64,000 nucleotides of DNA from Macrostomum hystrix. Its lineage: Eukaryota > Animalia > Platyhelminthes. Both the position numbers and the translations under genes were made by a program. Position 1 is the stretch's first letter; each line of letters opens with the position of its first letter. Location of the stretch: assembly GCA_950097015.1 (NCBI GenBank), contig CATNEN010000008.1, forward strand, positions 1,054,001 through 1,118,000, given 5' to 3'. Shown piece by piece: positions 1-64,000 of this stretch. The notes below the pieces were generated by a model, which did no database searches, was not told the DNA's origin, and worked only from the letters and a program-made list of their open reading frames with translations.

Positions 1-974
1 CACCCTCCCCGCCCGCTAGTGAAGTGCGTGCATTTCCGCAGTTGATTTCTACTGATCAAACAATTTCAAACCAACCATAAATCAAACCAAATGAGTCGTT
101 AACTAAGCATAAATTCGCACAGGTTTGAATCCACAGCGGAATGACACTCTCTCTGATCTCCAAGTTGTTTGCTTGCGCTCTCTAAAAAGTCTGAGAAGCT
201 AATGTGTCTATTATAATATTTCTATGTAAGCCTTGCAAACATGTGTCAGCTGTCCCATTGTGCGCTGAATTAATGTAATTTTCCTAGTAGTTAGTGCACT
301 TCAAAACAACACCTAGGCACCATTGCTGCTTCTATTATATTTCTCCTTCGTTTTATTTATAAGCCCCTCTAACTAGCCGAGAATCCCCGCCTAGTTGACA
401 GCATTTTCAGCTTTCTTCTGTATCAGATCCGTGTGCCTCTGTCTCTTTTACTTACTCTAGGAAGCTGCGTGCCTATTCAATTCATACTATCTGTCCTTTC
501 ACAAGCTCAATAACGTACTAAGCATAGCAAGCTGTCTTAACACATTTCTGAACTATTATAATCCTATACTATGTTTAATCACCCAGTACTGACCCTGTTC
601 TACGCACGTTCCTCATAAAACAAAGGTAAACTTGTTACTAAAATGCGTCTTTATCATTTTTAACATACTATATCTAGCATAAATCAACAATCTATTGTTA
701 AAGCACTATGACTCACATACAGTTTATTGTGTGATGCCCGAATATTGTAAGAATAACGCGCATTGAATCCTGTAAGGCAGCCTCTCCCCTGAATTTCAGC
801 TACCAGTGCAAGGCTGTCTGTCCTCTGCACTGATACAAATACAGATTAAGATCGACCCTTTTTTCTAAGCCCCAATTTGCAAAACAAACAAATGAGAAGG
901 TCATCTTCATTGGCTGTTAATTTAGAAATGAATATTCAATTATGAGTTACTTTTTATAGATAAAAATTACACCC

Positions 975-1085
975 TGTCCATTAGGACCACACCTCCAAAG
1001 GCAGTGTACATCTGTTCAGTCCGTGGACTGGGGGCCCAGCTAGTTGAACTGAAGCAAATAGGGCATTAACCGTAGAAAGACCTGG
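975..1085 (-). mobile_element. SINE family 1 3' fragment
   Basis: Reverse complement TTGCTTCAGTTCAACTAGCTG..CCCCAGTCCACGGACTGAACAG matches the 27860-27960 copy. Confidence 0.5.
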
Positions 1086-1384
1086 GTATTTCAAATAGCA
1101 ACATTGTTCTCATTCTGTATCTCCTAAAATATTCAACTAATTAGCATGAAAATGCAGAACTCGGAATGACAAAACATAGGCATAGTCTGGATATTCAACA
1201 ATTCTCGCCGGGTGACTGAGGCAAAGACCACGAATATATATAGACAAGTTTTCTGCTCACAGAATTTAATTATGTAACCATATCGGCTTTAATACGAGTA
1301 CACTGTAGTTGATTATATTGTTAATATATACATTATATAACCAATACTGACTAGCCATAGAGGTTTTTCTGAACAATGTTACTT

Positions 1385-1520
1385 GTCCTTGTCACGAGGG
1401 TCGCTGAATATCTCGACGATGCTGACTCGGATGGTTTTGAAAGTTAGTTGATGGTAATGGGCGGAAAATTTCTATTCATATGTTGGACCTTCACAAAAAT
1501 CGGTCATTCGGTTTGGCATT
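1385..1520 (+). repeat. Dispersed repeat of unknown class; second copy at about 29410-29520
   Basis: Both loci share GTCACG.GGGTC...CGGA.GG.TTTGAAAGT.AGTT...CATATGTTGG...TTCAC.AAAATCGGTCATTC. Confidence 0.5.
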
Positions 1521-2058
1521 TATCCTTAAGTAGCCAGTGGGTATTTGAAATGCAAATAGACTTGGTCAGACGCATAAAATGACAGAAGCGTTTATGTACA
1601 TAACTTAAACTAAAAATTCCTGCATTAAGGCATTGTATTCATGAAATCTACATCAAGAAAATGTATTTATATTTATAAAAATCAATATAATGAATAAAAA
1701 TTCAAATAGAGCTCACAGCAAACAAACAAAAACTGATTTATCAGTTAAAGAATCACAAAAGAGAAAAAATTTTACTGACAATTCATCAGTAAACTAAAAA
1801 AAAACTGCCCCAATTTCAGATTCGATGTCAAGTATACAATGCAGCGATGGACTCATTAATAATATATAAGATCTATGCATTAATGCGCATTAAAAATTAA
1901 TGAAACTAAAAGGTATAGCATAACGATAAGGTAATTTTTTTCTAGAGCTAGCTAATGTTCAAGTTATATAAAAAATCAGGTAATCCAAAAATCTCCATTC
2001 GTTATGACGACTGATGCCAGCAGTTAGTTGGGTAATGTTCAGTTCAGTTAACTTAAAA

Positions 2059-2297
2059 AGGCTCTAGTCCGTTAACTTTATGAGGCTCTAGTCCGTTAAC
2101 TTTATGAGGCTCTAGTCCGTTAACTTTATGAGGCTCTAGTCCGTTAACTTTATGAGGCTCTAGTCCGTTAACTTTATGAGGCTCTAGTCCGTTAACTTTA
2201 TGAGGCTCTAGTCCGTTAAGTTTATGAGGCTCTAGTCCGTTAACTTTATGAGGCTCTAGTCCGTTAAGTTTATGAGGCTCTAGTCCGTTAAGTTTAT
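2059..2297. repeat. 24-bp minisatellite, about 10 copies
   Basis: Unit AGGCTCTAGTCCGTTAACTTTATG. Confidence 0.95.
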
Positions 2298-2693
2298 GGA
2301 AGTTTTTTTTCACAAATTTTCTTGAATGAAATGGATCGAAGTATCATTTTGGTATTTCACACGGACTCGATTAATAAGTCCTAACAAAAAGCAAAAACAA
2401 AAAACTGACTATTAAAAATCTAAAAGCCCTGAGAAAAATAATTAAAAGTAATGCTGTACGCTTGAAATAGAATCATGCAATCAGTCGATGAAACAGAGTA
2501 AAAACAATCCACCAATCAAAAAAGAGGCTTATGTGAGACAGCGAGCCAATAAAGCTAAAAGTACAATGAAAATGGGAAAGATACAGCGATTGAAAAAAGC
2601 AGCTAAGACGGAAACCTAAGTAAATTAAGAGCTAAAAAATGACAAACAAAGCTAAGCTAAAACATGCGTCAAAGCAGCCACGGTGAAGGACAG

Positions 2694-3260
2694 TCAGGGC
2701 GGCAGTTGGATGAAGCCACAGCTGGCGATGCTGTAGGCTGTCAGATCCGGGAACATGGCAGCCGACAGCTGCGGACGGTCAACCTGACGCTTGGACCAGC
2801 GCCATCGACGCCACACGGCCAGGCGGGCCAGTCGACGCAGACTGGCTGGCTGGCTGCTCGCCGCTGCGGCCCTGGCAGCCAGTAGTGCGGCGCATTGGCT
2901 GCCAGGGGGAGCCAGCGCTGCCGGGGTGCTGCCGCCCGGAGTTCGACGCGTCGGATCGGCGCCGAAGGCTAAGAGTACACGGACAACAGTCAGATGGCCG
3001 CGCCTAGCCGCAATGTGCAACGCCGTGCAGCCCAGATGGGTGGCATCGATGTTGGCACCGGCGCGTGCCAGAGCGAAGGCCGCTTCTGATTGGTTGATCT
3101 GAGCCGCCAGTTGGAGCGGCGTCAGGTGCTGAGCGTTGAGACAGCCGGTGCTGTGACCCGATGCCAGCAGGCGCTCCAGCCAGTCCAACTGCCCCTCCGT
3201 CACTGCCGCGTGCAGCGGCGTCAGCGGCGGCGCTGGCGGCGGATGCACTGACTGGGGCGC
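2694..3260 (-). CDS. Ankyrin repeat and SOCS box protein, paralogue B (about 3 ANK + SOCS box); no in-frame ATG at the 5' end
   Basis: Translation has ANK motifs (TPLHAAVTEG, TPLQLAA, TALHIAARRGH..VVRVLLAFGADP) and a SOCS-like tail (PASLRRLARLAVWRR). Begins at acceptor CTTCCAG|GCG (3260, phase 0); stop at 2694. First Met lies near the C-terminus. Confidence 0.8.
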   Translation of the reverse strand, partial: APQSVHPPPAPPLTPLHAAVTEGQLDWLERLLASGHSTGCLNAQHLTPLQLAAQINQSEAAFALARAGANIDATHLGCTALHIAARRGHLTVVRVLLAFGADPTRRTPGGSTPAALAPPGSQCAALLAARAAAASSQPASLRRLARLAVWRRWRWSKRQVDRPQLSAAMFPDLTAYSIASCGFIQLPP

Positions 3261-3324
3261 CTGGAAGCACAGGGTTGTATTTGAGTCTCGGAGATTAGGA
3301 GAAGCATGTTAAGTTGACTCATTT

Positions 3325-3548
3325 AAGACTGAGGGTCAGGTGGGTGTCATTTGAGACTGGGGGTCAGGGTGGGTGTCATTTGAGACTGGGGGTCAGGGTG
3401 GGTGTCATTTGAGACTGGGGGTCAGGGTGGGTGTCATTTGAGACTGGGGGTCAGGGTGGGTGTCATTTGAGACTGGGGGTCAGGGTGGGTGTCATTTGAG
3501 ACTGGGGGTCAGGGTGGGTGTCATTTTGAGACTGGAGGTCAGGGTGGA
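3325..3548. repeat. 29-bp minisatellite, about 7 copies
   Basis: Unit TTTGAGACTGGGGGTCAGGGTGGGTGTCA. Confidence 0.95.
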
Positions 3549-3889
3549 CCAAGTTTTGGTTGATTTAATAGTCTAGAAATGAGTAAAAAGAGTCAAAGAA
3601 TGGAAAAAATAGCACTCTTATCAATAATCTAGAAAATTACTTAGTGATTTATATGAATCTTCATTTACGAGTGTACAACTTTATGATTACGAAGCCTGCA
3701 CTACAGAAGGACAAGAAAATGCTGCAAAAACAAAAAACGGAAAGCTATTAACTAATTTTTTAATAATAATACTAATGAGTAGTAATGCAAGAGGCAATAT
3801 AAGATGCAGGCTTGGTCTAATCTGAAGGTCAGCAAAAATATTGTGCTGAAGACAAACTTTTGTATCATTCTGAACGCTGGCCACAATAT

Positions 3890-4143
3890 TCCTGAATCAC
3901 TTAGTGTTTAGGCACAATGCTTCTGAATCCCTGAATGTTCAGGCACAATGCTTCTGAATCCCTGAATGTTCAGGCACAATGCTTCTGAATCCCTGAATGT
4001 TCAGGCACAATGCTTCTGAATCCCTGAATGTTCAGGCACAATGCTTCTGAATCCCTGAATGTTCAGGCACAATGCTTCTGAATCCCTGAATGTTCAGGCA
4101 CAATGCCCCTGAATCCCTGAATGTTCAGGCAGAATGCTCCTGA
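3890..4143. repeat. 31-bp minisatellite, about 8 copies, abutting the ASB-A stop codon
   Basis: Unit AGGCACAATGCTTCTGAATCCCTGAATGTTC. Confidence 0.95.
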
Positions 4144-4145
4144 AT

Positions 4146-5735
4146 TCAGGGCGGCAGCAGTTCGGGGGGCAGCCAGCAGCAGACGTAGCTCAGAAGGCAT
4201 TTCGGCAGCCGTCTCAGCAGCAATTCATCGGCTACGTCGACAGTAGACAATCGGCGAAGCAGTCGCCAGCGCAGCCAGAGGGCGCGCATCGCCAGCCGTC
4301 GAAGACGGGCCGGAGATTTCGCCGCCTCCTCAGCCGCAGTCAGGAGCCGTTGGCACTCGCTGTCGACCTCAGCGAACTGGCTGGCTCGACGGCCGTCGCG
4401 AGCCTGCAGGCGAGGATTAGCGCCGAAGGCCAGCAGGACGCGAATGACATCCGGGCGGCCCTGCCTGGCGGCCAAGTGCAACGGGGTGGTGTGCCGGCAG
4501 GGCGAGTCCACGTTGGCGCCGGAGCGGGCCAGGACGAAGGCGGCGGCCGGCCGGCCGTGCCAGGCGGCGTAGTGCAACGGAGCGCCAAGGTGGCCGTCGA
4601 ATTTGTCAGGCGCCGCGCCACGATCGAGCAGCAGCTGCCAAGGACGGGGAGCTTTGGATATCACCAACTTCCAACATTTTTCCTTCATTCACCAACTTCT
4701 CTAAATTCTTCCCACATTCTTTCCACATTCACCAACTTCCCACATTCTTTCCCATTCAACAACTTCCCAAATTCTTTCCACATTCACCAACTTCCCAAAT
4801 TCTTTCCACATTCACCAACTTCCCAGATTCTTTCCACATTCACCAACTTCCCGAATTCTTTCCACATTCACCAACTTCCCAGATTCTTTCCACATTCACC
4901 AACTTCCCAAATTCTTTCCACATTCACCAACTTCCCGAATTTTTTCCACATTCACCAACTTCACATATTCTTCACCATTCACCAACTTCCCAATTCTTTC
5001 CACATTCACCAACTTCCCAAATTCTTTCCCCATTCACCAACTTCCCAAATTCTTTCCACATTCACCAACTTCCCGAATTTTTTCCACATTCACCAACTTC
5101 CCGAATTTTTTCCACATTCACCAACTTCACATATTCTTCACCATTCACCAACTTCCCAATTCTTTCCACATTCACCAACTTCCCGAACTCTTCCCACATT
5201 CACCAACTTTCCAAATTTCTCCGTTATTCACCAACTTCCCAACCGATTAGTCGAATCCAGCCCAGGCGTTCTTAAGCCCCAAGATTCATAGTGAAACCTG
5301 CAGTGCAGCAGAGTGACCAGCCGATGCAGCCTCGTGCGCCGGGCCGGACAACGCGAATCTGGGAGCAACCCAGGCGCCGCAGTCCAGCAGCAGCCGCACC
5401 AGATCCGAGCAGCCGCTAGCAGCGGCGTCGCATAATGGCGTGGCGCCGTCGATATTCTCGCGATTGACGCTAGCGCCATTGGCTAGCAGGAATCTGGCGG
5501 CGGCGGCATTGCCAGCCTGGCATGCCAGGTGCAGAGCTGTGTTGCCATCAGCGTCGCAGTCGTCAATGTGAAGATCGCCATCGAGCAACGAGCCACAGGA
5601 GCCGGCAGCGATGGCCCGGTCCAAAAGGAACCCTGCTGTAGACTCGCGGCCGTACAGCGCCGGAACCCCGCCAGCAGCCGCCTCCGCAGTCGAGTTGGAT
5701 TGAGACGGCGTCTGTGCGCCCTGTTCAGACTGTTG
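4146..5735 (-). CDS. Ankyrin repeat and SOCS box protein, paralogue A (ASB13-like); exons 5735-5298 and 4634-4146
   Basis: Exon 1 has ANK repeats (GNTALHLACQAGN, GATPLCDAAASG). Donor CAG|GTTTCA at 5298/5297 and acceptor TTGGCAG|CTG at 4634 give the in-frame join GHSAALQ|LLLDRG. Exon 2 has two more ANK repeats plus a SOCS box (PARLRRLAMRAL...LPKCLLSYV). The 5' end is placed at acceptor TTTCAG|CAA; start codon not found. Confidence 0.85.
4660..5240. repeat. 28-bp minisatellite filling the ASB-A intron
   Basis: Unit TTCACCAACTTCCCAAATTCTTTCCACA with variants. Confidence 0.95.
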
Positions 5736-5778
5736 CTGAAATTCAGAGGCATAGAGAGCAGCTAATTAGCCCTATTAT

Positions 5779-7000
5779 CACCTGAATCTCACCCTAGATT
5801 GGTAGCTTGACACCTGAATCTCACCCTAGATTGGTAGCTTGACACCTGAGTCTCACCCTAGATTGGTAGCTTGACACCTGAATCTCACCCTAGATGGGTA
5901 GCTTGACACCTGAGTCTCACCCTAGATTGGTAGCTTGACACCTGAATCTCACCCTAGATGGGTAGCTTGACACCTGAATCTCACCCTAGATTGGTAGCTT
6001 GACACCTGAGTCTCACCCTAGATTGGTAGCTTGACACCTGAATCTCACCCTAAATGGGTAGCTTGACACCTGAGTCTCACCCTAGATTGGTAGCTTGATA
6101 CCTGAATCTCACCCTAGATTGGTAGTTTGAGACCTGAATCTCACCCTAGATTAGTAGCTTGACACCTGAGTCTCACCCTAGATTGGTAGCTTGACACCTG
6201 AATCTCACCCTAGATGGGTAGCTTGACACCTGAGTCTCACCCTAGATTGGTAGCTTGACACCTGAGTCTCACCCTAGATTGGTAGCTTGACACCTGAGTC
6301 TCACCCTAGATTGGTAGCTTGACACCTGAATCTCACCCTAGATGGGTAGCTTGACACCTGAGTCTCACCCTAGATTGGTAGCTTGATACCTGAATCTCAC
6401 CCTAGATTGGTAGTTTGAGACCTGAATCTCACCCTAGATTAGTAGCTTGACACCTGAGTCTCACCCTAGATTGGTAGCTTGACACCTGAGTCTCACCCTA
6501 GATTGGTAGCTTGACACCTGAGTCTCACCCTAGATTGGTAGCTTGACACCTGAATCTCACCCTAGATTGGTAGCTTGATACTGAATCTCACCCTAGATTG
6601 GTAGTTTGACACCTGAGTCTCACCCTAGATTAGTAGCTTGACACCTGAGTCTCACCCTAGATTGGTAGCTTGACACCTGAGTCTCACCCTAGATTGGTAG
6701 CTTGACACCTGAGTCTCACCCTAGATTGGTAGCTTGACACCTGAATCTCACCCTAGATTGGTAGCTTGATACTGAATCTCACCCTAGATTGGTAGTTTGA
6801 CACCTGAGTCTCACCCTAGATTAGTAGCTTGACACCTGAGTCTCACCCTAGATTGGTAGCTTGACACCTGAGTCTCACCCTAGATTGGTAGCTTGACACC
6901 TGAGTCTCACCCTAGATTGGTAGCTTGACACCTGAATCTCACCCTAGATTGGTAGCTTGATACTGAATCTCACCCTAGATTGGTAGTTTGAGACCTGAAT
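5779..7000. repeat. 32-bp minisatellite, about 38 copies
   Basis: Unit CACCTGA[A/G]TCTCACCCTAGATTGGTAGCTTGA. Confidence 0.97.
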
Positions 7001-7479
7001 CTGAATCTGGCATGATATCTTAAACAACGAAAGAAGAATATGCTAAATTATAAAAACACTAACGTTATATATTGATACAAAATAGCTGCGGGTTTCATAG
7101 AAACAAGGGGACTTCTTAATGATTTTACTTGTTGCTGATTGTCAAAAATATAATGAAGAGTACATCTTCTGTTAAAGTAATAGCAATAGGTTAAAAAAAC
7201 TTGTTTGGCACAAAAGTTAACAAGTTTTACATTTACAGTAAATAGAGTGTTAGGTATGCATTCAACTATTTTTCACAGTCAAATACAATTAAGTTACAAT
7301 CAGTTTCATTGTTTACAAATCAAGTTTTCTTTGTCAAAGTTAATAACGTCAAAGCAGTAACGACAGGAGCAAGTAAACTGATGTATTGCATTGACAAATA
7401 CCTCGGCATCTAATTAGAAATCATTTTTGGAAAACAACTCAGATTGCAGTACTTTTATCACCATCAAACTCACCTGTGT

Positions 7480-7930
7480 AATTTATCCCACTTCCATCTT
7501 ACTCCCACTGTCCCACTACCATCTTACTCCCACTGTCCCACTCCCATCTTACTCACACTGTCCCACTACCATCTTACTCTCACTGTCCCACTACCATCTT
7601 ACTCTCACTGTCCCACTCCCATCTTACTCCCACTGTCCCACTCCCATCTTACTCCCACTGTCCCACTCCCATCTTACTCCCACTGTCCCACTCCCATCTT
7701 ACTCCCACTGTCCCACTCCCATCTTACTCCAACTGTCCCACTCCCATCATACTCCCACTGTCCCACTACCATCTTACTCCCACTATCCCACTCCCATCTT
7801 ACTCCCACTGTCCCACTCCCATCTTACTCCCACTGTCCCACTCCCATCTTACTCCCACTGTCCCACTACTATCTTACTCCCACTGTCCCACTACCATCTT
7901 ACTCCCACTGTCCCACTACCATCTTACCCC
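7480..7930. repeat. 25-bp minisatellite, about 18 copies
   Basis: Unit CATCTTACTCCCACTGTCCCACT[A/C]C. Confidence 0.95.
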
Positions 7931-8218
7931 GATTATCCCGTCAAATGAATTATCAAACCATTATTTCTATATAATATTTGCATCATATTGTTAGATATTT
8001 TAATTCCAAGGTGCTTCAGTACCAATACATTTCTTGGCTGAAACATACATTTTAAGCAAATAACACAAAAGTGATAGCTTTTTAGTGCAAAATTCAACCA
8101 TACTGTATATATATGTGTGTGTGTGGGAAATAAAAGCATTGGATACAATAAGTAAAACTGAGTCTAAAAGCTATCAAATTATGTTTAAAACAGGCGTGCC
8201 ATTTTTGTTGATTCTTCA

Positions 8219-8754
8219 CTGAACTTCAGGTTAGAGTTGAGTACCCTGTCTGAACTTCAGGTTAGAGTTGAGTACCCTGTCTGAACTTCAGGTTAGAGTT
8301 GTGTACCCTGTCTGAACTTCAGGTTAGAGTTGTGTACCCTGTCTGAACTTCAGGTTAGAGTTGAGTACCCTGTCTGAACTTCAGGTTAGAGTTGAGTACC
8401 CTGTCTGAACTTCAGGTTAGAGTTGTGTACCCTGTCTGAACTTCAGGTTAGAGTTGAGTACCCTGTCTGAACTTCAGGTTAGAGTTGAGTACCCTGTTTG
8501 AACTTCAGGTTAGAGTTGAGTACCCAGTCTGAACTTCAGGTTAGAGTTGTGTACCCTGTCTGAACTTCAGGTTAGAGTTGTGTACCCTGTCTGAACTTCA
8601 GGTTAGAGTTGAGTACCCTGTCTGAACTTCAGGTTAGAGTTGAGTACCCAGTCTGAACTTCAGGTTAGAGCTGTGTACCCTGTCTGAACTTCAGGTTAGA
8701 GTTGAGTACCCAGTCTGAACTTCAGGTTAGAGTTGAGTACCCTGTCCGAACTTC
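8219..8754. repeat. 31-bp minisatellite, about 17 copies
   Basis: Unit TGAACTTCAGGTTAGAGTTG[A/T]GTACCCTGTC. Confidence 0.95.
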
Positions 8755-8865
8755 TAAAAGAAGACTAAAAGAAGATAATTCTAAAGAAAAGGCAAAAAAA
8801 TGCGTCATTAATTAAAGCAAACGGACTTTATAAAAACGCGTAGCATCAATTGAAGACTGGAATAT

Positions 8866-11800
8866 TCAAAGCAGACGAACCCGGCAGCTGGGAGTGGAAC
8901 AGTAGCACAGCAGCTCCTTGCCAGGCACGCTGCCAACCTCGTAGCTATAGTCCCAGCACAGCTCTTCGCCAGCCGAGATCCTTCGCAGCGCGAAGAAGGC
9001 GGTCTCCGGGAAGCGAGGATCGTGAGTGCGCACAAAAACACTCTGAACCCGGCAGTTGGGCTCGCACGAATGATTCATGTAGCGGCCAAGATTGCCGCGC
9101 TGTTTGGCGTCCATCACGTAGGGATGCGACTCGCCGAACCAGCTGGCCCGCAGATCCACCGGCTGCGCAACTGCGCTGGGATTCGAGCGACTCTGCATTT
9201 TGTTTTTTAAAATGGCTTTTATCATAAGCTGGCTTAGCAACTCGATATTCTAAGCTTATTTTAATGTTGCTATCAATATCATAGTTGTTAACTACACACC
9301 ACCCTTGATAATAGTTATTCGTCATTAAAGGCTACTCTTCATCGATGTTGGTCACTCTGGCTCAACTCACTCTTCATCGATGTTGGTCACTCTGGCTCAA
9401 CTCACTCTTCATCGATGTTGGTCACTCTGGCTCAACTCACTCTTCATCGATGTTGGTCACTCTGGCTCAACTCACTCTTCATCGATGTTGGTCACTCTGG
9501 TTCACTCACTCTTCATCGATGTTGGTCACTCTGGCTCAACTCACTCTTCATCGATGTTGGTCACTCTGGCTCAACTCACTCTTCATCGATGTTGGTCACT
9601 CTGGTTCACTCACTCTTCATCGATGTTGGTCACTCTGGCTCAACTCACTCTTCATCGATGTTGGTCACTCTGGCTCAACTCACTCTTCATCGATGTTGGT
9701 CACTCTGGCTCAACTCACTCTTCATCGATGTTGGTCACTCTGGTTCACTCACTCTTCATCGATGTTGGTCACTCTGGCTCAACTCACTCTTCATCGATGT
9801 TGGTCACTCTGGCTCAACTCACTCTTCATCGATGTTGGTCACTCTGGCTCACTCACTCTTCATCGATGTTGGTCACTCTGGCTCAACTCACTCTTCATCG
9901 ATGTTGGTCACTCTGGTTCACTCACTCTTCATCGATGTTGGTCACTCTGGCTCAACTCACTCTTCATCGATGTTGGTCACTCTGGCTCAACTCACTCTTC
10001 ATCGATGTTGGTCACTCTGGCTCAACTCACTCTTCATCGATGTTGGTCACTCTGGCTCAACTCACTCTTCATCGATGTTGGTCACTCTGGCTCAACTCAC
10101 TCTTCATCGATGTTGGTCACTCTGGCTCACTCACTCTTCATCGATGTTGGTCACTCTGGCTCACTCACTCTTCATCGATGTTGGTCACTCTGGCTCACTC
10201 ACTCTTCATCGATGTTGGTCACTCTGGCTCAACTCACTCTTCATCGATGTTGGTCACTCTGGCTCAACTCACTCTTCATCGATGTTGGTCACTCTGGTTC
10301 ACTCACTCTTCATCGATGTTGGTCACTCTGGCTCAACTCACTCTTCATCGATGTTGGTCACTCTGGCTCACTCACTCTTCATCGATGTTGGTCACTCTGG
10401 CTCAACTCACTCTTCATCGATGTTGGTCACTCTGGCTCAACTCACTCTTCATCGATGTTGGTCACTCTGGCTCAACTCACTCTTCATCGATGTTGGTCAC
10501 TCTGGCTCAACTCACTCTTCATCGATGTTGGTCACTCTGGCTCAACTCACTCTTCATCGATGTTGGTCACTCTGGCTCACTCACTCTTCATCGATGTTGG
10601 TCACTCTGGCTCAACTCACTCTTCATCGATGTTGGTCACTCTGGCTCAACTCACTCTTCATCGATGTTGGTCACTCTGGCTCAACTCACTCTTCATCGAT
10701 GTTGGTCACTCTGGCTCAACTCACTCTTCATCGATGTTGGTCACTCTGGTTCACTCACTCTTCATCGATGTTGGTCACTCTGGCTCAACTCACTCTTCAT
10801 CGATGTTGGTCACTCTGGCTCAACTCACTCTTCATCGATGTTGGTCACTCTGGCTCAACTCACTCTTCATCGATGTTGGTCACTCTGGCTCAACTCACTC
10901 TTCATCGATGTTGGTCACTCTGGCTCACTCACTCTTCATCGATGTTGGTCACTCTGGCTCACTCACTCTTCATCGATGTTGGTCACTCTGGCTCACTCAC
11001 TCTTCATCGATGTTGGTCACTCTGGCTCACTCACTCTTCATCGATGTTGGTCACTGTGATTCACTATTCATCAACTTTGGTCACTCTGATTCACTATCCA
11101 TCAATGTTAGTCAAAACGATTTAATTTTTATCCATCTCGGTCACTCTGATTCACTCTTCCTCTATGCTTGTCACTCTGGTTCACTCTTCGTCAATGTTGG
11201 TCACTATGCGTCCAACAGCGTCAATGGCATTGATGCCAATCACTCTTTTTTATTATTTAAGCCCATAAAAGGCCAAGTACAACAATACCGCACCTGGTCG
11301 TCCTGGTCGGGCTCGCGAGCCATTCTCTCATAGCCCTCTTTCTCCAGCTGCATGATCTCGATGAGGTCCAACTCGGCCTGATATTCGTCCCCCAGCTCGG
11401 TGCCGTAGTGCACTGCGGCCTCCTCATTGTAGACCTCGCCGGCGTAGATGCAAATGAAAGCGCCTTTTGGTATGTCGTGCAGAGTGCGAATGCCCCAGCC
11501 CTTGCGAGCGGTCCTGAACACCTGGACACAATTTTGCAGAGTTTGGGTGCATCAGTTGGGTTGGACGGGCGATACCGGATTCCCAGAATCCTTCAGTTCT
11601 AAAATAGTTTCTGAGAATCCTTCAGTCCCTCAGTCGATACCAAACCCAGTAAGCTTGAGCCCCTTTGCCGATACCTATTCCTAGAATCATGATGCTCTCG
11701 GCCGATACCCATCCTAAATATCCTTCCGTCCCTCGGCCGTTACCAATCCCGAGAATCCTAGAGTCCCTCGGCCGATACTCATCTTGATAATCCTTCTGTC

Positions 11801-14800
11801 CCTCGGCCGATACCCATCCCGAGAATCCTTCAGTCCCTCGGCCGATACCTATCGCGAGAATCCTTCTGTCCCTCGGTCGATATCCATCCCGAGAATCCTT
11901 CAGTCCCTCGGCCGATACCCATCCAGATAATAATTCAGTCCCTCGGTCGATACCAATCCCGAGTATCCATCAGTGTCTCGGTCGATACCATCCGGAGAAT
12001 CCTTCAGTCCCTCGGCCTATACCCATTCCTAGAATAATTTGATGACTCGGTTGATACCTATTATCTGAAATCTTCAGTGCCTAATTAAACAGATTCCTAA
12101 CTTCATCAGTTAGTCGGTTCAACAGATTTAACAGATTACTCGGTCAGTCGATACCGATACCAATTCCCAAGAATTGTTAAGCAATCCCTCACCTGCAGCC
12201 TGTTCCGCAAGCCGTGCTGCACAATTCGGTTGCGACAGGTAGCCACCCGGCAGCGACACTTTGAATTGCATTCGTAGATGCCGCCCAGAGCGCGAGCCAT
12301 ATGCCTGCCGTGCCGATAGGTGACCCGGATGTCCACTTTGCCGGTGATGGCCTGCGAAGATCGAATCGTCAGCTGCTGGCAGGCGCACCTTCGCCTATCC
12401 GAACAGTCGTCCGTGCAATCGCAGCAGACCAAGAAGCCGGGCTCGGATTCGTTTGTGGAAACCCCACTGGTTGGAACCCGCTCAGCAGCGTACTCAATAT
12501 AAGGCAGGCTGGTGTTGTCCAAGCTATTCACCGCGCTGACGGGTACCGACTCCTTGCCGTAGCTGATGTCCTTCAGCTGGTAGATTATCTGCAATTAGTG
12601 ATTCGGGTGGAAACATAATGTTGCATACTTGGCCTCCTGCATACACAACTGACATGGAATTCTACAGACAGCCCATCTTGTGCAAACCCTGAGGACTAAA
12701 TCGTCTTCATCTTTAGAATCGACCACAAACTATCCTGATTCTACCACAAACTATTCTGATTCTACCACAAACTATCCTGAATCTACTACAAACTATCCTG
12801 ATTCTACCACAAACTATCCTGAATCTACTACAAACTATCCTGAATCTACTACACACTATCCTGAATCTACTACAACATATCCTGAATCTACTACACACTA
12901 TCCTGAATCTACTACACACTATCCTGAATCTACTACAACATATCCTGAATCTACTACACACTATCCTGAATCTACTACACACTATCCTGAATCTACTACA
13001 AAATATGTTGAATCTACAACAAACTATCCTGAATCTACCACAAACTATCCTGATTCTACCACAAACTATCCTGAATCTACTACAAACTATCCTGAATCTA
13101 CTACAAACTATCCTGAATCTACTACACACTATCCTGAATCTACTACAACATATCCTGAATCTACAACAAACTATCCTGAATCTACTACACACTATCCTGA
13201 ATCTACTACAAACTATCCGTATTCAATATCCAGACAAGCAAAACACCTGGTCGTAACTGAAAACGCGCACCTTATTAGGCCGGAATTCGTTATTAATCCT
13301 AACCGCAGCGTCAAAGCAGAAGGCAGACACGTGCAGCCGGCATCTGGTCTCGCGCAGGTAGGCGTCCAAATCTGCGTGACTGCGGAGGCTGCGACCGCAC
13401 GGAGCCCGGTATTCCACCAACTCGCGGATGCGACCGCCACAGCCGCCGCTGGCGCCGGAGTCGTCATCTTCGAAGGCCGCCTGTGCCAGCAGGCGCCACC
13501 AGCCCAGTGCCACCGGCGCCTCCAACGGGTTGCGACCTCGAGCTGCTTCGTCATCGAAACAGACAGCATTAACGGCGTTGGGCGGATCCGGGCAGCAGCT
13601 CGGCGAGCAGCGGTGAGGTCGGTAGAGAGACGGCTGCGGTGCGGGCGACGCGGCATCGAACGTGACCACCTGGTAGCCGCGGTAGGCCGCATCGTCGCCG
13701 TCGTCTTCGGCCTCTTCGTCGCGACGACGTCCACGCCGTCCAACGCGACCAGTCGCCGACTCCGACGCCGGATAGTTCGGCATCGACGCCGTTAACGCCG
13801 ATTTGGTCGACGAAGCCAGCCGACTAGCCGATGTCGATTTTCTGGCGTGGCCGACGCGACTCTGCGAGGCGACCACAGCGGCAGAAGCGGACGAAGCCAA
13901 GTGAGACTTTCTGATCACTTGCTGCTGCTGCTGCTTTGGAGGGCCGTAGAGTCTTTCGTATAGTGTCCTGAGCCGAGTGCTGCCGCGATACACCTGAGGG
14001 CAACGAGTTAAGGATATGACTGACTGACTGACTGACTGACTGACTGACTGACTGACTGACTGACTGACTGACTGACTGACTGACTGGCTGACTGACTCAC
14101 CCACTCGCATGAGCCGTCTTTAGCAAAGGTGATTCTGATGAGGGCGCCGTCCACAGCTTCAACTCGCGCGTTGCACCATTCGCCGAGATGTTCGGCCACA
14201 ACAATCTGACCCGGCTGCAGACGCAGCAGATCCCTAGTGGGATAAGCGTCCAGGTAGTCGCGAATAAAGTAGCGATTATCGGGGCCAGCTAGGCGCCAGT
14301 TATTGACGCTCTGAACTAGGACTCGGTGTACAGTGGCCTGCTCCGAGTACTGGCAATAGCCATCGTCGAAGAATATAAGATAGCGGAATTTATTGGATTC
14401 GCCGGGCGACTCAGCTACGATGCCGGCGTAGCGCGGCGATTCGTCGCCTTCGGCCTCGGCGTCTGGACCCTCGTCGGCGTAGTCGGGATCGGCCACTGTC
14501 GACACCACTCTGGTGCCAACCGGGCAGCGCTCCTGTCGGGCAAGGCAGGAGTCACCCAGAGCCAGCTGGACAGCCGAAATGGTGCGCTGCAGCGGCTGCT
14601 GCTGACTGCCAGCGACGGCAGACAGGGCCGACGAGGCCAGGTACCGAACAATGTAGGTGTCGCGCTGAAGCTCCTGAACGACCAAGGCGCGGCACCATTC
14701 GTCCTGTTCGCGCAGGGCTAGCACAGTTTCGCCGGATTGTACTTTGCTGCGAACAATATCAGACAGGTGAAATAATCAAACAGGTGAAATATCAAACAGG

Positions 14801-17800
14801 TGAAATATCAAAAATGTGAAATAGCAAACAGGTAAGAATTTAACGGGTGAAATTATCTAACAGGTGAACGTATCTAACATGTGAAATCACCTAACAAATA
14901 AAATATAAAAAAGGCGAAATTATCGAACAGATTAGGTTCTTTAACAGGTGAAATCGTTGAACAGGTGATTTGGTTGAACAGGGGAAATGGTTGAACAGGT
15001 GAGATAGTTGAACAGGTGAATTGGTTGAGCAGGTGAATTGGTTGAACAGGTGAAATGGTTGAACGGGTGAATGGTTGAACAGGTGAAATGGTTGAACAGA
15101 TAAACCTGTTAAATGAACCTAATGACTCAAAAAGTCTACAGTTTGTAATTTTATTTGACAGCAACACCGCTTAGACTCACTGTGGCCGTTCCAGAAGATT
15201 GGTAGTGCTTAGATTTTTCAAATTTTCAACCGGCACGAGTTTGACCGGCGCTGTTAGTACAACCCGGCGACTAGGACCAACTATGGAGGACAGCGACGGA
15301 ACAGCAGCCGTAGCCGTAGCCGCATCGTGCTCCAACCTGCGAACTTTATTCGCCGGCGCCAGAGAATCCTCAGCCGTAGTTGAAGACTTCGCAGGCGGAG
15401 GCGGCAGGGACGGTGGCGAAGCCGAGCTCGACGGACCCTCAACAATGACAACATCGTCGCGGTCGCACTCATTTTCATCATCGTCGTCTAGAGTTAGTAC
15501 GTCGACAAGGACGCCGTCGCGTTTTTCGACTCTGACCCGGGCGTTGCTAAGCGATCTGGAACTGTTATTGACTACTCCGGGGACATCGATAATCACCACA
15601 TCGTCATTGCTGTCATTGTCGCTTTCATCGCTGTCGCTTAACTCGATCACGTTTATCTTGTTGAGAAGGCTGAAAAAATTATGGCCGTAGATTCAATTAT
15701 GAGAATGTCACAAAAACTTGGGCTAGAAATTTCTAAAAGTACGCAACGCAAACGCAAAACTCACCCAGTCTCTAATTCTTGGAATTTTTTAGTTCTGGTC
15801 ACCAATTCGGAGTCGATCTCTCGAATTGCCTCGGACACTTTGGCACTGCTTTCTGTTTAAAATTTTGTTAAATTGTTGCAAGGGAAAGCGATTGTTTGAA
15901 TTTCATTCAAGTCACATACATCAGCATCAGGTGAAGTTTCGGGATGGTGGAGTTTCGGGTTTGTAAGTTTCGGGTTGGTAAAGTTTCGGGTTGGTAAAGT
16001 TTCGAGTTGGTAAAGTTTCGGGTTGGTAGTTTCGGGTCGGTAAAGTTTCGGGTTGGTAAAGTTTCGGGTTGGTAGTTACGGGTTGGTAAAGTTTCGGGTT
16101 GGTAAAGTTTCGGGTTGGTAGTTTCGGGTTGGTAAAGTTTCGGGTCGTTAAAGTTCGGGTCGTTAAAGTTTCAGGTCAGTGAAGTTTCGGGTCAGTGTGA
16201 AGTTTCGGGTTGGTAAAGTTTTGGGTCGTTAAAGTTTCGGGTCAGTGAAGTTTCGGGTCAGTGAAGTTTCTGGTTGGTAAAGTTTCGGGTCGTTAAAGTT
16301 TCGGGTTGGTAAAGTTTCGGGTCAGTGAAGTTTTGGGTCAGTGAATTTTCGGATTGGTCAAGTTTCGGATTGGTCAAGTTTCGGATTGGTCAAGTTTCGG
16401 ATTGGTCAAGTTTCGGATTGGTCAAGTTTCGGATTGGTCAAGTTTTGGGTGTTCGAGTACTAAGCTAGGGATTAGCTGCTTACCACCAGCAACGCGAAGT
16501 CTTTTAACAACGTCCTGGTAAAATGTACACTTTGACAGCTCCCTATTCAAGCCTTCGTCGACTCGCAAGTAGCCGAATAAAAATTTGTGAACAACCGCAT
16601 CGATTGCTTCTTCGTCTGTTGACTCGGAGGAGCCGCTGGTCTCGGCTGTAAAACATCAAGTTGGTGGTAAATGATTATATCACACTTTCTTCATTGCTAC
16701 TGTGAGTAACAATCGAAGCACTTAAATCTCGAAAAGAATTATGCATAATCTGTAATAACTGTTGCCATTTCCATTAAATTTCAGAAGCTGTAAAAATGCT
16801 ATTTTTCTTCATTCTCACAGACGTCAAAAACACTTAAAATCGAAAACAACAGCAACCTTACTAGAACTTGAGTTTTTTGTTAACACAAGGCTTCGGAATT
16901 CCTAAAACGACACTTAAAAATGTCTCTCTGTCTGCAACAGTAAGGTTTGCCCGAACACATAACTACTGCTGATGAAATATAAACTAGAATTCCAAAAAAA
17001 TGCGTCAAATGCATTATGGACAATTATAACTCACTAAAGGCCTGAATGTTAGTAACATGAATGAGCTGTGGCTTACTAGGGGCATGTAGGTTTGGGAAGC
17101 GGTTTAGCTGAGACTAAGTGAAGCCCCTGAAGGTTTTGGAAGCGGCTGAGATGAGACTAACTGAAGCCCCTGAAGGTTTTGGAAGCGGCTGAGATGAGAC
17201 TAACTGAAGCCCCTGAAGGTTTTGGAAGCGGCTGAGATGAGACTAACTGAAGCCCCTGAAGGTTTTGGAAGCGGCTGAGCTGAGACTAACTGATGCACCT
17301 GAAGGTTTTGGAAGCGGCTGAGATGAGACTAACTGAAGCACCTGAAGGTTTTGGAAGCGGCTGAGCTGAGACTAACTGAAGCCCCTGAAGGTTTTGGAAG
17401 CGGCTGAGATGAGACTAACTGAAGCACCTGAAGGTTTTGGAAGCGGCTGATATGAGACTAACTGAAGCACCTGAAGGTTTTGGAAGCGGCTGAGCTGAGA
17501 CTAACTGAAGCACCTGAAGGTTTTGGAAGCGGCTGAGCTGTGGCTCGGAAGCAGCAGGAAGAAACCACGCCAAATCTGCAACTCACGGAGGTTGGAGGCC
17601 GTGTACTTCCTAGCCAAAGACTGAAGCTCCTCGCGCGGCACTATGGCATAGAAGCGGGTCTCAAAGGCCAGCTGAATGTCAGCCTGCGAGTTCAACGGCA
17701 GCGCTGGCAGCTGCTTTGCGTCACGCGGGCTGCTCTCCAACGGTGATACAGCATCGCGGCAGCACTGAGTGATGGCGCACAGCCATGCGCTCTTGACCTG

Positions 17801-17866
17801 GGCTAGGCGCTCGGCGCTGATGTAGTCTGGGTGAATCGCTGAGGAAACAGCCACGCCATTTGACAT
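8866..17866 (-). CDS. SETDB1: Histone H3K9 methyltransferase SETDB1/eggless (triple Tudor, MBD, pre-SET, SET, post-SET), about 1120 aa, 9 coding exons
   Basis: Exons 17866-17587, 16645-16484, 15852-15765, 15669-15181, 14746-14101, 13993-13247, 12588-12193, 11521-11294, 9192-8866, all GT-AG with matching phases. Motifs: [12 protein letters not shown]|[18 protein letters not shown] (MBD), DISYGKE..CDCTDDC..C.CQQLT, GIYECN..C.C...[32 protein letters not shown]....CR.RLL. Confidence 0.95.
9333..11235. repeat. 35/34-bp minisatellite in SETDB1 intron 8, about 49 homogeneous copies plus a decayed right edge
   Basis: Unit CACTCTTCATCGATGTTGGTCACTCTGGCTCAACT; degenerates from about 11060. Confidence 0.97.
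11575..12075. repeat. Degenerate 35-bp minisatellite in SETDB1 intron 7
   Basis: CCCTCGGCCGATACCCATCCCGAGAATCCTTCAGT recurs at 11765, 11800, 11835 and onwards. Confidence 0.85.
12718..13220. repeat. 21-bp minisatellite in SETDB1 intron 6
   Basis: Unit ACTACAAACTATCCTGAATCT. Confidence 0.95.
14017..14100. repeat. (GACT)n microsatellite in SETDB1 intron 5
   Basis: About 20 tetranucleotide units starting at the donor site. Confidence 0.97.
14762..15115. repeat. Degenerate 16-18-bp repeat in SETDB1 intron 4
   Basis: Recurring GGTTGAACAGGTGAAAT / AAACAGGTGAAAT. Confidence 0.8.
15933..16448. repeat. 16-17-bp minisatellite in SETDB1 intron 2
   Basis: Recurring AAGTTTCGGGTTGGTA and variants. Confidence 0.9.
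17095..17540. repeat. 43-bp minisatellite in SETDB1 intron 1, about 10 copies
   Basis: Unit GGTTTTGGAAGCGGCTGAGATGAGACTAACTGAAGCCCCTGAA. Confidence 0.95.
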
Positions 17867-18164
17867 GGTGCTTGATGGTTGTTACTGCTGCTGCTGCTTA
17901 GCTTATAACTAAACGCAAGCAGCTGAAAGAGACCAAGTAAAATATTGACTTCTAGTTTTATACTTATAGGTAGAAAACAATCTAGATTTATTATGCTAAA
18001 TTGCAATTCTCAGGCAAAGTAAAATCCAAGAATAGTTTTGATTTCTCAGTTATAATTGGTTTCAGCGGTGTTCGCGAAAACCAGTTGTCTCAGAGCAAGA
18101 GACTTATTACTGTAAAATTTGACACCAGCATTAGCTAAGATTTTGGGTATACATTGGGTATAGT

Positions 18165-18260
18165 GGCCTCCCCAGTCCATGGACTGAACAGCTGTAAGCA
18201 GCCTTTGAGAGCGCCGCGCTATAGCTGCGGCTGTGACATTGGTTGCACGCCAGATCCCAC
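18165..18260 (+). mobile_element. SINE family 1 3' fragment
   Basis: CCCCAGTCCATGGACTGAACAG..GCAGCCTTT..ATAGCTGCGGCTGT matches 27930-27985. Further short minus-strand copies at about 34560-34640 and 49020-49078. Confidence 0.5.
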
Positions 18261-20215
18261 ATGAATATTTAAAGGTAAATGTAATAAGAAGTCACGAAGC
18301 GAAAAAAATGAACTAAAATAACATGCAAATGCACTTTTAAATGATGTTTTATAAAATGATCAGACAAAAACATTTATACACACGGAACCCAAAGTTAAGA
18401 CATTCGGAATAACATGAGAGCATTCAAAAAACGAAAGCTTTTTACTTTACGTGACGCCATCTGTAGGAGCCATTTTGAACAACCTAGCTCGTAACAGTCT
18501 CTAGACGACATTCCGTATTTTACAAGTGCACTTCGAAGCGGTTGTGTGGGGCATTCCGATTCAGCTTAATAACAAGCTTAAAAATGTGGAGGGCTTGTTA
18601 CAGCATCATTAAGCCAAGGCGAGAACAACTCTGACAGCATCGTTATCTACACGAAATGAATTATAATTCAACGAATAGAAATCTCTAGTGCGAATGACTA
18701 TCATAACTGTTAGATACTAAATATTTCATTTTCCTTCACCCGAAGTCTCGATACGCGAAATATAAACATAAACCCATGTTCCCCTAGACAGACAACTGAA
18801 AGCGGAATCTCCGCCAAGAAAACAAACGGGAATAAATTATTGAAAAGCAGCTCCTGCCTCACTGGTTAGACCTACTGGGTACTACGCTCATATATCGCAA
18901 CAGAAGATAGTTTAGAAGTTTAAAATGAAAGGCTATTCACTAACTATGCAGACATCATTCCGAAAAGCAATATTCAACACTACTATTGTACATACATGTA
19001 CTAAAGTTCACAGGAAAGTAGAAAACCGAATTGATGCTAGAAAAAATCCTGCATCTTCGATTTCTCCATTACACAGATAAGCAAAGCAAATGAAACACTT
19101 GTGAACATAAGAATCTAGATATGAACAAATCGCCTGGCTAATAACAATCCTACGACAGATATTAGCTTCATCGATTGCTTCCACTGCAATCAAGATGTAG
19201 AAAGGATTGCTCAGAGGAAATTAAGGAATAAAGAGATGGAAAATATCTCGAAAGGCTAGTCGCATCCATTGGAGTTAAGAAATGTATCCACCCCACACGA
19301 TCTGATGGGTTTGGCTATCAAGACTAAGAGAAATGGTCTGGTGTCACAGCTGGCGACAACTTGACACTAAAGTGCAAACTGCTGACAGGGACAGTGCGGC
19401 TGACAGAAACGCAGACTGAAGTATTGCATGCACAGTAGCATACACAAGCGCATGTACATTCTAGTCCTCTTTCGAGCAGTTAATAAATCAAATACTTTTA
19501 ATCGCACTTTTAACGCAGTTGAAATTACATACAGTGCTCAGTACTTTAAATATCATGGTTTTCATTTATGCTGAAGCTATGCTTGAACAACAATATACGA
19601 GCTATTTTTGCAATCGCTTGCTCAAAGAGGGACAGTAAAATTGTTCCCTTCAACTATCTGATCTCCTCTTCCTCAATAAGAGAGGGCGGCAAGTAGCTAA
19701 GAAGGCCCAAGGGAAAAGTTATTTAGGCTCTAAAAATCACTATTTTTAAGTATTTTAAGAGTCAAAAAGCTGCCGACATCAAATGACAGATACGCAGAAT
19801 GCCATCAGGTGACTACTGAATGCAGATAAAGGAAGCATTTCCTATCGTCAATGGGTCCAATACAAGGGAAGCTGTAGATGGATATAAATGGAACCGAGAT
19901 TAAGGGAGGAACAGAGAAGACCCATGCGACTGCCGCCAGATCCTGGGATGGGATTTCTGGGCCTAGGCCGAAGCCGGTGAGGGGTGGGAGATAAAAATGA
20001 CGGCGAGGGAGGCAGGAGTAGAAACTGCCTTTCCAGCCAATTGTAGGAAGATTGTGTGTGGGAGCGCAGCTAAAGCCAGGACGATATAAAATATGCTAAA
20101 TAAAATTCCGAGACTGGAATTCAGAATACAAAAGCTACTAGCCAAGTTCGAAGTGAGGACACTAAAAAAGACCTTTTTAATCGACTGAGACTTAAAAATT
20201 GTACGTCTAAAGATA

Positions 20216-21751
20216 ATGTTAAACGGTACCAAAGTGCCGGCGCCTCATGAAATGATAGCAGATACAGTCGCACTAACTGGCCTAGCGATTGTAGGCTTAT
20301 TCGGCAACGCTCTGATTATCATGTGCGTCATCGTTCACAAGAAGCTTAAGAATGTTACGTCGTTATTTGTCGCCAATTTAGCGGTAGCGGACATGCTATT
20401 AGCGGGTCTAGTTGCGCCAGGTTCAATGCGCCTACTGTGGCGCCAGCGAGGCCTGCCTGTGAGCCCGCTGTGCCAGCTATTTGGTGCAGCTTTGTACTTT
20501 AGCTGCGCAGCGGTGGTAAACTTCAGCGCTCTGATTGCGCTAACTCGCTACATTGTTATCTGTAAGCCTCATTATGTTGTCGGCCTATTTAGGCACAAAC
20601 GAGCCGCTAGCTGGTGCGTCGCGTTGTGGTGCTATACTATATTGCAAGTCGTTGTGCCCTCCGCTGCCAAGCTATTTCAGTACGCGTACAATCCAGTAAT
20701 AGAGGTCTGCCATTTGAACTATACAAAGCATCCAGTGGCCATCGCCGTCTACATCAATTGCTTCTGCTTCCTACCATGCCTTGTAGCTTGCATTGTGTGC
20801 TATGTTTTAATATTTTATGCGCTCCGACAGAACAGGAGAAAACTAACTCGGCACATGTCGTCAACTATGAGCGCAAATTTTCTGGCCAAGAAGCTGATTA
20901 GAGAGCGCAGAGCAACCATGCCGCTGTTTGTGTCTCTGTTGTCATTTTTTGTTCACTGGCTTCCAGTTATGATAATGTTTGGTTTAGACTCCAACTTCGA
21001 AAGATACAATCCGAAGCTTCATCGTTACCTCGGTGTGTTCAGCATAGCTAGCGCCTGTGATAATTGGATAATCTACGGCCTGTTAAACAGGAACTTCGCG
21101 AATGGATATCGATTTGTTCTCTCTTATTGCTGTTGCTGCAAATCTAGTAAAAATGGGGATCCAGCACATGAGTTGGTGAAGATGCGTCGCACACCTGGCA
21201 GAGCGGCAGGACACAGTAGACACTCTGGCGAGCGCCTAAACTGTCGACACCTATCGGCGGGTAGTCATCATCATAACAGCTGTCAAATGAAGCAACGATG
21301 CTGCCTAAACAATGCATCTACGGCGGCTGCAATTGCCACAGTAGCGAGCGCGCACGTTGCTCCGATAGTAAGCGAACTGGAAGATTACAGTGACCTGGAG
21401 AGTTGGAACAGCCTTAGTAGGAGGCATCCAGCCCAGCAGCAGCAGCAGACGCAACAGGAAACCTGGATGTTCGCCAACAATCAGCAAGAGTTCGCGAAAG
21501 AGGCTGCAATCAATGAGTACGCATATGACAATGGCGATGAGGATGATGATGACGCAAGCGAAACAGACGAATTCGATCGAATCAATGAGAAATGCTGCGG
21601 TGCAAGGCACAGAGTCGAGGCGATGCAGCAACAGCAGCAGCAGAGGCTGCCAGCCGGTGAACAAGCTCAGACACCGGCGCGACAATCGCTCATTGTTGTC
21701 ATAGCAGCACGAGAAAAGTTTGAAAATGATGGAAAAGTTGCGCGGCTATGA
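20216..21751 (+). CDS. Class A (rhodopsin-like) GPCR, melatonin-receptor-like, intronless, 511 aa
   Basis: Seven hydrophobic segments with GN (TM1), LAVAD (TM2), a TM3 Cys, IALTRYIVIC, W in TM4, HWLP (TM6) and NWIIYGLLNRNF (TM7/H8, similar to melatonin receptor NAIIYGLLNQNF). N-glycosylation sequon NGT; long low-complexity C-tail. Confidence 0.88.
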   Translation: MLNGTKVPAPHEMIADTVALTGLAIVGLFGNALIIMCVIVHKKLKNVTSLFVANLAVADMLLAGLVAPGSMRLLWRQRGLPVSPLCQLFGAALYFSCAAVVNFSALIALTRYIVICKPHYVVGLFRHKRAASWCVALWCYTILQVVVPSAAKLFQYAYNPVIEVCHLNYTKHPVAIAVYINCFCFLPCLVACIVCYVLIFYALRQNRRKLTRHMSSTMSANFLAKKLIRERRATMPLFVSLLSFFVHWLPVMIMFGLDSNFERYNPKLHRYLGVFSIASACDNWIIYGLLNRNFANGYRFVLSYCCCCKSSKNGDPAHELVKMRRTPGRAAGHSRHSGERLNCRHLSAGSHHHNSCQMKQRCCLNNASTAAAIATVASAHVAPIVSELEDYSDLESWNSLSRRHPAQQQQQTQQETWMFANNQQEFAKEAAINEYAYDNGDEDDDDASETDEFDRINEKCCGARHRVEAMQQQQQQRLPAGEQAQTPARQSLIVVIAAREKFENDGKVARL

Positions 21752-24700
21752 CAATTTTTTCACTATTCAGAAAACGATTATACTGTATGCCTTTTAAAGC
21801 CATCATTTACTTAAGAAGTACTCGTACCTGATGAATGACTGTTGAACTAGGAATGACGTTTTTAACCCATAAAAAGTAAACAATAGACAAGAGGTGAACC
21901 GTACTTAGTGACTTGCCAATTCATTCTTTTCGCAATTTGCGCTTTAAAGTCTGCATTTTCCAGACATTTGGCTACCTACTTTAGCATATAACATGGCTGG
22001 CGCATCAAAGTCCACGTCAGTTCTGACCGCTGTTTTCTCAGTCCTAGGGACAGTGTCGTTGCGCATCGCTAGCGCGTTAAGACCTGCTGGAACATTCTTA
22101 AGAGCTTAAAGACGCACAAAAACTTGGCTAAAAGATCAAGAAAGAGAGGGTGGAATGGTGTCGAAAATTCGACCCCCGAGAAAGAGCAGACGCTGTAGAC
22201 AAGGAACAGGCGGTACTGGTCGTTTGGACTACCAACCTCCACACTGGCTCCTCTCTCATTCAATGCCTGTCTCCTACGCTTAATCTTCCCCTCTAACGTC
22301 CTTCCGCTCTTAGAACCCGGCTTGCCGGCCCAGTCAACAACAGATGTAGCTATCCACCCACTCGGTACACAAGCTTATGAATATCCTAACTAATACGTAG
22401 GATCTCCATTTTTAGCTGCAATGTACCCTAAAATTGTGTGAGTCAAATGTGTCTGTCCTGCCAGCAAACCTTTAGAGCAAAGAAAGTTGCTAAAATTTCA
22501 TTCATGTCCATATCCTAGCATAGAAATGAAATGATATGTCATATCAATAAAAATCACCAAAAAGTATATCTGGATGATTTAAAACTCTGGTGCTGCTGAA
22601 ATGCAAATATACACATACATATACTACTTAAAAAACGTTATTAAAAGGTTCTGAAAATGTCCCTGTGTTAGTATTGCAATATGGTGCTTTGCAATATATA
22701 TCAATCGATATTTTAGAATCTATTTTAGTCGAGAAAGGTCAGATTCAGGCTATTATTACCTTAAGATGCTACTACGAGTATAGTTTGAAAACAATGAACC
22801 AAAAAAGCTAACATACACTTTTTAGATAAGCAATGTAACAGAAAGAAAGAGAAAAGAAAATACCACATAGCAATTGGCAAGAGAATAAAGTAAAATACAA
22901 GGAAAGAACTTAAATTTGTAGTGATATGATATTGATGGCAGGGATAGAAGTGTTGTGTAGGTAAGGATGTGGAGAAAGGAAAATATTGAAGGCCAGTATA
23001 GGATTTGTAGGAAAGGTAGCAAAAGATGTGGCAAGGGGAAAATGCTAAGACAAAGATGATACAATGGCTAGTCTTTTAGCTTATATAGGAAATTTATAAA
23101 ATAAAGCAGTACCTACCAATAGTTTGAATTTGCAACCTTTTAGTTTTACTACTATATAACACTTTTACCTAAAAATTCCAAATGTTTTTAAATAGCCAAA
23201 ACATATTCAAATAAAGAAATGGCATAGCTAATTGGCTAATAGTTAGCAACCTAGTTACTTTAAGAAGGATGCCAGAAGAATTTTTGGAATGCCACATTTT
23301 AATTATGAATGTTAATATCATAACAGAATAGGGTCCTTCAGAATTAGGCATCAATAAGGAGTAATTTAGAATATGAAAAAAAACATTTTAAATTAGATTG
23401 ATGTTAAAAAGTATGTTCCTCTTTAAGAACTTTGTTAAAGTGTGCATGTTAGAAGAAAAAACTAGCATGTTTTGCCCCCTTCGGGGAGCAGAAATATTTT
23501 TAATTCGGCTTGTATATACTTTTTAGCAGCTGAATTTACAGTTTTTTAAAGCTACAATGAACCCCCAGTTGACAATGATCCCCAGTATCAAACTGTATAA
23601 CTTTTCTGTTCCTTTGAATGGCTACATGAATAATAATATAGTTTTCAAAACCCAAACTATGTTCTATTAGGGTCTTAAATAAATAAAAGGGTCTTAAATA
23701 CACACTTTAAAACCAAGAAAATCTATTGAGTATGACAAGACTTAACACATTTGCTTTTATACCTTGACATGTTTTCACATTTTTTGCTCTAATTAGGCTA
23801 GTACAGTGTGAACTGAAAATAAGCAAACTAGCCTAAATAATTGGCACATGAACAAGACTGTCAGAGCCTCTAAAGATGAGGATGTTGTCCTATTTCTTCT
23901 TTTCTAATTGGTCATTGTTAATGTAAGGTTTTGGCTATAGATGTAAAATAAGGGATTCCTGAAGGCTATTAGGCCTATTTCATGTGTATGCTTGATGTCT
24001 CACAGAAAATGGAGCACATAAAATGATGTTTTAACATAGGCTCTACTGGTTTTTATAGTCAGTGGCACAGTTGCAGTTGTATATAATGTTTAAATTACTT
24101 AGTGATAGGCCTAATGTTTGAATCCACATGAGAAAAATATTTTAGTCAGTATAGCTAACAAAACTAGAAATGGGGCTCTTGAAACCTATAGTAAACTGCA
24201 ATGTTTGGTTAAGCTAGCCAAGTAAACTGGCAGGAACTATCTATTTGAACTATAGGACCAGCAAGGTGGCCTTTGTGATAGAATATGGTATACACAAGAC
24301 GTCACAAACATACTTAGTGTACCATAGCTGGGAAGTGGTAGTTAGGTTGAAATATCCAAGTGCACACTGACCTTATTGTACTGCACATTAGGGCATCATC
24401 ATGACATAGCAGCATACACTACCAAAATTGTTGGATGTATATCAAGGCAATCAAAGCATATCAGGGTATAAATTGCAAGACAGAAGTCTACACTAACTCT
24501 TGTGCACATTTGCACACAATAATGTAAGGCTTAAATTTGGCTTTTAAATACAAACAAGATAAACACAAACTAGGGATAGTATTTGTTTTTAAATAAAAAA
24601 TATGATTTAACATAAAAATGAATGTTTAACATTTTTCTCTTGTATGCTAGTTATTCTTTTGTTATTAATTAGGCCTATTATGTCTTTTATTTACTAGACC

Positions 24701-26870
24701 AAATTTTAATTTTTAAATACAGGTACTAAAAAAATATATAGCATTAAACTAGTTAAGGCCCTAACATCATTATGATATTGTCATTTATCAAGACTTCTTC
24801 TGGACACTTCTATAGGCCTAGGCCCTACCTTTATTAAAAATTGATGCATTAGGGTAATGTATCATCAACCGAACAGTGTATCTTCAAAACCAAACAAGAA
24901 TTTTGACTCCTTCCTTGGTCTCGTGCAAGACAGAAGCAAGCTATTGTGTTTCACAGAACAACTAATTTGAAAGTTGAAGAAATTATCTACAAGCTGAGGC
25001 ATGATGTGCAATGAAGCATTAAGAGGAAAGAAAGATATTGATGTTTCAGTAGAAATTTTTATTGCAAAAGCATACTTTTTAACAACATTTTTTAGTATGT
25101 ACTTTAGACAAAGATTGTAAGTGGTTGCTTGCCAATTAAATGACCATAAATGTAGTTATTTATAGAGCATGAAAAATGCTTTCAAATGACATAATTCATG
25201 ATAGTCCACTCCTTAAAATAGGATTAAACCACTCACTCAAATTTTAAAACCAAACATCAAATTCTCTGTTTGGTTTGAAGATACATGAAAATCATTGTTC
25301 GGTTTTAGATAAAAAGCAGGAATAACTTTGACAAAATAGCAAAAGCAGATACTTTTTAGAAAGATGTAACTGTTTTCTATAACTTGGCTTTTGATTTATC
25401 ATCATATCTTAAATAGAAAATCTGTAGCTTAGGTTTGAAGTTAAAAAAATACACATTCTTGTTTGGTTGATGATACATTACCCTAATGCTTTTATTCGGG
25501 GCATTGTGTACACAGCTTATTATTTTCGGTGGATGGTGAAACATTTTTGTGGGCTAAATTTATTCCAGCAGCAGGCCTAACTCTGCCACCTTTCTAAAGA
25601 TTACATTTGAAATTTTGAATACAGACAAAAAGCCATGGATTTAAGAAATAATACAGATCCTATTAATAGTGAGTAGGCCTTAAAATATAGCAAGTACTTT
25701 TACTGTGGTCTTTTACTAATGCTTACCCACTTAAAGGGCATATTAAATTTCAAATAAGCCCTAAGGCCCTATAGACTCATATACAGCAATATGCCAATAA
25801 AAACAGATTTAGATTATGTGATATTACACTACAATACTTACAATATTGAATTAGTAGGTAGGCCTAGCTAGCATCTAATCACTAAGCTGCCTACCTTAAA
25901 CTACAGGCTACAGCCTATATAACAAGCACGTCAAGCATGTGTTCGTGATGCAGTACAGGAACCATGCCATTGCCAAGTAGCAAATTTGCACAGCTGCAAT
26001 ACCATATAGTCTTATTTTCTAATTCTGAAATCCAGTTAACAGTAACCGCACGTGACAATCATCGAAACATTTTTATTAGCCCGCCAGTGCATTCTGTATT
26101 GTATGAGATCTTTAGTTTTTATAATTAGTTTAACGAATTTTACTCACAATTAAAAGTTATTTAAAACATTTTTTTGTCTTCTGCTTCGAATTCGCACCAG
26201 AATTTAAAACAAAAATCGACTTCGCCCTACGTCGCGAAAACCCGTAGTTGGCGAAAGAGATATGTTTTTGCTTTATTTGGATTTTTCCTTGTTGGTTTCT
26301 CTCTTTTAAACCGTAAATGCATTTGAAAAATAAATCTGGACCACTTGTTCTACAATTGTAATCAAAGAAATGGTACTTTAGATTATATCAATTGCTGTAT
26401 TCTTTCTATAAGTTCTATAATTTTCATGTAAGCAACTACTCGTATATTTAATTTATATACTGTACTTTGGTACCTCGTAAATGCATGCAAATAGTAAACC
26501 AGTTTTTTGAAACTTTGCAAAAGTGATGGTTGATAAAATGAAAATGTATAATATGCAGGCAAATTTCAGCCAGATTACCAGGTATTTTACCTGAAAATTT
26601 TCACTGGCGTAGCAAACCGGGCTCATATCGAAAAATGGCCCTTTTTGAGGCACACCCCAACAACCCACGCGTTGGGGTGAACACAACGACGCGGTCCAGT
26701 TTCTGACGGTAAAAATAAGCAATTACGCCTGTTAGCTACAGAAAAATCTATAGTTTACTGTGTTTTCTCGATTGTACAACTATCAAAGCACAAGTTGAAA
26801 TTTGTTCTTTAGCGTTGATAATTTCAACAGCTGAAAATTGATTCAATAATCAGGTGATTTGTAAAGCAGG

Positions 26871-27392
26871 CTAAATTTGACTGCGACTTGCGGCTACTGA
26901 CCTACTAGCCGCCAGCGACATCAATATCGACAGCGATGACGGAGATGTGGTATCTCGCGGCGTCGGTGCAGCACCAAGTCCAGTCAGCTGCAGTTGTTGA
27001 ACCCCGCCGACTCCGCCACTGCCACTGACGTAGCCAATGCCGGCGCCGCGTCGAGAAGTGAGTCGACGATGGCGAACGCGCCGGATAAGGACGAGTGCCG
27101 CTACGACGCTGAAGATCAGGGCGGCGCAGGAGAGGGCGGCCACCTCTGACCAGTAAATGGCGTTGTAGCGGAGGTAGCCAAACTCCGACGGCCGAGCGGT
27201 TGCTCGGGCCTCGCGCTGCGTGAGATCTAGGCCGGCCACAATGGCTATAACGCCGGCTACGGAGAGCACGGCGGAGCGGTAGGCGAGACAGACCGGAGCA
27301 ACGCTGTGCAGGCAGTTGCGCAGCGTTGGCTTCGGGCGCGCGCCGGCATCCTCAGCTGGGCAGCTGGACACGGTGGTGGCTGCTGTCCACAT
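26871..27392 (-). CDS. Orphan small membrane protein, two predicted TM helices, 173 aa
   Basis: GC-rich ORF in AT-rich flanks with ATG in AAAATGT context, an in-frame stop just upstream, and an acceptor TCCGCAG about 40 nt upstream. Two hydrophobic stretches, the second followed by RRVRHRR. Confidence 0.65.
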   Translation of the reverse strand: MWTAATTVSSCPAEDAGARPKPTLRNCLHSVAPVCLAYRSAVLSVAGVIAIVAGLDLTQREARATARPSEFGYLRYNAIYWSEVAALSCAALIFSVVAALVLIRRVRHRRLTSRRGAGIGYVSGSGGVGGVQQLQLTGLGAAPTPRDTTSPSSLSILMSLAASRSVAASRSQI

Positions 27393-27769
27393 TTTGGTGT
27401 ACTTTAATTATAGCTTTCTCGATCGATGATGCTGCGGAATTTAATAAATAGCTGATTCTATTCGTACAAATTGGACACGTATACCTGTAATTATCCCCAT
27501 GAATTTATTGACATATATACAAGGTATAAGGCGTATAGGGGCGTATATGGAAGCCGGCATTATAGTTCCTAGATCAGATAATATTGCCAGTCTATGATAT
27601 CTAGAGATGTCTGATCATTAACAGGAATCAAGATACTTGTTTTGCACGAAGGCATAATTTTCATTAGTAGCTTTGTGCCACTATACGAGCTACTTGGATA
27701 AATATAGCCATTAACAACTTCACGCAATAATCATTAATTAGCACGCATCTTTGATGGGCTAATCTGCAT

Positions 27770-28022
27770 ACGTGTTTACAACGGACTCATGTTTTGAAGG
27801 TCGGGGGTTCGATTCCACTGGAATAATATGTGTATTTTAGCATGACACTTAACTCTGCATTGCTTCAGTTCACCCAGCTGTTAAATGGGTTCCAGCATCA
27901 GCTGGGGTAATTGAGCGTTGTGGCATTCCCCATGTCCATGGACTAAATAGACGTACGCAGCCTTCAGATAGCTGCGGCTGTTCTGTCGGTTACACATCAG
28001 GCCCGATTGAGGAGGGTGTAAC
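27770..28022 (+). mobile_element. tRNA-derived SINE-like element, family 1
   Basis: B-box GGTTCGATTCC at 27806-27816, followed by a body (ACTCTGCATTGCTTCAGTTCACCCAGCTG...GGGGTAATTGAG...GTCCATGGACT) shared with other copies in the window. Confidence 0.65.
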
Positions 28023-30987
28023 CAATTATTATGTTTAACCCAGAATGAGTTCGTTTAGCTGTAAAGTTAGTAAAACAACCTGTGCTTAAAAAACAAGCGT
28101 GATTAAATTAATTGTCCTCCTATTTTCTATATAGAAAATTGTGTTTTAAATTAAAAACGCTGGGCCGTCACCAAAGAGTAAGTAAAAAAGACCCGAACGG
28201 ACTTCGTACGCTCGTCAAATTTGTTTTAGCGAGTTTTCGATTCTATCAAGGTAAGAAAGTACAGTATCTTCGATTTTTTAGCACTTGTATAAGTGCATTG
28301 CCTATAACAAAAGGTACTTTTCTCAGCTAAATTTACTAAATTTATTAGTAAGATTTGAGTTGACTCTACTCTTCGGCTCACCTTGACGACGCGCAGTACA
28401 AGAGCCAACCAGTTTATAGCATTATTGAAGATCGAAATCGGAGCCGGTGCAGTAGGCCCTCTAATACAAACAGCAGGCGGCTCCCGGGTCTGAAGGTTGA
28501 TGATGGGAGCCACGGGAGAAGCGACGAGAGTAAAAGCGACCTTATTGGTGGATGCATACGCGGCATGGGAACTTGGATTTATGCCAGTCTCGCGTCTGCA
28601 TGCATATATAGCAGCTGCGTAAGGTGCTTTTGAACACTGAGCCAATAGTTGGTAAGAGGAGGAAACGAAAAAATACATCCTACCGAAGCTCACACTTTCG
28701 GGCTATGCAAGCAAGCAAGCTGCTCGTGGGATTTATAAAATAGGAGTTGAGATGTGGGCTGAGCATGCAGGGGATTGGAGAGACGACTGCAGCAGCCTGG
28801 ATAAAGAAGACCGCTGACTGGATTCCCTTGTGTCTACTGCTGCGACCCTCGGCCCTGAGAGCCCGTGTGCGCACTGGCAACAGTTAATGTACATTGTTTG
28901 CCTAGCCTAACACTCTCAGAGCATGCCTGCGTGAGAAACTGCCGGATTGAGGCACAGGTGTGGCGTGGACAGACAGACTGAATGCTAAGCCCGCATCGAG
29001 AATTTTTTAGTTTGACAGGAAAACGATGTTCAGACGAGTACTCGATTATAAATCTTATTTATAACCAGGTATTTTCTAGTGGGATAATTGCTGCAAGAAG
29101 CACATTCGAAAATTTCTTGCGATATGAATAAAATAGACATTGCACAAGGGTCAAAGGTTGGCGGCCTCTTCAAGATTACTAACGACCGTGGGTCACATAG
29201 TCAGAAACATCGTGATTGTTTAACAGTAATTAAACAACATAGCATTTCAAATACGAACATTTTTCCGCCCGATCAGATGAATGGCGGTGATGGTGATCCA
29301 AAATCCTTCAACATACTCGTAGATATAATTTTCCAGCTCGCAGAATTCCATCGTGTAACCGTGTCGGCTATTTTTGTTCGCAGTATACAGAGCACTGTTA
29401 CTCGCAGTTGTCTCAGTCACGGGGTCTTCGACGTCGGACGGCTTTGAAAGTCAGTTTATCGAAAAGGGCAAAAAGTTTGATCCATATGTTGGGCGTTCAC
29501 GAAAATCGGTCATTCAGCTTGTCAGTTACCAAGTGGGCAATTGTGGGTAATAAATGATAAATCAGACAATGAAATTTCTGGAACGACCTTCTTTAAAGCC
29601 TTCTACAGCAATTAAATTTGCAGCAATTAAGCAAGACAGCTTACACGATTCTAAAAACACAAGAAAAAATAGTCAGACACCATTTCCTAAATTTCCTAGA
29701 CACCAGGTATATATTCTCCGGAAATTCTTGGGTGAATATAGTGTTTACTATATCATTATCATTATCATCATTATCATTTCATTATATCACTATATCATTA
29801 GGGTGAACACCCTATAAATTTTTTTTGAATATGTCGAATCTTTCTTTCAAAATTAGTTTTGCAAGAGCTGTGTAAGCAGAAATTCAATACAGATCCAGGC
29901 TACCTCGGGAGCTATGCAATGCAGCAAGAAACCTATTAAACAGCTTGAGTCTTCAGAACAGTACACACCGGTCAAGAAGCCGGTGACTGAGCAGCAACAA
30001 AAGAGCCGCAGCTTAGTCAATAAATAGGACTCGCAGGTCAGACTTGTAGTCTGTAGTTTGTAGTCTGACCTCGTGAAGGAGATTCACGAGATTGTGCTGC
30101 AGTTTGAAACTGATGATGGTGCTGGCGTTGATTTCAACGGTGAAGGCTTTGTATTGACGTTGATCATTGAGAGAATGTGAGAGAAAAACTTGCTTTCTGC
30201 AAAGTTATAGTAGCTATCATAGTCCTTTATAATTACCCCATATTTGTGACACCAGTGACTCTTAACTGTTAGATTAATATTAAGAACATTGATATCGACG
30301 TTGGGCCAATATTTCCTCATGCTGCATTCTAGTTTGCATCGGTACTTACTCTTGTAATTGGGCTCGTGTGCTTGGTAATAAGATCCTGGAGAGACGATTG
30401 GAAATATTTTTATTGAGAATTTATTTTTTTCGGAGGATAAGCACCCTAGGTTTGGGATCTTGAGTTTTGGGATTGGGATTTTGGCGCTAATTTGATTGTC
30501 TGGGCACACTTTTTGCAGGTTCACTTTTTGGGCTGGGAGGCTCGTATCAGGAATATGGAGATAGACTTTTTTGGGCTAGACTGATCTGGAATAGGCTGCG
30601 AAATTTTTTGTCCTAACCGATTTGGAATAATGGAGACTATGGAGACAGCTTTTGTGAGAGGCAGGTAGCCTTTTTCCTGATCTCTTTGGGAACAATAAAG
30701 CTAATAGATTGTGGATTATGGCGGCTGCGTAAACTCTTGCCCCAGATAGCCCCTCTTGCATACTACTTTCCCCAGCGTTATTACGTGCTTACAAAGTATT
30801 AAAAGGCGAGAAACACGTCACGTAATGTTGAATTTGAAAAAATAGCTACAGTTCAGTTCGTTAGCCAGTTCAAGGACGGTCAAAGTTAGACCAAGCATAT
30901 TTATAATTGCAATGTACGTACGTTGCAGTGATCATTTGAGCACGAATTATAAACTATTCGATAAAACTATAAATAGAAAAAGGTTAG

Positions 30988-32698
30988 CTACCTACAAAAT
31001 TCAATTGCAGGTGCTTTCACCGGAATGTTAGCCGGGTCGAACTCTTCGGCGTTAAAAGCGGCAATGTCTGCCTCGGATAGGCTCTCCAACAAACTGTAGT
31101 CCGGGCACACTGACGCGTCTGCAAAGCCGCTGCGACCTGTGCTACCTGACGATGCCGCTGAGCCTCCACTTGATGCGGCTTTGCTAAAAGAAAACGTGGA
31201 CGATGAAGCGCCAGATGTTGAGGCTGTGGTTGCGGAAGCATTGGCGTTGACTTGCTGCTGTTGTGGTCGCATCGGTTGTGATTGATTGCTAGATATCACA
31301 CCAGCAGAGCCTTGAGCTTGCTGTGTCTGGGATGCAGCAAACGGACCACCAGAACTCGGTGCCTCTTGAGGTCGCACGCCCGAGAGCGGACCACCAGAAG
31401 CCGGTGCTTGTTGAGTCTGCGCTCCAGAGAACAGACCACCAGAACTCGTTGTCTGTTTAGTCTGCGCTCCAGAGAACAGACCACCAGTAGCCGGTGCATG
31501 TTGAGTCGGCGCTCCAGAGAACAGACCACCAGAAGCCGTTGCCTGTTGAGTCTGCACTCCAGAGAACAGACCACCAGAAGCCGGTGCCTGTTGAGTCTGC
31601 ACTCCAGAGAACAGACCACCAGAAGCCGGTGCCTGTTGAGTCGGCGCTCCAGAGAACAGACCACCAGAAGCCGGTGCCTGTTGAGTCTGCACTCCAGAGA
31701 ACAGACCACCAGAAGCCGGTGCCTGTTGAGTCGGCGCTCCAGAGAACAGACCACCAGAAGCCGGTGCCTGTTGAGTCGGCGCTCCAGAGAACAGACCACC
31801 AGAAGCCGGTGCCTGTTGAGTCGGCGCTCCAGAGAACAGACCACCAGAAGCCGGTGCCTGTTGAGTCTGCACTCCAGAGAACAGACCACCAGAAGCCGGT
31901 GCCTGTTGAGTCGGCGCTCCAGAGAACAGACCACCAGAAGCCGGTGCCTGTTGAGTCGGCGCTCCAGAGAACAGACCACCAGAAGCCGGTGCCTGTTGAG
32001 TCGGCGCTCCAGAGAACAGACCACCAGAAGCCGGTGCCTGTTGAGTCTGCACTCCAGAGAACAGACCACCAGAAGCCGGTGCCTTTGGAGATTGGGCGCC
32101 GCCGAACAAGCCGCTGCTGGTGCTGCCAGCAGTAGCGAAGGCTGTAGGCGCCTCACCGAACAAGCCGCCGGAGCGCCGGGGTGCGACTAGTCCACCGCCG
32201 GAAGGGCTCACAGTCTGAGCCGAAGTCTGCAAAGCAGCTGGCTGTAGACGTTGATTCTGAGCAACGTACTGCCTCTGTGGAAGGGTTGCGACGGCGTTTA
32301 TGAAGACGAGTTTAGTGCTAATGATTCCTATCAAGAATTCAGATAGGAAGATATATTATGTTAAGCGACGAAAGCAAGAAACTAACCAGAGCTTCCAGCA
32401 CTGCCGCATTTGGCTGTATGATCGCCTGCCGTTTAGCGGCATAGTCCTGTGCTAGGCTGGCCATTTTGGCAAGATGCTCGGCGCTCCAGCCCGACGGTCC
32501 TACTCGGCTCTGGTAAGCGTGCAAACGAAGCTCCTCCGGGCTGTAGTCGGCTAATTCTGGCAGGCTGGGCCAGTGCGGGTTGCCATAGCAACTGAATGGC
32601 CACATTTTGGCGCCCTCCCAGGAGCTCACAAAGTGGATGATGTGACCCACCGGGTCGGATGATTGCGACGGCGGATTCTGAAGTCGCAATCGATTCAT
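30988..32698 (-). CDS. NUP42: Nucleoporin NUP42/NUPL2 (hCG1)-like, about 532 aa; exons 32698-32387 and 32274-30988
   Basis: SWEGAKMWPFSCYG...DYSPEELRL matches the NUPL2 N-terminal block (WESSGQWMFSVY...DISPEELRL). There are GLF[S/G] repeats and a C-terminal LSEADIAAFNAEEFDPANIPVKAP resembling the Gle1-binding motif. Donor CTG|GTTAGT; phase-0 acceptor TTCCACAG|AGG (inferred). Confidence 0.85.
31390..32095 (-). repeat. Coding 45-bp tandem repeat in NUP42 (15-aa unit SGGLFSGAPTQQAPA)
   Basis: Near-identical 45-bp units within the open frame. Confidence 0.92.
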
Positions 32699-33732
32699 GG
32701 CTTTTAAAAAATATGCTGGTTCCTTTATTTAAATATTTGGGTACCTTGCATCGGGAATAGGCAATGAAGCTACAGGCCCAGAACACTACCTTCTCAATTC
32801 CTCGCTCTATCAGATGAGTATGATGACATCTATGGCCCTCAACTGGGACATCCCAATTTTAGTGAACCCTTTCAGATCCCAGTGTTAAAAGGCTACAACC
32901 TTTTAATGCGTATTTTGAGAACGACAAGGACTCTAATGCAAGATCCTCACCGGGTGAGTGGTGGAACGTTGACGCGTTTACCTCTCGCACCAAAGCTTCT
33001 GAACTCGAATCCACGGAGAATATCTAAGTTTAAAGCTCAAAGAAGGATAGAAGTCCCTGATTAAAAAACGGTGCAGTAATTTGCAGTTAAATATATTTTT
33101 GCTTGCATTATCAGAGTAGCGCTGAACATCGACAAATTATTAGGCAACCGTGATCGAAGTACGCAAAGTATTTTTATGGTCTCAATAATAAAATTGTTAT
33201 AACAAACGGTGTTTGCATGAGTACTTTAAATAAACCCGTAAGAAACTCGGTTGGAATATCAATCGAAATCCAAGATCTTGGTTCATTGTTAAAACTAGGG
33301 CAAAATTTCTGGGTCATGTTGAGCCACAGCAAACTTTATTTCCTAAAAAAATCACAGTGTGCAACGCAAGCAAAAACATTTACTTTGCGAATATTATTTT
33401 TCTTAAAGGCTGCTCTCATAGCTGCCTACGTGGCAAAAAATATGCAAACAAGCAAGACAAGCTGCTACCGTGAGATAAATGGGAGTTGAGCAGTCTTCAG
33501 ATTCGGGATCGTGGGAAATATTTTAAGTTAAAGGGAACTAGGAGCTTATCATAATGGGGCTCTGGTGGACTATCAGTGTCAAACTGAGCATGAGATACTT
33601 TGGCATCGGTCAGATATGCAAACTGGTATGCGGCATTTCACTGAGCATGAATTAGGGCTATAAGATGAGAAAAGTATTTTGTTATATCCTCTTCTACTTC
33701 GAGCAAGCGTACCGCTGGTTTGAGACAATGCT

Positions 33733-36700
33733 CTAATGGACGCCGTTAGTAGCCGAGGCTGTCTGCTGCTGCTGCTGCCCAGAATCTCTCCGGCGTTTCT
33801 TTGTTCTCTCAACGCCGCTGTCGCCTGACTCCGAGTCCGAACTAGCCGAATCGTCGCCCGAGCCGCTGCTGCTGCTTGACGAACTGGACGAGCTAGACGA
33901 AGACGAGCTACTAGACGAGCTGTGAAAACCGCTAGGCCGGCTAGTGTCGATGGAGTCAGCCACCGATGCCAGTTCTGGCCGACTCCGCCGCAGTACAGAG
34001 AGCATCTTGCGGGCCATCTTGGGCCGGCCGCGTTTAGTTTTATGCCAGACTACAGGAAAATTGACGCTAGAACAGAAGTTCTGCGTAACTGCGACCGTGT
34101 CGTCTAGATTGAGCACGACGTGCCACCAGCCGCCGGGCACGAAGACGGTTTCGCCTGGTCGTTGAAGAATCTCTAACGGACGATAGCGCTCCGGCCAGTC
34201 GGGCTGTTGAGTGCGGGGATAGACGCAGGTAAACCAGGCGGCGGCTTCGCCTTTCTGCTTAGCGGCCTCAATACCGGGCGGCTTGACCAGATCCTTAGGC
34301 GCGTCAATGGGGAACAGGCACCAGCGTTTGTGCCCGCGAACCAATGCATTCCAGGCGCTGGTGCCTAGGGGATCGATGTGAATTCCGGTGCCGCTGCGGG
34401 CTGGGCCCATTACGAACCAACGATAGGGCGGCCGCCTATGCTCGCCAGCAAGGCTAAATAGATCCTCTGGAAACAGGTGGCTCACCTGGTCGGGGGGCAT
34501 TGGATTTCCCTGAGTTGCTTCGATATTACAATAGAGATAGATATGACGCATAATCTGGTTGGGCCAAATGTACAGCCAGTGTTACACATCTAAATGCTTC
34601 TCCGTACAGCAGCTGTTTAGTCCATGGACTGGGGGCCCTTCTATATTCTCCTTCTATAGATAAAACTTCTAGCATGGTCTAGTTTAGTTTTTTTGCAAGC
34701 AACAGTTGCTTAGAAACTAAATATCAAACTAAATATTGCCTACCAATTTTTTAAAACAACTAATTCACAGTGGACTGGGGGGGGCTAGTACATCTCAGTG
34801 GACTGGGGGGGGGGCTAGTACATCTCAGTGGACTGTGGAGTCTAGTACACGGTTCTCAGTGGACTGTGGAGTCTAGTACACGGTCCTCAGTGGACTAAGG
34901 AGTCTAGTACACTGTCCTCAGTGGACTGTGGAGTCTAGTACACGGTTCTCAGTGGACTGTGGAGTCTAGTACACGGTCCTCAGTGGACTAAGGAGTCTAG
35001 TACACTGTCCTCAGTGGACTGGGGAGTCTAGTACACGGTCCTCAGTGGACTGTGGAGTCTAGTACACGGTTCTCAGTGGACTGGGGAGGCTAGTACACGG
35101 TTCTCAGTGGACTGTGGAGTCTAGTACACGGTCCTCAGTGGGCTGGGGAGTCTAGTACACGGTCCTCAGTGGACTGGGGAGTCTAGTACACGGTCCTCAG
35201 TGGACTGGGGAGGCTAGTACACGGTCCTCAGTGGACTGGGGAGTCTAGTACACTGTCCTCAGTGGACTGGGGAGTCTAGTACACGGTCCTCAGTGGACTG
35301 GGGAGTCTAGTACACGGTCCTCAGTGGACTGGGGAGTCTAGTACACGGTCCTCAGTGGACTGGGGAGTCAAATTTCAAACCCAGACCTTTCTGTTAGGAC
35401 CAGCCTTTTATCTAATATACAGTCACTGAAATTAAAACTCGAACAACTAGGAGTTAGTCTGCTATAATTAGCGTACATCACGGCTTCACCAATAACTCAC
35501 CCTGTAGTCCTCAAGCAGTCGACGCTTTTTGCGGTGCTCGCCAAAGTTTCCATCGAAGATGTACAGCGGACTATCGTCGCTATTGGCGCGCATATACTGG
35601 GTGAAGTATTTCATCTTGATTCGCACAGAATAGCCCTCATCGTCTTCGCCGCATTTAAACCGCTGGTTGCGATACTTTTTTGTTAGACGAGGAACCGTCC
35701 ATTTGCGCCAGGCCTGCGTTTTTTAAGTATTATCATGATTTCAGTCTGTGAATGGGAGCACGTCTGGCAGAAATGCCTGGCAGAACTGAAAACTGCCAGA
35801 TGTCGGATTAGCTGCCACAGGCCAGCCAAAAAGTGCCAGCTGACAACTGCCATCCGCCAACTGCAAGGCTACAACTGCCAGCTGACAACTGCCAGCTGAC
35901 AACTACCAGCCTACAACTGCTATACGCCAACTACCAGCCTACAACTGCCATACGCCAACTACCAGCCTACAACTGCCATACGCCAACTACCAGCCTACAA
36001 CTGCCATATGCCAACTACCAGCCTACAACTGCTATACGCCAACTACCAGCCTACAACTGCTATACGCCAACTACCAGCCTACAACTGCCATACGCCAACT
36101 ACCAGCCTACAAATGCCATACGCCAACTGCCAGCCTACAACTGCCATACGCCAACTGCCAGCCTACAACTGCCATACGCCAACTACCAGCCTACAACTGC
36201 TATACGCCAACTACCAGCCTACAACTGCCATACGCCAACTACCAGCCTACAACTGCCATATGCCAACTACCAGCCTACAACTGCTATACGCCAACTACCA
36301 GCCTACAACTGCCATACGCCAACTACCAGCCTACAACTGCCATATGCCAACTGCCAGCCTACAACTGCTATACGCCAACTACCAGCCTATAACTGCCATA
36401 TGCCAACTACCAGCCTACAACTGCCATACGCCAACTACCAGCCTACAACTGCCATACGCCAACTACCAGCCTACAACTGCCAGCCTACAACTGCCATACG
36501 CCAACTGCCAGCCTACAACTGCCATACGCCAACTGCCAGCCTACAACTGCCATACGCCAACTACCAGCCTACAACTGCCATACGCCAACCATATGGAATC
36601 TATATGCAAATATTTGATTCCCATATTTCACTGTGTTTATATTCACAAGGTGTTTAAGTGTTTAAGCGCACGAGTACGAGGGTAGGACCTGATTAAGACA

Positions 36701-38397
36701 GGAATAAACTGTCTATCAGTTCACTTTATATCAAAACACACTGGATGCAAGACAAGGCAACTTACCTGCCAATTATCAATATCGTGTGTAATGACAACTG
36801 GCTTATATGGTCGCTCAAATTTCTCTCTGAACTCTTCAAGAGAAGTTGAGCGGGAGTCGATTCGTTCCACATTGTCCTTCACAGATGAGATACCCACATC
36901 TAAGGTGGCCTTGTAGTTGTATGCCTCCCAGTAGTTTTGGCCATCTTTGTATAGCTCTAGGCAAATAAAGAGTAAGAAACATCACATCATTTAGAAGTAG
37001 GTTTGTTTTTTAAGTCCTTGATATGATAATGATGACTTTTTTGCCAACTTCATTAGTTTAGGTGTAAAGCTACTTAATAAAATTATATGTATATATTATA
37101 AGTGGTAAGTGAATTACATACAGAATATTATCAATATTTTAAGCTTGTTATTATCTTGAGGGTGACATAGGTCTAACAAAGTAAAAAGTAAAAAAATTGA
37201 ATATTTGATTGATAAGCTACTGCAACATAGTCCTAGTCTACTATAATTTTAGAATTTTAAGCACTGCAAAACTAATCCTTAGCTAAGAGTAGCTAATAAA
37301 AGCTTAGTATAAATATAATAAGACTAGCTAAGTAGTCATTGCAACATATCAGCATCAGATAAAGAAATTATTAAATACAATTTCGGTAGGCCTAAACCCT
37401 TCTTTTTCTTTAAAGTTTAGAGGGAAAATTCTTTGAGAAAACTTAAAATAACAAATATGAAACATAACGAAAGATAACAATTTCATAACAAATTCTGAAT
37501 CAGATAAACTTTCTATATAGCTTAAGTATAGTCATGACTAGACCTACTTAGATTCATAGCAAAAATCATAACATACAGATTTAATGTTAGATATAGCTAC
37601 AAGCTAGTTCTTGAGTAAAAATATTTGGCTCATCAAGCTAACTAACAATATAAAAACTGGTCACCGAAATGTCTTATCACCAAAATGACCTGGGACCTAA
37701 AAACTAATGTTTAGTTTCTAATTACATATAAATTTTGTTTTTTTGGAGCTACTACTATAGGTACAGGGGATGGATTTATTATTACTATTATTTGCAAGAG
37801 TGCTATGGGCACTCCTTGGTGACACTTGACCCACAGCTAGTGAGTAGGTAATTCTGCCCATTTCACTGACTCCTGAGCACACACATACACAAATACAGTA
37901 GGCCTAGGCCTACTGTACACAGGCACACACACAGGTGTATATATCTGCTTGACTTTCTCATTGTCATGCATTGTACACTTCACTGTGCTGTGCCTAGGTC
38001 ATAAATTGCACAACAAGCCCACAAGCCTTCTCTCCTCAGCTGCACCCCAAATAAATGTGGCCTTGCAGCAGAATTGAACTTAGGGACCATAGTGCAAGAG
38101 GCAAACAGGTTAACAGCACAGCCACCAACCCCCACAGGTGTTGGATAGAGGGCCAAGACTAAATCTATTTACTGAAAAACTCTAAAATATTATTTCTAAA
38201 TCTAAACACTGAACTCTAAATCATGCTCCAACAGTTATGAGCTAGGGCCTACAGACTTAGGTAACACATTCACTTATTAGCTAGATAAAGATTCATATAA
38301 GCTTGAAGTACACTGGACAATAGCTTGTTAATTTCTTACCAGGCCTAGCACGTGTTTTAGCATCCCATATTCGTTTATGATAGTTGCTGGCAGGCAT
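33733..38397 (-). CDS. JMJD6: JmjC-domain hydroxylase/demethylase JMJD6 (PSR), 404 aa; exons 38397-38340, 36956-36766, 35713-35501, 34485-33733
   Basis: Exon 1 [21 protein letters not shown], then [85 protein letters not shown]-hook-like KRGRPK and a poly-Ser tail. All phases are consistent. Confidence 0.95.
34768..35368. repeat. 31-bp minisatellite in JMJD6 intron 3
   Basis: Unit CTCAGTGGACTGGGGAGTCTAGTACACGGTC. Confidence 0.95.
35800..36590. repeat. 28-bp minisatellite in JMJD6 intron 2
   Basis: Unit CCAACTACCAGCCTACAACTGCCATACG. Confidence 0.95.
37850..38135 (-). mobile_element. SINE family 2 copy (in JMJD6 intron 1)
   Basis: Shares CTGCCCATTTC.CTGACTCCTGAGCACAC, AAGCCTTCTCTCCTC.GCTGC.CCCCAAATAAATGTGGCC and GAGGCAAAC..GTTAAC with 45110-45385. 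Confidence 0.65.
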
Positions 38398-39414
38398 ATC
38401 GCTATAGGCCTATCTGAGACTTTAGATTTTAGATTTTGATATTGAGATATACTCAGTTAGCAAAACTAACTAGCAAACGGTACACTGAAGCCGTTTCTAT
38501 AATGCTTTTAATATTTCTTTCTGCAAAAAATTAAAAACACGGTGTGGAGTGAAATTCCGTTGTAAAAGCTCGATATCTGTTTAGTATTGGCCTAGTGTAG
38601 CCCTGGTCAAGTGAAAAATCATTCACACCGGTCATAATTATTAAAGTTCTTTGATTATCATGTTTCAAACCGGCGCACTTCACTCTACACATAGGGACTT
38701 GCAGTTTTTTGAGTTTTACAACAAAAAATATAAACACAATACAAGCAACCCACAATTATAAAGCGACAGCTTCACAGCTGCACTTTACTAATAATATTTA
38801 AATTGCAAAGAACTTACCAAACTTACTAAACTGAGCATGCAAGTTTGCATACAGATTTAAGATGCATGAAAAAAATTGCGGTTAATTTTTAGATGGGCAT
38901 CGAAATCGTCGAAATTTTATTTTATGTTTCATTACAAATTACAAATTCCTGTGCGAAATGAAATATATTTTTCACGCGCAACTTTAGCTAGTTGGAAAAT
39001 GGGTTGGTAAGCTTTTTAAGCAAATATGGAACATTTCTAGAAAAATTACTATTGTTGCACCATTAAATTCTATTAGCCAGGGTTTGAGCGAGGGCTCACA
39101 AGCTTCAGAGAAGTAAATTTCGAGTACACTATCGTTTTTCAAAATGTCTGAGCTTTATCTAAAATTTCCCGCGCTTCGAAATTATGCATTGTCTAGACGG
39201 ATTTTTTTCTCGATTGAGAGAAAGTATAATTTATCGCTTAGGTATAATTATGTATTTTTCTAAATAGATAGAACATATTGATCAGTGAAAGATCAAGTTG
39301 GAGTAATGTAAATAACAAGTGGATAATCCTACGATTTTCCTGCCATCAGATAGAGAGGGTTCTGAGCTTAGTAGGAGACAATCCAAAGCGTGTTGTGTTT
39401 TATGACATAGCTGA

Positions 39415-39575
39415 CATTGAGTAATGTCCCACCAACCCTCAATTACCCCAGCTGAGAAGCAATGCAGTTGAGTGTCTTGTTAATGGACAATTGCTAATTT
39501 TTCCCGAAGAGTCGGGCAACGAACCCCCAACCATCAAGACGGGACTCAGACGCTCTATAACCACTAGGCCACAAA
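39415..39575 (-). mobile_element. SINE family 1 copy (head and body)
   Basis: Reverse complement has A-box TGGCCTAGTGG, B-box-like GGTTCGTTGCC and CAACTGCATTGCTT..CAGCTGGGGTAATTGAG matching 27850-27915. Confidence 0.6.
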
Positions 39576-42099
39576 ACTTTTGTGAATTTATCTGTGTGCA
39601 ATGGTTTCATCACACTGCATCAAATGGCGAAGGTGTGATAGACTCGGAAAGCTAGCTGAACAAGTTTCAGCTGAATGTGTCCATATTTTTCCTGTCGGGC
39701 GGAAAACGACCCTTTAAAACGGATGCTCATAGTTTAGACTAATGACAGTTGTGTTCTATCGGTTCTCTGAAAAAACTGGACCATCGGCTGCAGCAGTTCA
39801 GCTCGTTTAGGGAAAAGCTGGTTCACCGTAGACTATAAATATAAGACTGCATGACTTTCATTTCTCACCCCACTGTTCCCTAAGAGAAGAGGATGGGATG
39901 CCAGCGATTCGCTGCCTGCCTGACTGTTTACAATCGCTAGCTAGGATTGGATTTTATGACACCTCGCATCGGTTAGCGGTCTCTCAGAGAAAAAAAGTTT
40001 AGCACAATCCCACACAGGCTGCAGGTGTAGCCAAAAGAAGAGTGGAAAGCGCTCTCAGCGTGTGAACCTCTCAGCAGCCCGCTCACTTTCTGGACCGTTG
40101 TCCCAGTTTTCTCACGGCATGCTATAGCAGGCTGCAGAGTATTTGAAAATCTATTGTCTGCTTCCCTGATAGTGAAGAAGAAATGCCTCAGACTTATGGG
40201 CAATAGAAATTATTAAAAAGATAAATTCGTACTTGTATTTTTTGGTCGAAAGCCACATGTGTTTGCATCGTGCGCAGTCTGAGCGGATGGAACTGTATAA
40301 CAAAGCTGAGTGCCTATGCGAGATAGGCCAGCTGGATGCCAGGTCCATGCATGTGCACTCGCAGCCTTTGTGCAGCACACAAAATAATTGGCTCGCCTTA
40401 TCAATCCGGCAGATCAGAAGCTGTGGCGTATACCATGCAGTCGCGGTGCCGTTCAAAGTTTTGTTAGGGCCAACGCCTTCCACTCTCTCTAATCTATCTC
40501 CTCGGTTTCCATCGAAACCCGCCGCTCTCTGTTCGTTCCAGGCGCAGCCTAGGCGAGTGCGATTTCCAAAGCAAAGCAACTTGCCGTCAGTCTGTCTGCG
40601 GGTTGCCCCAAGTCAGCGGGGGGAGAAATGCCTCCGCCGCGGCTAGACGAGGGAAAGTAGTCCCCGATTCCAGTCACGCAGCACCCGTTGCACCCCATTC
40701 TCCTTCACGCACAACACAGGCCACAATCTAAGCATCGGTCATTTCCTTTGTAGTTAGTAGAGAAAAACGACGCGAAGCAAACACACAGTGCGAATCTTTT
40801 TCCTAATTCTGTCAGCGCTATTCCAGCCTATTAGTAGGCGCATCGGCCTGATCTGCAGCGACGGAAATTTTAACGAAAAATAACTAGGAAAGATGGAGAG
40901 TCACAGAGAGTTGATACGAGAAACCCAAGTGTTAACAAGGCCAAAAACACCGGCACACATGCCTGCCACTTATGCAGCTTGTACTAACATGGGCTATTTC
41001 ACTCCAGCAAGCAGAGATATTCGCCATGGTGACTTGGGAACACGGCTTCTGCATGGATATTTGTGAGGCCTGTGGCATCCCATTTGATGCATCGCTGGCT
41101 GGCCTTGAGCCTCGATCCCACCGCCTCCTTCGACATCGGCACGGGGGCAGGCCAGCCAATGCTGACTCTGCGATTGCGTCCCCACCCCAGGTTCTTTCGA
41201 ATTCCACAGTCAACCCCCTCTCTAGCGCGCTGCTTGGCCAGATAATTGGCCGTCCTATGCTTTTTCTCCTTCAAAAACTAATTTTTGTTCACTATCCCGC
41301 ACTCCGCCTCGCTGTTGGTCTCTCCAAACTGCTTTTCCAGCTTCGATTCTTGGTCTCCGCGAGCGCCGCTTGATTATTTTGCTTTTCTATTCCGAGCGCT
41401 CGCCTTGTTCCCGCCTCTCCATCTCCGATAGTTCCCTCACCACCCGCTACTCGCAATTGCGTCGGGCATATAAGCGGTCCACTCTCTTGTCCGGCAGATG
41501 ACATATTTGGACATTGGCTGGTCGCGCTCCTTGAGATTAAACGCACGCAAAGTTTCCTTAATTCCTCTCTACGCCTTCTCGCTTTGTTTTCCCATCGATT
41601 GATCAAGCGATCGCTTTGATTCATCGGCTGTCAACTAGAAGTCGCAGAGGGGCAGCCACAAGTTTGCCAAAATTGTGCGCACTTGTGTGTGGGCGGATCA
41701 AGGACCTTAAATTAATCGTGTATAAATTCAACGCGACCAAACAACGAAAGCGATTAATCGTAGTGAGGAAGAATTGGTGGCTAGGTGATACCCCGCCAAA
41801 CAGAGCTAATTAAGCGATCCGTCATACACTATAGCCTCTGATTTGTACTTGCACTTCCGGTGAGTTGATTTATTTCTGTGTCTCCTTATCTTGCACCTGC
41901 TTTTTTATCACCATGTCTTGCTTGAAGATGAGACGATTGCTGCACCAATAATACAAATGCATGCATTTTGGCATGTCCATCTCTATAAGCACGTTGTAAC
42001 CCATGTCCCTAAGGAGATCTGATCGTCACCACTGTAAGACATCAGATGCCCTGATCCCACCCCATTTCAGATGTCTTGACTCACATCCCTACGAGACTT

Positions 42100-42885
42100 T
42101 ATGGTCCAGGTGGCTATAAGATTTTTTATCCCAATCCCTATGAGATGCTGCGATCCCAGTCCACATGCGATGTTGTGATCCCAGTCCCCATTAAATGCTG
42201 TGATCCCAGTCCCTCCCTATGTGATGCTGTGATCCCAGTCCCCATAAGATGCTGTGATTCCAGTCTCCATGAGATTCTGTGATCCCAGTCCCCATGAGAT
42301 GTTGTGATCCCTGTCCCCATTAAATGCTGTGATCCCAGTCCCCATGAGATTCTATGATCCCAGTCCCCATGTGATGCTGTGATCCCAGTCCCCATGAGAT
42401 TCTGTGATCCCAGTCCCCATGTGATGTTGTGATCCCAGTCCCCATTAAATGCTGTGATCCCAGTCCCCATGAGATGCTGTGATCCCAGTCCCCATCTGAT
42501 GCTGTGATCCCAGTCCCCATGAGATTCTGTGATCCCAGTCCCCATGAGATGCTGTGATCCCAGTCCCTCCCTATGTGATGCTGTGATCCCAGTCCCTCCC
42601 TATGAGATGCTATGATTCCAGTCCCCATCAGATGCTGTGATCCTGCAGTCCCTATGAGATGCTGTGATCCCAGTCCCCATGAGATGCCGTGATCCCAGTC
42701 CCTCCCTATGTGATGCTGTGATCCCAGTCCCTCCCTATGTGATGCTGTGATCCCAGTCCCCATGAGATGCCGTGATCCCAGTCCCTCCCTATGTGATGCT
42801 GTGATCCCAGTCCCTCCCTATGTGATGCTGTGATCCCAGTCCCTCCCTATGTGATGCTGTGATCCCAGTCCCCATGAGATGTTTT
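42100..42885. repeat. 25/30-bp minisatellite
   Basis: Unit GATGCTGTGATCCCAGTCCCCATGA, with a CCCTCCCTATGT variant. Confidence 0.92.
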
Positions 42886-44717
42886 CATACACAATTAGAT
42901 GTGAATTGCATCCCTCTGACATCTCTTGGTCCCCCAAAGCAATGAGATGTCCTGATTCTTATTCGGATGGCAAATCCTGCTGCCTTTTTTCAGCACTAAT
43001 AATACAACTCGCAACCGAACTGAAAATCTCTGAGAATTATCACAATATATGATTTTTTTCCTATCGAGGATTGTCAAATTTGGGAGCTTCTGGAACTAAG
43101 ATATGTAAAAGTATATAGTTTGCGAAATTCCCGTCTGCTGTGTAAATTTAGCTAATAAAAGTTCACCAGCACTACTTTATCAGTAGCAGAGTGAAGGCGG
43201 TAATGCTACACCAAGGCTGTGGGCTGTTTTGTCTGGCTTGGAGAAACGCGCAGCGAATGATTTAGTGGAGTCATTGCGTGGCAGCGGCCCCTGTCACAAA
43301 TCCATTAAAAAGCAATGGAGCCAAGCGGGTTTCACGGAGCACACGTGGTCAGAAAGGCAATGTTATCATTCCGAATAGATTTTCTGAAACAGACTTGCCG
43401 TAAAAATTCCTTCCGCAAAGAATAAAAGAAGGCCTGGACTAAAGTGCCGGCCTTCAAGCGCCATTCAAGCTCCGAAATACCTGACAAGGAGTGGAGTGCC
43501 TTTTGTCAGCTTTGGGCACAGGGGGCGAACGCTACTGGATTCGATTCATTCTTGATTGCGTCGTCTCCTTCTGTAAGCCATCATTTTGCCATTAAGTCTC
43601 GTTGAGCCATAGAAACCAGTTGTCGACCGCGCTTTGACTTTTTCGCGATCATTTTCAGGTAGGCAAATGAGGATGCAATGACCCGCTGGGCCAATAGACG
43701 CGAAGTATTAGTGAAATTGAATTGGGAACATTCCTACGCGAACATTCCTACAGTGAGATGGGATTTGAGGCTATTTTAGATTGCCAATGCCTAATTTATT
43801 TTACTTTTCGAGTTGGAATTCGCATATAGCAACAATCCACCATGTCAGCACGTTCTCAAGGCGCCTTTGACGAGAAAGTTGACTTAGAAAATGCCCATGC
43901 AGCTCTGCCAATTCAGTATGAGAAAGTCAAACATGCCCTAAGAAATTCCTGACCCTCGTCAAACAAGTCAAGCAGTCCATCGGTCACAAGGTGACTTTTG
44001 ACTCTTTTTGGCGAAGAATGAAGCCACTTAGGGCCGGGTGAAATTGTGCAACATTTGTAAATGCCTGAAAGTGATGGAGAGCGGCGCTGTTTGCGGCCGA
44101 TGGAAATTGAGTAAACGTGTCACGTCTAGAACAATTAAGAGGGCCCGACGTTGCAGACTTGCAGCCAGCGGTGACCGCCACTCAACTGGCCTTCCCGAAA
44201 GCACCCAGCTGTCACGGGGGCCATTATTTTCATGGCCCAGATTTTTTTATTCAAGAATCTCACCCCAAACTGATCGAGAGATGCCAGGAGCTAAGTGGAG
44301 GCCGGCAGGGCAGCAAGCCAATGGCAGACTGCCAACACCAGCCTACCCCAGAAATTTCCCCAACCTCCGCTCGCCATAGGAAGAGACCGAAACGGCGCGC
44401 ATTTGTCTCCCCTCAGCAGGTTTTTAGACGCCAGAAAATTAAAAGTCAGGCGCCACCGCGGAGAGACAAGACGTTTAAGGAGGCTGGAGCGGACAATCGC
44501 TGTCGGATTATAGCGTTAATCGACTCCCCGACCCGAACAGAAGTAGGCACTGCTGTCTCACTCAGAGCCAATAAAGTCACAACAAGAGACACCAGACAGA
44601 CAGACGGGCCGGCAGACAGCCAGGCAGACAAGCAGACAGAGAAGCAAGTGGCACCCAGAAAGAGAGAGAAAGACCGACTCTAGCCTAGAATTTATAACCA
44701 GCGCATTAAAACCGCAG

Positions 44718-46860
44718 ATGCAGCTACCTCGCGGCGTCTCACCACAGCTGCTGCTAATTCAGCTCCTGCCGGTGTTCCTACTGACCAGCGCAGCCGAGGC
44801 GACGAGTCAGAAGCCTCCGTTGCCGCATTCGCCAGCCGAACTTCTTGCCATGGCGGCAGCTAGAAGCCCAACATCACCGCCAATGACAACAGCGACAACG
44901 CGTCAGCCAGCGAGTCGGCTATCCGCCAGCGAGCACATGTACCGCCTGTACCGCTTGATGCGTGACGACCCCCATGACCTCCAGCTCGGGCCTGTGGACG
45001 GCGCCCCGGACATTACGGGCCCCGTTGGCTCGGTCATTAGTCACAGCCTCATTGGTGAGCTACGTGGAGCCCGACTTCGTGCTCTGACCCGTACGAATAA
45101 TAATAATAGTAATATTCTGCCCATTTCGCTGACTCCTGAGCACACATACAAATAGATACTGTACGCAGGCACATGCTCACACAGGTGTATACATCTGCAT
45201 AGACTTTCTCATCGTTAGGCAGTGGATGCTTCACTGTGCCTTGGAGGTTGGCCCTCAAGGTAGTAAACAAGCCCCGAAGCCTTCTCTCCTCGGCTGCGCC
45301 CCAAATAAATGTGGCCTCGCCGCGGAATCGAGCTCAGAGACCTTGGTGCGAGAGGCAAACGCGTTAACCGCTCTGCCACTCACCCAACTGACTGAGGTGG
45401 AGAAATCCAGTAGAGATCAATATCGCGCCCGCCTGGAAACTAGAGCCCATCCATGACAGCTAGTCACGAAAGTAATAGACAAAGGTTGAATCAATTAGAC
45501 CAGCCTCAAAATATTTACTATTCACGGAGTAATAACAGGCCAACAAAGGACCCAAAGATAGCAATCTTTGTTTTTAGACAAACCCAAAATTATAAGTGAC
45601 TTGGCAAAGAAGCCTTGCTTAGGCCCTAGAGTGGAATGTAGGCAGTCCAATTCCTTAATTATTCACGATAGACAATTCCACGAATAAAACGAGTGTTTGG
45701 TTCTGTTTAACTGATGGCACGATCGCGTGAGGTAGGTGCGTGGGACCACCCTCGGGATGGCTTGGTCCCAGATCCCAGGAACAAAATTTGAATGAATAAT
45801 CAGTTTTAGAGTTGCAGTTGACATAAGATATCCATTTATGCTTTGATGGAGAAGAAAGCTAAATAATCATCTAAGCTTCATTCGATTTCTGCAAATCTCT
45901 CTTTACCCAACATGGGTAACATGGGTTCATTAGAATTTCACTAGACTTTTAATCACTTTTTCCTTCTTTTATGTATCTTAATAATACCCTGCTTCCTCTC
46001 AAATCCTAGTAGAATCACCCGAAGCCATGGTCGCCACCTTCAACGCTTCGTCACCGGAGACAGCGGAGCTGCTGGCCGCAGTGCAGCTCCGGCTCAGTCG
46101 CCGCGGCCTCGGCCTGGATAGACGAGGCCGCAGACTACTCGCTCACCGAGTGATCGCTCACGTGTGCGAGCGTCATGCCGGTGCGGGTCTCCTGCCAGCC
46201 CATGCCAATGAGCTCGCCGTCCAGCTGGATGGACACGAGTTCGAATCCTGCCGCAAAGCTGGCAACGGCAAAGTGACTGTCCGACTTGCTGTGCGACCGA
46301 CAACCTCCGACGCTGTCGAAAATTGGATGCCGAGCGCGTCGATTCACTCCAGACGTCGACGCGAGATCGGTGAGCCGCCGCAGCTTGTGACCTATCATCG
46401 GAGTCGGCAGCGCCGCGAGGTCCGACACTCCGCCAATAGGAGACGGCGTCGCGAGGGAGGCGGCGGCAGTGGTGGAAGTGCCAAACGGAGACGCCGCCAG
46501 AGCAGCTCCTCGCAGCAGCTGCGTCACGTCAGCTCCGACCTCAGCGCCGTTTGCCAGCGTCGTCCGCTGTACGTAGACTTCGCTGACATCGGCTGGGACT
46601 CCTGGATCGTCGCGCCGCAGGGCTTCGATGCCGGCTCCTGCGCCGGCCAGTGCCCGTTCCCGTTGAGCGATATCTTCAACGCCACAAATCACGCCATCCT
46701 GCAGATGACACTGCACAGCAGCCGGCCCTCGCGAGTCAACCCGCCGACCTGCGTGCCAGCCAAGCTGCGGCCCAAGACGCTCCTTTACCAGGGCAGTCAC
46801 AATGAGATTGTACTCAAGACATTCGACGAGATGGAAGTTGAATACTGTGCCTGTCGGTGA
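44718..46860 (+). CDS. TGF-beta family ligand, BMP2/4-like, 394 aa; exons 44718-45054 and 46013-46860
   Basis: Exon 1 encodes a signal peptide and prodomain (HMYRLYR). Donor G|GTGAGC and acceptor TAG|AA are both phase 1. Polybasic furin sites precede the ligand CQRRPLYVDFADIGWDSWIVAPQG...CAGQCPFPL...NATNHAILQ...CVP...CACR. Confidence 0.92.
45110..45385 (-). mobile_element. tRNA-derived SINE-like element, family 2 (in the BMP intron)
   Basis: Reverse complement begins GGTGAGTGGCAGAGCGG (A box)...GAGCTCGATTCCG (B-box-like). Aligns by eye with 37850-38135 and with a head-only plus-strand copy at about 32945-33012. Confidence 0.65.
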
Positions 46861-47097
46861 TTTTACCCCGCACCCTCTGAGCCTCTCTGAGCACCATCTC
46901 CTGGTGAATCTAGCAAATTTCAGACGCTTTGCTGAAATGGCTTAGGATTAAAGAGCAGAACATTTCGGATGATTGCATAAATTGATTCTGTATCGCATCC
47001 AGTCAAGATTTTAAAACTCGGCCTGAGAGAATGCAACATCGGCTAAGTCTTTGTCTAAAATTTCAGCCTAGTTTTTCATAGCTTGCTTTGACGTAGA

Positions 47098-47103
47098 AAT
47101 AAA
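47098..47103 (+). terminator. Putative polyadenylation signal of the BMP-like gene
   Basis: AATAAA about 240 nt after the stop at 46860. Confidence 0.35.
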
Positions 47104-48246
47104 GCAAACTAATTTAGCAAAAACTGATTCAGAGAGTCGGAGAGAACTTGAGAGCGTATCAGCAGCGGGAAGGAACCGTTTCTATGTGAATAAGGCCGTT
47201 AAAAAACTGCGGCTCAGAAAGCTTGCTTCCTCTGTGCAACAGACATCACTTGTGTTCTGGCTTACTATTTTACCTCTCTTCTTCCGGCCTTTCTATTCGG
47301 TTTTTCTGCTCGCTTAACGATTTCTCATTCGCCAGTCTCGAAACTGACAAAAGGAGAGATGATTTCTGCAATGGATTAAGTCACAGCGCCGCTCCCATCC
47401 TCATATGAGCGATCAATTTAGCATACTCATCTGCTCACCGCACTGCTTCTTTCGAAGAATTCTTCAAATCACAAGTCCCTACCTCGTGCTTCTATGTTGA
47501 CATGCAATTTTTTTTACTCAACGCACCGCGTTATTTAGCAAATATCCCCCTTGTCTTCGACCGCCGAACTGTGTCTGTCCAGTGGTCGTGTATCTTTTGC
47601 TCGATATATATTTATTTTACGGCTTGAATGCGTCATTTAGAGTGGTATTTGATGAAACTGTACCTCAACCAGTCAAATTTATATACAGGATAGCGAAAAC
47701 AATTTACTGAAATCCCATCACCTAATTATCCTGTAATAATCCTAGTTTTTGTACTATTGAACAAAACTGGATATTTCAGTTACCAACTTTTTCAAAGGAT
47801 TTCAGCTTTTGATTCGCACAAACGACTCTAAGTTAAAGCTTAGGCTGACACGCGTACTCATCAGTCTCATTGGTATTATTTTTTTATCGTTTTGGCATAA
47901 GTTCAAATTGAAAAGCTTTGTTTTTGTCTCAACTCGCATAACTTGATGCACTAATGTGTACATCTCGCGAGTCTGTGCATGTCGTTGTAAATGTTTACTA
48001 CGAGTTACGTTATTTTTTTGTTTAAAACAAACGCAAATCTGTCACTATAGCCTCCTTAAAGACTGATTCGAAATTGGTATCACCGGCACAATTTAATTAC
48101 GATAACCTCAGACTGCACTGTGAAAATATCTGGCACCAGTTTGAAGTTTAAAAGTTTCTTCTTGTTTTTTTTTCACTGACAAAAACACAAAATAAAGCTG
48201 TTTGCGAAACAAATTAAAGTCATTGTGCTTCTTTTCGCATGCCTGC

Positions 48247-48247
48247 C

Positions 48248-48319
<72 letters not shown>

Positions 48320-48343
48320 GCCTGTCTGTCTGTCTGTCTGTCT
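48247..48343. repeat. (GTCT)n microsatellite
   Basis: About 24 units. Confidence 0.97.
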
Positions 48344-49399
48344 TTACCTCTCCACCCCCATGCAAAGCTATCTAATTGCAGTCGCAGCACTGGAAGGCAG
48401 TGCCCTAGCTGCATACTGCAAGCATAGCAGTCCACACACTGGACCAACCAGCGCTGCCGATTTGCATTTTTGTATCAAAAATCCCTAAACTACAGGCATG
48501 TTCTTATTGCTAAAACATTCTTTCAATTTCAGGCCTCAAAGGTCAGAGTTTTTTAATGTAACAAGGGACAAACAAGGCGACACACTTTGTTCGTCGGATG
48601 ACTCAGGAAAATTACCATATTTTCCGTTCCATTAGGCGATCCGCTGCAGTTGATTCCGAATGATGGCGAGTTACATAATTTGCTGCTTTATCGACAACGA
48701 TCTGCAACTGGCTGTTCTGTTTGCGGAAAATAATTTCAATTTAAAGCAAAAATGACTGACAGAGCATAGTGGCTGAGTAAAATATATCTAATTATCTAAC
48801 TGATGAGGATCTGCAATCTCAATACTGGAATCAAGATTCATCACTGTGAGTAGCCTGCCCGCTAAAAACTATAATTTAGTAGTTGCTGAAGAGTCTTCGG
48901 TCAGACTCAATGATTGGTAATTCTGCTGGCTATGCGATTGGCATGTAGAAGTGCTGGATATGCATGCAAATTACTCTACCCTGTCAGATAACTCGGCCAG
49001 TGATAAGAGCATCTAACTTCTGAACGACAGGTCTTTGAAAAATACAGCTTGATGCTGTTCACTCCATGGACTGGGATCTAGGTATTTCTATTACAATATA
49101 CTAAAAAGTAAAAGTGTGTGTGTGTCAATTGACTTAATGTAAAAAGAGGTCTCATCGTCGATCTAGCGAATGCATTGTCCGATTTTCGAGATTCTTTCTA
49201 TAAAAATGAGAATGGCTAATGGCCTTGTTCTTTTCATAGCTTAATTTTCTCGATATTTTGAGAGCAGAATATTTTAACAAAAACATGAGAGTAAAAGAAA
49301 ACATTAAAGTAAATATTATAGCTCAATAAAGTTATTTTAATGGATGGCATCTGGTATTATATAAATGGTATGAGGTTTCTAAAGAAAGGCATTTTATTT

Positions 49400-52300
49400 C
49401 CTGGAGAAGCCATGAGATTTCCGGGGAAAGCGTAGGTTATTATGTAAATGACATATGATTTATGAGGACGAGAATTAGATTTCCAGGAAAAGGCAAGAGA
49501 CTTCCGGGGTATAGCATGAGATTTCCAGGGTATAGCATGAGATTTCCAGGGAATGGCATGAGATTTCCAGGGTATAGCATGAGATTTCCAGGGTATAGCA
49601 TGAGATTTCCAGGGTATAGCATGAGATTTCCAGGGTATAGCATGAGATTTCCAGGAAATAGCATGAGATTTCAAGGGAATAGCATGAGATTTCCAGGGTA
49701 TAGCATGAGAGTTCCAGGGTATAGCATGAGATTTCCAGGGTATAGCATGAGATTTCCAGGGAATAGCATGAGATTTCCAGGGAATAGCATGAGAGTTCCA
49801 GGGTATAGCATGAGATTTCCAGGGTATAGCATGAGATTTCCAGGGAATAGCATGAGATTTCCAGGGTATAGCATGAGATTTCCGGGGAATAGCATGAGAT
49901 TTCCGGGGAAAGCGTGGGTTATTAAGTAAATGACATATGATTTATGAGGACGAGAATTAGATTTCCAGGAAAAGGCAAGAGACTTCCGGGGTATAGCATG
50001 AGATTTCCAGGGAATGGCATGAGATTTCCAGGGTATAGCATGAGATTTCCAGGGTATAGCATGAGATTTCCAGGGTATAGCATGAGATTTCCAGGGTATA
50101 GCATGAGATTTCCAGGGTATAGCATGAGATTTCCAGGGTATAGCATGAGATTTCCAGGGTATAGCATGAGATTTCCAGGGAATAGCATGAGATTTCCAGG
50201 GTATAGCATGAGATTTCCAGGGGATAGCATTAACAATCGATGTGGAAGCATCTATTATCCAGGAGGAAACACTAATTATCCATGGGAAAGCATGAATTAT
50301 CCAGGAAAATCATAAATTATCCAGGGAAGCATGAAATAACAAGTAACAAGTATGAATTATCAAGGGCGAAGCATGAGTTATCGACAAAATTGCATGACTT
50401 GTTGAGACGGTAGAATAAATTATACAGGGGGTAGCATGCATTTAAAAGGGGAAGCATGAATTAACGTAGGAAAAGCATAAATTAAGAAGATTGCATAAAT
50501 TAATGAGCGGGTAGCAAGATTTGTCCAGGGATAGCATGATGTAACAAAGTGGTAGCATGAACTATTGAGCGGGTAGCAAGATTTGTCCAGGGATAGCATG
50601 ATGTAACAAAGTGGTAGCATGAACTATTGAGGGGAAAGCAAAAAATTTTGACGATGTGACATAAATTATTGAAGAAAAAACAAATTATTTTTAATTAGGT
50701 AGCAAGAATCATCGAGAAGGTACCATTAATTTTCGAGGGAAAAGCATGAATTATCTATTGGGTAGCATGAATTGTCGACCATGGAGCATGAAATATCAAT
50801 GGAGAGAATGTACTATCGACGAAATTGCATGAATTATTAAAGAAAACCATAAACTATCGATTGGGTAGCATGAGTTAACGATGAAAAAGAATGTTACATC
50901 AGTGGGGAAGCATTAACAATCGAAAGTGAAAGCGTGAAATATCCAGGGGAAGAATAATTTATCGATGGAAAGCATGAATTATCGAAGGGGAAGCATGATA
51001 TATGAGGGAAAAGAATGATTTATCGAGGGGGTACCATGAATTTTCAAGGAAGGAGCATGAATTATCGAGGGGAAAGAATGTAACATCGATTGGAAGCATG
51101 AATTATCGAGGAGAAGCGTAAATTATTGGGGGTAAAGCATGAATCATCGAAGAGAAGCATAAATTATTGTGGGGACAGCATGAATCATCGAAGAGAAGCA
51201 TAAATTATTGGGGGGACAGCATGAATCATCGAAGAGAAGCATAAATTATTGGGGGTAAAGCATGAATCATCGAAGAGAAGCATAAATTATTGGGGGTAAA
51301 GCATGAATCATCGAAGAGAAGCATAAATTATTGTGGGGACAGCATGAATCATCGAGGAGAAGCATAAATTATTGGGGGGACAGCATGAATCATCGAGGAG
51401 AAGCATAAATTATTGTGGGGACAGCATGAATCATCGAGGAGAAGCATAAATTATTGTGGGACAGCATGAATCATCGAGGAGAAGCATAAATTATTGTGGG
51501 ACAGCATGAATCATCGAGGAGAAGCATAAATTATTGTGGGACAGCATGAATCATCGAGGAGAAGCATAAATTATTGTGGGGACAGCATGAATCATCGAGG
51601 AGAAGCATAAATTATTGTGGGGACAGCATGAATTTTCGAGGGAAGCGTAAATTATTGTGGGGACAGCATGAATTATCGAGGGGAAGCGTAAATTATTGTG
51701 GGGACAGCATGAATTTTCGAGGAGAAGCATAAATTATTGTGGGGACAGCATGAATTATCGAGGAGAAGCATAAATTATTGGGGGGACAGCATGAATTATC
51801 GAGGAGAAGCATAAATTATTGGGGGGACAGCATGAATTATCGAGGAGAAGCATAAATTATTGTGGGGACAGCATGAATTATCGAGGAGAAGCATAAATTA
51901 TTGGGGGGACAGCATGAATTATCGAGGAGAAGCATAAATTATTGTGGGGACAGCATGAATTATCGAGGAGAAGCATAAATTATTGGGGGGACAGCATGAA
52001 TCATCGAGGAGAAGCATAAATTATTGTGGGGACAGCATGAATTTTCGAGGAGAAGCGTAAATTATTGGGGGGAAAGCATGAATTATCGAGGAGAAGCATA
52101 AATTATTGGGGGGACAGCATGAATTATCGAGGAGAAGCATAAATTATTGTGGGGACAGCATGAATTTTCGAGGAGAAGCGTAAATTATTGGGGGGAAAGC
52201 ATGAATTATCGAGGAGAAGCATAAATTATTGGGGGGAAAGCATGAATTTTCGAGGGGAAGCGTAAATTATTGGGGGGGAAGCATGAATTTTCGAGGGGAA

Positions 52301-52830
52301 GCGTAAATTATTGGGGGGGAAGCATGAATTTTCGAGGGGAAAGAATGTAACATCGAGGGGAAGCATGAATTTTCGAGGGGAAAGAATGTAACATCGAGGG
52401 GAAGCATGAATTTTCGAGGGGAAAGAATGTGACATCGAGGGAAGGATGAATTTTCGAGGGAAGCATAAATTATCAAAGGGTAAAATTGTTGTTCAACTGG
52501 CTTGCATGAATTATTGAGGGGTAAAGAATAAATGAAGATATCAATTTTTTTATTCCAGAAATCATGGATAGCAACATGATATATTGCGTGTCGTTTGTGG
52601 GTAAAAGCATTAGACATCTAAGTAATATCTTGATTTCTTGTAAGAATTTTATGAGATTGCCAGGAGAAAGAATGAGATTTTCAGGTAATCGTTTTCAGGG
52701 AAATTTTTTAAGACGATAGCATGATTTTGTAAAGAGGGTAGCATGATTTATCGAAGGGGTAGCATGAATTATTGAGGAGAAAGCATAAACTGTCGAGGGG
52801 AAGCATGAAACTACGAGGGAAAGAATGAAT
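49400..52830. repeat. Compound minisatellite complex: 21-bp arrays, a degenerate zone, then a 41-bp (20+21) array
   Basis: AGCATGAGATTTCCAGGGTAT at 49500-50225; CAGCATGAATTATCGAGGAGAAGCATAAATTATTGTGGGGA at about 51130-52260. Confidence 0.92.
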
Positions 52831-52843
52831 TATCAAGGGGAAA

Positions 52844-53172
52844 GGACATTAGTTCTCTGCTGCTGAGGGGACATTAGTTCTCTGCTGCTGAGGGGACATT
52901 AGTTCTCTGCTGCTGAGGGGACATTAGTTCTCTGCTGCTGGCGGGACATTAGTTCTCTGCTGCTGAGGGGACATTAGTTCTCTGCTGCTGAGGGGACATT
53001 AGTTCTCTGCTGCTGAGGGGACATTAGTTCTCTGCTGCTGGCGGGACATTAGTTCTCTGCTGCTGAGGGGACATTAGTTCTCTGCTGCTGAGGGGACATT
53101 AGTTCTCTGCTGCTGAGGGGACATTAGTTCTCTGCTGCTGAGGGGACATTAGTTCTCTGCTGCTGAGGGGAC
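52844..53172. repeat. 25-bp minisatellite, about 13 copies
   Basis: Unit GGACATTAGTTCTCTGCTGCTGAGG. Confidence 0.95.
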
Positions 53173-54134
53173 AGTATTCGCATGTACCTTTGTAGCATTA
53201 AGCTGAGTAGTATCAAACGTAAGTTACTTTTGTAATTTTGCCCCAATGGGGCTCTTGGTGTACAGACGGATGTCGCAGAATGTATTCGAGCTCAGACTAA
53301 ATATTTTTGTATTTAGTGAGAATTCAAATTCTTGTTGAATCGCAATCAAGTATATTCGCAATCAGGGAAATTATTTCTGACGAAATGAGTTTTCGTTTTC
53401 TTTTACTTTCAGGTGTGTTTTGTCATTACATGTCATTACTGCATTACACTGTTTTGTCTGAACAGTAGTGCCCCCCAAGGGGGGCTTAGTGTGCTAGTCT
53501 ATTTCTATAATTTCTAGCCTTCTATCTAAATGCATGTGCGCTACTGAGAGTAGTTTTGGGGTATTATTGGCTACTATTTTTATGACGAGTCAGGAATTAT
53601 TGTCCTATTAATATTTTTTGAGGTATTTTTTGAGGTTTAAAAGTAATTTATTGAGGTGTCCGCCACACTGAGAGGCTGCAACAATTCCTGTGGCGAGACA
53701 CGATTTGAATATCTTATAGGAACCCGCAAAAAAACCCTGTTTGGCAACTGGACGAACAAGCTATTCAAACTGAGGCCATAAATTACTCCTGGTTAGTATT
53801 TTATGATAGAGAAGCTGTAATATTCATACCTTCAGCATTTCTTTCTCTGCGCTTTTTTAATATGCAAAGCAATTCAGGTAAAATAATACTTGCTCACGTG
53901 TTAGACAAGGGTCTCTAACTCTGCTGCCACAGTCTATTGAGCTCCTGGCTGGCGTGGCACGTGTTGAGTCGTTCTTATCTAGTTTTTTTCTGTGCTCAAG
54001 CTGGCGGGTAGACAGAGATATTTGTTCAGCTGTGATATATAAGTGGCTGCAAATGATACGCAGATGGGCTTAAAGACACTCCGAACAGAAAAAACCTTTG
54101 CCAGCAACAGACTCTCATCAGTGTTGAACCCGCC

Positions 54135-54782
<648 letters not shown>

Positions 54783-55477
54783 AGTGGTACACAAGGCTGG
54801 CTGGTCGAAATTAGAAGTTACAAAAAACGGCGCGATTTTTTACTTAAACATTTTATTACGTTTGTTTCCATAAAATGTAAAAAAAATATTCTATCAAAGA
54901 ATACAGTTCTTGGTACATAAATAATAGTTTAAAAGCATAAAAATGCTGCCTAATGTAAGTTAAAAATAGGGTAAAAAGGCGCAGCAGTCTAATATTAGTT
55001 TTTCATATTTTATTTTTTACAAAAAATTACAATAATTTTTTTTAATTACAAGCAATTTGATATTTGTTGACAAGAGATTAAAGTGAAGCGAGAGCTGGAG
55101 ACGGCTGAAATCGAGTCTAAAATAATTCCGTGTTTCAAAACAAACTGAGGCGGAAAATAATTTAAATGTTTCGTCGAATTTCCTCCGTCGAGGAATGATA
55201 CTTCACGCTAGAACGATTCAAAGCTAGAAAAACAAGCAAATCAGGCAATCAGCTTTGTTATGATGAGGGCTGATAGCGGATATGCAGAATGAATCAAATA
55301 TTTAAAAAAATATTTTTCGAGTCTACCAAAGTTTAAATACACAAGCCGGCACACGCTAAAACAGACCTGGCATAGGCGTTACTTTCTCATTGCTGGGATT
55401 TTTAATTATGGATTAGTCCTATAGTGAGGAAAAAACGCGTAACAAGTCCCAATCAGGAAATTTGTTTCTTAGTTTCG

Positions 55478-55650
55478 TTTCTTAGAAACGAAGTTTCGTT
55501 TCTTAGAAAAGAAAGTTTTTAAGTTTCTTAGAAACGAAGTTTCGTTTCTTAGAAAAGAAAGTTTTTAAGTTTCTTAGAAACGAAGTTTCGTTTCTTAGAA
55601 AAGAAAGTTTTTAAGTTTCTTAGAAACGAAAGTTTTTAAGTTTCTTAGAA
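55478..55650. repeat. 46-bp (21+25) tandem repeat, about 3.7 copies, at the truncated end of the mariner remnant
   Basis: TTCTTAGAAACGAAGTTTCGT + TTCTTAGAAAAGAAAGTTTTTAAGT. Confidence 0.9.
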
Positions 55651-55694
55651 AGAATTTTCTGCGGCTGCATGGCGTTGACAGAAAAATACACTAT

Positions 55695-56140
55695 CGATGC
55701 AGTGTGAGCGCTCGCGTTGTCCTGGTGCAGCTGGATGCCTCGGGTTCCAGTGTTTGGTCGCCTCTGGCACCAAACGCTGATGATTTGAGGAATGCAGTGG
55801 CTGGTGTACCATGCTGCAGTCACTGTGCGATGGTCCTCAAGGGGCACCGACACCAGATGGCCGGAGACGGTGATGAAGGAGGCCACCATCTTCTTTCCGA
55901 CACTCCGGGGCCTCTGCAACTTTGTCAGATGGTCATCACGGGAAAAGCACCTGACTGTGGACTGACGCTTTGTCTCTGGGTCATGCTGGCATACCCAAGT
56001 CTCATCACCACCAACAATGTCAAAAAGCTTTCTTGATGCTCCTCCGTCGAATTCTTTCAGCGTTTTCTCGCACCAGTCCCCCTTGCCTGTCTCTGCTGAA
56101 GTGACAGCGAATGGGGTACCCATCGGGCGCACAGCTTACT
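55695..56140 (-). mobile_element. Mariner (DD34D) transposase remnant, frameshifted and truncated
   Basis: KLCARWVPHSL (WVPHEL-like linker), then a frameshift into WCEKTL...IVGGDETW..HDPETKRQS...GKKM...HQDNASAHTA. The YSPDL motif and third Asp are absent; TIRs were not recognised. Confidence 0.88.
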
Positions 56141-56749
56141 TTAGTGATCATTGGTCCCAACATAATGAGTTGTACTTACCACCTCGAGGTTTTTAGCAGT
56201 TTGAATCGGCGCTTTGTTACCGAAAGGATGACAGCTTTCTATCAAAAACACTGCGGCCACTGACAAGATGCTATCTATTCATTACTTGTGCTTTTTGTTT
56301 ATTATCAAAGCCCAAGTGAAAGTGCTTGTCACTTAAATTTTGACGAAAAATAAAAAATCTGACAGTTTATTATAGCATATTCGCGTTCTGAAAAGCGGAG
56401 TGTTTACTAAGCGGAGTGAAAAGCGTAGGCTATAAGATGCAGAGATCGGGCGAACTTCGGTCAATGATTGCTGCCAAGGTTTTGCCTTTGTTGCTAATTT
56501 AAGCACTTCGCACTTAAATATTAACTTATAAAAAGTGATCCTTTTTGCGCAATAGAACATCGCATAAGCTTACAGAAATGCTATTTTGGTTTGCTTTTAT
56601 TTCGAGACTTTTCTAGTTAACTTAATTTAATACTTTTTTAATAAACTTGGAGTCATGGCAGAAAGTCATTAGTTTATTACGTGATTAACTGATGCTCACC
56701 TGTAAGGACGATGAGCATACGAGCGTGCATTCCACGACTTGCTTCTAGT

Positions 56750-56890
56750 AGCCAATGGGAGCCGACTGGTCCAAATTTGGATTTCTTTCAGCATGGGGCC
56801 AGCAGGAAAAACTAATTGCGGGTGGTGTTGAGGTGGGGTGGGTAGCGGCCCTCCCGGTGGGGGCGGCGGCCGCCAAGCCTATATATACTG
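56750..56890 (+). promoter_or_regulatory. Putative Pol II core promoter of the Cys-rich gene
   Basis: CCAAT at 56752, GGGCGG at 56861 and TATATATA at 56880, in canonical order upstream of the first exon. Confidence 0.5.
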
Positions 56891-57096
56891 ATTGCCGGTC
56901 GGGCTAAACTAGCACACATAGTTGTCAGCCGATGTTAGGAGAATCGTATAGAAGGCAGAGTTGGATTCATAGAGCGATTAAAGAGATGCATCGAGAACGC
57001 TGCGTAAGTTCATTTTATCGATTTATCGATTTAGCAATGTATCGATTTTGTGAGTTTGTCCTAAACATGCATCTTGATTGCTTACAGGCCATCCCC

Positions 57097-57513
57097 ATGG
57101 AGCTTTCCTGCGCTCTGCTATTGCTTCTGCTAATCGGGTCCAATGGTACCTGGGCCATCGCTGTGGGCTCGAATCTCAGACAGTCGCGTCAGCCTTTCTA
57201 CGCTGTTGGCAGCGCCCGAACTGTGGCCTGTCACAGAGACTGCGAATCGCGGTACGGGGCTTGCTGCGCCGCCAACGGCAAGGTCGCCTGTCGCACAGAC
57301 TGTGCCAGGAGCAAGTTCCGCTGCGGCCAGTCCTGCGGTCCGTCCATGCCAGCCTGCCAGTCCAGCTGCTTCGAAGGCTTCTTCGACTGCATCAGCGACT
57401 GCGTCGATGCTCACCAGCTGCGCGCCTCGTGCACCAGGGCCTGCAGCGATCGCTACATGGGCTTCAAGGGCTGCGTAGTGACCTGCAGCAGAACGAAACC
57501 GTTTGGCTTCTAG
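57097..57513 (+). CDS. Secreted cysteine-rich protein with repeated CX3C motifs, 138 aa (possible upstream in-frame start at 56932 via exon 56932-57003)
   Basis: Signal-like MELSCALLLLLLIGSNGTWA and 16 Cys in the mature part. Intron 57004-57087 (GTAAGT..TTACAG) lies upstream; TATA/GC/CCAAT boxes upstream and AATAAA downstream. Confidence 0.8.
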   Translation: MELSCALLLLLLIGSNGTWAIAVGSNLRQSRQPFYAVGSARTVACHRDCESRYGACCAANGKVACRTDCARSKFRCGQSCGPSMPACQSSCFEGFFDCISDCVDAHQLRASCTRACSDRYMGFKGCVVTCSRTKPFGF

Positions 57514-57851
57514 AGCATGTTTAGCAGCAGTTTGCTGAAGCAGCAGCAGCAGCAGCAGCAGCTGGGGGACTGGTTTATCGACGAGGTGATTCGTCGAAAT
57601 AATGCGTCCCCAAAACTAAAAAATGTGTCTCAGCTTCGTAAAAAAAGACAATCATTTAAACCAGAGAATCTGTATTCCGTTCTGTTAGCCGCATCTCATG
57701 TCCTCTCTAAACTCTGCGTGCGTGTGATTTTGTCGTTCCAACTCGTTTCCCGACTCACGACCCCGGATTAAACTTCTCATTCGCTCGGCATCGCTTTTTA
57801 GTTTTTGTGTCGCCGCATTTTTTACCTTCATCAATAGATTACTATCCAGCG

Positions 57852-57857
57852 AATAAA
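57852..57857 (+). terminator. Putative polyadenylation signal of the Cys-rich gene
   Basis: AATAAA about 340 nt after the stop at 57513. Confidence 0.35.
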
Positions 57858-59864
57858 GCAATACAAAATCAATCGAGTTGGCCTGAGATCAGACTGTGTT
57901 TCGAAGCGTGTTGTTCCGTCAAGCCACCGTGACGTCCTCTAGTTGTGTACAAACTGTTAGCTCATACTAAATCGTATGCTTCTGCTACGATCAACGAAAT
58001 AAACCGGATAGTGAAATAAGGAATTTTGTTTTATCCTTAAGCATTCAAAGCAACATATGTCCCGGCTTTTTCTTAAAGATTTAGAGTTACTACGGGCTCG
58101 TAAAACACCAAAAAATGAGTTGCTATGGGTAGCCATCCCTATAATGTCAAGTCGAACAGCCCGAGCTTCTAAATTTAGAATCTACAAGCAATTTCAAGAT
58201 TTAAATATCTGTACAAACTTCAGCTGAACTCAGTACATTTCACTTATTAAATTCGAAGTCACTCTAAGTTGCTTTCTAGGCCCAAACTGTTAAGTCCTCT
58301 GTATAGGTTAGACTCTTGCTAGGAATGCAGTGTAGATTGTATTCGAGTGACCCTTGAGTAGCTCACAATGCAACCGAAAGAGAAAGAAGGTCAGGCATTG
58401 GGCAGCTATCTGCCAGCGATACACCATTAGATTACATTTGTTCACACTGCTTGCACACCGACCCTGGCGCACACCCCCAAACGACCAAATCTATCGAGGG
58501 ACCAAAGTGGACTGGCCAACAGCTGAAGCTTAGTTGCTAGGTCACAACTCGGCCTAAGGGCGGCCCCCTAACCTATAGAAAATTGTTTGACTTGACACGA
58601 ACTTTGTCTTTGAAGAATTAACGAATGAAAGAATGAAAGAATGAATGAACTTTGACTTCACATTCTTTAAAAAAATTCGTTAAACTTGTATACGTACTTG
58701 TAAATGAAATCCACAGTATGGGACCACCAAGCCATTTCTTATACAAAGGGGGGAAATCCCCCCTGTAAATTTTTTAGGTAGCGCCTGAATGCTAACAGCG
58801 TTGCGTAGTGACTGATTGATTGACAGACTAGGCGATGATGTAATTTGGTTGAGCTACGCCTAATATTTTGTCTTGAGCAGTGAAATTGGAGGAATTCGCA
58901 TCAAGGTGTCCATAGGCATATTTCCACCAGTTGTAGCCCCTTGAAGGTCCAGCAAATCCGTCTAGATAAAGGTAGGTGACCATGACCACCGAAGGCGGAG
59001 ATGTTGCAGGCACATTCGGGTGACATGCTGATCAATTTTGGCCTGACAAGGCCTGGCAAGGCCGCACTGAGGCGCCGTGCTAATTCGTGTATAGGGGGGG
59101 GGATCAAATACATCCTTAAGGGAAAAATCTCACCTTCGGCCAGAGCCATAATGAAATATGAAATTTCGTGTGCTTGCGTTTCTCCGTTCGTTCGTTTCTC
59201 TTTTCCCCATAGACTAAGTTGTGCTTGATTGGCGGGATTGACGTAATTTTTAGCATTTGCCTCAGTGTCAGGTCAAAATCCAAAATATTCACAAAAAAAC
59301 TGATTTTACCCTTATCGCGTGCCTAATCTGACTTCTGTCTGCTCTGACGTGAATAATACAGTATTCACTCCACTCCACTGACTCTTCAACTTGCTGGGTG
59401 ATCTCAGAATAGGGATCATTTTTTCCTCACTGGAACTTTTGTTTGTTTGCCATCTTCTAGGGGAGAGTCATCTTATTGACGAGCAGGACAAACAAAGGTG
59501 AGCCAGGTGCGCCTAAAGACTTGCTCAGGTGGAGAGAGAATCTATTGCAGAGGCGAACTTGTGTGAAGAAAGTTTGCCTTGTACTTTAATTGCTTCACTC
59601 CGAGAGCACACCTGGACAGTGCTTGATAGATAATTAACTGCTTAGCTTAATTAAAGCAATGAATTGCCTCTAGCGTATTAATTTAAATTATCGACTACTG
59701 ACGAATAAAAAAATGAGAAAGCTTTGAACTGCACACATATATTTTATGTAAACGATAAATTTAACTCAAGCCATATATGGAATATTTGGAAATTTATGCA
59801 TTTTTGGATTCTTGTCTAAAATGTCTCACTGCGAATTTATTTACCTGACTAATTAGGAACTAAC

Positions 59865-62800
59865 AGGTATTAAAACCCATTACCGAATACTTGAAGCACC
59901 TGTCTAACAGGTATTGGAACACATTCCCAAATATTTGAGGCACCCGTCTAACAGGCATTGGAAAAAATTCCCGAATATTGGAAGCACCTGTCTAACAGGT
60001 ATTGGAACACATTCCCGAATATTTGAAGCATCTGTCTAACAGGTATCGGAACACATTCCCGAATATTTGAGGCACCCGTCTAACAGGTATTGGAATACAT
60101 TCCCAAATATTTGAGGCACCCGTCTAACAGGTATTGGAACACATTCCCGAATATTTGAGGCAACCGTCTAACAGGCATTGGAACACATTCCCGAATATTT
60201 GAAGCACCTGTCTAACAGGTATTGGAACAAATTCCCGAATATTTGAAGCACCTGTCTAACAGATATTGGAACACATTCCCGAATATTTGAGGCATCCGTC
60301 TAACAGGTATGGGAACACATTCCCAATTATTTGAGGCACCCGTCTAACAGGTATTGGAACACATTCCCGAATATTTGAAGCACCTGTCTAACAGGTATTG
60401 GAACACATTCCCGAATATTTGAGGCACCTGTCTAAGAGGTATTGGAAGACATTCCCGAATATTTGAAGCACCTGTCTAACAGGTATTAAAACCCATTACC
60501 GAATACTTGAAGCACCTGTCTAACAGGTATTAAAACCCATTACCGAATACTTGAAGCACCTGTCTAACAGGTATTGGAACACATTCCCGAATATTTGAAG
60601 CATCTGTCTAACAGGTATTGGAACACATTCCCGAATATTTGAAGCACCTGTCTAACAGGTATTGGAACAAATTCCCGAATATTTGAGGCACCCGTCTAAC
60701 AGGCATTGGAACACATTCCCGAATATTTGAGGCACCCGTCTAACAGGCATTGGAACACATTCCCGAATATTTGAAGCACCTGTCTAACAGGTATTGGAAC
60801 ACATTCCCGAATATTTGAGGCACCTGTCTAAGAGGTATTGGAAGACATTCCCGAATATTTGAAGCACCTGTCTAACAGGTATTAAAACCCATTACCGAAT
60901 ACTTGAAGCACCTGTCTAACAGGTATTAAAACCCATTACCGAATACTTGAAGCACCTGTCTAACAGGTATTGGAACACATTCCCGAATATTTGAAGCATC
61001 TGTCTAACAGGTATCGGAACACATTCCCGAATATTTGAGGCACCCGTCTAACAGGTATTGGAACACATTCCCGAATATTTGAGGCACCCGTCTAACAGGC
61101 ATTGGAACACATTCCCGAATATTTGAAGCATCTGTCTAACAGGTATCGGAACACATTCCCGAATATTTGAGGCACCCGTCTAACAGGTATTGGAACACAT
61201 TCCCAATTATTTGAGGCACCCGTCTAACAGGTATTGGAACACATTCCCGAATATTTGAGGCACCCGTCTAACAGGCATTGGAACACATTCCCGAATATTT
61301 GAAGCACCTGTCTAACAGGTATTGGAACAAATTCCCGAATATTTGAAGCACCTGTCTAGCAGATATTGGAACACATTCCCGAATATTTGAAGCATCTGTC
61401 TAACAGGTATCGGAACACATTCCCGAATATTTGAGGCACCCGTCTAACAGGTATTGGAACACATTCCCAATTATTTGAGGCACCCGTCTAACAGGTATTG
61501 GAACACATTCCCGAATATTTGAAGCACCTGTCTAACAGGTATTGGAACACATTCCCGAATATTTGAGGCACCTGTCTAAGAGGTATTGGAAGACATTCCC
61601 GAATATTTGAAGCACCTGTCTAACAGGTATTAAAACCCATTACCGAATACTTGAAGCACCTGTCTAACAGGTATTAAAACCCATTACCGAATACTTGAAG
61701 CACCTGTCTAACAGGTATTGGAACACATTCCCGAATATTTGAAGCACCTGTCTAACAGGTATCGGAACACATTCCCGAATATTTGAGGCACCCGTCTAAC
61801 AGGTATTGGAACACATTCCCGAATATTTGAGGCACCCGTCTAACAGGCATTGGAACACATTCCCGAATATTTGAGGCACCCGTCTAACAGGCATTGGAAC
61901 ACATTCCCGAATATTTGAAGCACCTGTCTAACAGGTATTGGAACACATTCCCGAATATTTGAGGCACCTGTCTAAGAGGTATTGGAAGACATTCCCGAAT
62001 ATTTGAAGCACCTGTCTAACAGGTATTAAAACCCATTACCGAATACTTGAAGCACCTGTCTAACAGGTATTAAAACCCATTACCGAATACTTGAAGCACC
62101 TGTCTAACAGGTATTGGAACACATTCCCGAATATTTGAAGCATCTGTCTAACAGGTATCGGAACACATTCCCGAATATTTGAGGCACCCGTCTAACAGGT
62201 ATTGGAACACATTCCCGAATATTTGAGGCACCCGTCTAACAGGCATTGGAACACATTCCCGAATATTTGAAGCACCTGTCTAACAGGTATTGGAACACAT
62301 TCCCGAATATTTGAAGCATCTGTCTAACAGGTATCGGAACACATTCCCGAATATTTGAGGCACCCGTCTAACAGGTATTGGAACACATTCCCAATTATTT
62401 GAGGCACCCGTCTAACAGGTATTGGAACACATTCCCGAATAATTGAGGCACCCGTCTAACAGGCATTGGAACACATTCCCGAATATTTGAAGCACCTGTC
62501 TAACAGGTATTGGAACAAATTCCCGAATATTTGAAGCACCTGTCTAGCAGATATTGGAACACATTCCCGAATATTTGAAGCATCTGTCTAACAGGTATCG
62601 GAACACATTCCCGAATATTTGAGGCACCCGTCTAACAGGTATTGGAACACATTCCCAATTATTTGAGGCACCCGTCTAACAGGTATTGGAACACATTCCC
62701 GAATATTTGAGGCATCCGTCTAACAGGCATTGGAACACATTCCCGAATATTCGAGGCACCCGTCTAACAGGCATTGGAACACATTCCCGAATATTTGAAG

Positions 62801-64000
62801 CACCTGTCTAACAGGTATTGGAACACATTCCCGAATATTTGAGGCACCTGTCTAACAGGTATTGGAACACATTCCCGAATATTTGAAGCACCTGTCTAAC
62901 AGGTATTAAAACCCATTACCGAATACTTGAAGCACCTGTCTAACAGGTATTAAAACCCATTACCGAATACTTGAAGCACCTGTCTAACAGGTATTGGAAC
63001 ACATTCCCGAATATTTGAAGCATCTGTCTAACAGGTATCTGAACACATTCCCGAATATTTGAGGCACCCGTCTAACAGGTATTGGAACACATTCCCGAAT
63101 ATTTGAAGCATCTGTCTAACAGGTATTGGAACACATTCCCGAATATTTGAAGCATCTGTCTAACAGGTATCGGAACACATTCCCGAATATTTGAGGCACC
63201 CGTCTAACAGGTATTGGAACACATTCCCAATTATTTGAGGCACCCGTCTAACAGGTATTGGAACACATTCCCGAATATTTGAGGCACCCGTCTAACAGGC
63301 ATTGGAACACATTCCCGAATATTTGAGGCACCCGTCTAACAGGTATTGGAACACATTCCCGAATATTTGAGGCACCCGTCTAACTGGCATTGGAACACAT
63401 TCCCGAATATTTGAAGCACCTGTCTAACAGGTATTGGAACACATTCCCGAATATTTGAGGCACCTGTCTAACAGGTATTGGAACACATTCCCGAATATTT
63501 GAGGCACCTGTCTAACAGGTATTGGAACACATTCCCGAATATTTGAAGCACCTGTCTAACAGGTATTAAAACCCATTACCGAATACTTGAAGCACCTGTC
63601 TAACAGGTATTAAAACCCATTACCGAATACTTGAAGCACCTGTCTAACAGGTATAGGAACACATTCCCGAATATTTGAGGCACCTGTCTAACAGGTATCT
63701 GAACACATTCCCGAATATTTGAAGCACCCGTCTAACAGGTATTGGAACACATTCCCGAATATTTGAAGCACCTGTCTAACAGGTATAGGAACACATTCCC
63801 GAATATTTGAAGCACCTGTCTAACAGGTATTGGAACACATTCCCGAATATTTGAGGCACCTGTCTAACAGGTATTGGAACACATTCCCGAATATTTGAAG
63901 CACCTGTCTAACAGGTATCGGAACACATTCCCGAATATTTGAGGCACCCGTCTAACAGGCATTGGAACACATTCCCGAATATTTGAAGCACCCGTCTAAC
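59865..64000. repeat. 44-bp satellite array, over 90 copies, continuing past the window end
   Basis: Unit TCTAACAGGTATTGGAACACATTCCCGAATATTTGA[A/G]GCACC[T/C]G; no unique spacers. Confidence 0.98.

Follow-up and report, generated by a model that had tools for sequence, protein, structure and literature searches.

A spliced-leader AUG as the probable start codon of two tandem ankyrin-repeat genes in the flatworm Macrostomum hystrix

In a stretch of 64,000 nucleotides of the Macrostomum hystrix genome (contig CATNEN010000008.1, positions 1,054,001 to 1,118,000; "the window", to which all coordinates below refer) two neighboring genes on the minus strand, here called A and B, possess no start codon of their own in front of their ankyrin repeats. 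We consider it very probable that both start at an AUG supplied by the spliced leader, and that both proteins depend on trans-splicing. The pre-mRNAs are trans-spliced to the leader at the acceptors at 5736 and 3261, and the leader, which ends in AUG, is joined in phase 0 and would thereby give Met1 to both open reading frames (ORFs). This mechanism has been established in flatworms since 2006, and the present case is one of confirmation and annotation, not of discovery.

As RNA evidence we used assembled contigs from public data and not raw reads, which means that rare variants are dropped and isoform proportions are not represented. Runs X3 and X4 belong to one study and run X1 to a second study, and four runs were examined for depth.

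Gene A has two exons. Exon 1 (5298..5735, minus strand) contains 146 codons with ankyrin repeats and no Met, begins in phase 0 with QQSEQGAQ, and is covered at 100% identity by two contigs (X3 record 13, X4 record 21). It is followed by a phase-0 GT..AG intron (4635..5297, minus) that is seen in an RNA contig of X3 as the joint 4634/5298, with 663 letters skipped whose plus-strand ends are CT..AC; a 28-bp minisatellite detected by Tandem Repeats Finder (4708-5242) lies within it. The coding part of exon 2 (4146..4634, minus; 162 codons and TGA, contigs 4077-4634 in X3 and X4) adds further ankyrin repeats and, after them, a tail resembling a SOCS box (..PARLRRLAMRAL..RRLPKCLLSYV..). The 3' untranslated region (3676..4145, minus) reaches at least to 4077 (contigs 4077-4634 in X3 and X4) and possibly to about 3676 (contigs 3723-3900 in X4 and 3676-3950 in X1), and includes a 31-bp minisatellite (3892-4145). 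Upstream of the gene, 43 nt from the acceptor, a 32-bp minisatellite of 38 copies begins (5779..7002, no strand assigned, Tandem Repeats Finder), which is probably part of the gene A outron or of the upstream region.

Gene B is shorter and has a single coding exon (2694..3260, minus), which starts in phase 0 with APQSVHPP and comprises 188 codons (3260..2697) and TGA; a contig (X4 record 14) matches 2500-3261 with 100% identity and runs 88 letters beyond position 2500, so that the 3' untranslated region extends over approximately 2412..2693 (minus). Three to four ankyrin repeats, the first of them from residue 13 and thus just 12 codons past the acceptor, are followed by a SOCS-box-like tail (..PASLRRLARLAV..MFPDLTAYSI..).

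The initial annotation of this region, made from the sequence alone, had stated that neither ORF contains a Met before its C-terminal region, that both begin in phase 0 right after a YAG acceptor, and that a TAA lies in frame about 30 nt upstream of gene A. All of this was borne out by script and by reading. Of the 308 genome-coded codons of gene A, number 262 is the earliest in-frame Met (it is codon 116 of exon 2 and the only in-frame Met of that exon), and in gene B the earliest is codon 169 of 188. The frame opens directly after the AG in both genes (TTTCAG/CAACAG with the G at 5736; TTCCAG/GCGCCC with the G at 3261). The in-frame TAA of gene A (5768..5766) is located 33 nt (11 codons) before the acceptor, and gene B likewise has one at 51 nt (17 codons); no ATG occurs between TAA and acceptor in either gene. 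Five of the six ATGs in exon 1 of gene A run into a stop within 32 codons, and the sixth (5479, out of frame), whose frame was read within the exon only, stays open to the exon end. Among the genome-coded ATGs of the gene B mRNA the longest frame is 38 amino acids.

Both ORFs are long, GC-rich and GC3-rich, and from their composition approximately 2.3 Met would be expected in A and 2.6 in B. The scarcity of Met by itself is only mildly unusual; the point that matters is the absent start codon and not the Met count.

At both acceptors, TTTCAG (5736..5741, minus) and TTCCAG (3261..3266, minus), the RNA contigs leave the genomic sequence. Leader-bearing contigs from both studies (X1, X3 and X4) end at 5736, and those from one study (X3 and X4) also at 3261; they match the window at 100% identity over 397-762 nt, while their letters past 5736 and 3261 match nothing in it. 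Reverse-complemented, the loose ends of X3 and X4 read ...TTTATTGCAT plus a shared G, that is TGCGAAGACTCAATTTATTGCAT with the next G common to the acceptor AG. This sequence corresponds exactly to the final 24 nt of the leader described for Macrostomum, CGGTCTCTTACTGCGAAGACTCAATTTATTGCATG, which ends in ATG; M. lignano, M. cliftonense and M. hystrix all share this 3' end (PMC8629364; supplement of PMC10468722). Both acceptors fit the motif [T/C]TNCAG given for Macrostomum trans-splicing in PMC8629364. A leader joined at 5735 and 3260, for which the initial annotation had proposed to search, is thus present at exactly these positions. Within the window we found no copy of the leader gene at up to three mismatches and no Rfam matches.

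A separate observation concerns run X1, in which gene A carries a variant leader, CGAAGACTCTCTTTTTTGCATG; a search of papers returned no match to the variant.

The junctions place the leader ATG in frame with both ORFs, as had been predicted for the two paralogues. The mature mRNA of gene A (...UUGCAUG/CAACAG...) reads AUG/CAA CAG, i.e. M-Q-Q-S-E-Q, and that of gene B (...UUGCAUG/GCGCCC...) reads AUG/GCG CCC, i.e. M-A-P-Q-S-V. The predicted proteins would have approximately 309 residues with the N-terminus (M)QQSEQGAQTPSQ... for A, and approximately 189 residues with (M)APQSVHPPPAPP... for B.

Three findings that would have spoken against this were looked for among the contigs, namely an upstream cis-spliced exon, a joint from 5298 to 3260 and a leader lacking the terminal AUG, and none was seen. 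The first of them bears on the possibility that the mRNAs that function are cis-spliced minority forms with an ATG in an upstream exon, which might for instance lie past the 5779-7002 minisatellite or be reached via the AG near 5761, and that the leader-joined forms are by-products. Such rare variants would be lost in contigs, and cis- and trans-splicing often use common acceptors in flatworms (PMC12582326). Nevertheless we regard this as very unlikely: no upstream exon joint exists for either gene among the RNA contigs, RNA depth is zero in all four runs at 5737-5790, the 54 nt upstream of the gene A acceptor, and the full depth of the exon is borne by the leader-joined contigs. Further arguments against it are the in-frame TAA 33 nt upstream of the gene A acceptor and the fact that gene B independently exhibits the same pattern, with zero depth across 3270-3379, just upstream of its acceptor.

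The exon 3260..2694 might also be read as belonging to gene A, namely as an alternative 3'-terminal exon that is spliced from the donor at 5298, as the two share a strand, phase 0 applies at both exon boundaries, and the product of this exon is paralogous to that of gene A exon 2. The contigs of X3 and X4 make this extremely improbable, since it is the leader and not gene A exon 1 that is joined at 3261, and the joint from 5298 to 3260 is missing among them.

Regarding initiation, the scanning model and the precedent from other flatworms point to the leader AUG. As the first AUG of each message, and the only in-frame one before the C-terminal tail, it is most likely the initiator Met; and since neither ORF would have a start codon if trans-splicing did not take place, the protein output would depend on the leader. 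A start elsewhere on the trans-spliced messages, at a near-cognate codon, or transcripts that are untranslated relics, would be another explanation. In-frame candidates are at hand, e.g. GTG at codon 5 of B and ACG at codon 9 of A, the leader AUG has a weak Kozak context with U as its -3 base, and its use as initiator is something we infer in the present case. This explanation nonetheless appears improbable in view of an AUG that is both first and in frame, of long GC3-rich ORFs with well-formed ankyrin domains, and of the initiation at a leader AUG that has been shown for a different flatworm (Cheng et al. 2006, as reported by papers citing it). A further hint arises from the paralogues themselves, which have diverged to 44% identity over 115 amino acids and yet both have kept their ORFs open; this argues for translation.

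Whether the two genes can be called ASB genes was addressed on the protein level. Each of the three exons has ankyrin repeats (Pfam Ank and Ank_2, E 1e-13 to 5e-19), so that the first half of the "ANK-SOCS" assignment in the initial annotation holds, while its second half found no counterpart in Pfam: no match to the SOCS box (PF07525) was obtained with whole exons at E<=0.1 or with the tails alone at E<=10, and phmmer with the tails against PDB sequences gave nothing. An AlphaFold2 model of gene B that was built with an ankyrin alignment reached a mean pLDDT of 86.9, compared to a useless single-sequence model with a pLDDT of 38. Foldseek and VIA-align matched the former to DARPins and ankyrins with Z about 21; all matches were of the DARPin/ankyrin type and confined to residues 9-135, the ankyrin part. 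Helices were modeled at 122-136, 139-160 and 163-169. Both tails contain a BC-box-like motif L-x3-A-x3-[LV] and a Cul5-box-like motif that resembles LPxxLxxY[VL]. In the ESM Atlas the 30 nearest named clusters listed for the whole of gene B are ASB or SOCS-box families (0.97-0.98), and for the gene A tail alone the best cluster was SOCS_box at just 0.75. The label "ASB" is accordingly backed only in part: the ankyrin repeats are well established, and the motifs together with language-model similarity suggest a SOCS box, as which the tails of A and B may function.

Vertebrate ASB proteins (ASB9, ASB7, ASB8) serve Cul5-Elongin B/C ubiquitin ligases as substrate receptors. A and B resemble them in possessing N-terminal ankyrin repeats and then a short tail, predicted to be helical, with motifs like these two; they differ in that their tails reach no Pfam SOCS_box score and that the Cul5-box-like motif of gene B is one residue out of register. 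A word-index search of a 5.8-billion-protein collection with gene B as the query returned generic ankyrin proteins only, and neither of the two proteins, nor an orthologue or close relative, was found by it; the best five matches had 39-44% identity, in the ankyrin part only.

The two genes are tandem paralogues on the same strand, both trans-spliced, and the gap between the gene A stop and the gene B acceptor measures 884 nt, or 401 nt if two minisatellites are not counted. In Macrostomum, trans-spliced neighbors on one strand are regarded as an operon if the gap between them, adjusted for repeats, is below 1 kb (PMC8629364), and by this rule the pair qualifies. The contigs in the gap are fragments (3497-3610 in X3, 3723-3900 in X4, 3676-3950 in X1), none of which spans it. 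In the window, tblastn detected no further copy of A or B and no relic of gene A exon 1 upstream of B. We tentatively put forward, as a speculative reading that is rather unlikely to hold in full, that A and B form a paralogue operon resolved by the leader, in which B is a partial duplicate translatable only via the leader AUG, and that, separately, the variant leader of run X1 belongs to a second, undescribed class of Macrostomum SL-RNA. The shorter downstream gene B, with three to four repeats and no intron, would have come from partial duplication, and any phase-0 acceptor would receive the leader AUG and make such a copy translatable. If true, gene copies that have lost their N-terminal part persist thanks to the leader AUG.

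For gene prediction the consequence is that a genomic ATG cannot be made a condition for models in Macrostomum and in flatworms at large; annotation pipelines in which it is obligatory would truncate or drop genes of this kind. The output of A and B, two putative ubiquitin-ligase adaptors, would hinge entirely on trans-splicing.

The closest known case is Schistosoma mansoni. Cheng, Cohen, Ndegwa and Davis (Cheng et al. 2006, pmid 16230357, J Biol Chem 281:733, as quoted in PMC9851317 and also cited in PMC12582326 and PMC5832876) found the leader AUG in frame in 28% of transcripts that undergo trans-splicing, and more than 40 cDNAs that require it. As in that species, to judge from these quotations, a leader ending in AUG is joined in frame to an ORF without its own start and would supply Met1. 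In contrast to the parasite S. mansoni the host of A and B is a free-living macrostomorphan, the recipients are tandem paralogues, and initiation, which was tested experimentally in S. mansoni according to the citing papers, is what we infer here. Within Macrostomum about 20-30% of the genes are trans-spliced, and the leader ATG has already been noted to be probably used as start codon (Ustyantsev and Berezikov 2021, PMC8629364; Wiberg et al. 2023, PMC10468722). Genes A and B share with this published trans-splicing the leader 3' end, the acceptor motif and a spacing within the operon rule; these papers, as far as consulted, list neither gene and give no count of genes that depend on the leader AUG. 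A wider parallel is provided by slORFs, i.e. ORFs that nematodes, Oikopleura and trypanosomes owe to start codons carried by the leader (PMC9851317), where the start codon likewise comes from the leader and not from the gene. Whereas slORFs, as described there, are mostly alternative ORFs with near-cognate NUG codons, A and B have a true AUG that opens the only substantial ORF found in each message.

Gene A and gene B, two tandem ankyrin-repeat genes, were read on the minus strand and then translated, and the start-codon and reading-frame points were checked by script. Gene A consists of a first exon of 438 nt or 146 codons (5735..5298), a phase-0 GT..AG intron filled with a 28-bp minisatellite (5297..4635) and the coding part of exon 2 (4634..4146; 162 codons and TGA); gene B is a single exon (3260..2694; 188 codons and TGA). 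The coding units have 65-69% GC (GC3 67-78%) and their surroundings are AT-rich, with many minisatellites of 24-35 bp period. For gene A, searches and scripts were run on each exon separately and not on a joined protein. Intact ankyrin repeats were found in all three exons (Pfam Ank and Ank_2, E 1e-13 to 5e-19). The colinear alignment of gene B with gene A exon 2, with 44% identity over 115 residues and reaching the start of the tail that follows the repeats, shows that the two are paralogues, gene B being the shorter. With tblastn neither further copies within the window nor a relic of gene A exon 1 upstream of gene B were found.

Met is absent from gene A exon 1, the first in-frame Met being codon 116 of exon 2, and in gene B it is codon 169 of 188. 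This agrees with the initial annotation, which had seen no Met before the C-terminal regions and both frames opening in phase 0 after a YAG acceptor (confirmed by script as TTTCAG/CAACAG with the G at 5736 in gene A, and TTCCAG/GCGCCC with the G at 3261 in gene B). The in-frame TAA placed about 30 nt upstream of the gene A acceptor was measured at 33 nt; another lies 51 nt upstream of the gene B acceptor, and no ATG occurs in between in either gene. No other usable start codon is present. All six ATGs of gene A exon 1 are out of frame; five reach a stop within 32 codons and the sixth (5479), followed within exon 1, is open for 60 codons up to the exon end. In the first 600 nt of the gene B mRNA body 5 out of 5 ATGs give frames of at most 38 codons. 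As base composition predicts only about 2-3 Met per ORF, their scarcity is unremarkable by itself; the remarkable feature is the missing start codon rather than the Met count.

A spliced leader ending in AUG and joined in frame had been proposed to supply Met1 to both genes. Six sequencing runs from two studies contain the stretch, and the assembled contigs of four runs were aligned to positions 2500-5790. Leader junctions were found as contig ends at both acceptors. For gene A, contigs of two runs of one study (X3 record 13 and X4 record 21) match the window without differences, extend from within exon 1 to 5736 and continue with 21 further letters that have no counterpart in the window. For gene B, X3 record 8 and X4 record 14 extend to 3261, followed by 23 letters absent from the window, a junction supported by this one study; X4 record 14 covers 762 nt of the window with zero differences. 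Reverse-complemented, the loose letters are CGAAGACTCAATTTATTGCAT and TGCGAAGACTCAATTTATTGCAT, and the base after them is a G common to the leader and the acceptor AG. With this G they are identical to the 3'-terminal 24 nt of the leader published for Macrostomum lignano, CGGTCTCTTACTGCGAAGACTCAATTTATTGCATG (PMC8629364), a match that places the genome in Macrostomum. Both acceptors match [T/C]TNCAG, the motif that ranks first at trans-splice sites of Macrostomum (PMC8629364). The mature mRNAs read ...TTGCATG/CAA CAG TCT GAA CAG (M-Q-Q-S-E-Q) for gene A and ...TTGCATG/GCG CCC CAG TCA GTG (M-A-P-Q-S-V) for gene B, exactly the in-frame M-QQSEQ and M-APQSV that had been predicted.

A start codon could also come from a cis-spliced upstream exon, and gene B could be an alternative last exon spliced from donor 5298. 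In the contigs of the four runs over 2500-5790 there was neither a joint to an upstream exon nor a 5298-to-3260 joint, and depth was zero upstream of the gene A acceptor (5737-5790) and directly upstream of the gene B acceptor (3270-3379), while one must keep in mind that assembled contigs hide rare isoforms. The gene A intron is seen as a spliced joint 4634/5298 in X3 (CT..AC on the plus strand, i.e. GT..AG). As this joint and the leader junctions are present, the runs contain RNA-derived sequence, though their library type is off record.

In a run of the second study (X1, organism A) a single contig carries a leader on gene A at 5736, CGAAGACTCTCTTTTTTGCAT(G), which differs from the published one at three positions and keeps the terminal AUG. 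Either a second variant of the SL RNA or a closely related strain or species may be its source; we found no paper with this string. X1 also departs from the window through two A>G substitutions, at 2988 (shared with X3) and at 5595, one T>A at 3723 and a deletion of 10 nt at 3710. The differences amount to ~0.4% and resemble variation between alleles, strains or homeologues.

Of the ANK-SOCS (ASB) label given initially, the ankyrin component is certain. The tails resemble SOCS boxes by eye (gene A PARLRRLAMRAL ... RRLPKCLLSYV; gene B PASLRRLARLAV ... MFPDLTAYSI) when compared with what we take to be the BC-box and Cul5-box consensus patterns, the second motif of gene B being one residue out of register. 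Pfam SOCS_box matched neither the whole exons nor the tails (E<=10), and PDB sequences gave no match to the tails. Language-model neighbours favour ASB: the nearest named Atlas clusters listed for whole gene B are ASB9-, ASB7- and ASB8-type or SOCS-box families (0.97-0.98). The gene A tail alone has SOCS_box as its best cluster at only 0.75, which we regard as no more than a lead. Fold searches with the gene B model returned DARPins and ankyrins over residues 9-135, i.e. the ankyrin part and not the tail. Because the profile tests are negative and the fold matches confined to the ankyrin part, we describe both as ASB-like, meaning ankyrin-repeat proteins whose tail resembles a SOCS box, with ASB membership unconfirmed.

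Both genes are trans-spliced from the same strand, and the gap from the gene A stop to the gene B acceptor (3262-4145) measures 884 nt, or 401 nt minus two minisatellites. The pair falls within the M. lignano operon rule of a repeat-adjusted gap <1 kb between trans-spliced genes (PMC8629364). RNA fragments of three runs lie inside the gap (3497-3610, 3676-3950 and 3723-3900), and none of the aligned contigs bridges it. The pair is a candidate operon only. The gene A 3' UTR enters a 31-bp minisatellite immediately after the stop codon.

Minisatellites of 24-35 bp period and 88-98% identity are unusually dense over 2047-11055, with arrays at 2047-2298, 3319-3547, 3892-4145, 4708-5242 (within the gene A intron), 5779-7002 (43 nt from the gene A acceptor), 7486-7927, 8219-8754 and 9334-11055. 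They give rise to long spurious ORFs, e.g. 4134..5291 and 9345..11333 on the plus strand. Elsewhere the window holds further animal genes, namely a SETDB1-like gene (Tudor_4, Tudor_5 and MBD pieces; 12136-15690, minus strand) and genes for a rhodopsin-family GPCR (20216-21751), an FG-nucleoporin (30988-32334), a JmjC-domain protein (33733-34551) and a TGF-beta-family ligand (46027-46860).

We consider it very probable that the leader-donated AUG, trans-spliced in phase 0, starts translation of both genes. Under the scanning model ribosomes would move from the cap, reach the leader AUG first and initiate there, giving products of about 309 (gene A) and 189 residues (gene B). Both paralogues are probably translated, as their long frames stay open at only 44% identity, and this together with the flatworm precedent also argues for initiation at the leader AUG. 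An ankyrin alignment was used to build an AlphaFold2 model of gene B, whose mean pLDDT is 86.9 and whose first repeat starts at residue 13. The practical value of the finding is one of annotation, since a word-index search with gene B found neither protein nor a close relative in a large protein collection.

The leader-supplied start codon is a known mechanism, of which these genes are a correct, RNA-supported instance. The Macrostomum leader ATG was earlier flagged in the literature as a likely start codon, and according to PMC12582326 every flatworm leader reported ends in ATG. In S. mansoni, according to Cheng et al. 2006 as cited in PMC9851317, the leader AUG is in frame in 28% of trans-spliced transcripts and is required by >40 cDNAs.
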